Shown here in pieces: positions 1 through 64,000 of a stretch of 64,000 nt of DNA. The notes under the pieces were generated by a model that saw nothing but the letters and a program-made list of their open reading frames with translations, made no database searches and was not told the origin of the DNA. Position numbers and translations under genes: made by a program. The stretch covers positions 5,221 through 69,220 of the IMG/VR virus record IMGVR_UViG_3300042542_003631. The stretch is one strand, 5' to 3'. Each line of letters opens with the position of its first letter. Within the stretch, counting starts at the first letter, position 1. This stretch comes from a virus.

Positions 1-1111
1 ACGAGGTCCCGGGCTTGAGCGCGGGGGCCGTCCCGGAACCACCACTGCCAGCGGCGGGGGCCGAACCTTTGTAGGCGGCGATCTGCCGCTCCAGCTCAGC
101 GATGCGGGACTCGTTGGCACGCAGAGTCTTGACGAGACGCGGCAGCGCGGCGCCCGCATAAGCTGCATAGGCACGGAGGCCGGGGTCGGCCGTGTTGAAG
201 TCGACCGTGTCAGCTTCCGCCCGGATCGCCTTAGCTGTGGACTCATCAGCGAGCATGGGCAGCTTACGGGTCATCAGTTCCCAGGTCTGGTCGGCAGCCT
301 CCTTGTGCTTGCGGAGCTCCTCGACGGACTGCTTGCGGGCCGTCTCGGCACGCTCGACCTCGAAGCGCTTGAGCGTCTCGGCGGCGTTTTCCTCAAGGGA
401 GGCCTTGGTGTCCACGATCTTGTCAAAGTCCTCCGCAGCGCGGTAGAGCTTCAGTCGGTCGGGTTCCAGCATGGTCTCCGCCAGCTGAGCGAGCTTCTTG
501 ACGCGCTCCTTGCGGTTGTCCTCCACCACGGCGGAATTCAGGGCTTCGAGGTCAAGGTCGTAGGTGTCGGCCAGATCCTGGACCGTGCTGCGGAGGGTGT
601 CGAGGGGCTGTGTCACGCTGCGCTGATACTCCTCGGTGGCCTCCAGCTTGACGCCGGTGATCTCCTTCTCGTAGCTCTGCAGCTTCTCACGCAGGGTGTT
701 GATCTCCGCCTCAGCGGTCTTGAGTTTGGCGAGCTCCTCAGGCGGGACCTGGGAGGAGGTGGCCTCCTCATACTTGCGCTTCCACTCCTTGACCTCGGCC
801 TTGATCGCCTTCCAGCGGTCGCCGGCTTTCTGCGTCATGCCCTCGGGGACCTTGTCGTCGTCGTCACCGGCGGCCGGGTCAGCCGCAGGGGTGGTCTTGT
901 CCTTGTCAAGGAATGAGGCGATGTCGTCGCCGTCAGTGGCATCAGGGGCAGGGGCCGGATCGGCGGCAGGGGCCGGATCGGCGGCAGGGGCCGGATCGGC
1001 GGCAGGGGCCGGATCGGCAAAGAGGTCATCCATCGCACCGAGGCGGTCGATGATGGTGTCAGAAGCCGGCTTTGGGTCGGCAGCGGGGGCGGGGTTGAGG
1101 GCGGGGTCCAT
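1..1111 (-). CDS. Probable capsid scaffolding protein (partial, runs off the window edge)
   Basis: Hand-translated from ATG at 1111 (MDPALNPAPAADPK...), open to position 1. Acidic Pro/Ala N-terminus followed by long coiled coil; lies downstream of portal. Confidence 0.65.
   Translation of the reverse strand, partial: MDPALNPAPAADPKPASDTIIDRLGAMDDLFADPAPAADPAPAADPAPAADPAPAPDATDGDDIASFLDKDKTTPAADPAAGDDDDKVPEGMTQKAGDRWKAIKAEVKEWKRKYEEATSSQVPPEELAKLKTAEAEINTLREKLQSYEKEITGVKLEATEEYQRSVTQPLDTLRSTVQDLADTYDLDLEALNSAVVEDNRKERVKKLAQLAETMLEPDRLKLYRAAEDFDKIVDTKASLEENAAETLKRFEVERAETARKQSVEELRKHKEAADQTWELMTRKLPMLADESTAKAIRAEADTVDFNTADPGLRAYAAYAGAALPRLVKTLRANESRIAELERQIAAYKGSAPAAGSGGSGTAPALKPGTS
947..1019. 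repeat. 18-bp tandem repeat (about 4 copies) encoding ADPAPA
   Basis: ggggccggatcggcggca repeated. Confidence 0.9.
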
Positions 1112-1135
1112 AGGGAGGGGTGTGGGGTGAGATGG

Positions 1136-1471
1136 TTATTTCTTCTCGGCAGCCCCGGCATAGCTCCAGGGGCCGTCGGCTTCCAAGGTGGCGGCTTTCT
1201 GCATCCGAGAGAGGGCGGTGTCGTCAAACCCTGGCAGGCTCAGGAGCGCCTTGATGCAAGCCTCCCACCCAGCGTGATACTGGTGGCAGAGGGCGCCGGC
1301 GGCAAGGTCAGGACTGGTCAACGCCTTCGGGGCGTTCATGTTGCGCAACACAGCGACTGCGCCGACCATGAAAGGTTGACGCACGGCCGTGGCCAGCTGC
1401 TCGCGGAATGTGGGGGCTTTGGTCCACTCGATCAGAGTGGTTGGGACCTGGGGTGTTTTGGGTTCGCTCAT
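1136..1471 (-). CDS. Hypothetical protein between portal and scaffold
   Basis: 111-aa ORF packed tightly in the head operon. Confidence 0.7.
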   Translation of the reverse strand: MSEPKTPQVPTTLIEWTKAPTFREQLATAVRQPFMVGAVAVLRNMNAPKALTSPDLAAGALCHQYHAGWEACIKALLSLPGFDDTALSRMQKAATLEADGPWSYAGAAEKK

Positions 1472-1477
1472 GGGAGA

Positions 1478-3751
1478 TTACACGCCGAGGCGGCGCAACT
1501 TGGCCACTTCCTTGGCGTCATTGATGGCCTGCTTCTGCGCGAATTCGGCCTGCCTCATCTGGAGTTTCTGCTGGTGCTCCTCCTGCTTCATCTGGAGGCG
1601 CAGATTGTGCTCGATGAGCTTGCGCTCAAGCTCGGGGCTGAGAGACTGATCCTGGGCTGGAGCCGCAGCCTGGCCTTCCGCAGCCTGAGCCTCAGCTTCC
1701 TGGGCGGCTTTGCGGGCTTCGGCCTTGAGCTTCTGCTGGCCGTTCCAGATGATCTCGCCTGCCTGCTGCAACTGTTGACGATACATGGCGACCATCTCCG
1801 CGATCGCTGGGTCAACCCCGCCAAGCTCGACGTGCTCGGTGGCATGGGCGTGGATCATCACCATGGGCTGCACGACGGAGCCGATGTCAGCTTCGCCGGA
1901 TTCCACGGAGTCGATGAACTGCTTCAGCCTTGCTGTGTGATTCTTCAGGTGGGTGAGGTGAAGCTCGTTGGACTGGGCGCGGATCTCCTCGCCGTTGATG
2001 AGGTGGGAGTTCTCCAGCACCGAGAGCTTGTCGTCAATGGTCGGGCGCGGCGTGGAATCATCCGGCACATACCGATCGGCGAGGTCATACCCGACACGAG
2101 CGGCGACACGGTCACGGAGCAGGTTGTGGCGACCGACCTCGTCAAAGGCCGGAGCTTCCTGCGCCAGTTCGTTGAGGATCAACTGACGAGCTTCAGGCGA
2201 ACCACCACCCACAGCACGGTTGACGGTGCAGCGATCGAAGTCGATCACGCCGAAGGCCTCCGCCGGCACGCCCTCCTCCAGGAGGCGGTCACGCAGCTCG
2301 GTGACCAGGTCGCCTCCTGGCAGGTCGGGGCCGTAGTTGAGGTTGAACACGCGGCGGGCGACCTCACGCAGGAGGTTCTGGAAGGGCTCGTAGAACAGGT
2401 TCAGGCTCGTGATGCTGAGCTTGCTCATGCGGGCGACGTAGGCCTCGACCTCGAAGCGGGTTCGCTCCTTGTCGTCAGCAAACATGCCGACCGAGCTGTA
2501 TTGGCCGGACTTGGCCTGCAGCATGGAAGACATGTCGCTGATGACTGGCATGGCGTTGTTCTGCAGGTTCGGCAGCGTGCGCTCGATGACCTTGTTGCCG
2601 GGGCTGAGGATGGCGTAGGGGCCGTAGTAGGTCAGGGACAGATCGGCGAGCGCCTGCTCGTCAGCCGGCTGGATGAGCACGGAGCTGGACAGCATGGCGG
2701 AGTCAACCACCTGGTTGCGCAGCCTGTTGCTGACCTGGATGTGAGGGTAGATCTTGTAGCCGAGCCCGCGGATGCTGTGCAGGAACCCGTTGCTGCCGAT
2801 GCCGAACATGAACATCTGGAAGGGAGGGCGGTTGGCTGGATACTTGTCCTCCCGCTTGTAGAGGAACGCCTTGGCATCGCCCTGGTCCAGGAACTGGTAG
2901 TGGGACCAAGAGCCGCTGAACTCCTTGACCCAGAGGTGGCCGATGTTGATCTCGTGCCCGACGCAGTCGAAGTAGAGGTCGTTGTTCTTCAGGCGCTCCT
3001 GCACCTGCTCCCAGTCCATGATCCTCCGATCGCCGGCGGCATTGACAGACTTGATGAGGGCATCACGCACCGCAGCGACATCCCACCCGAGCTCGGCAGC
3101 CTGCTCCGGGTTCTTGATGTAGGCGTAAAGCTGCGAGGGGCGGTAGCGCTGGATGCTGCCCGCGAGCTCAAGGGCGCCAGGATCGGCGAGCGTGTGGCGG
3201 GGGAAAAAGAAGTCGCCGAGCTTGGCCACATGCCACCGCCAGTCAAGGTGGTCGGGGTAGTAGCAGACAGAGATGCCGTCCGCGATGAAGTGGTGGCAGC
3301 AGTAGAGGAACTTGTGGAAGAAGCTGCTCCACTTGCGGAGCATGCCCGTGAAGTTCTTCGAGATCCTGGACTCATACTCCAGGCGCTGCGGAGCGGGGAA
3401 GGAGTTGGGGCGCAGGCGGAACCGCATGAACTCCTCCGTGTTGGCGAAGAGGTCGACGTAGCCGCTCATGCTGAATTCCAGCAGGGCGCCGGCTTCGTCA
3501 AAGTTCAGGTTGGACCGCCCGCCCTGGCCCGTCTCGACAAGGTCCTCGTCCCGGTAGGGGCGCTGACCGTCGAACATCGCCTGCATCTGAGCCCTGCCAC
3601 GACTCGACTCCACGTCATCGTCCATCATCTTCTTCAGCGCCTTCTGCGCAGAGGCTGCGTCAGCGATGCGGCGGTCAGGGATGCGTCCTTTCGTGGAGGC
3701 GGTGAGCAGGCCGTCGTCGGTCTGCTGGAATTCGGTGAGGGCTCGTTGCAT
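1478..3751 (-). CDS. Portal (head-tail connector) protein
   Basis: About 757 aa, downstream of terminase, Q/A-rich helical C-terminal tail as in podoviral portals. Call rests on synteny and composition. Confidence 0.7.
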   Translation of the reverse strand: MQRALTEFQQTDDGLLTASTKGRIPDRRIADAASAQKALKKMMDDDVESSRGRAQMQAMFDGQRPYRDEDLVETGQGGRSNLNFDEAGALLEFSMSGYVDLFANTEEFMRFRLRPNSFPAPQRLEYESRISKNFTGMLRKWSSFFHKFLYCCHHFIADGISVCYYPDHLDWRWHVAKLGDFFFPRHTLADPGALELAGSIQRYRPSQLYAYIKNPEQAAELGWDVAAVRDALIKSVNAAGDRRIMDWEQVQERLKNNDLYFDCVGHEINIGHLWVKEFSGSWSHYQFLDQGDAKAFLYKREDKYPANRPPFQMFMFGIGSNGFLHSIRGLGYKIYPHIQVSNRLRNQVVDSAMLSSSVLIQPADEQALADLSLTYYGPYAILSPGNKVIERTLPNLQNNAMPVISDMSSMLQAKSGQYSSVGMFADDKERTRFEVEAYVARMSKLSITSLNLFYEPFQNLLREVARRVFNLNYGPDLPGGDLVTELRDRLLEEGVPAEAFGVIDFDRCTVNRAVGGGSPEARQLILNELAQEAPAFDEVGRHNLLRDRVAARVGYDLADRYVPDDSTPRPTIDDKLSVLENSHLINGEEIRAQSNELHLTHLKNHTARLKQFIDSVESGEADIGSVVQPMVMIHAHATEHVELGGVDPAIAEMVAMYRQQLQQAGEIIWNGQQKLKAEARKAAQEAEAQAAEGQAAAPAQDQSLSPELERKLIEHNLRLQMKQEEHQQKLQMRQAEFAQKQAINDAKEVAKLRRLGV

Positions 3752-3756
3752 GGTGG

Positions 3757-4515
3757 TCAAGGTTTGGCGCGGCGGACGATGCGAGCGGGGGCTTGCGGAG
3801 CGACACTAACCTCGGAAACCGGGGGTGTGTCAACCTTGACGGGTTCGACCTCGACTTGCGGGGTGACTTCGGGGGTGACTTGCGGGGTGAACTTGTCAAC
3901 CTTTTCAGCTGGGGTCGGGGTCGGCACGAACCCCTGGCGACTGCTGGGGATCACCACAAACGCAGCCGCCGGGGCGCCGTCAAGGCTGTCAGCGACGTGG
4001 AACATGCTCGACGGCCGGTAGATGTTGTTGAGCGCGGAGCTGTGGGACAGGTGCGGGGGCAGGCTGCCCTGCAAGCAGGGGCAGCGCCACGCCTGCAGAC
4101 GCTTGGAAGCGCCGGCCCGGTAGACGCCCGTGGTGTGGAGCGTCTGCGGGCCGATGAAGAACGACGTCGCGAACCTGAGCTCGTCCTCCACTTTGCTGAG
4201 CCAGCCGTCGCTGCCGACGATCTCCGCGCCGTCGCCGAGCCACAGGGTGTCAGGGTGCGGGGCGGAGAAATAGGTGGCCCACAGGTAGTTGTCAGGCCCC
4301 GTCATCAGGGACGGGCTGGTCACCGAGAGGATCACCCCGCCGAACTTGGTATGCCGGCGCACATCCGCCGCAAACTTTTCTGCAACCTGGTTGCAGTTAG
4401 TGACGGTGGTGATGAATACCTGGTGCCCCGGACCGGGGTTGTGGGCGCTCAAGGTCTCCAGGAGGCAGGGGAGGCGAGCGGTGGAGGACGGGGTGACAGG
4501 AATGGTCAATCGCAT
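3757..4515 (-). CDS. Hypothetical protein, Pro/Val-rich C-terminus
   Basis: 252-aa ORF overlapping the upstream gene. Confidence 0.65.
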   Translation of the reverse strand: MRLTIPVTPSSTARLPCLLETLSAHNPGPGHQVFITTVTNCNQVAEKFAADVRRHTKFGGVILSVTSPSLMTGPDNYLWATYFSAPHPDTLWLGDGAEIVGSDGWLSKVEDELRFATSFFIGPQTLHTTGVYRAGASKRLQAWRCPCLQGSLPPHLSHSSALNNIYRPSSMFHVADSLDGAPAAAFVVIPSSRQGFVPTPTPAEKVDKFTPQVTPEVTPQVEVEPVKVDTPPVSEVSVAPQAPARIVRRAKP

Positions 4516-5579
4516 AGATCGGACAGGTAGCTGCTGACGGGTGGGAGGTATCTCCGAAGTTTTACTTTACGAGCCGCCGTGCGGAGCGCAAGCGCGGGTT
4601 TTTTGAATAGGCGATGGGCGACCGCCTCGTCAGCCCACTCGGGGAAGGCTTTCAGGTTTTCCTCCAGAATGAGCTTTCTCGCATACTCCCGGTTCATCAG
4701 GTTCAGGTCCGGCGAGTGGCGGCACATGTAAAAACAAGCGTCTTCAAGGGTGTCAAAATACCTCGAAGCTCTGTCACTCACGTCAACCTTCCAGCCGTTC
4801 GGTGGGTTGGGCCAGTCTGCATAGATCGCCGCCAGCAACCCCTCAGCCCGCGACTGCACAGCCCCTCCACCGATGACCGGAGCTTCGTCAGGAGCCGCGG
4901 CGTAATTCGTGAAACAAGGGCAGGACCCAGGCCTGAGGTAGATGTTGTCGGGGTTGCTGAGGCTGACCTCTGTGATAGCGGGGACGTGTGCTCCCTCGAC
5001 GACAGCCAGAGCCGGTGAGTGGTTGCCGATGTAGAGTGAGGCGCTCAGGCAGGTGTCAAGAGTTGCTCCGCCCCAGTCATTCGCCTGCATGTGAGTGATA
5101 GTCACTCCATCAGGGATGACGGGTTGGAAGGCTGCATATTCCTCTGAACTGCCGACAAAAATGAGCTGCTGCCGGTGCAGCGCAGCCAGCAAAGCCCCCC
5201 ACGGAAACAGGGGATTCTGCTGCACTGTCGTGCGTGACAGCACAACGTGCCCCCGCGTTGAAGAGATCCTCTCAAACCAGGGCTTGGGTTCGTAAATCCC
5301 ACAGTAATATCGCATCTTCGTGAGCATGGCCCGGCCTTCCTGCTTGAAAGAGTAGGGGCGCAGGTCGAGTCCATACTGCTGCAGAGGAGGCAGCCCCCGC
5401 TGGACACTACGAATCCACGACATGCGTGAGGACAGCGCTACGATGTCGTCAAAATGATCGCGAGCTGCTGGCTCCCGAGATGGGAAGTAGATGTGGTGGG
5501 GGCCTCCCGGAATGTGGGCGAGGACACCCATTGCATAAAACGCTTCGTGTAGGCTCCGGGCTGGGGAGATGACTTTCAT
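4506..5579 (-). CDS. Glycosyltransferase-like protein (GT9/heptosyltransferase-like C-lobe)
   Basis: LIFVGSSEEY and LYIGNHSPALAVVEGAHVP resemble the GT9 motif FIGNDSGxxHLAxAxxxP. Confidence 0.55.
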   Translation of the reverse strand: MKVISPARSLHEAFYAMGVLAHIPGGPHHIYFPSREPAARDHFDDIVALSSRMSWIRSVQRGLPPLQQYGLDLRPYSFKQEGRAMLTKMRYYCGIYEPKPWFERISSTRGHVVLSRTTVQQNPLFPWGALLAALHRQQLIFVGSSEEYAAFQPVIPDGVTITHMQANDWGGATLDTCLSASLYIGNHSPALAVVEGAHVPAITEVSLSNPDNIYLRPGSCPCFTNYAAAPDEAPVIGGGAVQSRAEGLLAAIYADWPNPPNGWKVDVSDRASRYFDTLEDACFYMCRHSPDLNLMNREYARKLILEENLKAFPEWADEAVAHRLFKKPALALRTAARKVKLRRYLPPVSSYLSDLCD

Positions 5580-7348
5580 TAGAAGAACCTGCGGGCTCGC
5601 CCAGCAACGTCAAGTTTGCACAGGGCCTTCTTCAGGGGAGACTTTTGACGGCTCGCTGCAGGGCGGGTGGATGGCCGTTCAGCAGAAGAGAATCCTAGTC
5701 GGGAGCGGCATAGGTCGACAAGGATGAACGCAGCATCCGCCAAGTCAGGGCTGAACCCAACACGGTCCTTCATGTCAACCTTGCTCTCAGCCCGGAGCAG
5801 CAGCTTCCCGGCTCCCTTGACGGTGTCATACTTGCGGGAGACCATCTCGCGGATGGTGGAAGCGTCCAGGCCGCTGAGCTGCTTGGCTCGGAGCAACTCT
5901 TTGCCAGCAAACCAGATCTCAGATACGCGGTCGTAGTAGCGCTCATACGAAGGCGACCTGTCAGAGGATGACACAGGCAGGTCTGACGCCCTCCCGCTGA
6001 AGTTGACCCGGAGGAATTCAGGCCCCCAGAGCACGGCGAGCACGTCCGCGAACGGGGCGCCGCCAGCGGTGGCGTCGAGCGCGAAGTTGCGGAGGGGGAC
6101 CCCGCGCTTATTACACTCCTCACGCACCTGACGGCAGATTTGATGGGTTCGCGGGTCGACCTTGTTGGTCACGTCTTCCGAGATGAGCATGACCTCGTCA
6201 AAGTGGAGGTGCCGCGAGCCGCCAGTTGTCTTGCCCACAGTCCCGAAGCGGAGCACGCACCGGTCTCCACCAGCCGTGAAAGCCACGTCAAGCGCAGCCA
6301 CCCTCACCTTGCCGGCATCAGAAGCCCATACGGGCTCAGAGGTTCCTCCACCCTTCTCGATCTCCACGTCAGAGTAGATGCTGTCCTCCGCCCCCAGCGG
6401 GCACCAGAAACCTTTGACCATTCGGTAGTAGGCCACCGATTTCTCCCCGAGTTTAGCGGCTTCGTCGAGGTCTTCCTGCTTGGCGAGGAACGGGAATTTG
6501 ACGAACCCGAGGGTGATGTTGGGGCTGCGCTCTGCATCGAAGCGGATGAACTGGCCGTGCTTGGTGCGCCAGGCGTAGTCCGCTTCTGTGACAGAAGACC
6601 ACCCATCATACGGCTCAGAGAATCGGCCGTGGGGGTCGTAGTGCGAGTTCGGGTTGCCGATGCCGACCATCTTGAAGTCCTCGTTTCGGGCGAGGTTGGA
6701 GAAGGCGGTCGTCAAGATGCTGTCAGCAAGTTCAGGCAACTCGTCCGCCACCAATCGAAGGCGGGGGGCTTTGAAACCCATGAACTTGTTCTGCGCGTCG
6801 CGCTCCTTCTTGCGGTCAGACGCGACGAGGGTGAGACCAAACTTGTCCGACTGGATGCCGTCGGCCTCGAACCGGATCACACCCTGAGATGACACCAGCT
6901 TGCCGGGGAGCCCAGGCACAGCCTGGAAGTAGTCCTCGACGGTGGACCAGATACGCTTGCGGCTGTCCTTGAGGCTGGTGGAGGTGTAGAGGACCTGTGT
7001 CGCGTGCGGGGCGCACAACCACTCGATCAGCCCCCACACCGCGAAGAAGTCCGTCTTGCCAGAGCTCGCGCACCCCCCGACCGACAGGTATTTGTTGGCA
7101 CAGATGGCGTCGAGCATCTCCTCCGCCCACGGGTGCCAGATGAAGTTCTTGCTGGAGGCGGGTTGGTTCCAAAGGAGGTCGACCGCCCGGCGGAAGTGGT
7201 GAGCTTTGCCGGGCGAGCCAGGGGCTCCCTCACGGTAGCACAGGAGCTCAATGTCGAGGTCGCTGACCTCCGGCCCCCACATCAGGCCATAGACCTCCCG
7301 CTCTGCGGGAAGTGAAGCTCGCGAATGTTTTTTCTTGACTGAGGCCAT
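5579..7348 (-). CDS. terL: Terminase large subunit
   Basis: Walker A GCASSGKT, Walker B LVADE, GNP coupling motif, RNase H-like ALDVAFTAGGD and SPDLADA. Confidence 0.9.
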   Translation of the reverse strand: MASVKKKHSRASLPAEREVYGLMWGPEVSDLDIELLCYREGAPGSPGKAHHFRRAVDLLWNQPASSKNFIWHPWAEEMLDAICANKYLSVGGCASSGKTDFFAVWGLIEWLCAPHATQVLYTSTSLKDSRKRIWSTVEDYFQAVPGLPGKLVSSQGVIRFEADGIQSDKFGLTLVASDRKKERDAQNKFMGFKAPRLRLVADELPELADSILTTAFSNLARNEDFKMVGIGNPNSHYDPHGRFSEPYDGWSSVTEADYAWRTKHGQFIRFDAERSPNITLGFVKFPFLAKQEDLDEAAKLGEKSVAYYRMVKGFWCPLGAEDSIYSDVEIEKGGGTSEPVWASDAGKVRVAALDVAFTAGGDRCVLRFGTVGKTTGGSRHLHFDEVMLISEDVTNKVDPRTHQICRQVREECNKRGVPLRNFALDATAGGAPFADVLAVLWGPEFLRVNFSGRASDLPVSSSDRSPSYERYYDRVSEIWFAGKELLRAKQLSGLDASTIREMVSRKYDTVKGAGKLLLRAESKVDMKDRVGFSPDLADAAFILVDLCRSRLGFSSAERPSTRPAASRQKSPLKKALCKLDVAGRARRFF

Positions 7349-7384
7349 GAGTGTTGTTTTTTACGACACCTGCCACACTACAGC

Positions 7385-8257
7385 ATGAGCAAAAACAAGT
7401 CAACCAAACCCAAGACCGCCGCCGAAGCGGTCCAAGCCTACCTCAAAAGTCACCGTTTCGACGGACTTTCCATCCACCATATCCGCACTGTGCGGAAGCA
7501 CATGGGCATATTCACGCGGCACTTCAAGAGCATGCTGCTGCAGGAAGTAACCCCCGAAGAAGTGCTCAGATCCATGCCGAAAAGCTGGGGCCAGACATCG
7601 AAGGCCAACTACATCCGGGCGGTCAAGACGCTGGCGAACTGGGCGAGGGACAATGACTACCTCCCCTACGACCGCCGCACCTTTGCGGAGCGTATCAGGA
7701 AGCCGAAGGAAGCCCCGGCAGAGCCGGAGTTCTTCTCGACGGATGAAATGCGCCGGCTGCTGACGGTGGCTGGCATGCTGGTTGGGGGAGAGGAAGAGTT
7801 CCTGCTGTCAATCCTGGTCCTCGGCGGATTTGTCGGACTTCGGGCCAGTGAGATCGGGCGCCTTAGCTGGGCGGATATTGACCTTGTCCACAAGGCCGTG
7901 AGGCTGACGCCGAAGATCACGAAGACCGCGTCTCGCCGCATCGCCCTGATGCCTGACAATGCCGCGGCCTGGCTCTCCCACATCAAGGACAAGACGGGGT
8001 TCGTGGTCCCCCAGCACCTCATCCCCAACTTGCATCGCCACACTGGAGGCCTGTCCAAGGAAGCTGGGGTAGTGTGGAAGAATAATGCTCTCCGGCACTC
8101 CTATGTCACCTATGCCATGGCGCAGGAACGCGATGCCTGGAAGGTGGCTGAACAGGTCGGAAACTCTCCCCGTGTGCTGCAAGCTCACTATAAAGGGCTT
8201 GTGCTCCTGCCGGACGCAGTGGAGTGGTTTGGTATCACCCCAGACAATACACTATGA
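7385..8257 (+). CDS. Tyrosine recombinase/integrase (short, no arm-binding domain)
   Basis: GLRASEI (catalytic R), K in TKT, NALRHSY, GNS...HY (catalytic Y); 290 aa. Confidence 0.9.
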   Translation: MSKNKSTKPKTAAEAVQAYLKSHRFDGLSIHHIRTVRKHMGIFTRHFKSMLLQEVTPEEVLRSMPKSWGQTSKANYIRAVKTLANWARDNDYLPYDRRTFAERIRKPKEAPAEPEFFSTDEMRRLLTVAGMLVGGEEEFLLSILVLGGFVGLRASEIGRLSWADIDLVHKAVRLTPKITKTASRRIALMPDNAAAWLSHIKDKTGFVVPQHLIPNLHRHTGGLSKEAGVVWKNNALRHSYVTYAMAQERDAWKVAEQVGNSPRVLQAHYKGLVLLPDAVEWFGITPDNTL

Positions 8258-8754
8258 GCGACACGACCCCACTCATCATCGCCGTCGACCCAGGACTCAG
8301 CGGCGGCATCGTCATCGGCAACGCGGCCTACACGTCGCCCGCATCCGTCGCATCCATGCCCGAAACGGAGGCTGACGTGGTCGGCGCCCTCCGGGCCGTC
8401 AAAGAGATCGCTGACGCCTCCCACCAGCCTGAGCCCTGGCTGGCCATCGAGAAGCTGCCCCTCTTCGTCTCCGTGCCCGGCGGACGTGTCAGCGGAGCCA
8501 GCATGGCCAAGCTGCACCGCAACGCCGGACTCATCACCGGCGCCGCCCTGGCCCTCGGCATCCGCATCGTCGAGATCGACCCCCACTCCTGGCAGAAGCA
8601 CTTCCGCCTCGGCACGAAGAAATCCGCAGGCGGATACACCGCCTGGAAGAACACCCTCAAGGGCGAGGCGCAGAAACGCTTCCCCTCCGTCAAAGTAACC
8701 CACGCCATCGCAGACGCCCTCCTGATCTGGGAGTTCGCGAAAACCATCAAATGA
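8254..8754 (+). CDS. RuvC-like Holliday junction resolvase
   Basis: IIAVDPGLSGGI, AIEK, ADALLI. Confidence 0.85.
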   Translation: MSDTTPLIIAVDPGLSGGIVIGNAAYTSPASVASMPETEADVVGALRAVKEIADASHQPEPWLAIEKLPLFVSVPGGRVSGASMAKLHRNAGLITGAALALGIRIVEIDPHSWQKHFRLGTKKSAGGYTAWKNTLKGEAQKRFPSVKVTHAIADALLIWEFAKTIK

Positions 8755-11426
8755 AGAAGCCATACCCACAGCAGGCCGCGCACATTGAGGCGCTGGGCAA
8801 CATCCTACGTCGCCACCGCGCAGCCATCGACTCGTCCAAGACCGGGACGGGCAAGACACTCTGCGCCGCGGAGGTCGCCAAACGCCTCGGGCTCAGTGTG
8901 TTCGTGATCGCGCCCAAGTCCACGATCGTCAACTGGTCGCGTGTGCTCAAGGAGCAGGGGGCAGAGCTCGCCGGCGTGGTGAACTACGAGAAGCTGCGCA
9001 AAGGCACAACCCTCTTCGGGAAGTGGGTCAAGGGCTCCTTCACATTCACCCTGCCGCCGGGCACCATGATCGTGTTTGACGAGGTCCATGCGTGCAAGGG
9101 GCACTACACCCAGAACGCCAAGATGCTGATCGCGGCGAAGCCGTTCATCACCCTGATGCTCAGCGCCACGGCCTGCGAAAACCCGGTCGAAATGCGGGCC
9201 ATCGGCTACCTGCTCGGGCTGCACTGCCTCAAGGATTTCTACGGGTGGGCGCTGCGGTTCGGCGCCACCACGAACCCATGGGGCGCCCTGGAGTTCGTCA
9301 AGCGCGTGGGCAGCGACGGCCACCTCGACAGGCTCAGCCGGCTGATCTACCCGGAGCACGGGAGCATGCTGACCCGCGAGGATCTCGCCGAGTTTTTCCC
9401 TGACGGCCAGATCATCTACGACCCCATCTCATTCGGCAGCGCTGACGAGATCAAGAAGCTGCTCGATGAGTGTGCTGATGAACTGCAGTCAATCGTTGAC
9501 AAGGAGATCGAGGAGCGAGTCACCCTCAAGGGCAATCCGGCCGAAGCTGTGGTCAAGCTGACCCGTGCCCGGCAGAAGGTCGAGCTCCTCAAAATGCCTG
9601 AGATCCGCCAGATGGTGCATGAGCGCCTGGAGGAGGGCAAGTCGGTGGTGGTGTTCCTGAACTACAACCAGAGCGTGCGCTACCTGTGCGACCTGCTGGA
9701 AAGCGACGGGGTGACCGCTGGCAAGATCTGGGGTGAAGAACCCCGCACAGCCCGGCGGCAGGAGGTTATCGACGCCTTCCAGCAGGACGAGGTCCATGTG
9801 CTGATCTGCAACATTGCCGCAGGCGGAACCGGCGTGAACCTCCATCATACAGATACGGCAGCCCGCCCGCGTGAGGCTCTGATCTCCCCATGCTACAACG
9901 CAAAGATCATGGACCAGGTCTTCGGCCGCATTGACCGCGCAGGGGCCAGGTCCTCGCCAATCAACCGCGTGCTGGTCGCCGCCGGGTCGATCGAAGAAAA
10001 AGTGCTGGAAGCCGTGCAAATCAAGATTGACAACATGCAGCGGCTGCACAAGAAGTCGTTTATTACAACTATGCCAAGGACACCAACATACCCAGCGGCG
10101 ACCCCCGAGGCCGCCATTGAAGTCGAAGCAACCCCCGTGGTTGACACCCCCGCCGCAGAACCCGCAGCCCCGGCCCCCGCCGAAACTCCCAAGGTGAAGC
10201 GGACCCGCAAGGCCAAGGAAGCCGCCGCAGAACCAAAGCCCGAGGCAGCCCCGGTCCCTGCAGCCGCAGAACCCGCAGCCCCTTCCACCGGGGAGGACGC
10301 TATCAAGAAGAGCGGAGAGCGCGGACACGCCGCCTTCTCGCCCTCGCAGCTTGATTCACTGTCGATCTGTCCAGGGTATCAGGGTGGCAAGTCCAGCGCC
10401 ACGGCCATGAAGGCCGCCGAGCAGGGCACCCGCTGCCACGCCGCCTGCGAAACCGGTGACATGACCGGACTGGACGACGAGGAGAAGATGCTCGTCGAAA
10501 TGGCGATGGGCTACGAGGCCGAGGTCGCGGAAGGTGCGCTCGACATCAAGCGTGAGATCTGCGTCGAAGTCTTCGACCAGTGGGGCTTCCTCGACACCCT
10601 CATTATCAAGCCGGATGGCAAGGCTGACATCGTCGACTTCAAGTTCGGGATCATGCCGGTGCGCGACGCGGAGCGGAACATCCAGATGAAGGCCTACACC
10701 TTCGGGGTGATGAACATGTTCCCGAGCATCAACGAGATCACCGTCCACCTTGTGCAGCCGAAGCTCGATACCATCAGCTTCCACACATGGAACCGTGAGC
10801 GCGACCTCGACACCATCGGCGCTGAGATCAAGCTCGTCATCGAGCGTGCCAAGCTCGCGAGGACGGACTTCTTCTCGCCCGACGTCGAGAAGACCTTCTC
10901 CCCGCTGTGCGAAGCCTGCGACTTCTGTGGCAACCGTGCCCGCTGCCGCCCCCTGGCCCGCAAGACCATCAGCATCGTCAGCAAGTTTGACCCTGCCTTC
11001 GGGGTTCTCGACGATCCGATCATTCGTCCGGGCGAGACCCGTGACCCCAAGACCGCCTCCCTGCTGCTCCGTGCGGCCAAGATCGCCGCCAAATGGGCGG
11101 AGGACGTGCAGTCCTGGGCTCTGGAGATGGCCCTGACCGAGGGCATCGTGCCCGAAGACTTTCGTCTGGTGGAGGTCAACAAGCCCCGCCGGATCAACAG
11201 CCCGCTGCTCGCCTATGAGGCGCTCAAGGACAAGGTTGCCTGGGAGGACATGCTCGCATGCGCCACCGGTGTCAGCATCGGCAAGCTGGAAGAGATTTTC
11301 ACCGAATCCGCCCCCAAGGGCGAGAAGGCGAAATACAAGAACCTGCTCACGGATCGTCTCCTGACGGCAGGTGCCTTGGTGTCCGAAGGAGTCTACCACA
11401 AGCTGGACCCCATTCGGACGAAGTAA
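8751..11426 (+). CDS. SF2 helicase fused in frame to a Cas4/AddB-like PD-(D/E)XK nuclease
   Basis: TGTGKT, DEVH, LSAT, GRIDR; then FSPSQL..CP, GTRCH, GFLD, DFKFG, QMKAY, CDFC..RARC. Confidence 0.85.
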   Translation: MKKPYPQQAAHIEALGNILRRHRAAIDSSKTGTGKTLCAAEVAKRLGLSVFVIAPKSTIVNWSRVLKEQGAELAGVVNYEKLRKGTTLFGKWVKGSFTFTLPPGTMIVFDEVHACKGHYTQNAKMLIAAKPFITLMLSATACENPVEMRAIGYLLGLHCLKDFYGWALRFGATTNPWGALEFVKRVGSDGHLDRLSRLIYPEHGSMLTREDLAEFFPDGQIIYDPISFGSADEIKKLLDECADELQSIVDKEIEERVTLKGNPAEAVVKLTRARQKVELLKMPEIRQMVHERLEEGKSVVVFLNYNQSVRYLCDLLESDGVTAGKIWGEEPRTARRQEVIDAFQQDEVHVLICNIAAGGTGVNLHHTDTAARPREALISPCYNAKIMDQVFGRIDRAGARSSPINRVLVAAGSIEEKVLEAVQIKIDNMQRLHKKSFITTMPRTPTYPAATPEAAIEVEATPVVDTPAAEPAAPAPAETPKVKRTRKAKEAAAEPKPEAAPVPAAAEPAAPSTGEDAIKKSGERGHAAFSPSQLDSLSICPGYQGGKSSATAMKAAEQGTRCHAACETGDMTGLDDEEKMLVEMAMGYEAEVAEGALDIKREICVEVFDQWGFLDTLIIKPDGKADIVDFKFGIMPVRDAERNIQMKAYTFGVMNMFPSINEITVHLVQPKLDTISFHTWNRERDLDTIGAEIKLVIERAKLARTDFFSPDVEKTFSPLCEACDFCGNRARCRPLARKTISIVSKFDPAFGVLDDPIIRPGETRDPKTASLLLRAAKIAAKWAEDVQSWALEMALTEGIVPEDFRLVEVNKPRRINSPLLAYEALKDKVAWEDMLACATGVSIGKLEEIFTESAPKGEKAKYKNLLTDRLLTAGALVSEGVYHKLDPIRTK

Positions 11427-11467
11427 AGAGACCAACGAAACCACAAACCCAAAGAGACTACACTACT

Positions 11468-12259
11468 ATGGCTACCACCTCATTCAGCCGCCGCCCCGCA
11501 ACCTCCGAGCCCGCCCCCACCGAGCGCTACGACTCCCCCAAGGACGTCCCTGTCGCCGGCTCCGCCCCGGCTCGCGAGCTCCCCGCAACCGTCGCTCCCT
11601 CCACGCTCAGCACGAGCGTGGCTGCAGCCTCTGACGCGGATGTGCAGGGCGACGTCAACCTCTCCGATCTGCGCCTGCCGCGGCTCAACCTCGTGCAACG
11701 CACGGGGGACCTGCCCGACAAGTTCGGCTTCGGTGAGTTCGTGCTCAACAAGACGTGCCTCATCGCCCGTCCGCTTGAGTTCATCGCCCTGTCCATCAAG
11801 AAGCAGTTCCAGGAGAAGCGCCCCTACGGCGACACTGAGCGCGGCGCCGTCTATGACAGCGTCGAGGAAGTGCGCGCAGCCGGCGGCGTCATCGGGTTCG
11901 GCGACTACCAGTTCAGCGAACTGGCTCACATCTTCATGCTCATCAAAAAGCCTGCGGATCTGGACACCATGGAAGACGCCGAAGCGGTGCGCGACCTGTT
12001 CATGTATGAGATCGCCGGAGACCTCTGGGCTCCTGTGATCTACAGCGTGGGCCGCAGCGCCTACACCAGCCTCGGCAAGGCCCTCCTCACCGCCCGTCAG
12101 TTCAGCCTCCGCAAAGGCCTCTACACCGGCCGCTGGAGCATGACCTCGTCGGTCAACAAGGGGGCCAAGGGAACCTGGGTCACACCGGTCCCGACGTTCC
12201 GTGGCAAGCTCTCCGACGCTGACGCGGAGATCGCCAACGCCATCAGGCGCGGCGAGTAA
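11468..12259 (+). CDS. Putative ssDNA-binding/annealing protein
   Basis: ATG at 11468 after an A/C-rich leader; DLRLPRLNLVQ motif; sits between nuclease and polymerase. Confidence 0.5.
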   Translation: MATTSFSRRPATSEPAPTERYDSPKDVPVAGSAPARELPATVAPSTLSTSVAAASDADVQGDVNLSDLRLPRLNLVQRTGDLPDKFGFGEFVLNKTCLIARPLEFIALSIKKQFQEKRPYGDTERGAVYDSVEEVRAAGGVIGFGDYQFSELAHIFMLIKKPADLDTMEDAEAVRDLFMYEIAGDLWAPVIYSVGRSAYTSLGKALLTARQFSLRKGLYTGRWSMTSSVNKGAKGTWVTPVPTFRGKLSDADAEIANAIRRGE

Positions 12260-12271
12260 TCTCAGCACCCC

Positions 12272-12301
12272 GCCCTCCTCGTCAAGGTTGACGAGGAGGG
12301 C
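12272..12301. repeat. Perfect inverted repeat with 14-bp arms
   Basis: gccctcctcgtcaa-gg-ttgacgaggagggc; no U-tract follows. Confidence 0.85.
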
Positions 12302-12334
12302 ACCCAAACCACCACAACTACCCTACCCCCAGAC

Positions 12335-12751
12335 ATGTCCGACACCCCAGCAGATACCGGAAGCTCCCCCCAGCCGGAGCAGATGAGCACCCACTTCCAG
12401 ACCAGCATCCCACTCGGCGAAAACCACTTCGTCGGCGTGGCACTCGCCACAGGCCCGGACGGTGAACTCCAGTTTTTCCTCGACCAGCCCATCTCCGCAG
12501 GCCTCTTCGGCCCTGAGCAGATCATGCTCGTCTCGGCCCGCCTCAACAACCTCACCGCCTCCCTCAACAAGTATGTCACCGACCGCATCGCCGAAGCCAG
12601 GGCGACCCTCGAAAAAGAAACCCAGCCCGAGCTCCCCCTCGATCAGCAACCTGTCGGCGTTCCTCAGGAGCCTGCCTCCTGTGAAGCCAGCCCCTGTGAT
12701 TGTGGACGCCGCGATGATGAAGACGCTCCACACGCTGGCCAGCCGGAATAA
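12335..12751 (+). CDS. Hypothetical protein
   Basis: 138-aa ORF within the operon. Confidence 0.6.
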   Translation: MSDTPADTGSSPQPEQMSTHFQTSIPLGENHFVGVALATGPDGELQFFLDQPISAGLFGPEQIMLVSARLNNLTASLNKYVTDRIAEARATLEKETQPELPLDQQPVGVPQEPASCEASPCDCGRRDDEDAPHAGQPE

Positions 12752-12772
12752 GATCAGCATCGCCATCCGAGT

Positions 12773-13165
12773 ATGTCCCGAGAACCCATCGAAGGCCAAA
12801 CTGTGGAGGCTGGACTGACCGACCCGAAGGGTGAGGCGGGCAAGCTCAAATGCCCGCTTCACCTGCTCCCTCCGACCGCGATGTTACAGACAGCGTGGGT
12901 CCTGGCCCTCGGCGCCCGTAAATACGGCCCGTGGAACTGGAGGGGGAACAAGGTCGAGGCGATGACCTACGTCGGAGCGATCATGCGCCACCTGAGCGCG
13001 TGGACCTCCGGCGAGGATCTTGACCCGGAATCCGGCAAGTCCCACCTTGCCCACATTGCAGCAGGCTGCAGCATCCTCATGGATGCAACCCACGTCGGGA
13101 ACCTGATTGACAACCGTCCACATCAGCTGTTTCCGAAGACCCCCAATCCAAAGCTCCCTGTTTAA
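12773..13165 (+). CDS. DUF5664-like dATP/dGTP diphosphohydrolase domain protein
   Basis: GARKYGPWNWRG, RHL..W..GEDLDPESGKSHLAH. Confidence 0.8.
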   Translation: MSREPIEGQTVEAGLTDPKGEAGKLKCPLHLLPPTAMLQTAWVLALGARKYGPWNWRGNKVEAMTYVGAIMRHLSAWTSGEDLDPESGKSHLAHIAAGCSILMDATHVGNLIDNRPHQLFPKTPNPKLPV

Positions 13166-13219
13166 GGGTAGCAACCATGCAACGAACCCGGGCGGAAGGT
13201 GACTCCTTCCGCCCTCTAT

Positions 13220-15010
13220 ATGACAACAATGAAGACAGCGGCGATCGACTTTGAAACCTACTACGACGACACCTTCGGCATCACGATCCAGGGCACGAGG
13301 AACTACATCTTCGACCCTCGTTTCGACGCCTACATGGTGACGATCAAGACCGACACCGGCATCGAGTATGCTGGCCCACCCATGCTCTTCGACTGGTCCA
13401 AGATCAGCGGGGAGGGATGGCAGTGGATTCACCACAACGCGAGCTTTGACGAGCTCGTGCTGCAGCGCCTGCGCAAGGACTGCATCGTGCCGAAAAACGC
13501 ACATCCTGAGCTCACTCACTGCACCGCGGATCTCTGCGCCTACCTCGGCGGACCCCGCAACCTTGCCGGAGCCTCCAAGTTCTTCCTTCAGCAGGAGGTG
13601 TCGAAGGACACCCGAACCGCGATGAAGGGGCAGAAATGGGAGACCATGACACCGGCCTTCCGCGAGGAAGTCACCAAGTATGCCATGCGCGACGCGGAGC
13701 TCACCCTCGACCTGTGGATGAAGCTCAGCGACCAGTGGCCGGACCACGAGCGCCTGCTCTCCAGGCACACACGCAGCATCGCCTGGCACGGCATCCCGGT
13801 TGACGTGCCATCCCTTGACAAGGCCATCCCTGAACTGGAGCGCCGCAACTGGGAAGCAGGGACACGCATCCCGTGGTATCACGAGGGTGAGGAGAAGCCA
13901 CTCAGCCCCAGGGCGCTCGCCGAGCAGTGCCGCAAGGTCGGCATCGAACCGCCGCCTAGCCTCGCCAAGGACTCCGCGGACTGCGCCGCCTGGGAGGACA
14001 AGTATGGTGACACCTATCCATGGGTGGCCGCCATGCGCGAGTTCCGCCGCACCAACACCCTGTTGGAGCGACTCAAGGCCATGCGCGCCCGCGTTGTCGG
14101 GGGCGACATGAACTACGGCCTGCTCTACTTCGGAGCCTCCGTGACGGGTCGCTGGAGCGGCGCTGACGGCGTCAACGTCCAGAACCTCCCGAGCAAGCCC
14201 ATGTTCGGCGTCGATTTCCGCAGTCTGCTCAAGGCTCCCACGGGATACCGGTTCATCAACGCGGACCTCAGCCAGATCGAACCCCGCTGCCTCGCGTGGC
14301 TGGTGGGCAACGAGCCTCTGCTGCAGAAACTCCGGGAAGGCATGGCGATCTACGAGGCCCACGCCCGCACATCCATGGGCTGGACCGGTGGCAAGCTCAA
14401 GAACGAGGACCCTCACCTCTACGCCCTGGCCAAGGCCCGCGTGCTCTCGCTGGGCTACGGAGCCGGCGCGGAGAAGTTCGTGGTCATGGCCGCCAACTAC
14501 GGCATCAAGCTGACCCTCGAAGAGGCTGACAGCGTGGTGCAGGCGTTCCGGGCCAGCGAACCGCTGGTCTGCGGGCGCAACGGCCTGTGGAATCACCTGC
14601 AGGAAGGCATGACCCGGGCTGCATCCAAGCGGGAGGACTACCATGTCGAGCTCCCATCCGGTCGCCTGCTGCGCTACATGCGCCCGAGCCGCATGGGCGG
14701 GCTGACCGCCGAGACGGTCTCCGGCCGCGGGATCGTCCGCAAGAAGTGGTGGGGAGGGAGCCTGACGGAAAACCTCGTGCAGGCGACCGCCCGCGACGTG
14801 TTCGCCAGCTTCATCCCGGTCATCGAGTATGAGCTGGGCCTGCCGATCCTGTTCCACGTCCACGACGAACTGACCTGCCTCGTCCCCGAAGACAAGGCGG
14901 AAGACGCACTCCATGACCTGCTGCAGGTCATGCGCACCCCGCCGGACTTCATGCCGGGCCTCCCCCTCGACGCCGAGGGCAAGATCGTTGACACCTACCC
15001 CAACAAGTAA
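13220..15010 (+). CDS. polA: Family A DNA polymerase with 3'-5' exonuclease
   Basis: Exo DFETY, HNASFD, YAMRD; motif A DLSQIEPR; motif B KARVLSLGYG; motif C HVHDE. Confidence 0.95.
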   Translation: MTTMKTAAIDFETYYDDTFGITIQGTRNYIFDPRFDAYMVTIKTDTGIEYAGPPMLFDWSKISGEGWQWIHHNASFDELVLQRLRKDCIVPKNAHPELTHCTADLCAYLGGPRNLAGASKFFLQQEVSKDTRTAMKGQKWETMTPAFREEVTKYAMRDAELTLDLWMKLSDQWPDHERLLSRHTRSIAWHGIPVDVPSLDKAIPELERRNWEAGTRIPWYHEGEEKPLSPRALAEQCRKVGIEPPPSLAKDSADCAAWEDKYGDTYPWVAAMREFRRTNTLLERLKAMRARVVGGDMNYGLLYFGASVTGRWSGADGVNVQNLPSKPMFGVDFRSLLKAPTGYRFINADLSQIEPRCLAWLVGNEPLLQKLREGMAIYEAHARTSMGWTGGKLKNEDPHLYALAKARVLSLGYGAGAEKFVVMAANYGIKLTLEEADSVVQAFRASEPLVCGRNGLWNHLQEGMTRAASKREDYHVELPSGRLLRYMRPSRMGGLTAETVSGRGIVRKKWWGGSLTENLVQATARDVFASFIPVIEYELGLPILFHVHDELTCLVPEDKAEDALHDLLQVMRTPPDFMPGLPLDAEGKIVDTYPNK

Positions 15011-17191
15011 ATGAGCCGCTATTTTTCCCTCCCCAACCTCGCCGCAACCGACACCCGCCTGGAAGAACCGGCGGAGTGGCCACCGGAGCTCGAAGGTTCC
15101 CTCGACTTCCCCACGAAGGAAGACTTCCGCTCGTGGTGCGTCCAGCCGACCACCGACCACATCTTCTACACCCTGGTCGAAGGCGTGGCCCCGCGCATCC
15201 GCGTCAACATCCACGACAACCCGGCGCACGTCCTGCACGGGTTCGTGGCCGACTATGACGGCTCCGGCATCGACCTGCCCGACCTCATCGGCCGCTGCCG
15301 ATCCCTGCCGGAGCGCATCCGCCCTACCTGGGTCACCGAGACTTATTCGCACAAGGCCCGCGTGATCTGGGAGTTTGACGAACCGGTCCAGCTGACCGGG
15401 GACCGCAAGGCTGACGACAAGTTCATCCGTCTCCTGGGCAAGGAGCTCAGGGTCGAGAAGCTGGCCCCGGGCCTCGACGAGGCGAGCTATGACACCAAAA
15501 TGTATTGGGAGTTCGGCCGCGCATGGCACTCGGTCGGGGGCAAGGTTGACCGCGAAGTCACCTTCTCCAACTGGCTCAGCGTCATCGAAAAGGTCAAGTT
15601 CGAGGGCGCAGATCGCGGGGATTCTGTCATTCCTATTGAAGTGGTCGCCTCGGCGCTGGAAAAGCGCTATCCGAGCTTCCGGTCCCGCTGGGTGGGCGAC
15701 TTCACCCCCGGGGCACGCGGCCCTCTCTTCTGGATCGAGGACGGCATCGAGCGCAGCGGATGCGTGGTCACGGACATCGGCGTCAGGGCGTTCTCCACAC
15801 GCTCCGCCAAGGGCCTGATGACCTGGGCCGACCTGCTCGGCAGCGAGTTCGTCAAGGAGTTCCAGCAGCGCCGGCTCAGCGACGCCGCCGGGGAGGCCTA
15901 CTACGACACCGGGACGGGGACCTACTGCCTCCGCAGCGGTGATGAATGGCGCCGATACGGCAAGGAGGACCTCCTGATGCGCCTCAAGGTCTCCGGGATC
16001 AGCCACAGGCTCAAGCCGGGCAAGACCGCCACGGAGGCGGAGCAGGTCCTGACCATGATCCAGGAGACCCGCAGGGTTGACGGCCAGGGACCATTCCTCT
16101 TCAACGAGAACCCCGTGGTCACCTTCAACGGGTTCAAGATGCTGAACACCGCCTGCGTCAACGGCGTGATGCGTCCGGCCTCCGACGGAGATCCGAGCAA
16201 GTGGCCGTGGCTGCACGAGTTCTTCAACAACGTGTTCGACCCGGTGATCCAGGGCGGCCACCACCCCCGGGAGTTCTTCTTCGCCTGGCTGCAGCGCTTC
16301 TGGCGCAGCGGACTGAACTGCGAGCCGCGGCTGGGCCAGCTGGCCGTGCTGGCAGGCAAGCCGAGCCGGGGCAAGAGCTTCCTGGGCATCGCCGTGCTCC
16401 GCAAGATCATGGGCGGCGCCGTGGACGCGAGCAACTACCTGCTGGAGGGCAAGGGGTTCAACCGCGAGCTCGGGGCCAGCCCGATCTGGAACGTCGACGA
16501 CTCCAAGAGCACCGCCAACTTCAACGACCACAAGCGTTTCAGCGAGATGCTCAAGAAGCACGCCGCCAGCCCGGAGCTGGTGTTCCACCCGAAATACATG
16601 GACGCGGTCACGCTCCCCTGGTTCGGGCGCATCTTCATCACCTGCAACGACGACAGCGACTCGCTGAGCATACTGCCAACCCTTGACGGCTCCATCCTCG
16701 ACAAGCTGCACCTCTTCCGGTGCCACCCCACATGGAAGGCGGAGTTCGGGACGCTCAAGGAGAACGACGAAATGCTGAGCCGCGAGCTCCCGCACTTCCT
16801 CGCATGGCTGGACGCCTGGGAACCCCCGGCCGGGGTGATCGACACGAAGAACCCGCGCTACGGGGTGGTCAGCTACCACCACCCGGCGCTGGTCGAGAGC
16901 GCCCGTGACAGTTCACCTGACCACCGGTTTGTAGAAATTATGGAAGCCTGGAGGGTTTCGATGCTGGACATCCACGTCAAGGGCAAGCCCACGATCTGGT
17001 CAGGCTCCTGCACAGACCTCATCAGGGCCATCAACAGCGATCCGAGCCTCATGGCCCTCATGCGGAGCTACTCCCCGGTCGCCGTGGGGCGCATCCTCGC
17101 CAAGATCAGCGACTACTATAAGCCGCTGGTCCGTGTCAGCCGGGTGGGAGGCATCACCCGCTACACGATCGACTACTCTCTGACGACCTAG
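15011..17191 (+). CDS. Primase-helicase (primase-like N-terminus, SF3/DUF5906-like NTPase)
   Basis: ADYD acidic motif; Walker A GKPSRGKS; follows polA directly. Confidence 0.7.
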   Translation: MSRYFSLPNLAATDTRLEEPAEWPPELEGSLDFPTKEDFRSWCVQPTTDHIFYTLVEGVAPRIRVNIHDNPAHVLHGFVADYDGSGIDLPDLIGRCRSLPERIRPTWVTETYSHKARVIWEFDEPVQLTGDRKADDKFIRLLGKELRVEKLAPGLDEASYDTKMYWEFGRAWHSVGGKVDREVTFSNWLSVIEKVKFEGADRGDSVIPIEVVASALEKRYPSFRSRWVGDFTPGARGPLFWIEDGIERSGCVVTDIGVRAFSTRSAKGLMTWADLLGSEFVKEFQQRRLSDAAGEAYYDTGTGTYCLRSGDEWRRYGKEDLLMRLKVSGISHRLKPGKTATEAEQVLTMIQETRRVDGQGPFLFNENPVVTFNGFKMLNTACVNGVMRPASDGDPSKWPWLHEFFNNVFDPVIQGGHHPREFFFAWLQRFWRSGLNCEPRLGQLAVLAGKPSRGKSFLGIAVLRKIMGGAVDASNYLLEGKGFNRELGASPIWNVDDSKSTANFNDHKRFSEMLKKHAASPELVFHPKYMDAVTLPWFGRIFITCNDDSDSLSILPTLDGSILDKLHLFRCHPTWKAEFGTLKENDEMLSRELPHFLAWLDAWEPPAGVIDTKNPRYGVVSYHHPALVESARDSSPDHRFVEIMEAWRVSMLDIHVKGKPTIWSGSCTDLIRAINSDPSLMALMRSYSPVAVGRILAKISDYYKPLVRVSRVGGITRYTIDYSLTT

Positions 17192-17227
17192 TCAGCCGTC
17201 AGCCACCCAGGATCGCCGCCGCGTCCG

Positions 17228-17268
17228 CCCCATGGTCCTTGCAACGAGGGCCATGGGGTTTATCTTTT
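17228..17268 (+). terminator. Probable intrinsic terminator
   Basis: ccccatggtcct-tgcaacg-agggccatgggg followed by tttatctttt. Confidence 0.6.
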
Positions 17269-17273
17269 GGGAA

Positions 17274-17753
17274 ATGGCCCTTTCAACCTGCACAGTCTGC
17301 CACCGGGAGTTCGAGCGACCCCACAACAGCAACGCCAGGTGCGGCCGCTGCCGCGGAAAAAGCGACCGCGACCGCGCCCGAGAGTGTATTGAGGCAAAAG
17401 CCCGCCTGATGGCCACAAAGGCCCGCCTGAGGGCAAAGAACAGGGGCCAGGTTTTCACGGTCGACGCCCTCAGCATCGTCACCCAGTGGTATCGGCAGGC
17501 CGGGAGGTGCTATTTCAGCGGCCGGCCGATGACTCTGACCCCGGGACCGCGCTGCGTGAGCCTGGATCGCCTAGACAACCGGCGTGGATACACGGTCAAG
17601 AACATCGTCCTGGCTGCCATGAGGGTCAACGCCATGAAAAGCGACCTCACCGAGGCAGAATTCCGGGACTGGTGCGAGGCAGTGGCAGCAAACAGCCGGC
17701 CCGAGACCTCCGAAAAGGGTGGAGTCAAACCCCCTGAAGAGCTAGACCGCTGA
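17274..17753 (+). CDS. HNH-like endonuclease with N-terminal zinc finger
   Basis: CxxC...CxxC; CYFSG; SLDRLDNRRGY...NIVL...N.MK. Confidence 0.75.
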   Translation: MALSTCTVCHREFERPHNSNARCGRCRGKSDRDRARECIEAKARLMATKARLRAKNRGQVFTVDALSIVTQWYRQAGRCYFSGRPMTLTPGPRCVSLDRLDNRRGYTVKNIVLAAMRVNAMKSDLTEAEFRDWCEAVAANSRPETSEKGGVKPPEELDR

Positions 17754-17774
17754 TTACCAACGCCTTAGGCGAGA

Positions 17775-18055
17775 ATTAAGTGGGGAGAGTGGGGTGATAG
17801 TGGGGATAAAAAGTTGGTCTTTACCATCCCCAATCGCCCTAAACTGTTGAAACTCAGTCGTTTATGGCGATTTAGGTGGGGAAGTGGGGTGAATCGGGGT
17901 TCGGCATAAAAGTTCCCAGGAACACAAAAAACGCAAAATGGGGGGTGAGTGCCCGAAATCAAAAACTCCCGGAAATCACAGGTATCACCGGATTACCCTA
18001 TATATTATTACTTTATTATTATTAAAGTTACCTTATCCCCCACTACCCCCACTAA
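17775..18055. promoter_or_regulatory. Candidate replication origin (GTGGGG repeats around an AT-rich core)
   Basis: Repeated agtgggg units, inverted ccccact copies at 18033-18053, AT-rich tract 17999-18030; immediately downstream of replication genes. Confidence 0.45.
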
Positions 18056-18362
18056 GGCGCTGCAGCCTCGCAACGGCGGGGCTTCGATTGGTGGGTGGAC
18101 TTCCAAAAAGGCCTGTTTTTGACTCCCCCTCACCACCTACTCCCGAGGTGATTTGTGGCCTTTTGCACCCCTGCAACCCTGATCCCCAGCAGCAACCCAC
18201 TCAGGGGGTGTTCAGGTGAGCAGCCCATTTTCGACCCTGTTTTCGGGCATCCCCTCAAGCCTATTGAGACAGGCTCTCAACTCAACATACCCCCGACCCT
18301 GCCCGCCGGCGACCTCCAACCCTGCACCCCTGCAGCCCTCCGACCCTGGTTGCCTGGATCCG

Positions 18363-18410
18363 GGTGACCTGGTTGACCGGTTTGGGTGACCTGGTTGACC
18401 TGGTTGACCG
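18363..18410. repeat. Short tandem repeats of TGACC(T)GGT
   Basis: ggtgacctggttgaccggtttgggtgacctggttgacctggttgaccgg. Confidence 0.8.
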
Positions 18411-18604
18411 GCTGCAGGGTTGTGGGGTTGCGGTCTTCAGCGCCGGCGACCGCGCCCAAACCCCAGGCCATTGACCTCCGCCATTGCCTCCAGGGCTGAG
18501 TGTTCATTTGACCAGGACCTGAGATTTTGGCCAAAATTCTGCGACCCACTGACCGATAAGTTTCCCAGCCCACGCGGCCCCCAGCCCTCCTACCCGGGGT
18601 GGTG

Positions 18605-18967
18605 TCCATCGCGCACGTCGTTGAGAATCAACGACATACGCGATGGATGACTGAGGCCGTGGTAGCCTGGTTCGATACCACTCAAATGAACACCCCTAAC
18701 AGCTTCGCTGTTGGGATTCAACGATTTACAGCTACATGCAACGAAGTTGCATTTCGCGCACGGCCCGCGCCACGCATCGGGAGCTTTAGCTCCCCTGACC
18801 CTGCCTCGTCAAACCTTGACCTCTCGCGCTACGCGCAGGCAACTCCGAAGGAGTTGGAACCTGAGGTTCTAAGCCCTCCAACCCTCCAACCCTCCATCGG
18901 AGCTACTCCGTAGCTCAACGCGCCTGCATCATGCGATCGCCACACGCAGGCAATTCCGAAGGAATTG
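18605..18967. promoter_or_regulatory. Cluster of short-loop hairpins upstream of the early genes
   Basis: At least 7 inverted repeats, most with GAA/TTC/TCC 3-nt loops. Confidence 0.7.
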
Positions 18968-19062
18968 GAACCTCGGGTTCTAAACCCTTTCCTCGGCAGA
19001 GCTATGGTGACGGCAAACATCGCCGCAACAACACAACACAACACCCTACCCACCAACACAAC

Positions 19063-19578
19063 ATGAGCACTGAACTGACCAACCCTGTCATCGCCCCTAA
19101 CACCGAAGCCACCGTCGCCGAAGGCAACAAAGCCCTTGCGTCCTTCGAGAAGGCCATGATCGCCTACAGCAAAGCTGTCGGCACCTTCAAGCAACGGACG
19201 GTGGCGACGGTCATCGCCCTCCGCGCCGAAGGCTACGATGACCGGGTCATCGCAACGGCCCTCCGGGCCGTCGTCGAGAAGCACGGGGTCTCCCGGCAGC
19301 ACCTCAACCGGGTGCTCACCGCGCCGACCGCCGAAGGCGGCGCCGGCATGGAGGCGGAGCGCAAGCATGAGAAGAGCGGCTCGAAGGGCCTCAAGGGCAA
19401 ACTCGCCAAGGATGCCGCCAAGGGCGGCGTCACCGTTGACCTCGGCGACGCGAACAGCCTGTTCGCCGCCCTTCTCACCCACTTCGACGGCAAAGCCGTC
19501 AAGGTTATGACCTTGGCGGAAAAGCTCTCCGAGCTTGCGCAGCAGACCATCGAAAGGGCGGCTAAAGCCGCCAAGTAA
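19063..19578 (+). CDS. Hypothetical first early protein (basic, Ala/Lys-rich)
   Basis: ATG after an A/C-rich leader; followed by a strong terminator. Confidence 0.75.
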   Translation: MSTELTNPVIAPNTEATVAEGNKALASFEKAMIAYSKAVGTFKQRTVATVIALRAEGYDDRVIATALRAVVEKHGVSRQHLNRVLTAPTAEGGAGMEAERKHEKSGSKGLKGKLAKDAAKGGVTVDLGDANSLFAALLTHFDGKAVKVMTLAEKLSELAQQTIERAAKAAK

Positions 19579-19598
19579 GCAGGCACGACGCCACCCAC

Positions 19599-19629
19599 GG
19601 GGCACCCTTAACAGGGTGCCCCTTTTTTT
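19599..19629 (+). terminator. Intrinsic terminator
   Basis: ggggcaccct-taac-agggtgcccc followed by T7. Confidence 0.9.
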
Positions 19630-19713
19630 GTGCCCTGATTCGGCGGGCCTACCGCTTGGAACCTAGGTTCTAAGCCGCCCTACGAAGTAGCAACCCCGCA
19701 ACCCTGACACCCC

Positions 19714-19968
19714 ATGCAACGCAACACCCTGCCCCCCTTCGGCGACCGCCTCGCCGCCTTCAACGCCCTGCCGTGGCCCCGCCACGACGCGGCCCCCCGG
19801 CCCCGCGCCGACATCCTCGGCGACCTCGCCGTCATCCGTGCGGCCCAGCCGCTCTACTGCGGCGACCGCGACCGCGCCCGCCGCCTTGAAGCGGAGCTTC
19901 AACACGAGTTCGCCCGCCTGATTGACGCCGAGTTCGCCGCCGCCCTCCGTGAGGACGACGACGGCTGA
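19714..19968 (+). CDS. Hypothetical protein
   Basis: 84 aa, between palindrome copies. Confidence 0.65.
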   Translation: MQRNTLPPFGDRLAAFNALPWPRHDAAPRPRADILGDLAVIRAAQPLYCGDRDRARRLEAELQHEFARLIDAEFAAALREDDDG

Positions 19969-20056
19969 CCTCTCCTTCGGAGGGCTTGGAACCTCAGGTT
20001 CTAAGCCCTCCACCCCAGCAACCCAGCAACCCAGCAACCCAGCAACCCCGCACCCC

Positions 20057-20266
20057 ATGAACGACACGCTCAGCACCGACCCCCAGGTCATCGCCCGATT
20101 CCTCCGCCGCCTCCGCCTGGCGCGCCGCCTCGTCAAGACCCGCCCCGCCCGTGTGGTCGACCACACGTCCGCCTTCCCCGGCCCCGCCGTGCGCCGGCTG
20201 AAGATGGGCCTGCGCCCCCGATGCAGGGGTGAAGGGTTGGAACTCAGCCAGTTCCCCGGCGCATGA
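20057..20266 (+). CDS. Hypothetical Arg-rich protein
   Basis: ATG after CAGCAACCC repeats. Confidence 0.55.
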   Translation: MNDTLSTDPQVIARFLRRLRLARRLVKTRPARVVDHTSAFPGPAVRRLKMGLRPRCRGEGLELSQFPGA

Positions 20267-20373
20267 CGGGGGCGCGTTGACCCTTCCCTCGGCAGTAATG
20301 ACATGAGCCGGAATGACCCGGCCATCCCTTAGAACCTCAGGTTCCAACGACAACGACAACGACAACAACACCC

Positions 20374-20640
20374 ATGAAAGCACCCTGCGAAATCTGCCAG
20401 TGCCCGACCGAGTCGGGCGAATACTGCCCCCAGTGCGGGGGCGAGGTCGTCACCCTTGACGACAGCCCCCCGGCCCCCAGCCGCAAGCCCTTCGTCGTGA
20501 AGCACGGCGGGCTGGAGTATCATGTCGAGCCGGACTCCGGCTGGTGCCGGGTCTATGACCCGGAAAACGAGGGCTGCTGGGCTGACAAAGGCCCGGCGGT
20601 GGAACTACTGCCGGAGTCCCTGCGCTGGCTCGTCGATTGA
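20374..20640 (+). CDS. Small zinc-ribbon protein
   Basis: CEIC...CPQC; between palindrome copies. Confidence 0.65.
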   Translation: MKAPCEICQCPTESGEYCPQCGGEVVTLDDSPPAPSRKPFVVKHGGLEYHVEPDSGWCRVYDPENEGCWADKGPAVELLPESLRWLVD

Positions 20641-20701
20641 CCCTTAGAACCTCAGGTTCCAAGCAACCCAGCAACCCTCACCCCCAGCAACCCACCCGCC
20701 T

Positions 20702-20926
20702 ATGAACACCCCACGATACGACCAAGCCGTCCACCTCGCCGCCACCCACTTCCTATCCGATCTGCCCCCCAAGGCTACGGCGCAGGAAATCTTCGACGCC
20801 CTCGACAGCGAGAAACTCCCGCCCGGATACGAGCTGTGCGACGTCATCCGCCTGCCGCAGGAAGATCTGCGCGAGTGGATTGAGAACCTCGCCCAAGACT
20901 TCATGGAATTTGCCGCCCATGAATGA
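20702..20926 (+). CDS. Hypothetical acidic protein
   Basis: 74 aa, between palindrome copies. Confidence 0.65.
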   Translation: MNTPRYDQAVHLAATHFLSDLPPKATAQEIFDALDSEKLPPGYELCDVIRLPQEDLREWIENLAQDFMEFAAHE

Positions 20927-21070
20927 CCCTTAGAACCTCAGGTTCCAAGCCCCGAAACCCTTTCCCCCTGCGGCGCGTTTGCCGTCGGTGGACAAACCCA
21001 AACCCAAAGACAACGACAAAGACCATGAAGAACGACCCTACCATCAAACCCCTGGCCCCCCCGCAAAGCG

Positions 21071-21673
21071 GTGGAGCACCCCCGCTACTCCGCAGCCCTG
21101 CTGCGGGCTGCCTCCGACCACCTCAGCAAGGTTCCCCCGGGCCTCTGCGGCCGCCAGATCGTCAGCCTGCTGAGCTTCGGCTCCGCCGCTGACATCGCGG
21201 CGGAGGGCATCCTCCTGTGGGACAAGCTCCCCCTCGCCCGCGATGCGGCCCACCGCATCGACACCGCCGCCCGCACCGCGCTGGCGCTGGAGGAGTTCCA
21301 CGCCGCTCAGGCGAAGGCCCCCGCCCCCGCCCCCGCCCCCGCCCCGGCCCCGGCCCCCGAACCTTGCCCTCTGACCGAGGCCATCAAGGCGGCGGGCATC
21401 CCGGTGCCCCCTCCCGACGTGCTCGCCCACATCAAGCGCGTCGTCGGCATCAAGCCCGGGGACAAGATCGAAGTCACCCGGACTGAGCCGGCTCCCGCCC
21501 AGGATGATGACCACGGCCTCCCCACGGAGTGCTTCATCGCCCTCCAGCGTGTGCTGCCCGGCATCCGTGTCGTGCAGCGCAAGGTGCTGTCCTGCCCCAC
21601 GCTCCCCGTGGAACTGGCGCAGTCCATCCTCGACATGACTATCGCCAAGGCCGAGCGGCTCGGGATCATGTAA
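21071..21673 (+). CDS. Hypothetical protein with APAP linker (true start may be 21025 across a C7 run)
   Basis: 200-aa ORF from GTG; the upstream ATG with a typical leader is out of frame by 1 nt. Confidence 0.6.
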   Translation: MEHPRYSAALLRAASDHLSKVPPGLCGRQIVSLLSFGSAADIAAEGILLWDKLPLARDAAHRIDTAARTALALEEFHAAQAKAPAPAPAPAPAPAPEPCPLTEAIKAAGIPVPPPDVLAHIKRVVGIKPGDKIEVTRTEPAPAQDDDHGLPTECFIALQRVLPGIRVVQRKVLSCPTLPVELAQSILDMTIAKAERLGIM

Positions 21674-21948
21674 CGCCAGCAGTGTCGGCGAACCGTAGCT
21701 CACCGGAACCTCTGAGCCGTGACCAACGATAGAAGTCTAGCGGCCTCGCCCACCGCGATTAACCAACGGGCTACCCCATTTCCCTCGTGTTGGGAACAGG
21801 GTGGGCCGGGCGTGGATGACCCGTTCTGTCTCCGCGTCCGGCCCTAACACCCTGCAACCCCGACACACCTCAGCCTTTCGGCCCGCCCTTAGAAAATGAT
21901 TTTCCAAGGCGCGCCGGGAACCCAAACCCAAACATAAACATAACGACC

Positions 21949-22377
21949 ATGAAAACCAAGAAGAACAACACCTCCACGAAGAAGCCCGCCGCCCCCGCCA
22001 CGAAGAAGCCCGCCGCCCCCGCCACGAAGAAGCCCGCCGCCCCCGCCACGAAGAAGCCCGCCGCCCCCGCCACGAAGAAGCCCGCCGCCGGGCATCCCAT
22101 GCTCGGCCGCCGATGCGTCGTCCGCACTTACTCGGCGGGTGTCCACATCGGCAAGGTCACCCAGGTCTCGCCTGACAGCATGGGCGTCCTGCTCACCGAC
22201 GCCCTGCGCCTGTGGGAGTGGCGTGGCGGTGGCCTGAGCCTCAGCGCCGTTGCCAACAACGGCATCAAGGGCGGCCGCCTGAACCGCACGGGTGAGGTCT
22301 ACCTCACCAACGTGATCGAGTTCATCCCGGTCACTGAGGCGGCGGACGCGACCTTCCTCAAGTTCATCGAGGACTAA
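21949..22377 (+). CDS. DUF6948-like protein with N-terminal PATKKPAA repeats
   Basis: VVRTYSAGVHIG...LRLWEW...LSAVA; 24-bp tandem repeat about 21974-22090. Confidence 0.65.
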   Translation: MKTKKNNTSTKKPAAPATKKPAAPATKKPAAPATKKPAAPATKKPAAGHPMLGRRCVVRTYSAGVHIGKVTQVSPDSMGVLLTDALRLWEWRGGGLSLSAVANNGIKGGRLNRTGEVYLTNVIEFIPVTEAADATFLKFIED

Positions 22378-22423
22378 CCCGACCTCCGGCGCAGGCAGCC
22401 TCCCCTGCCTGCGCCATCCCACC

Positions 22424-22717
22424 ATGAACACCCAGCACCACACCCCTCCGCCCGTCGACAGCCACGGCCCTGGCCACGGTTCCGGCTCCGGCAACGGCTT
22501 CGGCGACGGCGACGGCTTCGGCTCCGGCCACGGCAACGGCGACGGTTTCGGCGACGGCTCCGGCTCCGGCTCCGGCTACGGCGACGGCTACGGCGACGGC
22601 GACGGCTCCGGCTACGGCTTCGGCTTCGGCTACGGCTTCGGCTTCGGCTACGGCTCCGGCCTCGGCTTCGGCAACGGCGATGGCTCCGGCAACGGCGATG
22701 GCTCCGGCAATGACTGA
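22424..22717 (+). CDS. Glycine-rich (GxG) repeat protein
   Basis: GDGYGSG repeats; starts MNTQHHT. Confidence 0.7.
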   Translation: MNTQHHTPPPVDSHGPGHGSGSGNGFGDGDGFGSGHGNGDGFGDGSGSGSGYGDGYGDGDGSGYGFGFGYGFGFGYGSGLGFGNGDGSGNGDGSGND

Positions 22718-22721
22718 CCCC

Positions 22722-22958
22722 ATGAACACCCAGCACCACACCTTCCCGCCCTCCATCGACGGATACGCCCCAGGATCCGGCCGCGGCGACGGCTCCGGCC
22801 GCGGCTTCGGCTTCGGCAACGGCTCCAGCTCCAGCTCCGGCTACGGCTCCGGCCGCGGTTTCGGCTACGGCGACGGCTCCGGCTCCGGCTCCGGCTACGG
22901 CGACGGCTACGGCTTCGGCTACGGCGACGGCTCCGGCTACGGCTTCGGCCACGGCTAA
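22722..22958 (+). CDS. Glycine-rich (GxG) repeat protein, paralog
   Basis: Same MNTQHHT start, GYGDG repeats. Confidence 0.7.
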   Translation: MNTQHHTFPPSIDGYAPGSGRGDGSGRGFGFGNGSSSSSGYGSGRGFGYGDGSGSGSGYGDGYGFGYGDGSGYGFGHG

Positions 22959-23061
22959 CCCCCATGAACACCCCTTTCGGCTCAACCCTTAGAACCTCAG
23001 GTTCCAAGGCGAGCCGGGAACCCAAACCCAAACACAACAACACCCATACAAGAACACGACC

Positions 23062-24663
23062 ATGATTAACTCCATCCCACACCTCGACCCCGCCACCGCA
23101 ACCCGCGAAGAGATGCGTGGCTGGATCAGCAGCGCCGCCCGTGCGCTGGCCACCAGCATCCACGGATCTCCGACCATCGCCTCCCTGCGTGAGGTGATGA
23201 AGAGCGTCGGTTACCCGTCGCTCTCCTCCGTCATCGCCGAGGGCACCATGGAGACGCTCCGCAAGTGCGTCTCCGGCCTCACTGACGAGGCCTCCGTGCG
23301 CGGCCTGCTGCTGGGAGAGGCCTCCCCGGCCCCGGCCCCGGCCGCTCCCCCGGACTCCCTGCCCCCGCCTCCCGAGCGCATCCGCGTCATCGCTGACGAG
23401 GTCGCGGAGCTTGACGAGGCCACCCGCCTCGCTGACGAGGCCGCCGACCTGGCCAAGCGCGCCGCCGCTGCTGCCGCCGCCGCCCGTGCCGCCGCCACCC
23501 CTCGCGCCGCCGGGCTGTCGCCTGCTGACCTCGCCCGCATCGACGCCTTGGAGGCCAACGCCACCGAGACCGTCAAGACCCTGGACGTGTTCCGCACCGG
23601 CATGACGGCGCTGGCTGGCACCATCGACGGCATCAACGCCCGCCTCGGCCCCCTCGACGCCGTGCTCGACGCCCTCAAATCGAGCAGCGGTGGCGGAACC
23701 CCTGCCACCCTGCCGCCCGCCGCCGCTGCCGCCGTCAAGGCCGCCGTGTCCGGCGACCGCCTCCTGACCGAGGTGCTGCCGTTCTTCACGCCGGGCATCC
23801 CCCAGGGCAACCAGATTCCCTGCGTTGCCTCGCCGCCGAGCTTCGGCAAGACGTTTATGAGCGACGAGATTTCCCGTCTTTACGACGGCAGCTTCTTCCA
23901 CCCGTTCAAGGACAGCCTTGACGAGATTGACAGCCTCGTCGGCACCCTCATGCCCCGGGCTGACGGCACGTTCGCCGTGATCGACGGTCCCCTCGTCAGC
24001 GCCGCACGTCTCGCCAGCACCGGCGTGAATGTGCTGTTCGTCGGTGATGAGATCTTCAACGCATCGAAGAAAACCCTGGAGTGGATGCAGAGCTTCCTCT
24101 CGCCCCGCCTCGTGGAGTGCGTCAACCCTGACGATGGCACCACCAGTCTGCGCCGCTGCTTCGTCATCCAGACCAAGCATAGCTTGGAGGACGGCACCTT
24201 CGAGGTCATCAAAGCCCCGGAGGAGTGCCTGCACTTCCTGTTCCTCGGCAACCTGCGGAGCAACCCGCCGGAAGCCCTCATGTCCAGGTGCCGCCTGATG
24301 CGCTTCGACTACGAGGAGAAGTGGGCTGCGGAGACTGCTCTCCAGCGCCTCGTCGGCTACTCCGGCGGGGTGTTCTCCGGCGCTCCCGCCGAACGCTGGT
24401 CCAAGCAGTGGGCTGCGGCCATGACCGCTTCGCGGCAGGCATACAGCAAGATGGAGGTCAGCCGCCCGCTGTGCTTCCGATTCCTGATCGGCGCCGTCAC
24501 CCACGTCGCCCGCCAGCCTGATGCCAGCCTCACGAAGCTGACGGAATACGTCGCCAAGTGGGCACCCCACCAGATCGCCGTGCAGAATGCTGCCACGCAG
24601 GACACGGACGCCACCAGCGTCGCCACGGTCAACAGGATCATCGCCGCCACCTTCATCAAGTAA
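23062..24663 (+). CDS. MoxR/CobS-like AAA+ ATPase with N-terminal coiled coil
   Basis: Walker A SPPSFGKT, Walker B FVGDEIFN, sensor N in LGN, Arg finger ALMSR. Confidence 0.75.
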   Translation: MINSIPHLDPATATREEMRGWISSAARALATSIHGSPTIASLREVMKSVGYPSLSSVIAEGTMETLRKCVSGLTDEASVRGLLLGEASPAPAPAAPPDSLPPPPERIRVIADEVAELDEATRLADEAADLAKRAAAAAAAARAAATPRAAGLSPADLARIDALEANATETVKTLDVFRTGMTALAGTIDGINARLGPLDAVLDALKSSSGGGTPATLPPAAAAAVKAAVSGDRLLTEVLPFFTPGIPQGNQIPCVASPPSFGKTFMSDEISRLYDGSFFHPFKDSLDEIDSLVGTLMPRADGTFAVIDGPLVSAARLASTGVNVLFVGDEIFNASKKTLEWMQSFLSPRLVECVNPDDGTTSLRRCFVIQTKHSLEDGTFEVIKAPEECLHFLFLGNLRSNPPEALMSRCRLMRFDYEEKWAAETALQRLVGYSGGVFSGAPAERWSKQWAAAMTASRQAYSKMEVSRPLCFRFLIGAVTHVARQPDASLTKLTEYVAKWAPHQIAVQNAATQDTDATSVATVNRIIAATFIK

Positions 24664-24740
24664 CCCCTTCGGGGAGGGCTTAGAACCTGGGGTTCCAAGC
24701 TCTCCCCCGCAACCCTCACACCCTCACACCCTGCAACAAC

Positions 24741-25841
24741 ATGACACCTGCACCCACCCCTCCGCCCTCGCGCCCCGTGCTGACGCACCCCGAGTATCGC
24801 AAGGCGTTCACCGCCTGCACCCGCCGTGAAACCCGCAAGCCTGACGGCAGCGTCCGCCAGCGGGCCGGCTCGCTCAGCTACCTCGCCAAGGCCACCGCGT
24901 CCCGCGTCGTGGTCCGATACAACGAGGTTGACTGCCCCGCCCCCACCGCCAGCTGGCGCTGGGATGACGGCAAGCACCTGATCCAGGTCAACCCCGAGCT
25001 CCCGCAGCACTCCCTCGACGACGACAAGTCCCTGCCCTCCCGCAGGATCGACCTCGCGAAGGCTGCGATCACGCACGAGGTGTGCCACGGACTCTACACC
25101 TCCCGCTCCGGCGCGGTTGCGGCTGAGTCCGCCCGCGCCAAGGTCCCCTTCCGTCTGCTTAACCTGATGGAGGACTGCCGCATCGAGTGGAAGTATGTCA
25201 AGGAGCGCGGCAAGGAATTCAAGTTCGGCTGGCAGACCCGGTTCCCCGACCGCATGGTGCTCAGCACGGACCCGGTGTATAGCCCCATGCACTGGCTGCT
25301 GACCATGAAGCAGCGCGAGCCCATCACGTTCAAGTCGCTGGCGTCGGTGATGAGCCCCTACACCTGGGCCGGAAGGGCAAGCATCAGCTGCCCCACCGCC
25401 CCGTTCCCTCACTCCATGAAGCTCCTTGAGGGCGTGGACTGCCAGTTCAAGAGACTGGTCAACCGGTTCTACCAGGCTATCGTCGAAGCGGAGTCCACCG
25501 AGGCGCTGATCCCCATCGCCGCCTACTGGACCCTCTGCTTCGGCCGCGAGGAGACCAGTTCCCTGCCACCCATCCTTGTCCACACGGTGCCCGGCACCGT
25601 CGGCGACACGGTGGACCCGGCGGAGCCCGGAGCTCCCGGCTCCGCATCGACGGCGGAGTGCGCCACCCGCGAGGCCATGCACGCCCCCGTCACTGGCGAG
25701 CTCGGCGGCATGGAGCATATCGAGCGAGCCTCCATCGACGTTGACCGCGTGATGCACTACAACACCGACGAATACATCAAGCAGCGCCCGCGCCCTGGGC
25801 TGGTCCCCCTCGCTGTCTATGTCGGCGAGCTCGTGAAGTAA
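24741..25841 (+). CDS. Zincin-like metallopeptidase (CobT N-terminal-like)
   Basis: HEVCH followed by NLMEDCRIE. Confidence 0.7.
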   Translation: MTPAPTPPPSRPVLTHPEYRKAFTACTRRETRKPDGSVRQRAGSLSYLAKATASRVVVRYNEVDCPAPTASWRWDDGKHLIQVNPELPQHSLDDDKSLPSRRIDLAKAAITHEVCHGLYTSRSGAVAAESARAKVPFRLLNLMEDCRIEWKYVKERGKEFKFGWQTRFPDRMVLSTDPVYSPMHWLLTMKQREPITFKSLASVMSPYTWAGRASISCPTAPFPHSMKLLEGVDCQFKRLVNRFYQAIVEAESTEALIPIAAYWTLCFGREETSSLPPILVHTVPGTVGDTVDPAEPGAPGSASTAECATREAMHAPVTGELGGMEHIERASIDVDRVMHYNTDEYIKQRPRPGLVPLAVYVGELVK

Positions 25842-25864
25842 CCCTGAACCCCATCATCATCACC

Positions 25865-26611
25865 ATGTCCACCACACCTCCCCGATACGTCAACCAGATC
25901 CCCTCCTTCAAGCCCGCCGTCGCCCAGCGCGTCGCCAATGGCTTCGCCGCCGTGATGGAGCAGGCCGAGCCCGCCGCCGCCGACCCCTCGCCCACTGGCT
26001 CCCGCCTCAACCACCGTGCCATCTTCACCCACAACTATGGCAGCGCCTTCCTACAGCCGTCAGCCGTTGACGGGTGCCGCCGCGTCCTCCTGATCGTGGA
26101 CTTCAGCGGCAGCATGCTTGGCATGTGGCGGTCCGGCGCCGCCGAGTTCGTGTGGGGGCTGATGCAGTTCGCCCGCCAGGGCGGCTGCCACCTCCGCGTG
26201 ATCCTGACCGGAGCCGCCAAGGGTCCGGCAGAACTCCCGGTCGAAGCCCCCTTCGAGGTGTTCACGGCACTCTACCCCGGCCACGGGCAGGAGGCGTTCG
26301 CCACCACCATGCTCAACCCCGTCGTCCATGCGATGATGGAGGAGTCTGACATCACGATCTGCTGGACCGACGGTCAGCTGACCGACGGTTACGTTGACGC
26401 CATCCGCTGGCGTGAGCGCAACATCAACGTGATCGGCGCATGCCTCGGCGTCCCTGGCACCAAGGCGCACCACCCCACACGCGGCATGATCCCCCTTGAG
26501 GAGGCCATGTCCGAATACTTCCATGCGTCGTTCGTTGACGCGGACCCCGCACGCATGGCCACACGCATAGCCACCTGGGTGTCTGCCGCCCCGCTGCGCG
26601 ACCTCCAGTAA
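25865..26611 (+). CDS. von Willebrand factor A domain protein
   Basis: MIDAS motif DFSGSM, later TDG. Confidence 0.8.
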   Translation: MSTTPPRYVNQIPSFKPAVAQRVANGFAAVMEQAEPAAADPSPTGSRLNHRAIFTHNYGSAFLQPSAVDGCRRVLLIVDFSGSMLGMWRSGAAEFVWGLMQFARQGGCHLRVILTGAAKGPAELPVEAPFEVFTALYPGHGQEAFATTMLNPVVHAMMEESDITICWTDGQLTDGYVDAIRWRERNINVIGACLGVPGTKAHHPTRGMIPLEEAMSEYFHASFVDADPARMATRIATWVSAAPLRDLQ

Positions 26612-26701
26612 CACCTCACCACGGCGGCTTAGAAAATCGTTTTCTAAGCCGCCATCCCACCACCTGTGAAACTCCACATCATACCTGCATCACTGCAAAT
26701 C

Positions 26702-27070
26702 ATGGCCACCAGATCCATCCCCGCTGACCGCGCCAAGGTCACGCTGATTGACCAGAACAACCCCGACTTCCACTCCGTCTCCCTCGTGTGGACGGATGCG
26801 ACGCACCGCATCACCGACTTCCAACTCTCCCGGCTCGGCGAGGTCGCCGCCACGCAGGATGACCTGCTTGCCTGCCCACCCCGTGGGTGGGTGTCGCTGG
26901 TCGGTCGCTGCCAGGTCCGCCGAGGCACCTTCATCAAACTCCTCCCCCGCAGGCTCCGCCCCGCCCGCCCACGAACACAGAGCTCCCTGTCATCTACCTC
27001 CGCGGCAACCCCGAGCAGCGCTACCGATTCCTGGAGGACGGCGAGCTCATCGAAGCCGGCGACACCATGA
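26702..27070 (+). CDS. Hypothetical protein
   Basis: ATG at 26702; tail overlaps the next ORF out of frame. Confidence 0.45.
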   Translation: MATRSIPADRAKVTLIDQNNPDFHSVSLVWTDATHRITDFQLSRLGEVAATQDDLLACPPRGWVSLVGRCQVRRGTFIKLLPRRLRPARPRTQSSLSSTSAATPSSATDSWRTASSSKPATP

Positions 27071-27339
27071 TCTACAAATACGAGATCACCGAGGTGCGCG
27101 ACGGCCTGAACATCATCCCCAACCACGAGCCTTGGTGGTCAACTGCGGAGGGCTGCAAGGCCCACCCATCCAGCGAGAGCTACTGCTACCTCCGGCCGAT
27201 CACCCTGAGCCTGCGGGAGGCAGCGCTCCCCCTCCTCGACTACTGGTTCGGCAAATACCAGTTCACCTGCACCGACGACGAAGAGCGCCGCGTCTGGCAG
27301 GCAGTCATCGACAACCTTACCCCCAAAGAACCCACCTGA
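26971..27339 (+). CDS. Hypothetical protein (start uncertain)
   Basis: Protein-like frame NTELPVIY...YRFLEDGELIEAGD; no ATG before 27067. Confidence 0.5.
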   Translation, partial: TNTELPVIYLRGNPEQRYRFLEDGELIEAGDTMIYKYEITEVRDGLNIIPNHEPWWSTAEGCKAHPSSESYCYLRPITLSLREAALPLLDYWFGKYQFTCTDDEERRVWQAVIDNLTPKEPT

Positions 27340-27340
27340 T

Positions 27341-27574
27341 ATGAGCCCTGCAACCCGACCCCGCAACCCCCTGACCCGCAACCCCGACGGCACCGTCTCA
27401 TGGACGGCGCAGGAGGGCGACACCTACCTTGTCACCGGCACCGACCGCGATGGCAGGCGCTTCCGCGCCACCTGCTCCACATGGAGGCATGCCTCGTCGA
27501 TCAACATCTGGCGCGGCTCGCGCTGGCTGATCCGCGACGGCCGCAAGTTCCGCATCAACACCACCTGCAACTGA
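27341..27574 (+). CDS. Hypothetical protein
   Basis: 77-aa ORF, tightly packed. Confidence 0.6.
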   Translation: MSPATRPRNPLTRNPDGTVSWTAQEGDTYLVTGTDRDGRRFRATCSTWRHASSINIWRGSRWLIRDGRKFRINTTCN

Positions 27575-27579
27575 ACCCC

Positions 27580-27834
27580 ATGAAGTCATCCTTCCACAAC
27601 CCTCGCAGATACCGCCGCAGGCCCGGCACCTACACCCAGGGCAGCGTCGACCCCCACGTTCCGCACGAGATCATTGTGCATCTTGACGACACTGACGAGC
27701 GTCGCATTACCCTCGGCACCACCGAGGTCCGCCGCGTCCTCTGCCGCAATGGCGGCTACCACATCACCATGACGAAGGACCCTCGCCTCGTCACATGCCC
27801 CGTCTGCCTCGCCAAACTCCTCCCCGCCAAGTAA
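27580..27834 (+). CDS. Small Cys/His protein
   Basis: H...LC...VTCPVC. Confidence 0.6.
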   Translation: MKSSFHNPRRYRRRPGTYTQGSVDPHVPHEIIVHLDDTDERRITLGTTEVRRVLCRNGGYHITMTKDPRLVTCPVCLAKLLPAK

Positions 27835-27856
27835 TCCCACACCCCACAACATACCC

Positions 27857-28294
27857 ATGAAAACACAGACCGAAATCGTAATCGAAACCATCCAGTTCTA
27901 CCTCGCCGACCCAGATAACAGGAGGTCCGTCTCTGAACAAGGGTGCCACTACGTCATACCGGGAGAGCCCAGCCGCCACTGCGCCGTCGGACGCTGCATG
28001 ACGCCAGATGCGCTGCGCCGCCACGGCCATATTTTGGGCAATGTCCACGGCCTTGTCAGGGACGCTGGCGCTCGTCACCTCGACGACCTCCTGCAAGCTG
28101 AGTATCGTGGGCACCCCGTCACGTTCTGGCAGGACCTCCAGGTCCTCCACGACTACCTCGGGGCCTGGACTGGCGGTGAAAACGCGGCCCGAACCCGGGG
28201 CATCTTTGTCAGGGACCGCCTCCCCGATGCCCTCGCCCCCTGCATCGCACTCGGCCTCGTCGCCGACCCGGCCGCCACCGTGTCCTCCAAGTAA
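27857..28294 (+). CDS. Hypothetical protein, tandem paralog A
   Basis: CHY...CAVG...LQxLHD. Confidence 0.75.
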   Translation: MKTQTEIVIETIQFYLADPDNRRSVSEQGCHYVIPGEPSRHCAVGRCMTPDALRRHGHILGNVHGLVRDAGARHLDDLLQAEYRGHPVTFWQDLQVLHDYLGAWTGGENAARTRGIFVRDRLPDALAPCIALGLVADPAATVSSK

Positions 28295-28317
28295 CCTTCA
28301 CACCCCACACACAGCAC

Positions 28318-28743
28318 ATGAAAACCGAAGCCGAAATCGTAATCGAAACCCTCCAGTTCTACCTCGCCGACCCCGCTGCCCGGAGGGCTAAGAGTTGGGA
28401 CGGACCTTCCTGCCACTACGCCATGCCGGGAGAGCCCAGCCGCCGCTGCGCCGTCGGACGCTGCATGACCGAGGAAGCCGTCAAGGAGGTCGGCAGCTAC
28501 ATGGGCGAAGTCGGGTTCCTGGTCGATGACCACGGAGCCCTCGACCGAATGCTCCGCGAGGAATACCGTGGGCTCTCGGAAGACTTCTGGAGACAACTCC
28601 AAACCCTTCACGACGAGGACTGCTACTGGACTGCTGACGATGCCGCAGTCCGCCGGGGGAAACTGGTGGGAATCTACTTCCCCGACGCCCTCGACCCCTG
28701 CATTGCGCTCGGCCTCGTCGCCGACCCCGACATCGCCGAATAA
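28318..28743 (+). CDS. Hypothetical protein, tandem paralog B
   Basis: Near-identical N- and C-termini to 27857-28294. Confidence 0.75.
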   Translation: MKTEAEIVIETLQFYLADPAARRAKSWDGPSCHYAMPGEPSRRCAVGRCMTEEAVKEVGSYMGEVGFLVDDHGALDRMLREEYRGLSEDFWRQLQTLHDEDCYWTADDAAVRRGKLVGIYFPDALDPCIALGLVADPDIAE

Positions 28744-28780
28744 TCCCTCACCCCCAACGACAACGACAACACACATACCC

Positions 28781-29674
28781 ATGAAAACCAAACTGCACTC
28801 CTACTCCTTCAACACGGGCAACATCCCCGACCACCAAGCCTACAACCTGCTGCGCCTCACCATGGCGGAGCAGTCCCGCCGCGACCCGATCGTTTTCCTC
28901 GAAGGCGGACCTACCAGCGGCAGCGGGTTCGAGCACCTCGTGCTGCTCGGGTCCCCCACCCACAACCACTCGATCTATGAGGTGGAGCTCGACCCGAAGC
29001 ACCTGTTCAATGACCAGTGGAACACTGTCGAGCGCGGCGACCACAGCGGCTACCGCGTGTTCGATTGGGTGGAATACATCAGCCCCCACAGCCGCAACAT
29101 CAAGCGCGGTCACTGGCTTGAGGTCACTGACGAGATGGCCGACGCCCGCCAGCGGACATTCGCCTGCGGCTACTGCAGCGCCCTGTATGGCACGGTCCAC
29201 CCTGACCACCTGACCGCGCCCCGTCACGACATCGGGCGCAAGTTCTGCAAGAAGTGCCTCGGCTCCAGCTACCTCAAGGAGGATGACCTCCCGCTGCTCC
29301 GCTTGTGGGCCGTCAATGTCAAGGCCAGCCGCATGCGGGAAGGTTTGACGGCGGAGGAACGCGAGTGGCTCATGCCCCGCTACCTCGCAGCGCAGACGGA
29401 GGCCAAGGCGGAGGCTGACGTCGCTGCCCTCGCCGCCTGCCTGAAACGTGCCGAGGACGCGCACGCCCTCGCCACCATGGAGTATGAGGGCATGAAGCTG
29501 CTGATCGAGAGCGGCATCAACACCGACAACGTGATCTTCCACAGCCACAGGCCCGAGTTCAAGTTCGGCTGGCGCTCCCCGCTCTCGCCCAGCGTGGCTG
29601 ACGCAATGCGCGAGCGGCTCACGGCGATCGGCTTCATCCCCAAGTTCCCCGTCAACCTCCACACCGGAGCATGA
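28781..29674 (+). CDS. Hypothetical protein with zinc ribbon
   Basis: CGYC...CKKC. Confidence 0.7.
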   Translation: MKTKLHSYSFNTGNIPDHQAYNLLRLTMAEQSRRDPIVFLEGGPTSGSGFEHLVLLGSPTHNHSIYEVELDPKHLFNDQWNTVERGDHSGYRVFDWVEYISPHSRNIKRGHWLEVTDEMADARQRTFACGYCSALYGTVHPDHLTAPRHDIGRKFCKKCLGSSYLKEDDLPLLRLWAVNVKASRMREGLTAEEREWLMPRYLAAQTEAKAEADVAALAACLKRAEDAHALATMEYEGMKLLIESGINTDNVIFHSHRPEFKFGWRSPLSPSVADAMRERLTAIGFIPKFPVNLHTGA

Positions 29675-29762
29675 CCAACCCCGCTGCGACCTTTGGAACC
29701 TGAGGTTCTAAGGGTCGCGGCCCACCTAACCAACAACACCGCAACACCCGCCCCACCACACC

Positions 29763-30395
29763 ATGAGCAAACCCGTTGAAGTTAAACTCGGCCCCGCCGT
29801 CTTCCAATCCTTGAAGGAGATCCTGTTCAAGCAGGGCGAGAGCCATCCACACGACGCGCTATTCGACATCCTCCACGAGGAAGCCTGCGACGCCGTCGAC
29901 ATCGAGCTCACCGCCGCAGAGTATGACTACAATGAACTTGACGACGACCAGCGCCATGAGTTGATCGACGCCTACAAGGCCGGCTTCTGGGAACCCACTC
30001 ACAAGGACGAGAGGCGTGAGCTCAAGGAGCAGGTCGCCGACCTCTACAACGCACTGGCTGACAAGACGGCCTCCGCACCCTGCACCCCTGACCCCCGGTT
30101 CCCCGGCATGTTCGTGCCCCGCGTCCCCACGCTGAGCCTCAACCACCTGCCGCTCAAGGATGCCGCCCGGTTGTGCGACCCGGCAGACCTCGCCCACCCG
30201 GCGGTGATCGGGGCCTCCTCTGACGGAGCCATCCTCCACATCGGGGACCTCAGCGACGACATCGAGAACGAGTTCGCCGGGTTCAGCGAGGCATTCCGCA
30301 ACATCGTGCTCCGCCTCACTGAGGCAGGCTACAACTACGTTCGATTTGACGCGACGCATGAGACGGTCGAATCCTTCCCCACCTTCGACTGGTGA
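29763..30395 (+). CDS. Hypothetical acidic protein
   Basis: 210 aa, C-terminal YVRFD...FDW. Confidence 0.65.
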   Translation: MSKPVEVKLGPAVFQSLKEILFKQGESHPHDALFDILHEEACDAVDIELTAAEYDYNELDDDQRHELIDAYKAGFWEPTHKDERRELKEQVADLYNALADKTASAPCTPDPRFPGMFVPRVPTLSLNHLPLKDAARLCDPADLAHPAVIGASSDGAILHIGDLSDDIENEFAGFSEAFRNIVLRLTEAGYNYVRFDATHETVESFPTFDW

Positions 30396-30421
30396 TAACC
30401 AGCGACAACCCAGCAACCCAC

Positions 30422-30613
30422 ATGATACTACGCAAACCACAGATCATCGAGCTCATGGACAAGCTCGACCACAAGGCCACCAACGCCGAGACCGAAGCCA
30501 TCGCCAAGCGCCGAGCCGCGCTGCCCCACCTGCGCGAGCAGGGCGAGGCCGCAGCCAGGCGTGCCCGTGAGCTCCGCGACAACATCCGTCAACTCGCAGC
30601 CCTCATCCACTGA
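30422..30613 (+). CDS. Hypothetical coiled-coil protein
   Basis: 63-aa ORF. Confidence 0.5.
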   Translation: MILRKPQIIELMDKLDHKATNAETEAIAKRRAALPHLREQGEAAARRARELRDNIRQLAALIH

Positions 30614-30617
30614 AACC

Positions 30618-30824
30618 ATGAACACCATCACCACCCCCGACAAGACAGGTAGACGCGGCGGCCGCCGCGAGCTTCCCGCCGAAGTCCGAGCCGCCAGGGT
30701 CCGCCGCGTGCGGGCCATCCTGGACCTCGGCTACAGCCACGACATCGCGCACAGGCGGACCAGGACCACGATCGCCACCGCCCGCAAGTGGGCGGCTGAG
30801 CTCGGCATCAAGTTCAACTACTGA
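30618..30824 (+). CDS. Small HTH-like DNA-binding protein
   Basis: LGYSHDIAHRRTRTTIATARKW resembles an HTH. Confidence 0.5.
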   Translation: MNTITTPDKTGRRGGRRELPAEVRAARVRRVRAILDLGYSHDIAHRRTRTTIATARKWAAELGIKFNY

Positions 30825-30831
30825 CGCACCC

Positions 30832-30987
30832 ATGAAACTCCTGCTCCGAACCATCTGCCTGCGCACCCGCTACTGGTGGCACAGGCTCGTCACCATCTTC
30901 GACTGGTGCCCGAAATGCTGGGCCACCCTGAACTACACCCGCAGCCACAAACTATGCCCAAGATGCAACTTCCGAACCCTACGATAA
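30832..30987 (+). CDS. 51-aa zinc-ribbon peptide
   Basis: Hand-translated: CPKC...CPRC. Confidence 0.5.
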   Translation: MKLLLRTICLRTRYWWHRLVTIFDWCPKCWATLNYTRSHKLCPRCNFRTLR

Positions 30988-31487
30988 TCCGCCACGACAA
31001 ACCCGCCCTCCCCCGTGACTGGTCAACCTTGCCCGGCGCTGAGGGCCTCGTCTTCCAAGGCGATGTCGCCGTCTCCAAGAGGTCCTCGCTCCGCGCCAAG
31101 GTCCTCCTGTTCCGCGACCACGAGAGCATGCGCCGCTTCTGGAGCAAGGCCCTCGGGCGCCCAGCCCTCAGCCATGACACCCTCGCCGTCAGCAATCCGC
31201 TGACCGTCAAGGTCCACTTCTGCAAGGTCAAGGGCAAGCCCCAGCGCCCGCCCGAGTTGCGCGTTGACCCCCGCTACTTCTGCGCCCTCGGGTTTGCGCA
31301 GGGTGCGCTGACGCCGGAGTTCATCATCCACGAGTCCGTCCACGCCGGGTTCGCCTACAGCCGCCGCGTCGGGGGCAAGCACGACTGGGTTGACGACTGC
31401 GAGGAGGAGCGCGTCTGCTACCCCGCCGGCCGCATCGCTGACGGAATCATCCGCATGTTCAGCAAGGGAGGGTTCTTCGGTGGCTAA
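30954..31487 (+). CDS. HExxH zincin-like protein
   Basis: IIHESVHAG...EEE. Confidence 0.55.
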   Translation: MPKMQLPNPTIIRHDKPALPRDWSTLPGAEGLVFQGDVAVSKRSSLRAKVLLFRDHESMRRFWSKALGRPALSHDTLAVSNPLTVKVHFCKVKGKPQRPPELRVDPRYFCALGFAQGALTPEFIIHESVHAGFAYSRRVGGKHDWVDDCEEERVCYPAGRIADGIIRMFSKGGFFGG

Positions 31488-31854
31488 CTTCTCACCCGGC
31501 TCCCGCGTGTTCCTCGCCGACGGGCCTGTCACCCCCGGCGTGGTGCTCCCACCGGGCGAGGAGATTGGCCTGCACAACAGGCTCGTGCTGCTGGATGGTG
31601 AGACCGAGCCCGTCATCCTCCGCCCGAGCCAACTGACCCCTGCAACCCTGATCCCCGGCCGCCGCGTGTTTCGCCACACCGGCGGCCCTCACCGATTCGG
31701 CGTCATCCCCACGCCGGGCGAGATACCCAAGACCATGAGGAAGGCCCGCATGGCTGCGGAGGAGGAGTCGATCGTGGTCCGGTGGGACAACGGCGAGTTC
31801 GACGTAGTTGTAAAAGACCACTTGACTCCGGTGATCTACGAGCTAAGGCCGTGA
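31480..31854 (+). CDS. Hypothetical protein (two SH3/Tudor-like halves)
   Basis: Internal repeat PGxRVF...GV; GTG start. Confidence 0.5.
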   Translation: MANFSPGSRVFLADGPVTPGVVLPPGEEIGLHNRLVLLDGETEPVILRPSQLTPATLIPGRRVFRHTGGPHRFGVIPTPGEIPKTMRKARMAAEEESIVVRWDNGEFDVVVKDHLTPVIYELRP

Positions 31855-31864
31855 GCTCTGTCTG

Positions 31865-32083
31865 ATGAAGACACCTCACCACACACTCCACCGCATCTAC
31901 CCCCATGGGTGGATGTGGCACGTCTGGAAACACCACAAGACCGGGGAGCTTCGTTCCCAGCACCGCCCATTCGGCGCTGCTCCGTTGTCCCCCGGCAGCC
32001 AGTGGAACCTAGTCCGATCCACACCAAACAACCCAAAAATATGTCGAAGAAAATTTGCCGACGAACTATTCGCCGGACTGTGA
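31865..32083 (+). CDS. Hypothetical protein
   Basis: 72-aa ORF. Confidence 0.45.
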   Translation: MKTPHHTLHRIYPHGWMWHVWKHHKTGELRSQHRPFGAAPLSPGSQWNLVRSTPNNPKICRRKFADELFAGL

Positions 32084-32415
32084 AGCCCCACGCCCCCGCC
32101 TACACCCGCAAGGAAATCGCCAGGCTCCGAGAGCTCGGCATGAAGTATCCTATGAGCAAGTGGTCGAAGGTGCTCGACGTCAGCCACATCACGCCCCGTG
32201 CCTACTGTGTAGCCAAGCCCGCCGCCTGCATGGCGGTGTTCGCCATCCCGCCCTCCGACAACGAGCCGCAGGTGGGCAGCGATGCCTTCACCACCGTGCA
32301 TGGCAGCTCGGCGAGCAGCGTCAAGCTCGGCGATTGGTGCGCCCTCGCCTACCTCAGCACCTCCACTTGCGGGGAACCCGTGGTCCTCGAAACCCTCACC
32401 CCTCCTGCACGATGA
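32041..32415 (+). CDS. Hypothetical protein
   Basis: Stop overlaps the uvsE start (ATGA). Confidence 0.45.
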   Translation: MSKKICRRTIRRTVKPHAPAYTRKEIARLRELGMKYPMSKWSKVLDVSHITPRAYCVAKPAACMAVFAIPPSDNEPQVGSDAFTTVHGSSASSVKLGDWCALAYLSTSTCGEPVVLETLTPPAR

Positions 32416-33518
32416 AAACTAAACCCGACGACCGCCTTCGCTTGTCCCTCGTCTGCATGAGCGAGGAAGCGTTCGCGAAGCACGGCCGCTACCGAACCAT
32501 GACCTTGTCGCAGGCTCGCAAGGTCCTCGACCTGGACGGCGAAGAACGCTTCCGCTCGCGGCTCGCCGCGATCATTTACCACAACCTCAACGTGACCTAC
32601 CACATGGTCCACCACTGCGCGGACCAGGGCATCCAAGGGCTGCGCATCAGCGCCGACATCTTTCCCCTGATGAGCAGCGACATCATAGGCGGGGGAACAT
32701 TGACGGCCGCCTTCCACCCTTATGAGGCTGAGCAGATCAAGCTGGCCTGTTACGCGATTGGCCAGGCGGCGCGGCTGCGGGGGGTCCGCCTCTCCTTCCA
32801 CGGGTCGCACTACATCAGCCTGACATCCGGGGACCCCGTCAAGGTCAGGAACAGCATCAAGGATCTCAGCATCCTGGCGCAGTTCCTTGACCTGGCTGAC
32901 ATGCCAGCCTCTCCCGAGGCTCCGATCAACATCCACATCCGCGGGGAGAGGCGCTCGCCCGAGGACATCGCCTCCGCTTTCTGTGCCCGCTGGGGGTGGC
33001 TCCCGCTCGGTGTCCAGCGCCGGCTCGTGGTGGAGCAGAACGACAACCCAGACGGGGCGTGGAACCTGGAGCGGCTCATCAGGAGGATCCACGAACCGCT
33101 GGGGATTCCCTTGACGTTCGACACCCTCCACCAGCAGCGCCTCCCCGGCACACTGACCGAACGCGAAGCGTTCTGCCTCGCGTGGGAGACATGGCCCTGC
33201 GAGCCCCTGTTCCACTACAGTGACGGGCGTGCGGTGGGGGGCGTCTCACTCCCGTCCTCCTCCCACCGCGACCTGCCCGTGCGCCTGCCCCCTGACTACG
33301 GCCTGCCCGTGATGTGGGACGTGGAGTTCAAGGCCAAGAAGGAGGCGGTTGACTGCCTGCGCAGCATGGAAAAGATTCACCGCGTGTGGGCCTCCGACAG
33401 CTACGAGCCGCCTCGTTACTGGGGAGTCCCCGACTTGTCCCGCGCCCCATTCCCCGACGGCCTGGGTGGCACGATCACGACCGTAAAATTTCCTCACATC
33501 TCGCTTGACGGGAGGTGA
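32412..33518 (+). CDS. uvsE: UV-damage endonuclease (UvsE/UVDE)
   Basis: RISADIFP, RLSFH, NIH, VEQND, FDTLH, FHYSD, HxD, VEFKAK. Confidence 0.85.
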   Translation: MKTKPDDRLRLSLVCMSEEAFAKHGRYRTMTLSQARKVLDLDGEERFRSRLAAIIYHNLNVTYHMVHHCADQGIQGLRISADIFPLMSSDIIGGGTLTAAFHPYEAEQIKLACYAIGQAARLRGVRLSFHGSHYISLTSGDPVKVRNSIKDLSILAQFLDLADMPASPEAPINIHIRGERRSPEDIASAFCARWGWLPLGVQRRLVVEQNDNPDGAWNLERLIRRIHEPLGIPLTFDTLHQQRLPGTLTEREAFCLAWETWPCEPLFHYSDGRAVGGVSLPSSSHRDLPVRLPPDYGLPVMWDVEFKAKKEAVDCLRSMEKIHRVWASDSYEPPRYWGVPDLSRAPFPDGLGGTITTVKFPHISLDGR

Positions 33519-33544
33519 GGCAGGTTAGATAAGCCCACATACCC

Positions 33545-33619
33545 GGCAGGGTAGCTCAGAGGCAGAGCGCCGGGCTCATAACCCGGAGGCCGAATGTTCG
33601 ACCCATTCCCCTGCCACCA
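33545..33619 (+). tRNA. tRNA-Met (CAT), elongator-type, with encoded CCA
   Basis: Cloverleaf: GGCAGGG/CCCTGCC acceptor, GCTC/GAGC D-stem, CCGGG-CTCATAA-CCCGG, GAATG-TTCGACC-CATTC. Confidence 0.93.
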
Positions 33620-33640
33620 AACTCAACAACAGCACCACCT

Positions 33641-33823
33641 ATGATAAACAGAGAAACCGTAGCCGAAGCACTCTACACCGCATACTGCGCTGCTGTCGGA
33701 GGTGTCGCGTTCAATGGCGACCCTCTCCCCGACTGGAAAACATTTTCCAACGACCCCGAGAAAGTGAAGCAGGCCCGGGCGTGGCTCGCCGCCGCTGACC
33801 GTGCGATGGACCTCCTCGTGTAG
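33641..33823 (+). CDS. Hypothetical protein
   Basis: 60 aa, YCAAVGGVAFNGDPLPDW. Confidence 0.65.
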   Translation: MINRETVAEALYTAYCAAVGGVAFNGDPLPDWKTFSNDPEKVKQARAWLAAADRAMDLLV

Positions 33824-34028
33824 CCCCCTCCGCCAACAACACACAATGCCCGACCAATCCATGCAGTATCACGTCCGGTGGCAGCAGCACCCTCTCGACG
33901 CGATTATGACTCTCCTTGACGGAGTCAACCACCTCCTCTCAAAGTCACTGGCTCCCCTCACATTCGCCGTCAGTGCCAGCGAGAACCTCATCACGATCAC
34001 CCTCCAACCCACAACCCCGCCCACCCCC

Positions 34029-34313
34029 ATGCCCATCATCGAAGTCCCCAAAGCCAGCATCGACCACGAGATCGAAGTCAACAAGTCCCTCCGCCGTGAC
34101 ATTGACGCCCGCATTCAGGAGCTCAAGTCCGCCACCCCCAGCCGTGAGCGCAGCCTCGCGATCACCAAATTGCAGGAGGCGGTGATGTGGCTCGGCATGG
34201 ACCTCAAGCGCATCGGCGAGGAGAACCCTGGCTACATCGCCAACCCCTACCCGAACTCCAAGGACCCAGGCAACACGGTCATCGACCGCACCGCTGACGG
34301 CTTGAAGCTCTGA
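34029..34313 (+). CDS. Acb2/Tad1-like hairpin protein (possible in-frame extension from 33846)
   Basis: SRERSLAITKLQEAVMWL motif. Confidence 0.65.
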   Translation: MPIIEVPKASIDHEIEVNKSLRRDIDARIQELKSATPSRERSLAITKLQEAVMWLGMDLKRIGEENPGYIANPYPNSKDPGNTVIDRTADGLKL

Positions 34314-34469
34314 CCCCTTTGGGCGGCGCGGAGTCGTGCCCCCTGGGCTACTGGTATAGTGTGCAATGACGCCCACTTTAACCCGACGGTCCAGCCACAC
34401 CGGAGTCGTTCATGCTCCCTTGTGGGCCGCCCACCCACTCACCCCATACACAGCAACCCAGCAACCCAG

Positions 34470-34658
34470 ATGGATAACGGACCCTACACCGAACTCGAAC
34501 GCACCGCGATCAACCACATCGCCAAGATGTGCGCGTCAACCTTCAAAGCCGCCGCTGCCTACCTCGCGCTGATGCGTGCGATCAAGCTCCGCATCGAGCT
34601 CGAAGGCTACACTCCCCCCGCCAAAGAGAAAACCAAACCCGAACCCAAAAAGAACTAA
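34470..34658 (+). CDS. Hypothetical protein
   Basis: 62 aa after a CAGCAACCC leader. Confidence 0.5.
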   Translation: MDNGPYTELERTAINHIAKMCASTFKAAAAYLALMRAIKLRIELEGYTPPAKEKTKPEPKKN

Positions 34659-34663
34659 CCACC

Positions 34664-34981
34664 ATGTTCCCACCAAAGAACCAGCTATCCACCCACGTCT
34701 CCGAGAACCTTGCCTGTGAGCCTACCGGGCACCACTCGCTCGCGCAGGCGCTCAACCACCTCACCAAACTCACCGAGGATCTGAGCGACAGCCTCCACCG
34801 GGCGATCAATGTGGCCCGCCCACACCTGGTCATGGACCCCCGAGACGTTGACAAGGCGTCTGTGGGGTCGGAGCCTACTCCGCTGGCATCCCCGTTCTGC
34901 CATGAGATTCGCTCCGTCAACACCCGCCTTGAGTGCCTCCTCGAACTCCTCACCCGCTTCGGCAGCAACTTCGACACCTGA
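34664..34981 (+). CDS. Hypothetical protein
   Basis: 105-aa helical ORF. Confidence 0.55.
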   Translation: MFPPKNQLSTHVSENLACEPTGHHSLAQALNHLTKLTEDLSDSLHRAINVARPHLVMDPRDVDKASVGSEPTPLASPFCHEIRSVNTRLECLLELLTRFGSNFDT

Positions 34982-35008
34982 GCATCAACCCCTCAACCCC
35001 TACCCCCT

Positions 35009-35227
35009 ATGAAAATCAAAACCCGTAAATCCGGCCACTACTGGACCCGAGCCCGCCTCGCCGCCGCAGCCCTTGCCAAGATGGCTGCCGGGGAGGGCGT
35101 CGCCGCAACTTCGCTCTGGTCACGGGTCGAAGTTCGCGACCAGCGCCCGGTCTACAACCAGCGCCAGCGCCGCAAGCAGCGCCGTCAACTCTTCGCCGCC
35201 GGCGACCGCTTCGCCTTCGCCCGATGA
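35009..35227 (+). CDS. Hypothetical basic protein
   Basis: 72 aa, Arg-rich. Confidence 0.55.
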   Translation: MKIKTRKSGHYWTRARLAAAALAKMAAGEGVAATSLWSRVEVRDQRPVYNQRQRRKQRRQLFAAGDRFAFAR

Positions 35228-35460
35228 ACATGTGCAACGACGGGCACGATGAGGTCGCATACGAGGGCCGTCACTGCCCCGTGTGCGATCTGATCCGCTC
35301 CCACCGAGAGGAGGTCGAGGTGTTGCTGGACAAAGTTGACTCGCTCAGGTCGGACGTTGAAACTCTGGAACAGAGTGTCATCGACCTCACCGCCGAATCA
35401 ACCGAACTCCGCAGCCAGATCCACGACCTCGAAAGCCTCATCAAGTTCACGCCCCTATGA
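35224..35460 (+). CDS. Small zinc-binding/coiled-coil protein
   Basis: C..GH......CPVC followed by heptads. Confidence 0.6.
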   Translation: MNMCNDGHDEVAYEGRHCPVCDLIRSHREEVEVLLDKVDSLRSDVETLEQSVIDLTAESTELRSQIHDLESLIKFTPL

Positions 35461-35728
35461 CCGCCGCCATCGTCATCTTCCTCGTCATCGCCTCCCTGAT
35501 TTTCATCGACGCCCACCTCAACCCATGAAACGCACGACCTTCACCATCTGGCGGCAGACCCCTCACCTGCTCGGCCCGTTGGGCACCGAGCCGTGGGCCA
35601 AGGTGCAGGCCCGCCTCTTTGCACGAGGGGCGCATGCGCACTTCTACCACGTCATCAAATCTCGCCAACCACGGCAGACCTCGCTGGCAGGCAGCCAGCA
35701 ACCAACACCCCAAAACACCACACCCACC

Positions 35729-35851
35729 ATGGCCAAGAAAGCCACCCCCGCCCCCGCCAAGAAGGCCGCCGTCAAGGCCGCCGCCCCCGCCAAGAAGGCC
35801 GCCGCCTCCAAGGCTCCTCCCTACGCCAAGAAGGGCGGCATGATGAAGTAA
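35729..35851 (+). CDS. 40-aa histone H1-like Lys/Ala peptide (frame open from 35525)
   Basis: MAKKATPAPAKKAAVKAAAPAKKAA; followed by a terminator. Confidence 0.6.
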   Translation: MAKKATPAPAKKAAVKAAAPAKKAAASKAPPYAKKGGMMK

Positions 35852-35876
35852 TCCCCAGCGGACTACGCCATCAACC

Positions 35877-35913
35877 ATCCCCGGTTGCCTCACCGCAGCC
35901 GGGGATTTTTTTT
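35877..35913 (+). terminator. Intrinsic terminator
   Basis: atccccggttgc-ctcacc-gcagccggggat followed by a T run. Confidence 0.9.
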
Positions 35914-35963
35914 GTGCCCGCGCCAACCCTTGACGCCCCGCAGCCCTGCCGCGATGTTGGAGA

Positions 35964-36452
35964 ATGCTCATCCCCGAGAAAACCCGAGACGTCATCAGGA
36001 AGCTCTTCGAGAGCGGCCAGTCATTCCCGGACATTGCCGAGGCCACCGGTGTTCCCGTCGTCGAGGTCAAAGCCCTGAAGAAGGAGGGCAAGTGGACCCG
36101 TCAACCCAAGCAGCAGCTTGCCCGGGCCGAAGCGCAGGTGGCCGATGACGAGGCTGCCGCCGCGGACATACTCGCCGCTGCTGACGAAGCCCTGCAGACC
36201 AACCCCGGCAAGCGCCACTCCGCCATGGTGTTCAAGCGGGTCCACGCCGCCCTCGCCGCCATCAAGACCCTGCCCCCGTTGAAGACCTGGAAGGACATTG
36301 AGATGGCGGACAAGATCGCCCGGCGCGCCGCAGGCCTTGACCGTGAGGGCGCAGGCGGAGGCACCGTCATCAACCTCGGCATCATCTCCGGCAGCTACAA
36401 GCCCAAGCTCGCCCCAGGCAAAAAGGTGATTGACGTCGCTGTGGACAAGTAG
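35964..36452 (+). CDS. Probable terminase small subunit
   Basis: N-terminal HTH ending in KW, helical core, C-terminal TVINLG strand. Confidence 0.55.
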   Translation: MLIPEKTRDVIRKLFESGQSFPDIAEATGVPVVEVKALKKEGKWTRQPKQQLARAEAQVADDEAAAADILAAADEALQTNPGKRHSAMVFKRVHAALAAIKTLPPLKTWKDIEMADKIARRAAGLDREGAGGGTVINLGIISGSYKPKLAPGKKVIDVAVDK

Positions 36453-36465
36453 TAGCTCGGTGGCC

Positions 36466-36948
36466 ATGACTGACATCAACATTGACGCTCCCTATGAGGA
36501 GTTCGTCGCCCAACTTGCAAGCCGCCAGTGGAGCGAGGACGCCCTCGAAATTGCGCGCCTCGGGCTCAACCAGCGCATCGTCGCCATCACCGCGCAGATT
36601 GCGTGCCCTGAGCGTGCCGACAACACCGGGTGGCTGACCTCCTCCATCACCGCCCGCAAGTATTTCCAGCGCAAGCTCAACGCTATCTCTGGAGCCCTGC
36701 TCACCCTGAGGACTTCGACCCCGCCCACCCCGGCCAAGAAACCTGCCGGAGGCCACGGCTTCCTGCTCACGTTCGTCCACAAGGGCGAGCACTTCGTGAT
36801 CGCCACCCGCCGCAACCCGGCTGAGGTGTGGGCTGACATGCTGGCCGAGGAGGATCTGTCCTCCCCGCCCGCGCTGGTCGCCTTCCTGAGCCTCACGGAA
36901 GACGCCGCGAAGCAGATCCCCCCGGTGCTCTGGGCTGACGACCTATGA
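36466..36948 (+). CDS. Hypothetical protein
   Basis: Last + strand ORF of the block. Confidence 0.6.
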   Translation: MTDINIDAPYEEFVAQLASRQWSEDALEIARLGLNQRIVAITAQIACPERADNTGWLTSSITARKYFQRKLNAISGALLTLRTSTPPTPAKKPAGGHGFLLTFVHKGEHFVIATRRNPAEVWADMLAEEDLSSPPALVAFLSLTEDAAKQIPPVLWADDL

Positions 36949-37078
36949 GGATGCAGCTCTGGCAAGGCTCATTCTTCCTGCTGGCCAGCTACACTTTCGG
37001 GGTCGGGTATGGAGTGGCTGCGTTCGTGGCCCTGTGGGTGGTGCAGGTCGCGATCGAGTGTGCTGACTGACGCCGGCG

Positions 37079-37420
37079 TCATTTCTTGACGGGGCGGACC
37101 CTGGCACCCATGCCCACGCGGGACTTCTCACGCAGCTTGCCAGCAAGCTCTGACCGGGACATCTCCTTGCGGGTCTTGGGCGTCTCCGCCGACACACGCT
37201 TGGTCGGGCGGCAATACTCATTATCACCCCCAGCCCCACACGGTTTGCCGGTGCGCTGGTCCACCCACTTTTCCCGCTCCCAGCGTTTCAGCGACTCGCC
37301 CTTCGCCCCTTTGCGCACAGCGCCGCTTTCCTTGCGGCACTTGGCAATAGCTTGGCTGGCCCTCGCGGATGGGAAGATGTCATAGGCGGCCTTGGCGCGG
37401 TAGTAGCACTTGTCTTTCAT
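37079..37420 (-). CDS. Small basic phage protein (DUF5872-like)
   Basis: PSARAS...LKRWEREKWVD..TGKPCG...YCRP. Confidence 0.6.
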   Translation of the reverse strand: MKDKCYYRAKAAYDIFPSARASQAIAKCRKESGAVRKGAKGESLKRWEREKWVDQRTGKPCGAGGDNEYCRPTKRVSAETPKTRKEMSRSELAGKLREKSRVGMGARVRPVKK

Positions 37421-37425
37421 GGTCG

Positions 37426-38016
37426 TCAGAGGTTGCGTTCCTTCGTCACCCAGCACCACTCAGGGTAGTAGGCGGTGTCCTCCTTGTAGGACTCCAGGGG
37501 CAGCTGAACCTTGAGGTTCAGGCGGCACCCGCACTGCGCACAGTTGTGGAGGCGATCGGCCGCGTCCGGGCGGCGCCCGGCCGGGAGCACGCCATCCATG
37601 GCGATGATCTCCCCGAGCCGCTCATCGCAGGAGGCGCATCCCCCGGCCCTGACATTGCGCGGGCAGGTGGCGCACGCCTCGGCGCGGGAGTTGACAACCT
37701 CCATCGTGACCAGGTTGGCCCCGCCGAGAATCCAGTTCTTGGCCGTGGTGAAGAAGCGGCCGAGCGTCTCGAAGGTCACGCCCATCACAGGGGTGGAGGT
37801 CGTGCTCTCGCAGTAGGGAGGCTTCAATCCCATCTGCTCGCATACCGCACACTCGATCTGTTCATCCGTCATGGAGTCCCGCCCATTGCTGGACAGGAAT
37901 CCCTTGACGGCGACGATCAGTTTGCGGGAACTAAAATTGGCGATGTAGCTGCCCGTGACCGGGTCGCGCCAGCGCCACTTTCCGTTGGGGGTGGGTGCGT
38001 GGTGGTTGATTTTCAT
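37426..38016 (-). CDS. Cys-rich hypothetical protein
   Basis: CATCP, CASC, CAQCGC, CW. Confidence 0.7.
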   Translation of the reverse strand: MKINHHAPTPNGKWRWRDPVTGSYIANFSSRKLIVAVKGFLSSNGRDSMTDEQIECAVCEQMGLKPPYCESTTSTPVMGVTFETLGRFFTTAKNWILGGANLVTMEVVNSRAEACATCPRNVRAGGCASCDERLGEIIAMDGVLPAGRRPDAADRLHNCAQCGCRLNLKVQLPLESYKEDTAYYPEWCWVTKERNL

Positions 38017-41000
38017 TTCGCTTGCCAGTGGGGGACGATCTCACGGTTGAAGATGCGCGCCTGGATGACCTCCTTCGCATAGTTGCGGGCGGCGGTGCAT
38101 TGCTCATTGAGCATTTCCTGCGCGGCCTTGCGGCCTGCCTGGCCTTCCGCTGCGAGGTCGGTCAGTTCCTTGATGAACTCAGGAGTCATGCGATCACGCA
38201 TCTGCTCGCCGAACATCTTGATGGCGTCAACCTCGACCTCCGGCTCGAAGGAGTTTAGCAGCCCGCCCTCGGTGTCAATCTCGTCAGAGCCGTCCTCGTA
38301 GGTGTCGAAGCTCATCTGGCTGCCCTTGGGAGGAGACAGGAACAGACCGGCGCTGACCAGCGGGGTGATGATCGGGTCCACGGTCGGCCCCGCCGTGGTG
38401 GGCAGGATGCGCTTGGTGGCGGGAGCATACCAGAAGTTGGTCACTGGGGTGCCCATGGTGTTGACCATGTCCTGCTGGCCAAGCTCCGCGCCGTAGATCT
38501 CGTTGGCGGGCAGCATGCTGAGGGCAGCTGCGGCGAACCCACGGGAGTCCTTGAGCGTGTATTCCCCGCCGCCGGCGAGACCACGACCCATGGAGGTCAC
38601 ATCTCGCAGCAGGCGAGGGTTGGTCGCGCCGCCGATGAAGTTGGTCAGCAGCTTGCCCATGTTCCTGGCGGTCATAGCCTCGGCAAGGTCGTTGTCGCTC
38701 AGGAGTTCCCCGGCCTGCGCGAGGCCCTGCAGGGAGTTCTTGACGGTCACGGCCTTGATGAAGGCGATCGAGGCGTCAGCCAGATACTCCAGCTCCTTGA
38801 TCTTCTTGGGGTCCTTGAAGCTGTTGACCATGCGCATGTCCGTGATGGACGCGAGGCCGCCGAGCAGCAGGTTGAACCCCGGGATGTCCTTCCAGGAGAG
38901 ATAGAGGTCGCCGATCTTGACGGTGTAGGGAGACCAGTTCGGCTGACGGTAGCGCAGCTGGCGGTTGCGCTCAGCGTCCGGGTAGCCTTTGCCGTAGACC
39001 ATGAACCAGGGCACGCGGCCCTCGTCCTCGTCGTCCATCCCAGCCCAGTAGGCGGCACCGATGGCAAGCTGCGCGACGGTAGCCACAAGGCCCTGCGACA
39101 TCAGCTTCCCATATTTCAGGGAGCCAAACTCCACCCGCTCACGCTGGTAGCGGCTGTCTTCACCCAGCAGCCAGCGGGAGGGGCTCATGTTATGTGCCCG
39201 CGCAAAGGAGAGGAGCGGGAAGCTCATGGCGAGGGAGAAGTCCAGCAGGTTGCCCATGGCTCGCGGGAACGAGACGATGATGGAGGACAGGCCCTTGGTC
39301 TTGCGCTCGATCGAGCCGAACACGCTGTCAAAGATCATGCCAGCGACGCCGGTCGGGGTGGTGCCCAGGTTGGCAAAGCGGGCCGACTCGCGGCTCGCCT
39401 CCATGAAGTCTTCCTTGTCCTTGGCCTCCATGCGGGAGGTGAGCTCCGCATAGGCCTCCGCACGCCGCTGCTCCAGCAGTTGGTAGCGGCGCGACTCCAT
39501 GGCGAGATCAGGGCGCGGGCTGTTGCGGAACTGGTCACGCTCCGCGTCCAGGATCGCGTTGATCTCGCGGCTCTGCAGCTCGTCCGGGGAGAAGGACTTG
39601 CGCATGACCTCCTTGATCTTCTGGCGGTCGGCACCGCTCTTGGTCAGGGCATACTGCAGCGCCAGACGTTGACGAGCCAGGGAGGCTGGCACGGACACGG
39701 TGGCGTCAACCACGGCGCCGATGCGGCCGAGCAGCTTGTAGAAGGTGGCCGAGCTCATCAGTTGCTTGATGACCGGGATGTCCAGCGTGGGGATGTCCCG
39801 TTCGAGCACCAGCATGTTCTCAGACTGCTCCGAGGCGAAGCGGGTGCGCCCCGTCAGGGCGGCTCGCTTGATCTCCGTCCAGACCTCCTTGCGACCGAGA
39901 GGGTCGGCGATCCACCCCACGGCGCGCATCAGCGTCAGGAGGTTGCTGGCAGCCAGCGCCGGTTCCCCGGCCTTGACCGCGTAGGCGGAGGCGTTGAACC
40001 CGAGATCCATGATGGACTGGATGGTGCCGAAGCCAAAGTTGACCTCGGAGGTGCCAAAGCCGCTGAGCACTCCGGCCTTCCACATGGCGACCGGGACTCC
40101 GGCAAGGTATTCCCAGAGCATGCTGCGATCCTTGACGAGTGCCTTGGCACCGTAGGCATCCAGCAGGCTGCGGTAGGTCTCGTTGGCGATGCGGGCATTG
40201 AGGTCACGGATGGCGTCGTTGCGCTGCACGGAACCGACCGGCATGGCCGAGATGCGCTCAGCCTCGCGGTCAAGCTCTGCGGCGACCGCCGGGTCGTAGG
40301 TCGGCAGGCCGAACTCGGTGGCCATGGCGTTGTAGAACTCATCCTTGCGCAGGCCGCCGATGCGGGCGAGGCGGAGGAACCGCTCGCTCCGGGAGTAGCG
40401 CTCTGCACCCCCGCGACCCTCATACATGGAGCGGCGCTGCGCGTAGTTCGTCAGCGTCTTCTGGATGCGGCGGTTGGCCTCGGCTTCGTAGGCGGTCTTG
40501 AACGCCTCAGCCACCTTGCGTGACTGCTCGGCGTCGAGGCCGGCGGCGTTGGAGATCATCGTGGCGAGGTGTGTGACGCTGGCCCGCTGGTCAGACAGGG
40601 AGAGGTAGACCTGCTCCCGCATGTCGAAGGACCTGCGGACGATGTCCGTGGCCATCTGCATCGGGACAATGTCAAGCTGCATGGCTGCGATCGCTGCCTT
40701 GGCTGCCGCATACTGCTTCAGGGCTTCGGGGGTGGAGCCCTTCTTCGCTTCGAGGTGGGCGAGGAGCTTGGCCTTGCTCTGGTTGAAGGCGCGCTCCACG
40801 CTCGGGGCGTAGTCGAATGAGGCGACCATCTTGCGAATGGCGCTGTCGAGCGCTGCACGGTCGGCGGCTTCCTGCTGCGCGGGGGTAAGGGCTGGGTTCG
40901 GCGGGGCGACTTCAGCCAGCGCTGCGTTGACGCGCATGGCGATGAGGCGCTTCACCTCGTTGGAGTATTCCTCGAAGAAGGTCTGCTCGGGCTCACCGGC

Positions 41001-44000
41001 TGCGCCAGCGACCCGCTTGACCTGCGCCTGAACAGTCCCTTCCACCATGCTGAAGATGCGGTTGGCGACCCAGTCAGCCATCCTGGCCGGGATCGGCACG
41101 CCGGTGCCACGGTCACGGAGGTCCTGCAGGAGCTTGACCGGCATGGTCTCCATGAAGTCGAACATCATCTGGACCTCGGCGGGGCTGCCACCGGCGGCCC
41201 TGGTCATGGCCTCCACGATCTTCTTGGTCAGGGGCGACTTCTTGACAACGCCGGCGGCCACATCGTCAGCCTCCTTCTGGAGGTCGGAGAACACGTCGTC
41301 AAGGTCCTTGGGCAGGCTCTTCTCCGCACTTTTGGTGGCGGCGTCACGGTAGACGGCCGTCGCGACGCGGGGGTTGAGGACCTCGCGGGCGATGTTCGCA
41401 GCGTTGAGCATCGTGCCGGAGGTGGACGCGACGTCCTGCACATCGCGGCCAATCCTCTTGGCCACGTCTTCGTAGTCGGCAAGCATGCGGAGCCCGCCGG
41501 GGGTGGGCGCTTTGACCATGGCTTCCTGCAGGGCGAAGATGCGCCCGTTGACCGCCTGCAGCAGCACCACCTTGGCAAGGAACCGCTGGGGGTCGGTCAG
41601 GGCTAGGCGACCTTTGTCAAGGGCATACGCGAGATTAGAGAACTCCGCTGCGCCTGTGGCTCCTGCGATCGACCGGCCGAGGAGCCTGTCAATGATTTCC
41701 AGGTCAGCCTTGGCGACACCGCTGAAGTAGGTGCTCTCCTGCAGGTAGTCCTGCACACGGGCAGGCATGGCAGGCAGTGAGTTCTTCAGGGCTTCCGTGC
41801 TCTTGCGCTCGCCGGTGACTTTGCCAGGTCGGAACAGCGGCGCCGGGGCGAACCGAATGTCGGGCGACGCGGGCTGGAACCGCTTGGAGGGAGGGATGAC
41901 GTTGCCGGACTCGTCGCGGGTAATGGGGTCGGCCAGCTTGAGCTGAGCCGGATCGAGCAAAGCCACGACTGGCACAGCCGGAGGAGTCTCGACCCGCTTG
42001 GACTCATAGAACCTCACCGCTGAGTAACCTGCTCGCGCAATCGCGTCCCTCAGCTTCCCTTCATCTGCCGCAAAAGCCCGGAATAGCGGCTCTCCGCCAC
42101 CCAACTGAGCCACCGGAACATCTCCCTCAGTAACATCTACCCCGGATTTTTGCAGAGCACTCGCGATGTCTTGGCGGCTCATTCGGAAGATAGACTCTTC
42201 TCCGAGAGCCGTCAGATCGAGAGTGTTGCCTTCTTTGACGAAGAAGTCCGTCACGGCCCCATACGAAGCTGCATAGTTTCGGTTTTCAGTCAGCCAGATA
42301 TAAGGGCGTCGTGCATCAGCAACAGTGAATGAGCCTCCTCCGCGAGAGTAGGACTTGTCGTAGCCAGCGGCCTTCGCGGCCGCGTCAACCATGCGCTGCA
42401 ACTCCTCGCGGTTCTTCTCAGGGTCCTTGGCCAGTTCAAGGTATCGAGTGTCCTGCTCAGAGAGCGGCGACGGGGCGAAGTAGGTGCCAGTGCCGAGCTT
42501 GGACTCGTAGGCCGCGATCTCGTCGGCGGCTGCGTCAAGTTCGTCCTGCTCGTCAAGGAAGGCGTCAACCTCGTCAGCCATGGCGGCTCCTTCCTCCCCA
42601 TACTGGATGACCCGTTCCTGCTGGGACAGCTCCTCCTCGGTGAGGAGCCCGGCACCTTTGAGCACCTTCATGCTCTGGAACACACCCACCCCGCCGAACG
42701 CCTTGCTGGAGGGCTTGACGACCACATGGGGGTAGGAGGCGATGTCAAAGATCCGGGCGAGGCTCTTCTCCATCACGGAGTCGACCTCCAGGTCGGGGAA
42801 CACGATCCGGTAGATGTGGGAGAGCACGCGCTTGATGAAGCTGACAGGCCCCTTGGCCCCGGGGACCTGGGCGCCGACGGAGGCAGGGACTTTGGACAGC
42901 CACTCCACAAAGCGCGGATTGGACATCACGCCGGCGGCGAACTCGTCAAGATCGCTCAGCTGGTAGGCGAACTCTTCCGATCCTTTCTGAGCCTTGACGG
43001 CTTGGCGCAAGGCGCTCAGTTCCCTGATCGCAGCCTCCACCTTCGGCGGCTGGCTGACGCCCTGCTCGTGCCGGAAGATCGCGAGGGTAGTCACCGCATG
43101 GGTGGCCTCGTGGACCAGCGCTTCGACGACCCACGTCTTGGACCACAGGGTGGCCTTCTTGTCGTGGGCAAACTCGTTGGAAATCTCAGGCAGGTTCAGC
43201 GCGATCGTGTGCGTGGCTGCCTCGTAGAATCCAGCCGGGCGAGCCCCGCTGCTGTCGGTCTTGCCGCCGACAAAGAACAGGAGGTTGGACAGCTTCTTGA
43301 TGTCCGGGTTCTTGCTCAGCTCCTTGGCGATGGCCCGGGTGGCTGGGTTGACGCCAGGCAGGTCAGCGATGCGTGCGAGCGCGACGGCCACAGAGCTGCC
43401 GTCACCCTCCGCGAGCCCGAGGGTGTCCTTGACGAAGCCTTCGAGTTCGGTTGACGAGAGCTGCGTGGTCTCCGGCGTTTCCCCGTCAAGCACCTGGCGG
43501 CGCATATCCTCGCGGATACGGGCGACCCGCTGCGCGTCGGCGAGGACTTCGTCAATCGTCTTGCCCTGGAGATTGGCAACCACCTGGGCCGCCTCATGCT
43601 TGGACGGCTTGGGAGCCGGGGCTGCCGGGGCGGGGGCGGCGGCCGGGGTGACAGCCTGGAGGAACTCGTCAATGTTGAGGATCGCCCGGGTGGCGTTCAC
43701 ATCGCCGTAGGCGCGCCACCAGGTTGCGAACTGCCGGGCGGTCGCCTTCAGGAAAGCGGCCGTGCGGGCAAAGGTGCCTGGGGAGGCGGCGATCATGTCG
43801 AGCACGTCCTCCGAGGTGTAGCCGGTCTCGGACACCTGACGCATCATGCGGTAGTAGTCCGCGCCGAGCTGGATCATGTCGGCGGTGACGTCCTGTGAAT
43901 AACCGCTGCGGCCGGTCTGGAAGTAGTCCATGAACCCAGGGTCGCCGGGGTTGAGCCCATAGACTCGCTTGATGATCCGGCGGCGCTGGTCGTCCGAAAG

Positions 44001-47000
44001 GTCGCGGGCGGTGGCCAGCAGCTCGCCGTTGCTGAACCTCTGGAGGATCGCAAGGGTTGACGCCTCCCGGTCAAGCAGGGCGTTGAGGTAGGCGGTGGTC
44101 TCGGCGGTGCTGTAGCCGCGGGCGCGGAGGCGCCCCACGAGCTCAGTCATCGCACCCCGGTTCATATAGATGGTGGTGTCCGTGCGGTCGTTGCGCACAT
44201 AGAGCGGCTGCTCCGGCACGCCTGGACCAGCGTCCACCATGGCGACCTCGCGGCCGGTCTTCGTGCGGGCGGCGCGGAGGAACGGACCGAAGTCGAGTGG
44301 CTCCTTGGCGCCGCTCTCGGTCACGGTCTCGACATAGGGCTCGGCGAATGGGACCTCTTCCTCGGCGGGCTCGGCCACCGGGACCTCTTCCTCGGCGGGC
44401 TCGGCCACCGGGACCTCTTCCTCGGCGGGAGCGGCCGGCTTCGCAGCCTTCAGCGTCCGCTTCCTCTTGCGAACCTTGGGGGTGCGCTTGACGCGGCTCG
44501 TGCCCTGGGGCTCCGTTGCCGGGGCGCTGCCGAGGGCAGCATCGTCCGGCAGCAGCGCAGCATCGAGTCCAGCCACTTCCTCAGGGTCAGCAGCCGGGGA
44601 GTCATCGCCGGTGAGGCGTGCCTCCACCGTGTCGGTAGTGTCGGGGGAGTCGGCCAGTTCCACCGCCTCGTTGGCGGCCTGCTGGTGGTTGACTTCCTCG
44701 GCGCTGGCGGTGCGGCTTTTCGGGAAAGCGATTTCGGGGTTGTGGAGCACCGCCTTGATGGAGTCGAGGAACCGCTTGCCGGGGCAAGGGCTCTTCGTCA
44801 TCAGATCGCCGGCGGTCATCAGCCCGGCGTGCAGGCCGGAGCCAAAGCTCATCGGCTTGCCAGTCAGGAGCTCGCCCAGAGCCAGCCAGAAGCGGCCCCA
44901 TGCGGACTTGAGCTTCGGAGCTTTGACGACACCCGTCTCGTAGGACTGGAGCATGCTCGCGAACTCGGGGGAGGTCAGCATCGCCTGCATGAAGGAAGGG
45001 GTGTCCTTCAGGGCATCAGTGAATCGGGGCTGCAGACCTTCAGGGCGGAGCTTCGCTTCCATGGCAACCGCTTCCAGGCGAAGCTCTTCGAGCTTGGCGA
45101 GGGCGGCTTGCTGGGTGGCGGTCAGCGGGGTGCCCGGGGCGGTGAGGCTGGTCACTGCGTGAGTGACCAAGCCGCGCAGCAGGGCTTCAGGGGCTCGGGG
45201 CGTGCCGTCAAGGGTAGGCGTCATGGCAGCCACGTTGAGCACCAAGTTGCCTTCGACCACGCTGACGTCGGCGGAGAGCGCCGGGTCTTCGATGATCTGC
45301 ACATTGTCGATGCCGTCCAGCAGGGAGGGCTTGCCGTGGAAGACGCGGGCCAGTGACTTGAAGTAGTCGCTGGCGGCGGAGGCTTTGAGGCTCATCCGCT
45401 TCAGCGCATCGTAGAGGCTGACGCGGTCGGCGCCGTCCACCAGGCCGATCGCGGCGAGCTCGCTCCTGAACATGGAGCGTTCCTCCGCCGTGTTGACCGG
45501 CTCGGGGACAATCGCCTTGGTCGGGACCACACCGGCCTTGACCGCCTTGGTCGGCGCGGGAGAAGTCATGTCCCGGCGCTTGGCCACTCCCCTGGCTTCC
45601 GCAGCCTTGAGATCCGCGTCAACCTTGGCTTTGGCGACAGAGAGCACAGCCGCCGGAGGCGGGGCGACCTTGCTGCGGATCGCCGCGTAGGCGCGGGTGA
45701 CGCCCTCAAGGGAGTCGGCGGCGTCGCGCAGGTTGATGTCTGACAGCTGGCGGGACTCGTTCAGGGAGGAGAGCTCCGCGTTGAGCTTGGCGAGCTCCCT
45801 GCGGTTGGCCTCCTGCGTCTTCTTGTCCAGGTTGGGGTCCTTGCTCTGCGCCCTGAGTTCATCAATGCGCCCGCGGACCACACGCTGGCGTGCCTCGATG
45901 CGGTCCATCTCGGCCTTGATGCGGGCGACGAGGGCCTTGCCGCTCTCGACGCTGGTCTGCAGTTCCGCGACCCGCTCCTGAACCCGTCGCTCAGAGGCGG
46001 CGCTAGGGGGAGCGGCACGCCCCACAACTTCCGTGGTCCGGGCGGTCGATTGCAACACGCGGCGGAGCCAGGCCCTGGCCTCCGCATGGGTGAGGTGCGT
46101 GTATCCGGCGTTGGCCGCGATGTTCTTGACGGCCTGGTCGATGATGCGGCCGGCCGTAGAGGTGTCGCCCGTGTGGACCACGGTGAACACCTCCACGAGG
46201 TTCTTCTTGCGGATGTCCTCTTCCGAGAACATCGGCGCCCCGATCGGAGTCTTGGCGCTCCGCATGACCGCACGTCCGAGAGTCGTCATCTCCAGAAAGA
46301 AACGGGCGACATCGGGGACGCTGGCAAGGTGCTTGGCCAGGTCGTTGCTGCCAGGAGGCACCACGCCGTTGAGGACGCCGTCAAGCGCCGTGCGCTCATC
46401 CTGAGACAGGGGAGGGCCGTGCTCGAAGAGCAGGTTGCCATCAGGCCCGACCTTGAACTGGAGCCCCTGCTCAGCGGCTTCCAGAGCCCGGCGGGCCTGC
46501 AGCGGGTTGGCTCGGAGCAGCCCCAGCGAGACCGGGTCGGGGTTGCCATCATTCATCTCCTGCAGGGTGTCCTTGAGCTCGCTGACTTCATCCCCCGTGA
46601 GCGGGGTGACCGAAGCCTCATCCGTGCTGATCTGCTCGGCGAGGGCTTCGGCGTCAATCGAGGCCGCCTCCGCAGCCAGGCCGGCTGTCAGCTGGTCAGC
46701 AGTTGACAGCTCCTCGTCAATGCTGCCGGTAATCAGGGCGCGGTGGGTCCGGGCGGCGTCGTTAAACTTCCTCAGGACGTTTTTGTAGACCAGAGTCACG
46801 AAGTTCGGCAACTTGGGCAGCAGGGTTGCAGGGTCGGCATCCGGGTTGGCCAGGAGCGCCTTGCGAACCTTGACCAGCGCCTCGTTGTTGACCGCGTTCT
46901 CCATGGTCTCGACCAGGTCGCTGTCAGCCAGCCGGGGGAACTGCTCCTCCAGCGTCCTGCGCACGACGGCCTGGACATACGTCATGCCGGAAGCGGGGTC

Positions 47001-50000
47001 AGGCCTGGTGTCCAGGCGGAGGTAGCTCGTCAGGAGGGCTCCTTCCCCGGGGGCTTCGGCGGGGGCGTGCTGGCTCACATAGGCATCCGTGCCGATGAAT
47101 GGGACGCGGGGGTCGCGCTCCTTCTGCAGGGCCATGATCTGCTTGATGAGCTGCCTCTTTTCCTCCTTCATCTCGGCGAGCGCAGTGGGGGCAAGCGGCC
47201 GCTTGCCCGAGACGGCGTCAACGAGGACATTGGTCGCTGCACGCAGGTCATCCAGGAGCTGCTCCATGGTCTTACCCGTCTTCTTGGCGACGTTCTCGCC
47301 TGCCTTCAGCATGGCCTCGACGCGGGCCTGACGCCGTGGGCTGGCTTTGTAAAGCTCATACCACTCGCCTTCCCCGGTGACGGGGGTGTCGCCACGGGAG
47401 TAGTCATAGGCGGCGGTCACCTGGCCGGTGGCCTCGTCAATCTCAATGCCCTTGGCCAGTTTGTCGCGCAGGTCAGCAGGCACGGTGACCTTCAGCCCGG
47501 AGTTGAGCTGCTTGGCCGTCAGCACAGGGTCGTTGGTGAAGAACCCGACACGCTCGCCATTGACGGTCTTGAACGGGACTGCACCGCCAGCATTGTCAAT
47601 CGCCTCCTTGGTGTCAGGCAGCGGCTTCATCCTAGGCCCATACTTCGAGCCGGTGAAGAAGCCTTCAGGCTCGCCACCCTCAGGCGGATGAGCATCAGCC
47701 CAGGCCTTGCGCACGCGGGCTTCCAGAGCTCGCGCCTCGGGGCTGCCATTCGATGGGCCGCGTTTGGTCAACGCCTTGATCGCCGAGTTCAGCTCGGAGC
47801 TTGACGGGATGAAGCCGGTCTCAAGCATGAGCTTGATGACCCGGGACTCAGCTTCCTCCTGCTGAGTGGGGGCGGCAGGTGCCGGGGCAGGCTTGCCCCG
47901 CTTGACGAGTTTGACGGCAGGCGGAGTCGCTCCCGCAGAGAGGCGGGCGGCAAGCTCGGCGGCCTCCCGCGTGACGCGGGCGCGCTGCGCCTTAGCTTCC
48001 GCTTTGGTCAGCTTCCGGCCCGGGGCTGCTTGACCTTGACGAGTCCCTGATGGAGCTCGCGCTGGAGCTTTTTCTTCTGCGACTCGTCCAGCGGGCTGCC
48101 CTTGGACAGGAGATACGCCACTTGCTTGCGGCTCTTTTGCTTGGGTGTCATCGGCTTTGGGGGTGGGGGGTTTCGGGGCTGGGGCTGCGGGGGAGGGTGC
48201 GACGGGCTGGGTGGGGGCAGGGGCAGCCTCTGCAGCTTTGACAGTCGTGATGAATCGGTCAGCGAGGTTGCCGCGGCGTTGCGACCCGGTAAAGGTGGCA
48301 GGGTATTTCCACTCACCATCCTCGAACACCGCATCACCGGTGACGATGATGTCACCCTCACTACGGTAGACGTCAGAGGTCACAACCGAGCCCTTGCCGA
48401 GCACGTTCTTGGGTCCGGGGGCCGGAGTGGCTGCGGCGGCAGGAGCAGCGGGGAATTTAGCAGCCTTCTTCGCTTCGAGATCGGCAATCTGCTTCTGGAG
48501 GTCAGCGTCACCCGCCTCTCCATAAGTGAACTCAGAGGCGAACTGCTTGCGGTATTCAATGTCCTTGGTCAGCTCCTCTTCGGTGGCTGTGTCAAGAGGG
48601 AGAGGGGGCGGAGGGATCGTCGCGGGCTTCTTGACAGCGGCAGGAGCGGCAGTCTCCGAGGGCTCACTTGGAGTGGCAAATGGGTCGGCCGTCGCCTGCT
48701 CGGGTTCGGCCACAGGGACCATGGTGTCAGGGTTGGCGGAGATCGCAGCGCGCAGGCCATCAAGGCGTTGCTGCAGCTCCTCGCGCTGGGGGTCGTCAGC
48801 GGGGAGAGCGTTGAGCTGAGCCTCCACGTCGCGAGCGACCACCGTGGCTTGGGCGTAGGCGGGCTGACCTTGCAGCGCAGCCTCCGCGTCAGCCTGTGCT
48901 TGCGCGGCTTGCTGATCGAGTTCGGCCTGCGAGACCTGCTGGTTGGCCTTCTCGCGCATGGCCGCGGCCGAGGCAGGAAGACCGGCAGCGTCAAGATTGT
49001 CGGCGGCGGCGAGCTGATCCTTGACCGCAGGGTTCTTCTTGAGTTCGCGGCGGGCCAGGTAGGCGTCCATCGTGGCGAATGGCGCGGACATGCCAGCACC
49101 GAGCAGGCCGCCAGCGGCCGCAGCCTTCAGGGTGTCCATCACGATTTCAGAGACCGGCTTGCCCGGGTCGACCGCGATCTTGTCGATGACGCCATTGACG
49201 AACTCGTCAAGACCTTCCTCGGTGGCTTCCGAGAGGGCCTCTTTACCGAGCGACTTGCCGAGGAACACGGCCATGCCTTCCTTGGCGGCTTGCGCGGCTT
49301 TACTGACCTGGGGAGCAGCGAGCTTTTCAGCACCGGTGGCACCGAATCCAGCGGTGATCGCGCTGGTGACGAGGCCGGAAACGATCGCACGAGCACGGGC
49401 GCCATCACGGGCGCGACGACGGGCAGCCTCGACGACTTCGGGGGTGCGCTCCGCATCGGGGATGCGGGAGAGCTCGTCCTTGAGGAACTCGTCAAAGTAT
49501 TGGTTGAACGCTCCGCCAGCGCTCTGCATGCCAGCGGCGAACGACGAGGCGGCGAGACCGCCGGTCTTGGCCAGGGCCAGGCGGCGGGCTTCGATCTTGG
49601 CAGCCGCAGCACCTCCGGCCCTGAGCGCGGCGGCTGTGGCGAAGGTGCCAGCGCCGACACGGCCTGCGGTGGCGGCGGCAGCGGTGCGGCCCGCGAGCGT
49701 GCCCACCCCGCGAAGTCCAGCAACCACACCTCGACCAGCAAGGCCTGCGGGGGCGGTGGCCAGGGAGGTGACCATCATCGAGGCCGCGTCGGAGGCGTAT
49801 GTTGCTCCCCCGGTTGCCTCGCTGGCGGCAGCCAGCTCGCCACTGAGTTTCCCTGTGGCTTCGGCACGGGCGACGGTCTCCTCGTCCTCCACCCCGACGA
49901 GTCGCTTGACGCCGTAGTAAGCACCGAGGGTATCGCTCATGCCCCGCAAGGCTCCGAGCTTGATCTGGGTGCCGAGATTGGAATACCACGCACCGTTCTC

Positions 50001-50780
50001 TTCCTGCCAGCGCTCCATGACATCAGCGTCCGTGGCGTCAGGGTTTGCCTCACGGAGGTCCCGCTCAAACTGGTTGAACTTGTTGGAGCCCCAGACGGAG
50101 TCGCCAAAGGCGTCCTCCATGCTGGTGATCTCGCCACGGAGCTTGGCCCCCACATCCTCGCGGAGCCGGCGGCCCTCCATCATGGCGTCAGCCTTCTGCT
50201 CATCTGTCAGGTTGGTCGCCTTGACAGCGTCGCGGTAGCGAGACTTGGACAGGGCGAGGGAAGGGCTGGCGTAGAACTTGCCGTTGGCGACATGGAACTC
50301 ACGGTCGTCGTTGGCGACTTCCTCGACTGCGTCAAGGTCATCGTCGTCAGAGGCTCCCAGGACGCTCTTCAGCTTCTGGAGTTCGTCACGGTCTTCGGGC
50401 GTCAGGGTGGCAAGGTCAGTCCCGCCGAAAGTTGACCTGGCCTTCGACTCGATCTCGCGCTTGCGGGCCGCGAGCTGCATCCGGTCAGGAGCCGCGGACG
50501 AGGCCTCATTGTCAGCCTCCTCGGTAGCTGCGGCGAAGCCGCTGGCCCCACGCAGCTCGGCCCCCTTCTGCTTGCGGAACTCCTTGAACTTAGCCCACCG
50601 CTCAGGCGAGATGTTGTCAGAGTCGTCAGCCGCGGCCTTGGTGAACTTCTGCTGCCAGATGTCAAAGGTCTCCTTGCGGGTCTTGGGGTCCCAGGTCGAG
50701 TAAGAGGGGGACTGTTCGATGTCAGTCCAGCGTGGGAGTTCAGCGAAAGTCTGGGGCTTGGTTTCGGTCGCAGTGGCCAT
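38013..50780 (-). CDS. Giant polyvalent internal virion/ejection protein (zincin, ART-like and LPD38-like domains)
   Basis: About 4255 aa, very Cys-poor; HEATH at 43098-43112; ART-PolyVal-like block about 41850-42450; C-terminal PYTVKIGD.Y.S motif. Confidence 0.75.
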   Translation of the reverse strand: MATATETKPQTFAELPRWTDIEQSPSYSTWDPKTRKETFDIWQQKFTKAAADDSDNISPERWAKFKEFRKQKGAELRGASGFAAATEEADNEASSAAPDRMQLAARKREIESKARSTFGGTDLATLTPEDRDELQKLKSVLGASDDDDLDAVEEVANDDREFHVANGKFYASPSLALSKSRYRDAVKATNLTDEQKADAMMEGRRLREDVGAKLRGEITSMEDAFGDSVWGSNKFNQFERDLREANPDATDADVMERWQEENGAWYSNLGTQIKLGALRGMSDTLGAYYGVKRLVGVEDEETVARAEATGKLSGELAAASEATGGATYASDAASMMVTSLATAPAGLAGRGVVAGLRGVGTLAGRTAAAATAGRVGAGTFATAAALRAGGAAAAKIEARRLALAKTGGLAASSFAAGMQSAGGAFNQYFDEFLKDELSRIPDAERTPEVVEAARRRARDGARARAIVSGLVTSAITAGFGATGAEKLAAPQVSKAAQAAKEGMAVFLGKSLGKEALSEATEEGLDEFVNGVIDKIAVDPGKPVSEIVMDTLKAAAAGGLLGAGMSAPFATMDAYLARRELKKNPAVKDQLAAADNLDAAGLPASAAAMREKANQQVSQAELDQQAAQAQADAEAALQGQPAYAQATVVARDVEAQLNALPADDPQREELQQRLDGLRAAISANPDTMVPVAEPEQATADPFATPSEPSETAAPAAVKKPATIPPPPLPLDTATEEELTKDIEYRKQFASEFTYGEAGDADLQKQIADLEAKKAAKFPAAPAAAATPAPGPKNVLGKGSVVTSDVYRSEGDIIVTGDAVFEDGEWKYPATFTGSQRRGNLADRFITTVKAAEAAPAPTQPVAPSPAAPAPKPPTPKADDTQAKEPQASGVSPVQGQPAGRVAEEKAPARAPSGTRQGQAAPGRKLTKAEAKAQRARVTREAAELAARLSAGATPPAVKLVKRGKPAPAPAAPTQQEEAESRVIKLMLETGFIPSSSELNSAIKALTKRGPSNGSPEARALEARVRKAWADAHPPEGGEPEGFFTGSKYGPRMKPLPDTKEAIDNAGGAVPFKTVNGERVGFFTNDPVLTAKQLNSGLKVTVPADLRDKLAKGIEIDEATGQVTAAYDYSRGDTPVTGEGEWYELYKASPRRQARVEAMLKAGENVAKKTGKTMEQLLDDLRAATNVLVDAVSGKRPLAPTALAEMKEEKRQLIKQIMALQKERDPRVPFIGTDAYVSQHAPAEAPGEGALLTSYLRLDTRPDPASGMTYVQAVVRRTLEEQFPRLADSDLVETMENAVNNEALVKVRKALLANPDADPATLLPKLPNFVTLVYKNVLRKFNDAARTHRALITGSIDEELSTADQLTAGLAAEAASIDAEALAEQISTDEASVTPLTGDEVSELKDTLQEMNDGNPDPVSLGLLRANPLQARRALEAAEQGLQFKVGPDGNLLFEHGPPLSQDERTALDGVLNGVVPPGSNDLAKHLASVPDVARFFLEMTTLGRAVMRSAKTPIGAPMFSEEDIRKKNLVEVFTVVHTGDTSTAGRIIDQAVKNIAANAGYTHLTHAEARAWLRRVLQSTARTTEVVGRAAPPSAASERRVQERVAELQTSVESGKALVARIKAEMDRIEARQRVVRGRIDELRAQSKDPNLDKKTQEANRRELAKLNAELSSLNESRQLSDINLRDAADSLEGVTRAYAAIRSKVAPPPAAVLSVAKAKVDADLKAAEARGVAKRRDMTSPAPTKAVKAGVVPTKAIVPEPVNTAEERSMFRSELAAIGLVDGADRVSLYDALKRMSLKASAASDYFKSLARVFHGKPSLLDGIDNVQIIEDPALSADVSVVEGNLVLNVAAMTPTLDGTPRAPEALLRGLVTHAVTSLTAPGTPLTATQQAALAKLEELRLEAVAMEAKLRPEGLQPRFTDALKDTPSFMQAMLTSPEFASMLQSYETGVVKAPKLKSAWGRFWLALGELLTGKPMSFGSGLHAGLMTAGDLMTKSPCPGKRFLDSIKAVLHNPEIAFPKSRTASAEEVNHQQAANEAVELADSPDTTDTVEARLTGDDSPAADPEEVAGLDAALLPDDAALGSAPATEPQGTSRVKRTPKVRKRKRTLKAAKPAAPAEEEVPVAEPAEEEVPVAEPAEEEVPFAEPYVETVTESGAKEPLDFGPFLRAARTKTGREVAMVDAGPGVPEQPLYVRNDRTDTTIYMNRGAMTELVGRLRARGYSTAETTAYLNALLDREASTLAILQRFSNGELLATARDLSDDQRRRIIKRVYGLNPGDPGFMDYFQTGRSGYSQDVTADMIQLGADYYRMMRQVSETGYTSEDVLDMIAASPGTFARTAAFLKATARQFATWWRAYGDVNATRAILNIDEFLQAVTPAAAPAPAAPAPKPSKHEAAQVVANLQGKTIDEVLADAQRVARIREDMRRQVLDGETPETTQLSSTELEGFVKDTLGLAEGDGSSVAVALARIADLPGVNPATRAIAKELSKNPDIKKLSNLLFFVGGKTDSSGARPAGFYEAATHTIALNLPEISNEFAHDKKATLWSKTWVVEALVHEATHAVTTLAIFRHEQGVSQPPKVEAAIRELSALRQAVKAQKGSEEFAYQLSDLDEFAAGVMSNPRFVEWLSKVPASVGAQVPGAKGPVSFIKRVLSHIYRIVFPDLEVDSVMEKSLARIFDIASYPHVVVKPSSKAFGGVGVFQSMKVLKGAGLLTEEELSQQERVIQYGEEGAAMADEVDAFLDEQDELDAAADEIAAYESKLGTGTYFAPSPLSEQDTRYLELAKDPEKNREELQRMVDAAAKAAGYDKSYSRGGGSFTVADARRPYIWLTENRNYAASYGAVTDFFVKEGNTLDLTALGEESIFRMSRQDIASALQKSGVDVTEGDVPVAQLGGGEPLFRAFAADEGKLRDAIARAGYSAVRFYESKRVETPPAVPVVALLDPAQLKLADPITRDESGNVIPPSKRFQPASPDIRFAPAPLFRPGKVTGERKSTEALKNSLPAMPARVQDYLQESTYFSGVAKADLEIIDRLLGRSIAGATGAAEFSNLAYALDKGRLALTDPQRFLAKVVLLQAVNGRIFALQEAMVKAPTPGGLRMLADYEDVAKRIGRDVQDVASTSGTMLNAANIAREVLNPRVATAVYRDAATKSAEKSLPKDLDDVFSDLQKEADDVAAGVVKKSPLTKKIVEAMTRAAGGSPAEVQMMFDFMETMPVKLLQDLRDRGTGVPIPARMADWVANRIFSMVEGTVQAQVKRVAGAAGEPEQTFFEEYSNEVKRLIAMRVNAALAEVAPPNPALTPAQQEAADRAALDSAIRKMVASFDYAPSVERAFNQSKAKLLAHLEAKKGSTPEALKQYAAAKAAIAAMQLDIVPMQMATDIVRRSFDMREQVYLSLSDQRASVTHLATMISNAAGLDAEQSRKVAEAFKTAYEAEANRRIQKTLTNYAQRRSMYEGRGGAERYSRSERFLRLARIGGLRKDEFYNAMATEFGLPTYDPAVAAELDREAERISAMPVGSVQRNDAIRDLNARIANETYRSLLDAYGAKALVKDRSMLWEYLAGVPVAMWKAGVLSGFGTSEVNFGFGTIQSIMDLGFNASAYAVKAGEPALAASNLLTLMRAVGWIADPLGRKEVWTEIKRAALTGRTRFASEQSENMLVLERDIPTLDIPVIKQLMSSATFYKLLGRIGAVVDATVSVPASLARQRLALQYALTKSGADRQKIKEVMRKSFSPDELQSREINAILDAERDQFRNSPRPDLAMESRRYQLLEQRRAEAYAELTSRMEAKDKEDFMEASRESARFANLGTTPTGVAGMIFDSVFGSIERKTKGLSSIIVSFPRAMGNLLDFSLAMSFPLLSFARAHNMSPSRWLLGEDSRYQRERVEFGSLKYGKLMSQGLVATVAQLAIGAAYWAGMDDEDEGRVPWFMVYGKGYPDAERNRQLRYRQPNWSPYTVKIGDLYLSWKDIPGFNLLLGGLASITDMRMVNSFKDPKKIKELEYLADASIAFIKAVTVKNSLQGLAQAGELLSDNDLAEAMTARNMGKLLTNFIGGATNPRLLRDVTSMGRGLAGGGEYTLKDSRGFAAAALSMLPANEIYGAELGQQDMVNTMGTPVTNFWYAPATKRILPTTAGPTVDPIITPLVSAGLFLSPPKGSQMSFDTYEDGSDEIDTEGGLLNSFEPEVEVDAIKMFGEQMRDRMTPEFIKELTDLAAEGQAGRKAAQEMLNEQCTAARNYAKEVIQARIFNREIVPHWQAK
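48008..48151 (-). CDS. Nested 47-aa basic protein in an alternative frame of the giant gene
   Basis: MTPKQKSRKQVAYLLSKGSPLDESQKKKLQRELHQGLVKVK; A/C-rich leader before its ATG. Confidence 0.55.
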   Translation of the reverse strand: MTPKQKSRKQVAYLLSKGSPLDESQKKKLQRELHQGLVKVKQPRAGS

Positions 50781-50822
50781 ATTCAACCACCATGCCCAAA
50801 GAAGCCCCGTTCGTCAAGGAAC

Positions 50823-51842
50823 CTAGAAGGCCTCGCTGGAGCCCTGGGTGCTGGGAGGCGATCCCGCAGCCCCCCTGTTCCTGTCCAGGAAATCTTGGGC
50901 GGCGTCAGGGCGTCCGGCAGCCCCGAGGTTCTTGGCCTGTGTGAGGAGCCTGTCAAGCTCCGCCATGTATTCCCTGCGCCGTGCCGGCTCCGCCTTGATC
51001 TTGTATTGGAGCGTCTCGATCTCGGCGTTGAGGATGGCCGTCGCGGAAGCGGCCTGCTTGCGCCGACCGATCTGAGCCCGGGCGTTGTCCCCGAGTTTGC
51101 CGCCGTCAAGTTTCTTCAGGGCTTCGATTTCAGCGGGGGAGAAGCCGAGGTCGAGCAGATCCTTCTTCGTGGACCGCTGGTTGCGGTCGCGGGTAAGCTC
51201 CTCCGTCAAGGAGGCTAGTTTGGCAGGAACCTCCGTCGGGCGGGTCTGCTGGAGCGAGCGGATTTCGTTGATCTTCTTGGAATAGGAGGGCAGGAAGTCC
51301 TCGTCACCGAGGTCTTCAGCATACTTCTGAGCCAGACGCTCCACGCCTTCGAGGCTACTGCGGGCGTCAGCGCGGTCTTCGCGGGCGACCTCACGCTCAG
51401 CGATGCGGCCTTCCTCTTCGATTCGGCGCTGATTCGCGTCAGCCAGTTCCTTCTGGCGGGTGCTTTCGGCACGCGCTTCCCCAGCGACCCCGAGGAATGA
51501 CTGGACGGAGCGTGAGGCGAGGGCATTGGCGGCCCCGGGCTTGGACAGCTCGCGGGTGAGATCCTGGAAATAAGTCGGGCTCCGGGGATCGAGGCTCGTC
51601 AAGCCCGGCATCAGGGCAGCAGCGGCGGCTTCCTCCTCCTTGCGGCGGCGTTCAGCATCGCGTTGACGCTGAGCTTCCTCCTCGTTGATCCGCAGGGACT
51701 GCTCCTGACCGGCAAGTCCGAGCGCGGTCTTGCGCACGTCGGCGGCAGCCTTGAAGTATTCGGGCACAACGACACCCATCGCACGCGAGGTGAGGTAGGT
51801 GGGCTGCGGGGTTGCGGGGTTGAGCCAGTCAGCGAGAGCCAT
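50823..51842 (-). CDS. Putative internal virion protein (coiled coil)
   Basis: 339 aa, no Cys, upstream of the giant gene. Confidence 0.6.
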   Translation of the reverse strand: MALADWLNPATPQPTYLTSRAMGVVVPEYFKAAADVRKTALGLAGQEQSLRINEEEAQRQRDAERRRKEEEAAAAALMPGLTSLDPRSPTYFQDLTRELSKPGAANALASRSVQSFLGVAGEARAESTRQKELADANQRRIEEEGRIAEREVAREDRADARSSLEGVERLAQKYAEDLGDEDFLPSYSKKINEIRSLQQTRPTEVPAKLASLTEELTRDRNQRSTKKDLLDLGFSPAEIEALKKLDGGKLGDNARAQIGRRKQAASATAILNAEIETLQYKIKAEPARRREYMAELDRLLTQAKNLGAAGRPDAAQDFLDRNRGAAGSPPSTQGSSEAF

Positions 51843-51854
51843 GGTGGGGGAGAG

Positions 51855-52931
51855 TTACTTTTTTGCGAGGGCGGCCTGGAGAAGTTTGCGAGCCTTCTTT
51901 TTCTTCAGGTCCTTGTTGGGAACCACTTCCCCATCCTCGGCAGGGACGACAATTTCGGGGCCGCGCTCGCCCACAAGATAGGGCCGGCCAGCCTTGACAG
52001 GGCCGCCTTGCTCACGAGCGGCAATCATCGGAGGCTTAGGCAGCGCGGCAGCTGGGAGATAGCTGGGGTTGTTCTTCAGCAGCTCCTCAGCGGAGCGAAC
52101 ACGAACTCCACGCATTGTGTCAACAGTCTTACCGATCCCACGAGCGATTTCGCTACTGTCCGCCATCTGCGGAGCAGCCGGAGCAGCTAGTTGAATTGGC
52201 GGACGGGACGACACAGGAGCCGTGGGCTTTGTCACAGACGTAGCCGCAGGAGCAGGAGCAGGAGCAGCAGGGGCCGGGGCGGCAGGAGCAGCAGGAGCCG
52301 CTGGTAGCTCCGGCAGCGGCTTGTTCATGTCCTCCATCTCCTCCTTGGTGTATTCCCGGGCCAGGCTAAACCCAGCCTTAACGGGACCGCGAACGTCCCC
52401 CGCGTCGGGCGTGGTCGACTCGGTGGGAGGGGGAGGAGTCGAACCAGCGGGCGGAGGAGTCGAACCAGCGGGCGGAGGAGTCTCGCCTGAGGGAGCCGGG
52501 GGAGTTTCCTTCGGCAGATCTGTGATGTTACCAGCCTCGTCCATGACCTTGCCGAAGGACTTGGCCGACTCGTTATACTTCTGACGGGTGGACTCAAAGG
52601 TGCCGGCGGCCTTGGCCGCAGCGATCTTGCCCTCACGGGTCTGTCCCGCCATGGCTGGCAGCTGCCCACGCATCTGGTTGGCCAGGGCTTCACGGGAGGC
52701 CACACGGCCCTGGGCGATGGAGGCAACATCTTCGGCGCGGCCAGTGCTACCGTAGGCCTGGCCCTCCCCTTCGAGACCGGCCGCGAACTGCAGCGCCTTC
52801 TCGTAGTTCTTCTCCTTCTTGGCCTGGCGCAGCCCCTTGCGCAGGAGCGAAGCGCGGCCACGGGAAGCGGCAGCCTCGCGAGGGACTTCGCGATCCATGC
52901 CGAGGGTGTATCGTGAGGTGGTGATAGCCAT
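51855..52931 (-). CDS. Putative internal virion protein
   Basis: Pro/Ala linkers; GGPVKAGRPYLVGERGPE motif common in ejected/tape-measure proteins. Confidence 0.6.
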   Translation of the reverse strand: MAITTSRYTLGMDREVPREAAASRGRASLLRKGLRQAKKEKNYEKALQFAAGLEGEGQAYGSTGRAEDVASIAQGRVASREALANQMRGQLPAMAGQTREGKIAAAKAAGTFESTRQKYNESAKSFGKVMDEAGNITDLPKETPPAPSGETPPPAGSTPPPAGSTPPPPTESTTPDAGDVRGPVKAGFSLAREYTKEEMEDMNKPLPELPAAPAAPAAPAPAAPAPAPAATSVTKPTAPVSSRPPIQLAAPAAPQMADSSEIARGIGKTVDTMRGVRVRSAEELLKNNPSYLPAAALPKPPMIAAREQGGPVKAGRPYLVGERGPEIVVPAEDGEVVPNKDLKKKKARKLLQAALAKK

Positions 52932-52932
52932 A

Positions 52933-53865
52933 TCAGTAGCCGGTGCGGAGTCCGGGAGAGCCGTAGTGGAAGGTTGGAATCACGCGAGCCTTGCCGCGCA
53001 GGCGGCGCAGCTCAGCGTTGAGCAGGGCGTAGGCCTGGTCAAAGTGGGCGATGGACGAGTCAAGGTCTGACGAGTCCTCCAGGCGCAGAGCGATCAGCCC
53101 GTGCTTCAGCGCGCCGACGTTGCTGGGAATCACCAGGTCATCCTCGTGGACGAGTTCGACATGGCGGCGGCTGCAGAGGGCGGAGATGGTGCAGTTGTCA
53201 GAGATGGCTCCGACCTTGTAGCGCCGGTAGCTGGGGTCATCCTCGCCGGGTTCATAGATCCCGAGCTCCGTGTCGCCGGAGCGGAGGGAGCAGTATTTGC
53301 TCATGCCAGGGAGCGTGAGGCTCTCGATCTTCAGAACCTGCTGGGGGAAGGTGTTGTCGCCGGCGGCGAGTGTGACGCGCATGCCGTCGACGCCATCAGC
53401 GTCCACAATTCGCTGGCCTTCAGCATCATACCCACGCAGCACAGCCTCGCCACCGATGCCGGTGTCGCCAGCCGCCACCCGCAGGAAAACGGAGGCCTCC
53501 TCGGTCAGATCGGTGTGGACGCAGACGTCCGACATCTCGATCACGGAGTTCATGGTGCGGTCAAAGTTATGGGCGCCCGGGCCGACTTCGTTGAACTCGT
53601 GGGCGAGGGCGTAGATGCGGCGGGGCGACTGGTTGGATACCTGCAGGCCGAGCAGCGCCGCAGCCCTGCGCGGGAGTGTGATGTATCCGTTGGGGGCGCT
53701 GACCTCCACCACGAACTCGGACTTGGCCCACAGGCCGCTGTCAAGGAATCGCTGGGTCACCTGGTTGAGGCACCGCAGGAATTTCTCATCCATCGGGTTG
53801 CGCGCATCCACATGCTCGAAGAGCAGGTCGCGGGCCTTGGCAACAGTGAGACGGGCGGAGGGCAT
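52933..53865 (-). CDS. Putative tail adaptor/tubular protein
   Basis: 310 aa in the virion operon; helical termini around a beta core. Confidence 0.5.
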   Translation of the reverse strand: MPSARLTVAKARDLLFEHVDARNPMDEKFLRCLNQVTQRFLDSGLWAKSEFVVEVSAPNGYITLPRRAAALLGLQVSNQSPRRIYALAHEFNEVGPGAHNFDRTMNSVIEMSDVCVHTDLTEEASVFLRVAAGDTGIGGEAVLRGYDAEGQRIVDADGVDGMRVTLAAGDNTFPQQVLKIESLTLPGMSKYCSLRSGDTELGIYEPGEDDPSYRRYKVGAISDNCTISALCSRRHVELVHEDDLVIPSNVGALKHGLIALRLEDSSDLDSSIAHFDQAYALLNAELRRLRGKARVIPTFHYGSPGLRTGY

Positions 53866-53895
53866 GGGGGAAGGTAACTGGTTGGGTGGCAGGCG

Positions 53896-54783
53896 TCAAA
53901 CCTTTCGGTAAGCCATCAGGGCGACCTCACCGTAGGAACCCCACCCTGGGGAAGACAGATCGGGGCCGTTGACCAGGGGGAAGAAGGTGAGTGAGACGGG
54001 GTAGAACCCAACCCTGACGCGGCTGGAAGTCAGGCGCGGGTTGGTGCTCCAATAGGCCTCACCGTCAACATAGTAGTCGGGGCCTTTCACAAGGTCATCC
54101 TGGCGGAGGATCAGATCGTAGCTCCCAACCCCAACCCCCTTGGAGAACTCCGGGTCCAGGCCCCGGTTGGCTCGGTCGTCAAGATATTCGGGCGTGTAGC
54201 CCCGGATCGCGATCTCCATGGAGACCGTCGATGAGACCCTGCCGCTGGGAGCGGCGCTGTCCTGGGGGTAGTAGTTCGCCCCTCCCGTGAGAGGGGTCTC
54301 CGTGGGCAGCGGGGAGTTTGTGAATGACCGTATGGGGGCGAGATACTGATGCACACCTGGGCGGTAGACAGGGCGGTAGTAGCCGGGCTGCCCCGGCACA
54401 TCCTCCAGTAGGTCGGAGTCCCTGAACACGGTCTTGTCGTATTCTGACGGGTATTCACGGGAGGCGAGCCAGCTAAGGGGGAAAGGCACATACCACCCCG
54501 TCACCTCGGTATCCACGCCGCCTGGGTCACCCGCCCCGCCGCCACCAGGGATGCTGACAGGTTCGCGCACCGTGACCCGGCGTGAGTTGACCCACAGGTA
54601 GACGTCCAGCACAGCAGGCTCCTTGCCCTCCTCCTCGCCCTCCGGTGCCACCGCAACCATCTGGCCGGTTGGAGAGTCCCAGGTTTCCACGCCCCGGCCG
54701 GTGTTGATGCGGAGGCGGTCCTTCCACTCGGCGATGTAATCGGCGGCGTCCTGGATGACTTGGCGGGCTTGTTCGGGGCTCAT
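53896..54783 (-). CDS. Hypothetical virion protein
   Basis: 295-aa ORF in the operon. Confidence 0.55.
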   Translation of the reverse strand: MSPEQARQVIQDAADYIAEWKDRLRINTGRGVETWDSPTGQMVAVAPEGEEEGKEPAVLDVYLWVNSRRVTVREPVSIPGGGGAGDPGGVDTEVTGWYVPFPLSWLASREYPSEYDKTVFRDSDLLEDVPGQPGYYRPVYRPGVHQYLAPIRSFTNSPLPTETPLTGGANYYPQDSAAPSGRVSSTVSMEIAIRGYTPEYLDDRANRGLDPEFSKGVGVGSYDLILRQDDLVKGPDYYVDGEAYWSTNPRLTSSRVRVGFYPVSLTFFPLVNGPDLSSPGWGSYGEVALMAYRKV

Positions 54784-54962
54784 GGTGCGTCGCGGACTAC
54801 TACAACAGGGAAGCCGGGGTGGGTCAAGGTGTCAGCGTCGGCGGAGTAGACCCCGCCAACCTCCTGCACCGCAGCGTCAATCATTGACGAAACGATGCGC
54901 AGCACCTCGTTCGCCTGGGCTTCCGGGCCGGCGAGTCCGTCGAGCAGCTGGTCAGAGGTCAT
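54780..54962 (-). CDS. Hypothetical protein
   Basis: ATGA overlaps on both sides. Confidence 0.5.
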   Translation of the reverse strand: MTSDQLLDGLAGPEAQANEVLRIVSSMIDAAVQEVGGVYSADADTLTHPGFPVVVVRDAP

Positions 54963-55168
54963 TTGAGGAAGAGGAATTGCTCGGTCGAAGATGAGCGTCC
55001 GCCCACACGCCCCGCGCCGAGCACGCAGAACAGGCTGAAGGCCCCGTCAATCTGCTGCCTGGTCACCGTCTTCAGCGCAGTGAACTGAGCGTCCCCGCCC
55101 GCGCCTCCGTTGAGGATCTCAAGGAAGCTGGGCTGCTGGGGTTCGGGGTTGTCGGGGGGTTCGGTCAT
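54959..55168 (-). CDS. Hypothetical protein
   Basis: ATGA overlaps on both sides. Confidence 0.5.
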   Translation of the reverse strand: MTEPPDNPEPQQPSFLEILNGGAGGDAQFTALKTVTRQQIDGAFSLFCVLGAGRVGGRSSSTEQFLFLK

Positions 55169-58100
55169 GGCTTGAAGATGACGACCCGGTTGTCGTCGCG
55201 CACGAGCAGGTCGCCGCCGAACCAGGACAGTCCTTTGATCTCGGAAAGTGTCTGCCCTGAACGGGAAGGGATCGAGGCCGTCACGAAGTCAGGCTGGCCA
55301 AGCGCGGCACCCGGCAGGCTGCCAGTGGTCGGCGAGGTGTAGAACAACAGGGCGCGCCGGTTGCTGGCATCAGCGACGACCAGTTGATTCGCCGTGTTGG
55401 CGGACACCCCGACCGGCAGGTCGCACAGGCCTTGGCCGAGTCCGGTGTCAGCGCTCGTCAAGGACGACTGGAACAGGACCCCGGTGGGCACCGCGTCAGC
55501 TGCTGACGGGACGGAGGCATAGACAACCACGCGGTCATGGTTAGTGTCGGCCACATACATCTTGCCGTCCGTGGGGCTCACGCACACTCCGGTAGGAGTG
55601 TAGAACCTCGGGCAGATGGAAGACCCTGCGAGGTAAGTCCGTGCCGTGGGGGCTGTCCCAGTCGTAGCATTCGGCTGCCCGAGCACGAAAGCTGCAGAGG
55701 CTCCGTTCGCGGCGGGGAATGTGGTCCATACCATGACCCGGTGGTTGTCTGGGTCGGCGGCGACAACCACTCCAGTAGAGGTGACATAGAGGGAGGTGAT
55801 GCGCTTGAATTTGGTCAGGCTAATTCCTGAAGTGCTGGTGGTGAACGAAGTTCCCTGCCCAAGCACCAGATCAGCCGGAGTGGCGTTAGACAGTGGGTTA
55901 TTCCAGAGCAGGATGCGGTTGTTGCCTGTGTCTCCGACGAGCAACTTCTGACCATACCACGCCACTGCGATCGGAGAAACCATAGACAGCGAGCTCGTCC
56001 CAACAGACTGCCCGAGGACAAAGTCAGCTGGGGCACCCGTGGCAAGGCTTGCATAGGAGTTCCAGATCATCACTCGGTGGTTTTGCGTGTCAGCGACAGC
56101 CACGCGACCACTCGCACTCACTGCCACAGACCCCCCGTAACTCCCGTAACTCATGGAGTCTGCGTCGCTCCCATCCGCGTCAGAGGTAGTCGATGGTTGT
56201 CCCAAGATCAGCGAGCTTGCCTGGTAATTCTGGAGGCTGCCGGAGTTGTAGCCGTAGCCGGTCAGGTTAATCACGAAGGGGTCCTCATCATGGTCATTGC
56301 TACCAATGTTGATCGTAGCCGTGAGCGGGCCTAGGCTGGTGCCGGGGGTGAAAGTGACGTCAAAGTAAGTCGACTCCCCTCCATCAAGGTAACTTGGCGG
56401 GGTCGTCCCTGAGACAGGGGCCAGGGCAGTCACAAAAAACTTGGCTGCATCCGTGCCGGTGATCGTCACCGGGGTAGCGTCAAATGTGAGGCGGGCGTTG
56501 CCTACGTTTCGGATGGTGAAACGGCGGGCAGCGCTGGACGACCCGGTGAGAATGGACCCGAAGGACACCCCTCCGCCAGTGGTCAGGTTGGTGCCGACCG
56601 GACTTTCAACCTGGATCTCATGCTCAGTGCCACCAGTGCCGGTGATGTTGACGGCGTAGGTTGGTTGGTCAGGGTCGCTGCTGGAGAACGTCAGCACGGC
56701 GGAGCGCAGGTCCGTAGCTGAGGGAGTGAACCCGACAGTGATCGTTCCGGTGCCCCCCGCTGGAATAGATGCGGGGGAGATGGACCCGAAAGAAAAGTCA
56801 GCGGCGTTGGTCCCAGACAGCGCGGCAGACAGGGAGTTTAGCGCCCCAGTCCCGACGTTGCGGATGGTGAATGTGGCCTGCTTGAGTGTCGAGACGGCGG
56901 AGAACCCGAAGTAGTAGCTCCCGCCTGGGGACATGTCAGCCCCGTCGGGGGAGGTCAGGTCGATGCGCCCGACGTCAACCCCTGTGGCGGACAGCGTCAG
57001 CAGATACGGGTTTTCGCCGCCCGTCGGGTCATTGTTGCTGATGGAGATATTGAGCGTGCGGGCTCCGCCAGCGGAGGGGGCGAAGGTGGCGGCAAAGGTA
57101 GCCGAGCCTCCGGCCGGGATGTCAGCCGAGGGAGCGGAGACGAGCTGCCAGGGAGGCTGGGCATCCCCGGGGGTTGGAGTAGATGAGGCTGAAACGACAG
57201 CCGACAACGGGCCGTTGCCTGTGTTGTTGATCGTGAAGGTGAAGGTCGAGTTGCTGCCGGTGTTGACGTTGCCAAGGGAAACCGTGCTGCCGGTGGCCAC
57301 GGGCGTCACGCCATAGTAGACGTCAATCTCGGGCTGGACTGCGGTGCCGGTGACGTTGACGGCGTAGGACGGGATGTTCGCCGCGTTGGAAGTGACCGTC
57401 ATGGTCACATCGACGGCGCCCACAGCTGAATCCGGCAGCAGGCGGAGGTTGACCACAGCAAACTCACCGGGAGCGATCGACGCCGGGAGGGAGCCGACGA
57501 CAGAGTAGAAGGCCTTACGCGGGCCGTCAAAGTCGATGACCAGCCCGGTGAGCGGCAGGAGCCCGGGGTTGCGGATCACGAGTTGCTTCGTGACCCCTCC
57601 CACAGTCTGCGCTTGACCAAAGGCAAAAGTGCCGGTGACCGGCGTCAGCTCGATGTCGTCAGCCGTGCCAGCAACCCCGTCAGCCCCGGGGGTGTAGAGC
57701 GTGATCTCGGGCTGCGGAGGGCACATCACGACAACCGTGTTGGACACGGTGTTGAAGGTGGAGGCTCCGATGGTGCGCGTTGCGGTCAGGCGGACATAGT
57801 AAGGGATGCCACGCGGCACTGGCGTCACCGTGTGGGTGGTGTTACCGAGCACGCTGAACCCATTATAACCAGGTAGAAACCCGGTTCTAAAGGTAGGGTC
57901 AGCTGCGACGTCGAGTTTCAGCGCCGTGGTGCCGGTCAGATTGGCCCACGAAACGCGGAAGGAGGTCGCAAATGTTTCGGCCAAGGTGAGATAGAGATCC
58001 GGGAGTGTGCCTGCGGCAGAAGGGGCGTTGACAATCATCACCCGCTTCATCCACCCACCTTGATGAGGCTGTAGTGTGACTTCCGCCACGACACTGCCGG

Positions 58101-59409
58101 GCCAGCGAACGTGGTTGGTCGCCGGGTAGGCATGCTGGAAATTGGCGGCGAAGAACTCGATGTAGTCGTGCAGGCACTCCGGGACCACGACGTCAAGCAA
58201 GGGGCTGCGGAAGGTGATCGACTTCGGCAGGAGCGTGGTCGGCTCCTCCAGATAAGGGCTCGTCTCCGCGTCACTGTCCCAGGACGTATCGCCGCCGACA
58301 ACAGGGAGCTTAGAGGTCCACGTCTCGATGATGGTGGCGAGGCAAGGGCCAGAGTAAGCATCCGCAGCGAAGACGGGAGCAGTGATATACCCCGTGATCG
58401 CGGAGTAGACAGTCGTGTTATCAGCATAGACCGGGGTGATCTTGATGTAGTCGAGCACGGCAGGCCAGGCCCAGTTCGTCACGATCTGGAAAGTCCTGGA
58501 AGCCTTGCCCTTGACCGCAGAGCCGGCGAGCCCGGCAGCCTGCTTGGTAGTCTTGATCGACCAAAGCGAGTTGACGGGCTGCAACTCGATGATCGTGCCG
58601 TCCGGCTGGATGCCGGACGGAATGGAAGACCCGGCCGGGACCTTGGCGCGGCGGTAGGGCGTGGTGTCGTTGATGTCAGCGTCAAACTCGCGGCCAATCA
58701 ACTCGTTCTCGACGTAGCTGACCACGGTCGCAGGGAACGTGCCGGTGGCAAAGGCTTGGGCCGCAGTGACCACCGTGCTCGGGGGAGTGGCGGCGGTGAC
58801 CCGCGTGCCGGGGGCCGGGAATGCGGCAGGGCACTCGATGTAGCGGCCCACGCTGGCGAGGGTGGTGGAGATGGTCCCACCGGCGACGCCGTCAACCGTT
58901 GCGATGTCGCCCGTGCCCACGACCTGGCGGACGTAGAGCTTCTCGCGTGACACCACCACGGTGACGAACAGCGAGGCGAGCACCTCGTCATTGATCGGGC
59001 GCTCCTCCAGCCCGGTCACAGCCCACTCCAGCGGGTAGGGGAAATAATCCAGGGGAGGCATCTGGTAGGTTGACGTGACCGAGAAATCGGCACGGCGGAG
59101 CACGAAGGTCTGCGTCAGCTGCGGCCACTCGGAGGTGTCGCTCACCTGCCAGTTGTAGAGGTGCTGGTTCTCCCGGGCGGCGGCATAATACCAGCGCTGC
59201 CAGGCAGAGCTGCCTTCGCTCGTCACAAAGACGAGTTCGTGGTGCGGGTAGTTGGCGCTGTCAGGGTGGGGGTCGCCGTAGCTCCACTCCTTGTTCTTCG
59301 GCAGGGACCCGTCCCTGATCTCATAGAACAGCAGGTCGGCCTGACCCTCCGGCGTGGGGAAGGAAAGAACAGGGACGCGCTCAGGGATGTCAGGCTTCGG
59401 GCGGATCAT
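55165..59409 (-). CDS. Tail/adhesin protein with FN3-like, about 4 Ig-like (ASH/choice-of-anchor-D type) domains and an NHL beta-propeller
   Basis: Repeated PEI...FG...FTIRNxGxxxL...FxP...SND; VADTxNHRV...A..VLGQ repeats. Confidence 0.75.
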   Translation of the reverse strand: MIRPKPDIPERVPVLSFPTPEGQADLLFYEIRDGSLPKNKEWSYGDPHPDSANYPHHELVFVTSEGSSAWQRWYYAAARENQHLYNWQVSDTSEWPQLTQTFVLRRADFSVTSTYQMPPLDYFPYPLEWAVTGLEERPINDEVLASLFVTVVVSREKLYVRQVVGTGDIATVDGVAGGTISTTLASVGRYIECPAAFPAPGTRVTAATPPSTVVTAAQAFATGTFPATVVSYVENELIGREFDADINDTTPYRRAKVPAGSSIPSGIQPDGTIIELQPVNSLWSIKTTKQAAGLAGSAVKGKASRTFQIVTNWAWPAVLDYIKITPVYADNTTVYSAITGYITAPVFAADAYSGPCLATIIETWTSKLPVVGGDTSWDSDAETSPYLEEPTTLLPKSITFRSPLLDVVVPECLHDYIEFFAANFQHAYPATNHVRWPGSVVAEVTLQPHQGGWMKRVMIVNAPSAAGTLPDLYLTLAETFATSFRVSWANLTGTTALKLDVAADPTFRTGFLPGYNGFSVLGNTTHTVTPVPRGIPYYVRLTATRTIGASTFNTVSNTVVVMCPPQPEITLYTPGADGVAGTADDIELTPVTGTFAFGQAQTVGGVTKQLVIRNPGLLPLTGLVIDFDGPRKAFYSVVGSLPASIAPGEFAVVNLRLLPDSAVGAVDVTMTVTSNAANIPSYAVNVTGTAVQPEIDVYYGVTPVATGSTVSLGNVNTGSNSTFTFTINNTGNGPLSAVVSASSTPTPGDAQPPWQLVSAPSADIPAGGSATFAATFAPSAGGARTLNISISNNDPTGGENPYLLTLSATGVDVGRIDLTSPDGADMSPGGSYYFGFSAVSTLKQATFTIRNVGTGALNSLSAALSGTNAADFSFGSISPASIPAGGTGTITVGFTPSATDLRSAVLTFSSSDPDQPTYAVNITGTGGTEHEIQVESPVGTNLTTGGGVSFGSILTGSSSAARRFTIRNVGNARLTFDATPVTITGTDAAKFFVTALAPVSGTTPPSYLDGGESTYFDVTFTPGTSLGPLTATINIGSNDHDEDPFVINLTGYGYNSGSLQNYQASSLILGQPSTTSDADGSDADSMSYGSYGGSVAVSASGRVAVADTQNHRVMIWNSYASLATGAPADFVLGQSVGTSSLSMVSPIAVAWYGQKLLVGDTGNNRILLWNNPLSNATPADLVLGQGTSFTTSTSGISLTKFKRITSLYVTSTGVVVAADPDNHRVMVWTTFPAANGASAAFVLGQPNATTGTAPTARTYLAGSSICPRFYTPTGVCVSPTDGKMYVADTNHDRVVVYASVPSAADAVPTGVLFQSSLTSADTGLGQGLCDLPVGVSANTANQLVVADASNRRALLFYTSPTTGSLPGAALGQPDFVTASIPSRSGQTLSEIKGLSWFGGDLLVRDDNRVVIFKP

Positions 59410-59440
59410 GTCGTCAACCTAACCGCCGTCTCCAGCGGCG

Positions 59441-59770
59441 TCAATACTTGCCCTTGCCACGAGGCGGGGTCTTCCGATCGCCGCCAGGGCCGGCCCAAAG
59501 TTCACGGCGAGCCCAGTAGTTGGGACTCGTCTTGTCATCCTTGGTGAGGTCGCCACTCTTGTCCCGGATCTTTGCGGACCGGGCGAGATAACTCTTGCGG
59601 GCGGCCTCAGAATAATTGTGGCCGTAGCCTTCGGCGCCGAAGTGGACGACGCGAATCTTGCCGGAATCAGGGTCGCGCACGAAGACGCTCTTCTTCTTAC
59701 CCTCCGGGGTGATGCCGGGCATCTTCCGAGGGGAGTCGAGGGTGACTTCTTTGCCTTTCCAGGTAGCCAT
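59441..59770 (-). CDS. Small basic phage protein
   Basis: VHFGAEGY...ARKSYLAR...SPNYWARRELW. Confidence 0.65.
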   Translation of the reverse strand: MATWKGKEVTLDSPRKMPGITPEGKKKSVFVRDPDSGKIRVVHFGAEGYGHNYSEAARKSYLARSAKIRDKSGDLTKDDKTSPNYWARRELWAGPGGDRKTPPRGKGKY

Positions 59771-59773
59771 AGG

Positions 59774-60337
59774 TCAAGCGAGTGTGTTCGCGAACTTGGT
59801 AGTCGCGTCCCAGCGAGAAACAAGTCCTTTCCAAAACTTCGCCCGCTTGCCGACAGGAGGGGCAACCTTGAGCTCGTAGGCCTCACGGGCTTCCCGGAAG
59901 CGGAGCAGGAAAGCGCGGGGCTCCCGTTCGGCTCGTTGCAGGGCTGCGAGCGTCAAGGGACCGACCTTGCCGTCAACCTCCACATTCAGGGTCATCTGCA
60001 GGATGCGGGCGCATCCGGTAGTCCCCCGGTTGAAGGCGGTATCCCGCAGGGCGGCTTCGGCGGAAGGCGACCTGGCCCAATTACCTGCTTCGTCAGTGAC
60101 CTTGAGGATGTGCTCGATCGCCTCCTGCTCAGCCTGCCGGAATTTCTTGCGCTCAATGAGTTCGCGAAGGCGCGCAGCCGCGGCCGGGTGGTAGCGGTCG
60201 TTGATCCCCGCCACCTCATAGGTTCCCCCGCCGTCGCCGGCGGGCAGCTTGTAGACTCCTAGGCGGCCGTTGCGGTCGCGGCGGGCTTCGACGTCAAGGA
60301 TGTGGGTGCCGATGGCGATCTCGTGTGGGGGTCTCAT
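59774..60337 (-). CDS. Endolysin (GH108-like lysozyme with peptidoglycan-binding domain)
   Basis: DGGGTYEVAGI, D.AFNRG, LQ...VDGKVGPLTL, F.KG..SR. Confidence 0.8.
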   Translation of the reverse strand: MRPPHEIAIGTHILDVEARRDRNGRLGVYKLPAGDGGGTYEVAGINDRYHPAAAARLRELIERKKFRQAEQEAIEHILKVTDEAGNWARSPSAEAALRDTAFNRGTTGCARILQMTLNVEVDGKVGPLTLAALQRAEREPRAFLLRFREAREAYELKVAPPVGKRAKFWKGLVSRWDATTKFANTLA

Positions 60338-60576
60338 AGGGTTTGACGGAAGTTCTGCTTCCAGAGGAACCGAGCTAGGTGGGTAGCCTCCTTGGTGACA
60401 AACTCCTCCGTCCAGTGGGGGAACCGGTGGTGGAGGAACTCGTGGACAAGGACTTCCAGGCGTTGCTGAGGGGGCAGCCGCGGGTCGATTTCGATGACCT
60501 TATCGTCAGGCCAGTAGAGCCCCCGGGCGCGGTGGCGTCCCAGCTTGCGTTCAGTGACTGGCACGGACCTGCTCAC
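60334..60576 (-). CDS. Minimal zincin-like protein
   Basis: GLY...IEID...LVHEFLH...E. Confidence 0.65.
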   Translation of the reverse strand: MSRSVPVTERKLGRHRARGLYWPDDKVIEIDPRLPPQQRLEVLVHEFLHHRFPHWTEEFVTKEATHLARFLWKQNFRQTL

Positions 60577-60803
60577 TGGAGGAGGGCGCGAAGGCGGTTG
60601 CGGTCAGCGAGGATCTCCAGGTGGTCCTGGAGGTTAACCCACGTCTCATCGGCTGCCGGGACGTAGGCCTGCCCCGCCTTGAGGTGCAGCCTGGGAGGGG
60701 CTGACGACGGCATAGAGGCGGGAGAGGCGGCCATGCCGCATTTCGAGCTGCAGCAGCCGGGCACGGTCAGGAGAAGCAGCAGCGTTGAGGCGAAGAATCT
60801 CAT
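60573..60803 (-). CDS. o-spanin (Rz1-like) lipoprotein
   Basis: MRFFASTLLLLLTVPGC lipobox; overlaps the i-spanin candidate. Confidence 0.6.
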   Translation of the reverse strand: MRFFASTLLLLLTVPGCCSSKCGMAASPASMPSSAPPRLHLKAGQAYVPAADETWVNLQDHLEILADRNRLRALLQ

Positions 60804-60921
60804 CGTCGATATTGTTGAGGTCGATGGCGAGCTTCCAAGCAAGCCAGATGGGGAATGCCCGCACAGCCTCAGCGGCGGCGAGCATCAGTGTCACGAGGGA
60901 GGATGTGAGCCCAACAGCCAT
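60646..60921 (-). CDS. i-spanin (Rz-like)
   Basis: N-terminal hydrophobic segment followed by a helix; overlapped by the lipoprotein ORF. Confidence 0.5.
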   Translation of the reverse strand: MAVGLTSSLVTLMLAAAEAVRAFPIWLAWKLAIDLNNIDDEILRLNAAASPDRARLLQLEMRHGRLSRLYAVVSPSQAAPQGGAGLRPGSR

Positions 60922-61091
60922 TACTTGGCGTCAGCGGCTTTGATGAGGCCGTAACCACCCATGACGAGGGCCATGACTTCGCCGATGTCGCCGACGGTGC
61001 CGGTCTTGAGGAAGTTGACGGCGGCGTTGGAGACGGCGGCGATGATGGTGAAGATCCCGATGATGGTGGTTTTGGAGGGTTTCGTTGGCAT
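60921..61091 (-). CDS. Holin-like 2-TM peptide
   Basis: Hand-translated MPTKPSKTTIIGIFTIIAAV...LVMGGYGLIKAADAK. Confidence 0.6.
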   Translation of the reverse strand: MPTKPSKTTIIGIFTIIAAVSNAAVNFLKTGTVGDIGEVMALVMGGYGLIKAADAK

Positions 61092-61108
61092 AGCGTCAAA
61101 GTCTGACC

Positions 61109-61324
61109 TTACGGGTCCATGTTGTCAACGGCCTTCTTGGCCCGGATGGCCAACACCAACTTCCACGCGGTCAGGAACCCGACGAGGTTACCTGCGATCA
61201 GGGAGCTGACGCGCAGCCACTGTTCAATATCCTGCATGGAAATGAGGAAGGCAAAGAGGTTGAAGGTGCCCCCGATGACTGCGGTCAGCGTGGTCTGCAG
61301 GTAGTCGTGGGCGTGGTGTGTCAT
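61109..61324 (-). CDS. Holin-like membrane protein
   Basis: Two hydrophobic segments, basic C-terminus. Confidence 0.5.
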   Translation of the reverse strand: MTHHAHDYLQTTLTAVIGGTFNLFAFLISMQDIEQWLRVSSLIAGNLVGFLTAWKLVLAIRAKKAVDNMDP

Positions 61325-61671
61325 ACGGGGAAGAGGGCAAGGATTGAGCTCTTGGCATCCTCAAGCTCGGTTGGAACCTGGGTGTCCTGCACAAGCTGAC
61401 GGGCGATGTCAAGGCGCCCACGATCGAGCGCCTGCTCCACAGCGATCCGCGTGGGCCACAGGCTGGCCTGAACAGCGACTGGAAGGGCGTCAAGGATGGA
61501 GGCCATGTGAGCTCGGCGCTGTGCGACCTCATCCCTGGGGACTGAGCGGTGGGTGAGCCCGGCGGCCAGGGCTTCACTCTCCAGCATGGTCCCAGGAGCC
61601 AGAGGCTCGTCGTCCTCGGCCAGCGAGACATTGACGATCAGGTTCTCTTCGATGTGGGCGATGCGTTTCAT
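61321..61671 (-). CDS. Putative tail-fibre-associated protein
   Basis: 116 aa directly after the fibre gene. Confidence 0.5.
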   Translation of the reverse strand: MKRIAHIEENLIVNVSLAEDDEPLAPGTMLESEALAAGLTHRSVPRDEVAQRRAHMASILDALPVAVQASLWPTRIAVEQALDRGRLDIARQLVQDTQVPTELEDAKSSILALFPV

Positions 61672-61676
61672 GGTGG

Positions 61677-63890
61677 TCAGTAAGTGATGACGAGAATATA
61701 CCCAGGAGCTCCATCCCCGCCTGCGCCGGAGTTCCCGACAGCTGATGTGCCGGCACCGCCACCACCGCCGCCGGAGCCGAAGCCTCCGCCGTTGCCGCCG
61801 TTGCCCCCCGCCCCAGCGCTCGATGTCCCACCACCTCCGCCGCCGGTCCCTGAACCACGGCCAGCAAGTCCGTTGCCGCCGTTGCCGCCGCCAGTAGCTC
61901 CCGCAGCGCCGCCGTTGATTAGGGTCGTCGAACCAGCGGTCCCCATGTTACCGCCGGCACCCCCGGCTCGATTGGTATTGGATGCGTCAAGTCCGCCACC
62001 GCCACCTCCTCCGGTGGGGGCGTGAAATAGCACCGCTGCGGCTGCCACTCCAGCTACTCCGCTCGCTCCGGCAGCGCCCCCGGCTGCCGAGGAGGCATAG
62101 TCAACACCGATGACAGAGGCGTTGGCAGTAAGTGCGCCCGCTGTGCCTGTTGTAGTCGTCCCGCCGAAGCCATAGCTGCCGCCCACTGCGGTGGTCCCAG
62201 CAAAAATAGAGTTGCCACCATCGAGGCCTTGATTGCCATTGGTCGCATCTGTAGCTTGACTTGCCCCGCCAGTCCCGCCTGCGCCGACTGTGACTGACTC
62301 AGTAGACCCTAGTTCGGTAGTAAGCGCCCAAAACTCGATTACAGCAGCGCCGCCACCACCGCCTCCGCCAGTGCGGATGGTCCCCGCATTGCCTTTACGT
62401 CCTGACCCGCCGCCCCCACCGCCGCCTACAAGCCGAACGAATACACGACGAGGAGTGCTGGGGCTTGGGTTGGTCCAGGTGCTATTAGCGGTGTAATAGC
62501 GCACATCCGGGGCAGGCCCGCCATAGAGCAGACCGCCGGCGGAGTCGATGCCGCTGACATACTGGCCGGCCGTGCCGGTGTTCCGCTTGACTCCCCCAAG
62601 GACCGTCGTGGTAGGCGCTGGCAGGCGAGCCCCGCCAAGGGTGCCGCTGTTAAGGTCGCTGGCAGAGCGAGTAGCTAGGTCTGCAAGACTCGACCCGACC
62701 TTGGACACAAATTCCCAGGCAAACGAGCTTGTAGTCGCCCAAGTGTCCCCGTTAAAGGTAGCCACACCGAAGCCCGCTTCCTGCCCGGGCAAGACCATGT
62801 CATCCATGCGGAGGGGGGTCAACTTGTCATACGCGGCCGCTCCTGGGGTGATGATGTTGGCAGTGCCAGCCGTCCCGGTGAAGGAGGAAGTGACTCCAAG
62901 GGGTTGAGTCACATTCACCGCCCCAGAGACAGCGTCGTAAAAAAAAGTCAGCCCCGTGGTCCCGGAGGTAGTTTGACCCACCACATAAACCGCGTAAGCC
63001 CAGTCATTAGGCGTGTCTGAAGAGCTAACAGCAACCTCCGCCAACATGCCGGTGCCCGGGGCGCTGGGGGATCCGCCGCTGGCGTCAACATTGAACCAGA
63101 GCCGTAGGACAGCAGTAGCTGAGTAGGGGATGTCGATGTAGTCTCCGCTGGTCACGCCGCCGAAGGACAACGCAGTCACCTGCTGGACCCCGGGGACTTC
63201 AATCGACACCTGGACCGCACGCCTGGCGGCGAGAGCTGACGGCTGGGTGAGCAGGCTACGCCCGAATGCCGTGGTCGTCAGCGCGGCGATGGAGATCAAA
63301 TCGTCGTCCTTGGGCTGGTAGCCAGCGATGGCCGCCGCCTGGGTGAGATAAGTTGACGCAGCCGCCGAAAGGGCCAGGTAAGTTGACGACGCCGTGGCGC
63401 TCGTGAGGTAGGTTGAGGCGGCGGAGGAGCTCGTGAGGTAGGTTGACGCAGCCGCCGCTTGGGTGAGGTAGGTGGACGTGGCAGCAGAGAGCGTGAGATA
63501 GGTTGACGACGCCGCGGTGCTCGTGAGGTAAGTTGACGCCGCTGCGGATTGGGTCAGGTAAGTCGAAGTAGCTGAAGCCTGCGTCAGGTAGGTTGACGCA
63601 GCGGCTGCGGATGTCAGCCCGTCAGTGATCCCGAACCCCGACAGCGTGGTAGGTTTGCCCGTAATGTTGGTCCAAGGGACCAGGGACGCGGAGTCAAACC
63701 CTGTGGCGGTGCCCTGGTTGATGATGCTCGCCCCGGGAGCCACGGTGATCGACGCCCCAGACGGGACGATGAAGCTCTCCGTCAAGGTGTTGGCACCGAC
63801 ATTCTTGAGCACGGTTTTGGTCTGCGCAAAAGCTGAGCAAACCATGAGGGCCGCCAGGCAGAGCAGCTTCAGGTAGGGAGGGGGTTTCAT
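61677..63890 (-). CDS. Tail-fibre-like protein with Gly-rich C-terminal domain
   Basis: WTNITGKPTTLSGFGITD fibre motif, 10-aa AAASTYLT repeats, GGGGGG domain. Confidence 0.75.
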   Translation of the reverse strand: MKPPPYLKLLCLAALMVCSAFAQTKTVLKNVGANTLTESFIVPSGASITVAPGASIINQGTATGFDSASLVPWTNITGKPTTLSGFGITDGLTSAAAASTYLTQASATSTYLTQSAAASTYLTSTAASSTYLTLSAATSTYLTQAAAASTYLTSSSAASTYLTSATASSTYLALSAAASTYLTQAAAIAGYQPKDDDLISIAALTTTAFGRSLLTQPSALAARRAVQVSIEVPGVQQVTALSFGGVTSGDYIDIPYSATAVLRLWFNVDASGGSPSAPGTGMLAEVAVSSSDTPNDWAYAVYVVGQTTSGTTGLTFFYDAVSGAVNVTQPLGVTSSFTGTAGTANIITPGAAAYDKLTPLRMDDMVLPGQEAGFGVATFNGDTWATTSSFAWEFVSKVGSSLADLATRSASDLNSGTLGGARLPAPTTTVLGGVKRNTGTAGQYVSGIDSAGGLLYGGPAPDVRYYTANSTWTNPSPSTPRRVFVRLVGGGGGGGSGRKGNAGTIRTGGGGGGGAAVIEFWALTTELGSTESVTVGAGGTGGASQATDATNGNQGLDGGNSIFAGTTAVGGSYGFGGTTTTGTAGALTANASVIGVDYASSAAGGAAGASGVAGVAAAAVLFHAPTGGGGGGGLDASNTNRAGGAGGNMGTAGSTTLINGGAAGATGGGNGGNGLAGRGSGTGGGGGGTSSAGAGGNGGNGGGFGSGGGGGGAGTSAVGNSGAGGDGAPGYILVITY
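63330..63610. repeat. Degenerate 30-bp tandem repeat (about 8-9 copies)
   Basis: Encodes xAAASTYLTx. Confidence 0.85.
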
Positions 63891-63894
63891 GGGA

Positions 63895-63999
63895 TTAGAG
63901 AACTCGCTTCCAGACGCGCTGGTTGGAGGTGGCGTGGTAGTCATCCGGGCGGACCACACCGGCGGAGGGGTTCTCCGCATCTGTGCCTGTGAACAGCCT
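63895..63999 (-). CDS. Partial C-terminus of an upstream tail protein
   Basis: RLFTGTDAENPSAGVVRPDDYHATSNQRVWKRVL*. Confidence 0.55.
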   Translation of the reverse strand, partial: RLFTGTDAENPSAGVVRPDDYHATSNQRVWKRVL

Positions 64000-64000
64000 C

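What the first reader, a model, noticed from the sequence alone, without database searches (positions are those of the whole stretch)
18854..29712. Early genes are punctuated, cassette-like, by 12 copies of a covarying palindrome
Seen: consensus CTT(A/G)GAACC-NNN-GGTTC(C/T)AAG at 18854, 18965, 19655, 19985, 20328, 20643, 20929, 21888, 22988, 24679, 26628 and 29692, always intergenic. Many copies sit a few bases after a stop codon (20640, 20926, 19968, 24663, 26611, 29674) and just before the next leader. From 18965 to 21888 each interval holds one ORF. Two copies change both arms together (GAAAA-tga-TTTTC, GAAAA-tcg-TTTTC). Several extend the symmetry with copy-specific flanks (agggc/gccct, ggcgg/ccgcc, gcgacc/ggtcgc). 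The single arm mismatch appears in both orientations. Inference: hairpin structure, not only sequence, is under selection. Candidate functions are recombination sites for the arm-less tyrosine recombinase at 7385 (an integron-like accessory gene shuffling system), hairpin promoters, RNA processing sites, or operators.
Basis: partly seen in the sequence, partly recalled or inferred. Interest (0 to 1): 0.9.

Follow-up and report, generated by a model that had tools for sequence, protein, structure and literature searches.

The report
Repeated palindrome bounding phage early-gene cassettes
A 21-base palindrome sits in front of each early gene of this uncultured lake phage and its relatives; it is most likely a control site for early gene expression, and it is also where gene cassettes get swapped, a pattern already known from other phages.

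Summary
The window is most of a 69,220-bp phage record. It carries 12 copies of C-TTRGAACC-N2-3-GGTTCYAA-G, all between + strand early genes at 18853-29712. Chance expects 0.02-0.06 copies.

Five related phage records carry 5-10 copies each at matching positions. More distant relatives carry symmetric variants (GGAAAC-AT-GTTTCC, AGAAAC-W-GTTTCT).

The arms covary, and about a fifth of copies have copy-specific complementary flanks. However, the symmetry runs into the "loop", both orientations occur, and A.C mismatches on the mRNA strand are common.

In one relative (G002), 8 of 9 copies switched the centre from TSA to A..T. That record's first early protein (F, HTH-like, predicted homodimer) is only 35-39% identical to the window's F.

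Cassette content differs between relatives, and the boundaries lie at or inside the motif.

Best reading: a multi-copy control site for a phage-specified dimeric factor, which also acts as a passive crossover point like the PeSL cassettes of T4-type phages. An RNA-hairpin role remains a strong rival. Integron-like recombination and N4-like hairpin promoters have little support.

This scan has noted similar early-region repeats in other phages. I class it as a new variant of a known kind, of moderate interest.

The parts
18853..18873 (.). motif copy 1 (GTTGGAACC-TGA-GGTTCTAAG), in the leader of gene F
18964..18984 (.). motif copy 2 (ATTGGAACC-TCG-GGTTCTAAA), 78 nt before the ATG of F
19063..19578 (+). 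gene F: 171 aa, first early gene, HTH-like segment at residues 60-86, predicted homodimer; candidate motif-binding factor (inferred)
19599..19632 (+). canonical intrinsic terminator (10-bp stem plus T-run) after F, conserved in G003, G004 and G005
19655..19674 (.). motif copy 3 (2-nt centre, CTTGGAACC-TA-GGTTCTAAG), 22 nt after the terminator's T-run
19985..20005 (.). motif copy 4, flanks ggaggg/ccctcc give a 15-bp stem
20328..20348 (.). motif copy 5 (A/C type, no flank pairing)
20643..20663 (.). motif copy 6, 2 nt after the stop at 20640
20929..20949 (.). motif copy 7, 2 nt after the stop at 20926
21888..21908 (.). motif copy 8, variant arms GAAAA-TGA-TTTTC; left copy of the ~60-nt direct repeat that brackets the G000-only cassette L
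21909..22987 (+). cassette L (DUF6948 gene 21949-22377 plus two Gly-rich ORFs), absent from G001-G005
22988..23008 (.). motif copy 9, before the conserved 533-aa gene D; right copy of the direct repeat
24679..24699 (.). motif copy 10 (centre TGG), flanks ggggaggg/ctctcccc
26628..26648 (.). motif copy 11, variant arms GAAAA-TCG-TTTTC, flanks ggcgg/ccgcc
29692..29712 (.). motif copy 12, flanks gcgacc/ggtcgc; last copy
17754..19062 (.). 1.3-kb non-coding head of the early region: GTGGGG-type and GACCTGGTT repeats, an AT-rich block and small hairpins. Contigs of several relatives begin or end in or near this region and the variable cassettes beside it

Best explanation
The motif is a cis-acting control site that marks the 5' boundary of every early-gene cassette in this phage lineage. 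I think it is most likely read as a symmetric duplex site by a dimeric, phage-specified factor. That would resemble the multi-copy intergenic operators of some temperate phages: cluster A 'stoperators' and, from recall, the phiC31 conserved inverted repeats. The best candidate for the factor is F (19063-19578), the first early gene, which has two motif copies in its own leader. Binding would set or shut down expression of the early cassettes that follow the terminator after F. The motif is also the only sequence shared by otherwise unrelated cassettes, and it is hairpin-prone. It therefore acts passively as the crossover and breakage point for cassette gain, loss and replacement, as PeSL elements do in T4-type phages.

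Shown: the copies, their positions, their conservation and variants in relatives, covariation, and cassette differences bounded by the motif.

Inferred: DNA-level recognition, F as the binder, and the regulatory outcome.
For: 1. Symmetry beyond a hairpin's needs.
- Positions 10 and 12 are T..A or A..T in most copies (TCA 25, TGA 12, ATT 5, AAT 1, ACGT 1, ACAT 1, TA 2, AT 5 of 60 unique copies).
- The unit is therefore a near-perfect 20-22-bp palindrome.

2. No strand preference.
- Both orientations occur within one genome on one transcription direction (TCA and TGA; A/C 19, G/T 17, A/T 18 of 54 copies).
- On the mRNA strand, 16 of 59 distinct copies have a non-pairing A.C at 4/18.
- 3 of the 6 A/C copies in the window have no flank pairing and fold at only -4.4 to -5.2 kcal/mol.

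3. Sequence conservation.
- Outer arms T3, G5, A6, A7 and T15, T16, C17, A19 are invariant in 60 copies from 10 records.
- Half-sites occur almost only in pairs.

4. Genome-specific variants.
- G002 has A..T-type centres in 8 of 9 copies.
- This includes 4 of 4 orthologous copies inside a 5,122-column block that is 90.5% identical to G005, which has TCA there.
- L151 has TGGAAAC-AT-GTTTCCA 5 times, plus one copy with an AA centre. L154/L155 have TAGAAAC-W-GTTTCTA.

5. Gene F.
- F is the first gene after the non-coding head. It is preceded by copies 1 and 2 and followed by a canonical terminator and copy 3.
- It has an HTH-like segment, VIATALRAVVEKHGVSRQHLNRVL.
- In G002 its homologue is only 34.8-39% identical, with TPQYLNRIF in that helix.
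- Homodimer model: score 0.51, best of 3 controls 0.00. The mark was reached by 20 of 30 proteins solved as pairs of one chain and 1 of 23 solved as single chains. Runs agree in at least 85% of contacts, and partner pLDDT is at least 68. The counts hold only roughly because my own alignment was used.
- Of the putative recognition helix 78-86, only residue 80 is in the modelled interface.

6. Restricted distribution.
- The motif occurs only in the early block. Canonical T-tract terminators exist elsewhere (17227, 19599, near 35880), so it is not the general terminator.

7. Cassettes.
- The series C-D-E is conserved. Cassettes J, K, L (window), Q, R (G005) and N (G002) are unique, and all are bounded by motifs.
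- In close pairs, 5 of 12 internal block ends (G003 against G004) lie within 25 nt of a motif, as do 3 of the first 5 block ends of G005 against G002, all three within 10 nt.
- Two junctions lie inside the motif.
- A ~60-nt repeat containing the motif brackets cassette L.
Against: - The centre is 2, 3 or 4 nt long within single genomes (window 2 and 3; G002 3 and 4). A rigid dimer should not tolerate that, while a hairpin loop would.
- Two window copies changed both arms together (CC/GG to AA/TT, four substitutions). Pair 8/14 is C-G in 47 and A-U in 11 of 59 copies, with one mismatch.
- 12 of 54 copies have 4 or more extra Watson-Crick flank pairs, against 7.5% in the cross-copy null. They use several different sequences.
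- At the site before gene D, pair 0/22 is kept in 7 of 7 sequences with three pair types. A duplex operator does not need these features.
- F has no significant family or fold match: Pfam best E 0.043, below cut-off; Foldseek none at E 0.001 or better; VIA best Z 6.9, within the stated noise for helical models; pLDDT 64.
- The link between F and the motif rests on one evolutionary contrast (G002).
- In G002 the F homologue is not preceded by motif copies.
- No sigma-70-like promoter sits at a fixed distance from the motif, so what the factor would regulate is unknown.
Confidence: 0.45

Rival explanations
1. RNA-level hairpin in a long early transcript. Each copy folds in the mRNA after the upstream stop codon and before the G-poor leader. 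It would serve as a processing site (as the RNase III sites between T7 early genes), as a 3' stabiliser or insulator, or as a loading site for an RNA-binding antiterminator. In the last case F would act like lambda N, with the pL-nutL-N-tL1 layout.
For: - Arm and flank covariation: core 93.2% of cells paired, 5 of 9 core pairs with changes on both sides, score 0.168 against 0.109 +/- 0.010 in shuffles (0 of 500), slid controls 0.070-0.117.
- Extended stems of 14-18 bp fold at -24 to -36 kcal/mol at 6-7 of 12 window copies.
- G-runs appear on an otherwise G-poor strand only where they can pair.
- Centre length varies from 2 to 4 nt.
- Copies sit 2-17 nt after stop codons.
- No canonical terminator lies between 19632 and about 35880, so a long transcript is plausible.
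- The layout is promoter-like site, two hairpins, F, terminator.
- The copies upstream of F in the window, G004, G005 and L158 are all G.U or A-U types at 4/18.
Against: - A.C at 4/18 on the mRNA strand in 16 of 59 copies.
- Three window copies fold at only about -5 kcal/mol.
- Complementarity inside the 'loop' is not needed for a hairpin.
- The strict within-genome sequence identity needs a sequence-specific partner or concerted evolution.
- The motif is absent from later + strand intergenic gaps that have the same leader type.
- No Rfam family matches.
- No RNase or RNA-binding domain was found among the phage proteins scanned.
Confidence: 0.28
2. Binding site of a host protein. The phage would place a host regulator's palindromic operator before each early gene, to couple early expression to host physiology or to titrate the factor.
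For: - The duplex symmetry and the lack of strand bias, as for the best explanation.
- Variants between relatives could follow different hosts.
- From recall only, AGAAC-N4-GTTCT resembles Gram-positive-type LexA boxes. Two copies (window 19655, G004 25384) have that spacing.
Against: - Most copies have N5 spacing.
- The variants GAAAC..GTTTC do not keep GAAC.
- G002 and G005 share 90% identical early DNA yet differ in the motif centre. That fits a swapped phage factor better than a host change.
- The host is unknown, so nothing could be tested.
Confidence: 0.07
3. DNA-hairpin promoters read by a polymerase delivered with the DNA, as in phage N4. A cryptic polymerase would be hidden in the 4,255-aa virion protein.
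For: - The copies cluster at the head of the early block.
- Each is followed by an unstructured leader.
- No host-type promoter lies between the terminator at 19599 and the next gene.
- A giant virion protein is encoded at 38013-50780.
- Three-base centres are typical.
Against: - The giant protein has no Pfam, PHROG or PDB sequence match to any polymerase.
- It has no DxDxD motif outside an acidic run.
- Relatives carry the Pfam family PF18760, which I recall as a polyvalent-protein ART domain, and a 77-aa stretch matches T7-like internal core proteins. The C-terminal third looks membrane-inserting by eye.
- The central base on the template strand is C or G indifferently, and either strand carries the mismatch.
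- There are 12 copies rather than about 3.
Confidence: 0.06
4. Integron-like site-specific recombination sites for the arm-less tyrosine recombinase at 7385-8257.
For: - Cassette content differs between relatives with boundaries at the motif.
- A tyrosine recombinase is present and conserved in relatives.
- Invariant 7-bp outer arms with a more variable 6-8-bp middle could be read as a core-type site.
Against: - There is no attC-like GTTRRRY/RYYYAAC core (by eye, consensus recalled).
- Sites are sequence-identical and 20-22 bp long, not structure-only and 57-141 bp.
- Symmetric sites give no direction, yet all early genes keep one strand in 6 of 6 genomes.
- G/C at 4/18 is absent in 54 copies, where free exchange of left and right arms predicts about 6.
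- The junctions read at base level are a 5-8-nt microhomology deletion and a half-motif replacement.
Confidence: 0.06

Closest known systems
PeSL (promoter-early stem-loop) cassettes of T4-type phages (PMC2839356, passages read; PMC4122927, abstract read)
   Same: A repeated conserved motif with a stem-loop between small early genes of unknown function in a hyperplastic region. Indels and replacements between close relatives are bounded by the motif. In RB49 a crossover was localised to the stem-loop's loop, as with the G004 deletion here. The stem-loops often carry G-runs followed by C-runs.
   Different: PeSLs carry a strong sigma-70-like promoter and a Shine-Dalgarno site next to the stem-loop. 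Here no promoter hexamers sit at a fixed distance and there is no SD. The conserved part is the palindrome itself, with genome-specific symmetric variants. The lineage is unrelated: a 60-69 kb record with a giant virion protein.
Multi-copy intergenic operators: cluster A mycobacteriophage stoperators (PMC6550527, PMC9283540; search listing and abstract starts only) and the phiC31 conserved inverted repeats (recalled, not retrieved)
   Same: Many near-identical short sites in short intergenic gaps of one transcription block. The site consensus differs between related phages, along with a phage-encoded DNA-binding protein.
   Different: Stoperators are 13-bp, asymmetric, oriented and bound by a monomer. 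Here the site is a 20-22-bp palindrome with variable centre length and flank pairing. No repressor is identified, lysogeny is not shown, and binding is untested.
RNase III processing sites between T7 early genes (recalled)
   Same: Hairpins punctuate an early polycistronic block, one per gene boundary.
   Different: T7 sites are longer irregular stems recognised by structure. Here a short core is sequence-identical between copies, and many copies are mismatched on the mRNA strand.
N4 virion-RNA-polymerase hairpin promoters (recalled)
   Same: Short stem with a 3-nt loop at the head of the early region, and a giant virion protein encoded on the other strand.
   Different: No polymerase is detectable, there are 12 copies, and there is no fixed strand or loop base.
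Integron attC sites (recalled) and REP elements
   Same: Hairpin-capable repeats at cassette or gene boundaries.
   Different: No attC boxes and no extrahelical-base pattern. The sequence, not only the structure, is conserved. No RAYT/Y1 transposase was found among the phage proteins scanned.

Membership tests
PeSL cassettes | stem-loop-capable conserved repeat between small early genes in a variable region | tested here: met
   12 copies between small ORFs; the cassette map varies between relatives
PeSL cassettes | sigma-70-like early promoter adjacent to the stem-loop in each copy | tested here: not met
   The anchored alignment of 46 unique copies shows no conserved hexamers from -44 to +81 outside positions 0-24. 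The consensus scan finds 2 promoter-like sites in 14 kb against 1.7 expected, none at a motif
PeSL cassettes | indel and replacement junctions between relatives fall at the repeat | tested here: met
   unique cassettes bounded by motifs, two junctions inside the motif, and the repeat bracketing cassette L
PeSL cassettes | mini-circles from recombination between neighbouring copies | not testable with these tools
   Only short DNA contigs were available
Multi-copy operators (stoperator / CIR type) | many near-identical sites in intergenic gaps of one transcription block | tested here: met
Multi-copy operators (stoperator / CIR type) | cognate phage DNA-binding protein whose specificity tracks the site variant | tested here: inconclusive
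   F is HTH-like and a predicted dimer. It is strongly diverged in the one genome with switched centres. There is no family or fold match and only one contrast
Integron attC | R''/L''...L'/R' boxes with GTTRRRY core, structure conserved but sequence variable, 57-141 bp | tested here: not met
   Read from the alignment: the right arm GGTTCYAAG does not fit GTTRRRY (consensus recalled). Copies are 20-22 nt and sequence-identical
Integron attC | recombination by an IntI-type integrase | not testable with these tools
   The recombinase at 7385 matches Phage_integrase weakly (E 1.7e-7).
N4-type hairpin promoter | virion RNA polymerase gene | tested here: inconclusive
   No polymerase signal in the 4,255-aa protein by sequence. 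Its folds were not predicted
N4-type hairpin promoter | hairpin with fixed strand and a purine at the loop centre of the template strand | tested here: not met
   Centre TCA 25 and TGA 12 of 60 unique copies. The mismatch lies on either strand
Intrinsic terminator | GC-rich stem followed by a T-run | tested here: not met
   The scan lists 17227 and 19599 but none of the 12 copies. The sequence after the motif is C-rich
REP/RAYT | associated Y1 (RAYT) transposase | tested here: not met
   No such Pfam hit in the 47 window proteins scanned against Pfam
Known RNA family (Rfam) | match to a curated covariance model | tested here: not met
   Only the tRNA at gathering threshold. No match at E 1 or better in 18500-30000

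The most novel reading that the evidence does not exclude
The palindromes extrude as cruciforms or hairpins. They would be recognised by F and cut and rejoined by the phage's own structure-specific enzymes: the RuvC-like resolvase at 8254, the endonuclease VII-like protein at 17409, or the arm-less tyrosine recombinase at 7385. That would be a programmed, structure-directed gene-cassette exchange system in a phage. It would resemble integrons in outcome but differ in mechanism, and it would double as the early-gene control site.
Probability: 0.08. Interest if true: 0.85.

Novelty: new variant of a known kind. Interest (0 to 1): 0.45.

Why it matters
Repeated boundary motifs in phage early regions appear to be a general way of wiring and shuffling accessory genes. 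This lineage offers a clean case. The conserved part is only a 21-bp palindrome with no attached host promoter or ribosome-binding site. It changes in concert between close relatives, and a small early protein is an obvious binding candidate. If F binds it, the pair would be a compact orthogonal regulator and operator set. It would also be a natural example of operator and regulator co-evolving across about ten sites at once. If the RNA reading is right instead, it would show how a host that does not use Shine-Dalgarno sites (inferred from the phage's leaders) organises polycistronic phage messages.

Tried and rejected
- Expression data. No RNA holder was listed for 18600-28500. Laying contigs of four runs on 17000-31000 gave short, low-depth DNA pieces, and gave joints only in the Gly-rich repeat or by cross-placement on other motif copies. 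Nothing could be concluded on transcripts or circles.
- Host identity. The genome-contig scan for the motif returned chance singles and unrelated multi-copy repeats in Oscillospiraceae and Saccharibacteria MAGs, with no prophage among the rows shown.
- Known phages. Megablast of 18000-30000 against phage records found no match.
- More relatives. Searches with protein D and the F alignment in viral contigs returned the same five records plus one 6-kb contig. The metagenome scan added L151 and L153-L156. Pattern scans for the variant motifs gave only single chance hits.
- Giant protein. The ESM Atlas search of residues 1000-2500 scored 0.88 or lower, with unnamed clusters.
- Fold of F. No Foldseek match at E 0.001 or better. 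The VIA wide search's best hit was the RepB' primase helix bundle, Z 6.9, rmsd 3.2 over 72 residues, within the tool's stated noise. The profile against PDB sequences found nothing. A weak RepB_primase_C hit (E 0.031) in one remote homologue is a lead only.
- A possible 13th copy at 33734 (10.4 bits, E 0.72) lies in a coding-looking ORF and was rejected.
- Other rejected ideas: a T-arm-like reading of GGTTCYAAGCC, a sigma-54 or ECF promoter reading, and a LacI-type half-site reading. These were considered from recall and dropped for wrong spacing. None was tested.
- Print search. The exact motif strings were found only in two unrelated mouse papers. No paper on this phage group was found in the five searches made (and the PeSL reading).

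Full report
**What the window is.** The window is bases 5221-69220 of a single 69,220-bp virus record with 64% G+C. I called genes with my own codon-usage script. It gives a + strand block at 7385-37070 and - strand structural genes elsewhere.

The + strand block holds:
- a tyrosine recombinase, a RuvC-like resolvase and a helicase-nuclease;
- a family A DNA polymerase and a DUF5906 primase-helicase;
- an endonuclease VII-like protein;
- a 1.3-kb non-coding region, followed by many small genes.

The - strand genes include a terminase large subunit and a 4,255-aa protein. No gene has a Shine-Dalgarno sequence. Leaders are rich in C and A. The leaders after the motif are 14.5% G, against 27.1% G for the region. 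Late genes and the gene at 35964 sit 5-8 nt after TTGACG-N17-nAnnnT boxes, which suggests leaderless messages. DNA runs that hold the stretch are labelled lake, freshwater and aquatic metagenomes.

**The observation.** All 12 copies exist at the stated places.
- Chance expectation is 0.02 for the 13-nt core and 0.06 for the 21-nt consensus with three mismatches.
- A covariance model built on 60 copies and run unfiltered over the window finds the same 12 loci at 20.8-46.4 bits. Nothing else scores above 10.6 bits.
- Every copy lies between called genes.
- Gaps to the preceding stop are 2-17 nt for seven of the 12 copies. Distances to the next start are 25-121 nt for copies 2 to 12.

**Relatives.** The exact pattern occurs in five IMG/VR records. 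I fetched them whole. They are syntenic with the window at about 65-83% nucleotide identity and have 55-58% G+C. They carry 5, 9, 10, 9 and 9 copies, always before a C/A-rich leader and a start codon.

A metagenome scan with the conserved early protein D found more distant relatives. In these, the same positions hold symmetric variants:
- TGGAAAC-AT-GTTTCCA five times in L151, plus one copy with an AA centre;
- TAGAAAC-A/T-GTTTCTA in L154, L155 and L156.

The element is therefore a family trait with genome-specific versions.

**Structure or sequence?** I aligned 60 unique copies (59 distinct rows) and counted pairs.

| Measure | Result |
|---|---|
| Core cells paired | 93.2% |
| Pair 8/14 | C-G 47, A-U 11, one mismatch |
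| Pair 9/13 | C-G 49, U.G 5, A-U 2, three mismatches |
| Covariation score | 0.168 against 0.109 +/- 0.010 in shuffles (0 of 500) |
| Slid controls | 0.070-0.117 |

Flanks add four or more Watson-Crick pairs in 12 of 54 copies, against 7.5% in a cross-copy null. Several different flank sequences are used. At the site before gene D, the first flank pair is kept in 7 of 7 sequences with three pair types. By eye, a lower stem changes from TCGGC/GCCGA to TCGGAT/ATCCGA, but RNAalifold did not include it. These points fit a hairpin.

Several observations argue against a simple RNA hairpin:
- Pair 4/18 is A-U 22, G.U 15, G-C 6 and non-pairing A.C 16 on the + strand.
- Within the six close genomes the counts are G/T 17, A/C 19, A/T 18 and G/C 0 of 54, where independence predicts about 6 G/C. 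The copies are related, so this is only suggestive.
- Three window copies fold at only about -5 kcal/mol.
- The positions beside the centre are themselves complementary (T.A or A.T) in most copies. A 3-nt loop does not need that, but a duplex palindrome shows it naturally.
- TCA and TGA centres, which are reverse complements, are mixed within genomes.

Centre lengths of 2, 3 and 4 nt within one genome argue the other way. The data therefore show a sequence-specific, strand-symmetric element that can also form hairpins.

**A concerted switch and a candidate factor.** G002 and G005 share a 5,122-column block at 90.5% identity. All four orthologous motif copies in that block differ only in the centre: TCA in G005, and ATT, ACAT, ATT, ATT in G002. 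Overall, 8 of 9 G002 copies are of the A..T type. Neutral drift cannot plausibly do this. It needs either selection by a changed recognition factor or short-tract conversion among copies.

Gene F (19063-19578) is the first early gene.
- A TTGACC box lies upstream of copy 1, copies 1 and 2 lie in its leader, and a canonical terminator follows it at 19599. Copy 3 starts 22 nt after the T-run. The terminator-then-motif order is kept in G003, G004 and G005.
- F has a helix-turn-helix-like segment.
- It belongs to a small family. Fifteen representatives reach E 0.001 or better among 1.84 billion proteins, and 34 homologues turned up in the word-indexed search.
- It is modelled as all-helical at pLDDT 64.
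- It passes the homodimer test. The score was 0.51 and the best of 3 controls 0.00. The mark was reached by 20 of 30 proteins solved as pairs of one chain and 1 of 23 solved as single chains. Runs agree in at least 85% of contacts, and pLDDT is at least 68. I used my own alignment, so the counts hold only roughly.
- Its G002 homologue is only 34.8-39% identical and differs in the putative recognition helix.

This is one contrast, not a proof. F has no significant family or fold match. In G002 the homologue is not preceded by motif copies.

**Cassettes.** I cut each early region at the motifs and compared the pieces by tblastx. A conserved series C-D-E appears in all six genomes. The left part is variable.

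| Genome | Cassette order |
|---|---|
| Window | I F J A K B C L D E A A |
| G004 | P F G H B C D E A |
| G003 | O G H B B C D E A A |
| G005 | F Q R A B C D E A |
| G002 | M A A N C D E A A |

Cassette L (1,079 nt, three genes) is unique to the window. It is bracketed by a ~60-nt direct repeat that contains the motif and the start of the D leader.

In close pairs:
- 5 of 12 internal block ends (G003 against G004) lie within 25 nt of a motif;
- 3 of the first 5 block ends of G005 against G002 lie within 10 nt of a motif.

Motif neighbourhoods make up roughly 6-8% of these regions, although intergenic placement alone would already raise that figure.

Two junctions could be read to the base:
- G004 is 99.6% identical to G001 over 9.4 kb, yet has lost the right half of one motif plus the start of the next gene. 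The loss runs between the motif centre and an internal ACCTC.
- G001 and G004 have about 135 nt in place of the left half of the motif that G003 has at 9785.

These look like short-homology or hairpin-provoked events, not precise site-specific exchange. PeSL elements of T4-type phages behave in the same way, including a crossover mapped to the loop (PMC2839356, passages read).

**What it is not.**
- It is not the phage's general terminator. Canonical stem plus T-run terminators exist at 17227, 19599 and near 35880, and none of the 12 copies qualifies.
- It is not a host-type promoter. No conserved hexamers occur outside positions 0-24 in 46 unique anchored copies.
- It is not a known RNA family.
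- No polymerase, sigma factor, RNase or Y1 transposase appeared among the phage proteins scanned.
- The giant protein looks like a polyvalent injected protein. It has HExxH at residue 2559, a 77-aa match to T7-like internal core proteins, and relatives with Pfam family PF18760, which I recall as an ART domain of polyvalent proteins. Sequence methods cannot exclude a cryptic polymerase fold, so the N4-like reading keeps a small probability.

**Verdict.** The finding is real, and the cassette-like description is right. The most economical account has two parts. First, the motif is a multi-copy control site recognised symmetrically by a phage-specified dimer, with F as the candidate. Second, it passively serves as the recombination joint of early-gene cassettes. 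An RNA-level role is the main rival, and the flank covariation keeps it alive. The integron-like and hairpin-promoter ideas have little support. Earlier notes of this scan describe comparable early-region repeats in other phages. The kind is therefore known and recurrent, and this is a distinctive variant of it.

Noticed in passing
window 33545-33619: A phage-encoded tRNA-Met (anticodon CAT) sits between UvdE-like gene 32412-33518 and a small ORF.
   Followed up: yes
window 17754-19062: The 1.3-kb non-coding region has GTGGGG-type repeats (about 17780-17915), an AT-rich block (18000-18035), four GACCTGGTT repeats (18366-18412) and several small hairpins. It is probably an origin or packaging region. 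Contigs of relatives G001, G003 and L151 begin in or beside the variable early cassettes that follow this region. G002's 'terminal repeat' is a tandem-repeat tract between its F homologue and its first motif copies, which corresponds to this head region.
   Followed up: partly
window 38013-64000 and 35852-35963 (upstream regions): Late operons and gene 35964 start 5-8 nt after TTGACG-N17-nAnnnT boxes, which suggests leaderless mRNAs. No gene in the record has a Shine-Dalgarno sequence, and leaders are C/A-rich and G-poor. This hints at a host with SD-independent initiation.
   Followed up: partly
window 63890-64000 and record bases about 2718-2828 (outside the window): The last 100 or more bases of the record recur near base 2728. 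Two large - strand genes (737 aa and 631 aa) share identical upstream sequence. They may be paralogous tail-fibre-like genes, and the repeat is probably why the assembly ends there.
   Followed up: no
window 38013-50780 (-): The 4,255-aa virion-block protein has HExxH at residue 2559 and a 77-aa match to T7-like internal core proteins. Relatives of 2,570-4,747 aa sometimes carry Pfam family PF18760, which I recall as a polyvalent-protein ART domain.
   Followed up: partly
window 8254-8754 and 17409-17753 (+): Two structure-specific nucleases are encoded: a RuvC-like Holliday junction resolvase (PHROG E 2.6e-17) and an endonuclease VII/HNH-like protein (E 1e-18). Such enzymes cut branched DNA (recalled), which may matter for breakage at the palindromes.
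   Followed up: no
window 33846-34313, 32412-33518, 12773-13165 (+): An Acb2/Tad1 hairpin-domain protein (E 2.6e-8), a UvdE UV-endonuclease (E 2.8e-26) and a dATP/dGTP diphosphohydrolase N-terminal domain (E 2.1e-29) are encoded.
   Followed up: no
loci L012-L091 (genome contigs): The same 21-nt palindrome pattern is a multi-copy repeat in unrelated Oscillospiraceae and Saccharibacteria MAGs, with up to 4 sites in 8 kb. These may be independent REP-like elements. Single hits in other genomes are at the level chance predicts for 596 Gb.
   Followed up: no
window 22137-23070: The Gly-rich ORFs (GGC-type repeats) recruit hundreds of unrelated metagenomic contigs when runs are laid, which inflates depth there.
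   Followed up: no

What the first reader, a model, noticed from the sequence alone, without database searches (positions are those of the whole stretch)
48008..48151. Small gene overprinted inside the giant virion gene
Seen: a same-strand alternative frame encodes MTPKQKSRKQVAYLLSKGSPLDESQKKKLQRELHQGLVKVKQPRAGS. It is preceded by an A/C-rich leader (ccccgaaaccccccacccccaaagccgATG) like true starts in this genome. The host frame there is a featureless linker (ADDTQAKEPQASGVSPVQGQ). From memory, the peptide resembles small basic phage proteins with a QVxYLLSKxSPL motif; this is unverified. Inference: a nested gene that standard annotation would miss.
Basis: partly seen in the sequence, partly recalled or inferred. 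Interest (0 to 1): 0.7.

Follow-up and report, generated by a model that had tools for sequence, protein, structure and literature searches.

The report
Conserved small gene inside giant phage gene
A 47-codon gene for a small, strongly basic protein is written in a shifted reading frame inside a 4,257-codon phage gene; relatives show that selection preserves the small frame, and the same protein occurs as an ordinary separate gene in hundreds of uncultured phages.

Summary
The ORF at 48151..48008 (minus strand, frame +1 of the 4257-codon ORF) belongs to an undescribed family of small basic viral proteins. There are 49 free-standing 43-96 aa homologs (best E 6.8e-8), 278 confirmed places in IMG/VR, and no Pfam or PHROG family.

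Five related giant genes keep a 47-codon ATG-to-stop ORF at the same place. Inside the overlap the giant's wobble position is its best-conserved position (42/47 against 0.47 outside; Fisher 2e-6). Across 11 nested copies the small frame is 68% identical and the giant frame 30%.

Sixteen of 90 fetched loci, in at least 7 lineages, nest the gene in the same relative frame. In others it overlaps the 3' end of a large ORF by 1 to 146 nt. A start codon (ATG or GTG) sits at the homologous N-terminus throughout.

Function is unknown. My guess is a late, nucleic-acid- or host-target-binding protein. The architecture resembles lambda Rz/Rz1.

This scan has noted small genes overprinted in linkers of other giant polyvalent genes on other DNA (unchecked notes). 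Those were other families by the sequence look-up.

The parts
48008..48151 (-). Nested small gene: 47 codons plus TGA stop, in frame +1 of the giant ORF. Encodes a basic protein with predicted strand-helix-helix-strand topology.
   Evidence: sequence. (family). (kept open and under small-frame selection in relatives). (AF2 mean pLDDT 84.8).
48149..48151 (-). ATG start codon of the nested gene. It is formed by giant codons GAT|GAC (D879-D880).
   Evidence: ATG is kept in L003-L006 and L095, where the giant frame reads AAT|GAC or similar. The homologous position holds ATG or GTG in all 16 nested loci.
48152..48190 (-). G-poor A/C-rich leader, which also encodes the giant's Pro-rich linker (PAAPAPKPPTPKA). 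Candidate unstructured, Shine-Dalgarno-less initiation region.
   Evidence: similar leaders before 7 of 19 long-ORF starts; rare inside the giant gene. (similar A/C-rich leaders in L003-L006, L037/L074/L090, L045/L051). (unpaired in the centroid fold; z 0.07).
38013..50786 (-). Host gene: 4257-codon ORF (4255 aa from ATG 50780). It is a giant multi-module protein of polyvalent/DarB-like type. Residues about 880-926 are the shadow of the nested gene.
   Evidence: 7 homologs of 4041-4747 aa, three with PF18760 precomputed; P0065, 4255 aa. The window's own protein has no Pfam or PHROG hit.

Best explanation
The 144-nt stretch is a real protein-coding gene nested on the same strand, in frame +1, inside the giant gene.

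Its product is a 47-aa, lysine-rich protein of an undescribed family spread through uncultured phages. The core reads K-S-x-K-Q-V-x-Y-L-L-S-K-G-S-P-L ... L-x-x-E-L-H-x-G-x-V-K-V.

It is most likely translated on its own from ATG 48151 on the giant gene's late mRNA. Ribosomes would load on the G-poor, unstructured leader that the giant frame reads as a proline-rich linker. This genome largely lacks Shine-Dalgarno sites.

Shown: homology, a kept frame, start and stop, and purifying selection on the small frame. Inferred: internal initiation. Also inferred: the giant ORF extended over, or fused across, an older free-standing gene, so the giant's residues 880-926 are a tolerated linker 'shadow'.

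The function is a guess, at about 25%. It would be a late-expressed small basic protein that binds nucleic acid or a conserved host component. The reasoning is that it stays about 68% identical across phages whose neighbouring proteins share nothing detectable.
For: (1) Family. phmmer of the 47-aa peptide against 1.84e9 representatives gave 54 hits at E<=1e-3. Forty-nine are 43-96 aa proteins with 41-68% identity; the best independent hit is P0011 at E 6.8e-8. P0064 (47 aa, 80% identity) is a JGI-called gene. The 51-row alignment has invariant L14, S16, P20 and E32.

(2) Own lineage. L003/L004/L005, L006 and L095 each keep a 47-codon ATG..stop ORF at the same place inside the homologous giant ORF.

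(3) Selection. Giant-frame positional identity inside the overlap is 32/47, 36/47 and 42/47, against 0.69, 0.76 and 0.47 outside (window vs L004). Identical codon given identical residue:
- window vs L004: 26/28 against 544/1082, Fisher 2.3e-6
- window vs L006: 22/26 against 386/992, 3e-6
- window vs L095: 16/20 against 104/280, 2e-4
- L051 vs L052: 43/43 against 940/1205, 2.9e-5
- L074 vs L037: 23/25 against 202/396, 2.5e-5

(4) Eleven nested copies, 33-codon core, 55 pairs. Small-frame residue identity is 0.677 and giant-frame 0.302. Nucleotide identity by small-frame position 1/2/3 is 0.705/0.745/0.432.

(5) Control. Nine other alternative-frame ORFs of the giant gene are not kept in L004 plus L006.

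(6) Starts. ATG or GTG sits at the homologous N-terminus in all 16 nested loci. GGAG-like sites lie 8-15 nt upstream in L007, L069 and L077, partly in L066. A/C-rich leaders occur elsewhere. Free-standing copies are ordinary genes, with ATGA overlaps on both sides in L021.

(7) Population. In contigs of runs X4 and X5 (about 94% identical), 33 listed differences fall in 47500-48007 and 2 in 48008-48151. Both of those are synonymous in the small frame and change the giant protein (P912A, Q882K).

(8) AF2 with the family alignment folds it confidently (mean pLDDT 84.8).
Against: - No evidence of transcription start, translation or peptide.
- No Shine-Dalgarno site and no sigma-70-like promoter near the start.
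- The window's own lineage gives only four independent DNA comparisons: L003-L005 are nearly one sequence, plus L006 and L095.
- Giant-frame positions 1 and 2 are as conserved inside the overlap as outside, so the giant frame may be constrained too.
- One nested copy (L037) is cut to 23 codons, so the gene can be lost.
- Four very divergent pairs gave no excess of identical codons (Fisher 0.94-0.99). I put this down to unreliable alignments guided by 23-27%-identical giant proteins. One search, which uses the small-frame register, covers those copies.
- Many of the 80 IMG/VR loci are near-duplicates of one lineage, so locus counts overstate independent cases.
- Function: no Pfam, PHROG, PDB-sequence or fold match.
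Confidence: 0.8

Rival explanations
1. The small frame is not started independently. It is reached by +1 ribosomal frameshifting, or only by DNA-level frameshift variants, from the giant frame. That would give a truncated product of about 880 aa ending in the 47-aa module.
For: P0010 (914 aa, on a 3306-nt contig) joins giant residues 1-797 to the alternative frame and ends at the small ORF's stop. The module occurs in frame inside larger proteins: twice in P0035 (1027 aa) and once in P0060 (190 aa). The window has no Shine-Dalgarno site.
Against: A start codon sits at the homologous N-terminus in 16 of 16 nested loci, and SD-like sites sit before it in some lineages. The codons just upstream differ between relatives (CCC AAA GCC GAT, CCC ACC ACC AAT, CCC GAA TCC GAT), so no shared slippery site is seen. 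The alternative frame upstream of the ATG carries stops in L003-L006. No indel was seen in runs X2-X5. Most homologs are free-standing genes.
Confidence: 0.07
2. The gene was engulfed and is now a silent fossil in this lineage. The DNA stays conserved for another reason, or has simply not yet decayed.
For: L037 shows that a nested copy can be truncated. There are no expression data.
Against: Start, stop and length (47 codons) are all kept in five relatives whose giant proteins are only 33-60% identical. Their substitutions are concentrated at small-frame wobble positions. Both population differences are silent in the small frame.
Confidence: 0.06
3. The conserved island is an RNA or DNA element (a structure or a binding site) or a conserved peptide of the giant protein, and the small ORF is incidental.
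For: The giant-frame text is conserved in all 8 homologs. Extra contigs in run X5 match only this segment.
Against: The three-base periodicity of conservation fits the small frame (0.705/0.745/0.432), and the giant frame is only 0.30 identical across nested copies. The RNA fold is no better than shuffles (z 0.07). The same protein sequence is an ordinary stand-alone gene elsewhere.
Confidence: 0.04
4. The small gene is a mobile mini-cassette that lands in linkers of large genes, or between late genes, in a frame-neutral way. Its length is a multiple of three. It persists as a selfish passenger rather than as a partner of the giant protein.
For: Its neighbours vary widely: TerL and portal, a TerS-like gene, endolysins, giant ORFs. 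The 400-aa flanks of nested copies share no phmmer similarity between lineages. In L095 the similarity to the window's giant begins at residue 879, exactly at the island. Other contigs in run X5 share only the island.
Against: No repeats, nuclease or recombinase travel with it. A 45-aa protein cannot mobilise itself. Strong protein-level conservation argues for a function that serves the phage.
Confidence: 0.03

Closest known systems
Lambda Rz/Rz1 spanin genes (embedded architecture). PMC5295617 and PMC6139136 seen as search listing and abstract only. The +1-frame detail is from my own knowledge.
   Same: A complete small gene lies wholly inside a larger gene on the same strand in the +1 frame. 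It has its own start and sits in the late region of a tailed phage. In other phages the same pair occurs as overlapped or separate genes, as with the embedded, overlapped and separated spanin series.
   Different: Rz1 is a secreted lipoprotein that binds Rz. This protein has no Cys, no signal peptide and no hydrophobic segment, so it is not a spanin. The host gene here is 4257 codons rather than about 150. No link between the two products is shown.
Overprinted genes of phiX174-type phages (E in D, B in A, K), and overprinting in viruses generally. From my own knowledge; PMC8227390 and PMC7017920 seen as listing only.
   Same: Two proteins are read from one DNA stretch in shifted frames, with suppressed synonymous change in the host frame.
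   Different: In classic overprinting the small frame is the young one. Here the small frame is the widespread, better-conserved one, and the host frame over it looks like the derived linker (inference).
Polyvalent proteins and DarB-like giant packaged proteins of phages (Iyer et al. 2017, PMC5512222). Passages read through 'find'.
   Same: The host gene is a multi-module giant encoded next to tail-like genes. Three homologs carry PF18760. A different nested-host ORF (L069) hits the PHROG family 'DarB-like antirestriction'.
   Different: In that paper's main text 'overlapping' and 'frameshift' occur 0 times, and 'nested' refers only to a hairpin fold. Genes hidden inside polyvalent genes are not described there. 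The window's own giant has no Pfam hit.
Earlier notes of this scan: small genes overprinted on linkers of giant polyvalent genes (e1-5853690, e1-6135034, e1-5895275, e1-6095772) and tnpV nested in ICE polyvalent genes (e1-4364504 and others).
   Same: Same architecture and same kind of host gene. One note also reports that two of its hidden genes occur free-standing elsewhere.
   Different: They lie on other genomes. The look-up by sequence found no stretch like this peptide, so they appear to be other families. They are unchecked AI notes.

Membership tests
Undescribed small basic viral protein family (core KSxKQVxYLLSKGSPL...ELHxGxVKV) | Significant sequence similarity over the whole 40-aa core, with the invariant L, S, P and E columns | tested here: met
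   (49 small homologs, best E 6.8e-8). (invariant L14, S16, P20, E32, all present in the window peptide).
Undescribed small basic viral protein family (core KSxKQVxYLLSKGSPL...ELHxGxVKV) | Size of 40-100 aa, with the start 3-10 codons before the K-S/T-x-K/R-Q motif and a basic C-terminal tail | tested here: met
   47 aa, MTPKQKSRKQV..., tail KVKQPRAGS.
Embedded same-strand phage gene pair (Rz/Rz1-type architecture) | Small ORF wholly inside the larger ORF, on the same strand, in frame +1, with its own start codon | tested here: met
   The same relative frame is found in 16 of 16 nested loci.
Two-component spanin (Rz1-like o-spanin) | Lipoprotein signal with a lipobox Cys, a periplasmic Pro-rich product, and a host gene that is a type II membrane protein | tested here: not met
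   The peptide has no Cys and no hydrophobic leader. The host gene is a 4257-aa soluble-looking giant.
Programmed ribosomal frameshift site | A conserved slippery sequence just upstream of the shifted frame, and no need for a start codon | tested here: not met
   The upstream codons differ between relatives, while ATG or GTG is kept.
Ribbon-helix-helix DNA-binding proteins | N-terminal strand followed by two helices with a G-x-S/T turn, obligate dimer, and a match to Pfam RHH models | tested here: inconclusive
   AF2 gives strand 4-7, helices 8-15 and 23-35, and strand 38-41. None of the 51 members hits an RHH model at E<=0.01. No fold match. The resemblance is my own reading.
Pfam DUF3008 (PF11450) | A match to the family model | tested here: not met
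   The lead came from the Atlas: rank 23, score 0.84, family on 14% of members. No match in the whole 69-kb genome at E<=10, and none among the 51 members.
Polyvalent protein (host gene) | Several effector or enzymatic domains in one polypeptide, encoded with virion genes | tested here: inconclusive
   Homologs P0003, P0006 and P0007 carry PF18760 (precomputed). The window's protein has no Pfam or PHROG hit at the thresholds used. Its neighbours have tail-like hits.

The most novel reading that the evidence does not exclude
Small genes hidden in the linkers of giant injected (polyvalent/DarB-like) phage proteins may form a general, unrecognised layer of phage coding. This family would be its most widespread member so far. 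It would be a dedicated partner made from the same late mRNA as the giant protein, for instance a nucleic-acid-binding escort, packaging aid or inhibitor of the effector. Giant ORFs would have repeatedly swallowed it so that the two are always co-expressed. At least 7 lineages nest it in the same frame, and a graded series of 3'-end overlaps (1, 14, 41 and 146 nt) would be the intermediate steps.
Probability: 0.15. Interest if true: 0.85.

Novelty: new variant of a known kind. Interest (0 to 1): 0.65.

Why it matters
Annotation reports this DNA as a single gene. The exact 47-aa product is absent from the 5.8-billion-protein collection searched; only P0064 was found there.

The case is unusually clean. 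The nested frame has hundreds of free-standing homologs, so its coding status does not rest on conservation statistics alone. It also suggests a direction of overprinting opposite to the textbook one, with a large ORF growing across an existing gene.

It adds a widespread, highly conserved and wholly uncharacterised small phage protein to the list of targets worth expressing. Together with earlier notes of this scan, it also suggests that linkers of giant phage genes should be searched routinely for hidden genes.

Tried and rejected
- Pfam and PHROGs on the peptide, on the 117-aa extended ORF and on all 51 family members gave nothing usable. There was one stray DUF7650 hit, one HupH_C hit and Astrovir_pp_1 at E 0.046.
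- tblastn of the window peptide, P0021 and P0015 against 50,697 GenBank phage records gave only E>=2 noise (H1 lies on the strand opposite an annotated gene) or no match. blastn of 47000-49500 found no match.
- PDB by sequence: best E 1.1. Foldseek on PDB: best E 2.4. VIA-align wide: best Z 3.3. No fold is assigned.
- ESM Atlas: scores 0.75 and 0.86, unnamed clusters only. The DUF3008 lead was tested and not met.
- Complex prediction with two copies of the protein: no verdict (score 0.02). It is not used as evidence.
- The look-up of sequencing runs: no RNA holder listed, so nothing can be said on expression.
- Sigma-70 promoter scan: 0 sites. RNA fold of the leader: z 0.07.
- The first search for related loci with the N-terminal 1400 aa found no relative in IMG/VR.
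- Two ankyrin-repeat proteins (P0038, P0059) among the 54 phmmer hits were judged spurious and left out of the alignment. P0010, P0035 and P0060 were left out for their length.
- A second G-poor leader with ATG inside the giant gene (window 42727) heads only a 19-codon ORF.
- Literature. 'YLLSKGSPL' anywhere: 0 papers. Searches for 'polyvalent protein' with 'overlapping gene', 'nested' or 'alternative reading frame' showed nothing on hidden genes in polyvalent genes among the rows listed. Supplementary files were not opened.
For those, the nested frame is only inferred from the conserved giant-frame island.
Full report
**What is there.** On the minus strand an ATG at 48151 opens a 47-codon frame that ends with TGA at 48010-48008. 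It lies inside a 4257-codon ORF (50786..38013; ATG at 50780) and is shifted by +1, so small-frame position 1 is giant position 2. The window is part of a 69,220-bp IMG/VR virus record rated complete by CheckV. An open alternative frame is not remarkable here. The genome is about 64% G+C, and the giant gene holds 16 same-strand alternative-frame ATG ORFs of 47 codons or more. The question is therefore whether this one is conserved as a protein.

**It belongs to a real protein family.** I ran phmmer with the 47 residues against 1.84 billion representative proteins. It returned 54 proteins at E<=1e-3:
- 49 are 43-96 aa proteins that match over nearly the whole peptide at 41-68% identity (best independent hit P0011, E 6.8e-8).
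- One (P0010, 914 aa) is a frameshifted form of this same virus's giant gene.
- One (P0035, 1027 aa) carries the module twice in frame.
- One (P0060) is 190 aa.
- Two are ankyrin-repeat proteins that I regard as spurious.

A word-indexed search found a 47-aa, 80%-identical protein called as a gene by JGI (P0064). The 51-row alignment has four invariant and eight nearly invariant columns. No member hits a Pfam or PHROG family in any meaningful way. A degenerate-pattern scan of IMG/VR found 317 stretches, of which 278 were confirmed by tblastn; the best 80 were kept. The same kind of scan over 185,579 species genomes confirmed only 5 of 159 stretches, all on MAG contigs. GenBank phages gave nothing. 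The family is therefore common in uncultured viruses and undescribed.

**Relatives of the giant gene keep the small frame.** Seven giant homologs of 4041-4747 aa exist, three of them with PF18760 precomputed. In all eight proteins the 'featureless' text is a conserved island between hypervariable linkers. DNA could be fetched for L003 (metagenome), L004, L005, L006 and later L095. Each holds a 47-codon ATG..stop ORF at the same place in frame +1.

Inside the overlap the giant's wobble position is its best-conserved position. Window against L004 gives 32/47, 36/47 and 42/47 for positions 1, 2 and 3, against 0.69, 0.76 and 0.47 outside. Where the giant residue is identical, the codon is also identical as follows:
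- window vs L004: 26 of 28 inside, 544 of 1082 outside (Fisher 2.3e-6)
- window vs L006: 22/26 inside, 386/992 outside (3e-6)
- window vs L095: 16/20 inside, 104/280 outside (2e-4)

As a control, I checked the 10 alternative-frame ATG ORFs in giant residues 1-2300. The nine others all fail to keep an aligned start and a stop-free frame in both L004 and L006. The ORF that contains the candidate is kept only over its last 47 codons.

**The nesting recurs in unrelated giants.**

| Arrangement | Loci, of 90 |
|---|---|
| Fully nested in a same-strand ORF of 300 aa or more | 16 (15 of L003-L091, plus L095) |
| Starts at or over the 3' end of an upstream ORF of 300 aa or more | 46 |
| Other (several cut by contig ends) | 28 |

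Many nested host ORFs are cut by the locus end. In every nested case the large frame lies one base upstream of the small one. Among the 46, the large ORF's stop lies 1 nt into the small gene (an ATGA overlap), or 14, 41 or 146 nt in, or 2-14 nt before its start. Many of these loci are near-duplicates of one 46%-G+C lineage, so the counts are not counts of independent events.

The nested hosts range from 36% to 64% G+C. Their 400-aa flanks share no phmmer similarity at E<=1e-3 among ten representatives, except window with L006. BLAST links only L037, L074 and L090, and L045, L051 and L052. I therefore count at least seven lineages.

I took 11 nested copies in the small-frame register over a 33-codon core (55 pairs). 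The small frame is 0.677 identical and the large frame 0.302. Nucleotide identity by small-frame position is 0.705, 0.745 and 0.432, the signature of a protein under purifying selection. Within-lineage tests agree: L051 vs L052 gives 43/43 against 940/1205, and L074 vs L037 gives 23/25 against 202/396. Four very divergent pairs, aligned through their 23-27%-identical large proteins, showed no excess (p 0.94-0.99). I regard those alignments as unreliable.

**Expression signals.** Every nested copy has ATG or GTG exactly where free-standing homologs begin. GGAG-like sites lie 8-15 nt upstream in L007, L069 and L077, partly in L066. The window's lineage, L037/L074/L090 and L045/L051 have A/C-rich leaders instead. 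In the window itself most long ORFs lack Shine-Dalgarno sites. Seven of 19 have 3 G or fewer in the 25 nt upstream, as the small ORF does. Such G-poor 25-mers make up 0.95% of the giant gene's coding strand and precede only 2 of its 180 ATG triplets. The leader is unpaired in the centroid RNA fold. No sigma-70-like promoter was found. Free-standing copies look like ordinary coupled genes. In L021 the small gene shares ATGA overlaps with a 1282-aa ORF upstream and a TerS-like gene downstream.

**Population data.** Contigs of two runs (X4, X5) carry a variant about 94% identical to the window. Of the differences listed, 33 fall in 47500-48007 and 2 in the 144-nt gene. Five of record 17's 40 differences are among the rows not shown. 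Both differences inside the gene are silent in the small frame and change the giant protein (P912A, Q882K). In run X5, further contigs match only the small-gene segment and diverge on both sides.

**What it does.** This is not known. AF2 with the family alignment predicts strand 4-7, helix 8-15, helix 23-35 and strand 38-41, with mean pLDDT 84.8. No solved structure matches by sequence or fold. Neighbours of free-standing copies are late genes: TerL and portal (L043), portal (L087), a TerS-like gene (L021), endolysins (L009, L071, L082) and a scaffold-like gene (L020). The protein is lysine-rich. It stays about 68% identical across phages that share nothing else detectable and whose MAG associations span several phyla. 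From this I infer, with low confidence, that it binds nucleic acid or a conserved host component rather than a fast-evolving phage partner.

**Direction of evolution (inference).** The small frame is the widespread and better-conserved one, and the large-frame text over it differs between lineages. Overlaps of graded length also exist. The simplest history is that large ORFs extended, or two ORFs fused, across an existing small gene. In L095 the similarity to the window's giant begins at residue 879, exactly at the island. The gene therefore sits at a module junction.

**Comparison and novelty.** The architecture is that of lambda Rz/Rz1 (own knowledge; listings), but the product is not a spanin. 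The polyvalent-protein paper does not mention hidden or overlapping genes in its main text, and my searches found no description. This scan has noted the same kind of thing in other giant polyvalent genes on other DNA. Those are unchecked notes, and the look-up by sequence found nothing like this peptide. I file it as a new variant of a known kind.

**Limits.** There are no expression data. Supplementary files were not consulted.

Noticed in passing
window about 48395 (giant codon 797) to 48008; protein P0010: A 3306-nt JGI contig encodes a 914-aa product. It joins giant residues 1-797 to the alternative frame and ends at the small gene's stop. This is a one-base indel variant or an assembly error of the same virus. 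No indel was seen in runs X2-X5.
   Followed up: partly
window, starts of long ORFs (e.g. 51842, 53865, 24741, 25865, 29763): Most genes lack a Shine-Dalgarno site and are preceded by A/C-rich, G-poor leaders. This suggests a host that initiates without SD pairing.
   Followed up: partly
L037:4001-4069: One nested copy is cut to 23 codons by a stop, while the DNA stays close to L074. It may be a decayed copy or a sequencing error.
   Followed up: no
protein P0035 (1027 aa) and P0060 (190 aa): The 40-aa module also occurs in frame inside larger proteins: twice in P0035 between Gly-rich linkers, and once near the N-terminus of P0060. It can therefore act as a domain.
   Followed up: no
L069:3289-5517: The large ORF hosting a nested copy in a 37%-G+C phage hits the PHROG family 'DarB-like antirestriction' (E 1.4e-11). 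The matched stretch (residues 204-416) spans the nested gene at residue 238.
   Followed up: no
window 41850-42056 (giant residues 2911-2979): The host ORFs of L045 and L052, otherwise unrelated, share a 72-aa stretch (42% identity) with this part of the giant. The pattern is consistent with module shuffling among giant genes.
   Followed up: partly
window 48018-48159, run X5: Contig depth rises from 19 to about 120 over the small gene only, because further contigs (6237 nt and 1174 nt) match just this segment. Several co-occurring phages share the island at the nucleotide level.
   Followed up: partly
L095:3-5315 against window giant: In a 49%-G+C relative, homology to the window's giant starts at residue 879, at the nested gene. 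The roughly 1000 residues before it are unrelated, so the island marks a module junction.
   Followed up: partly
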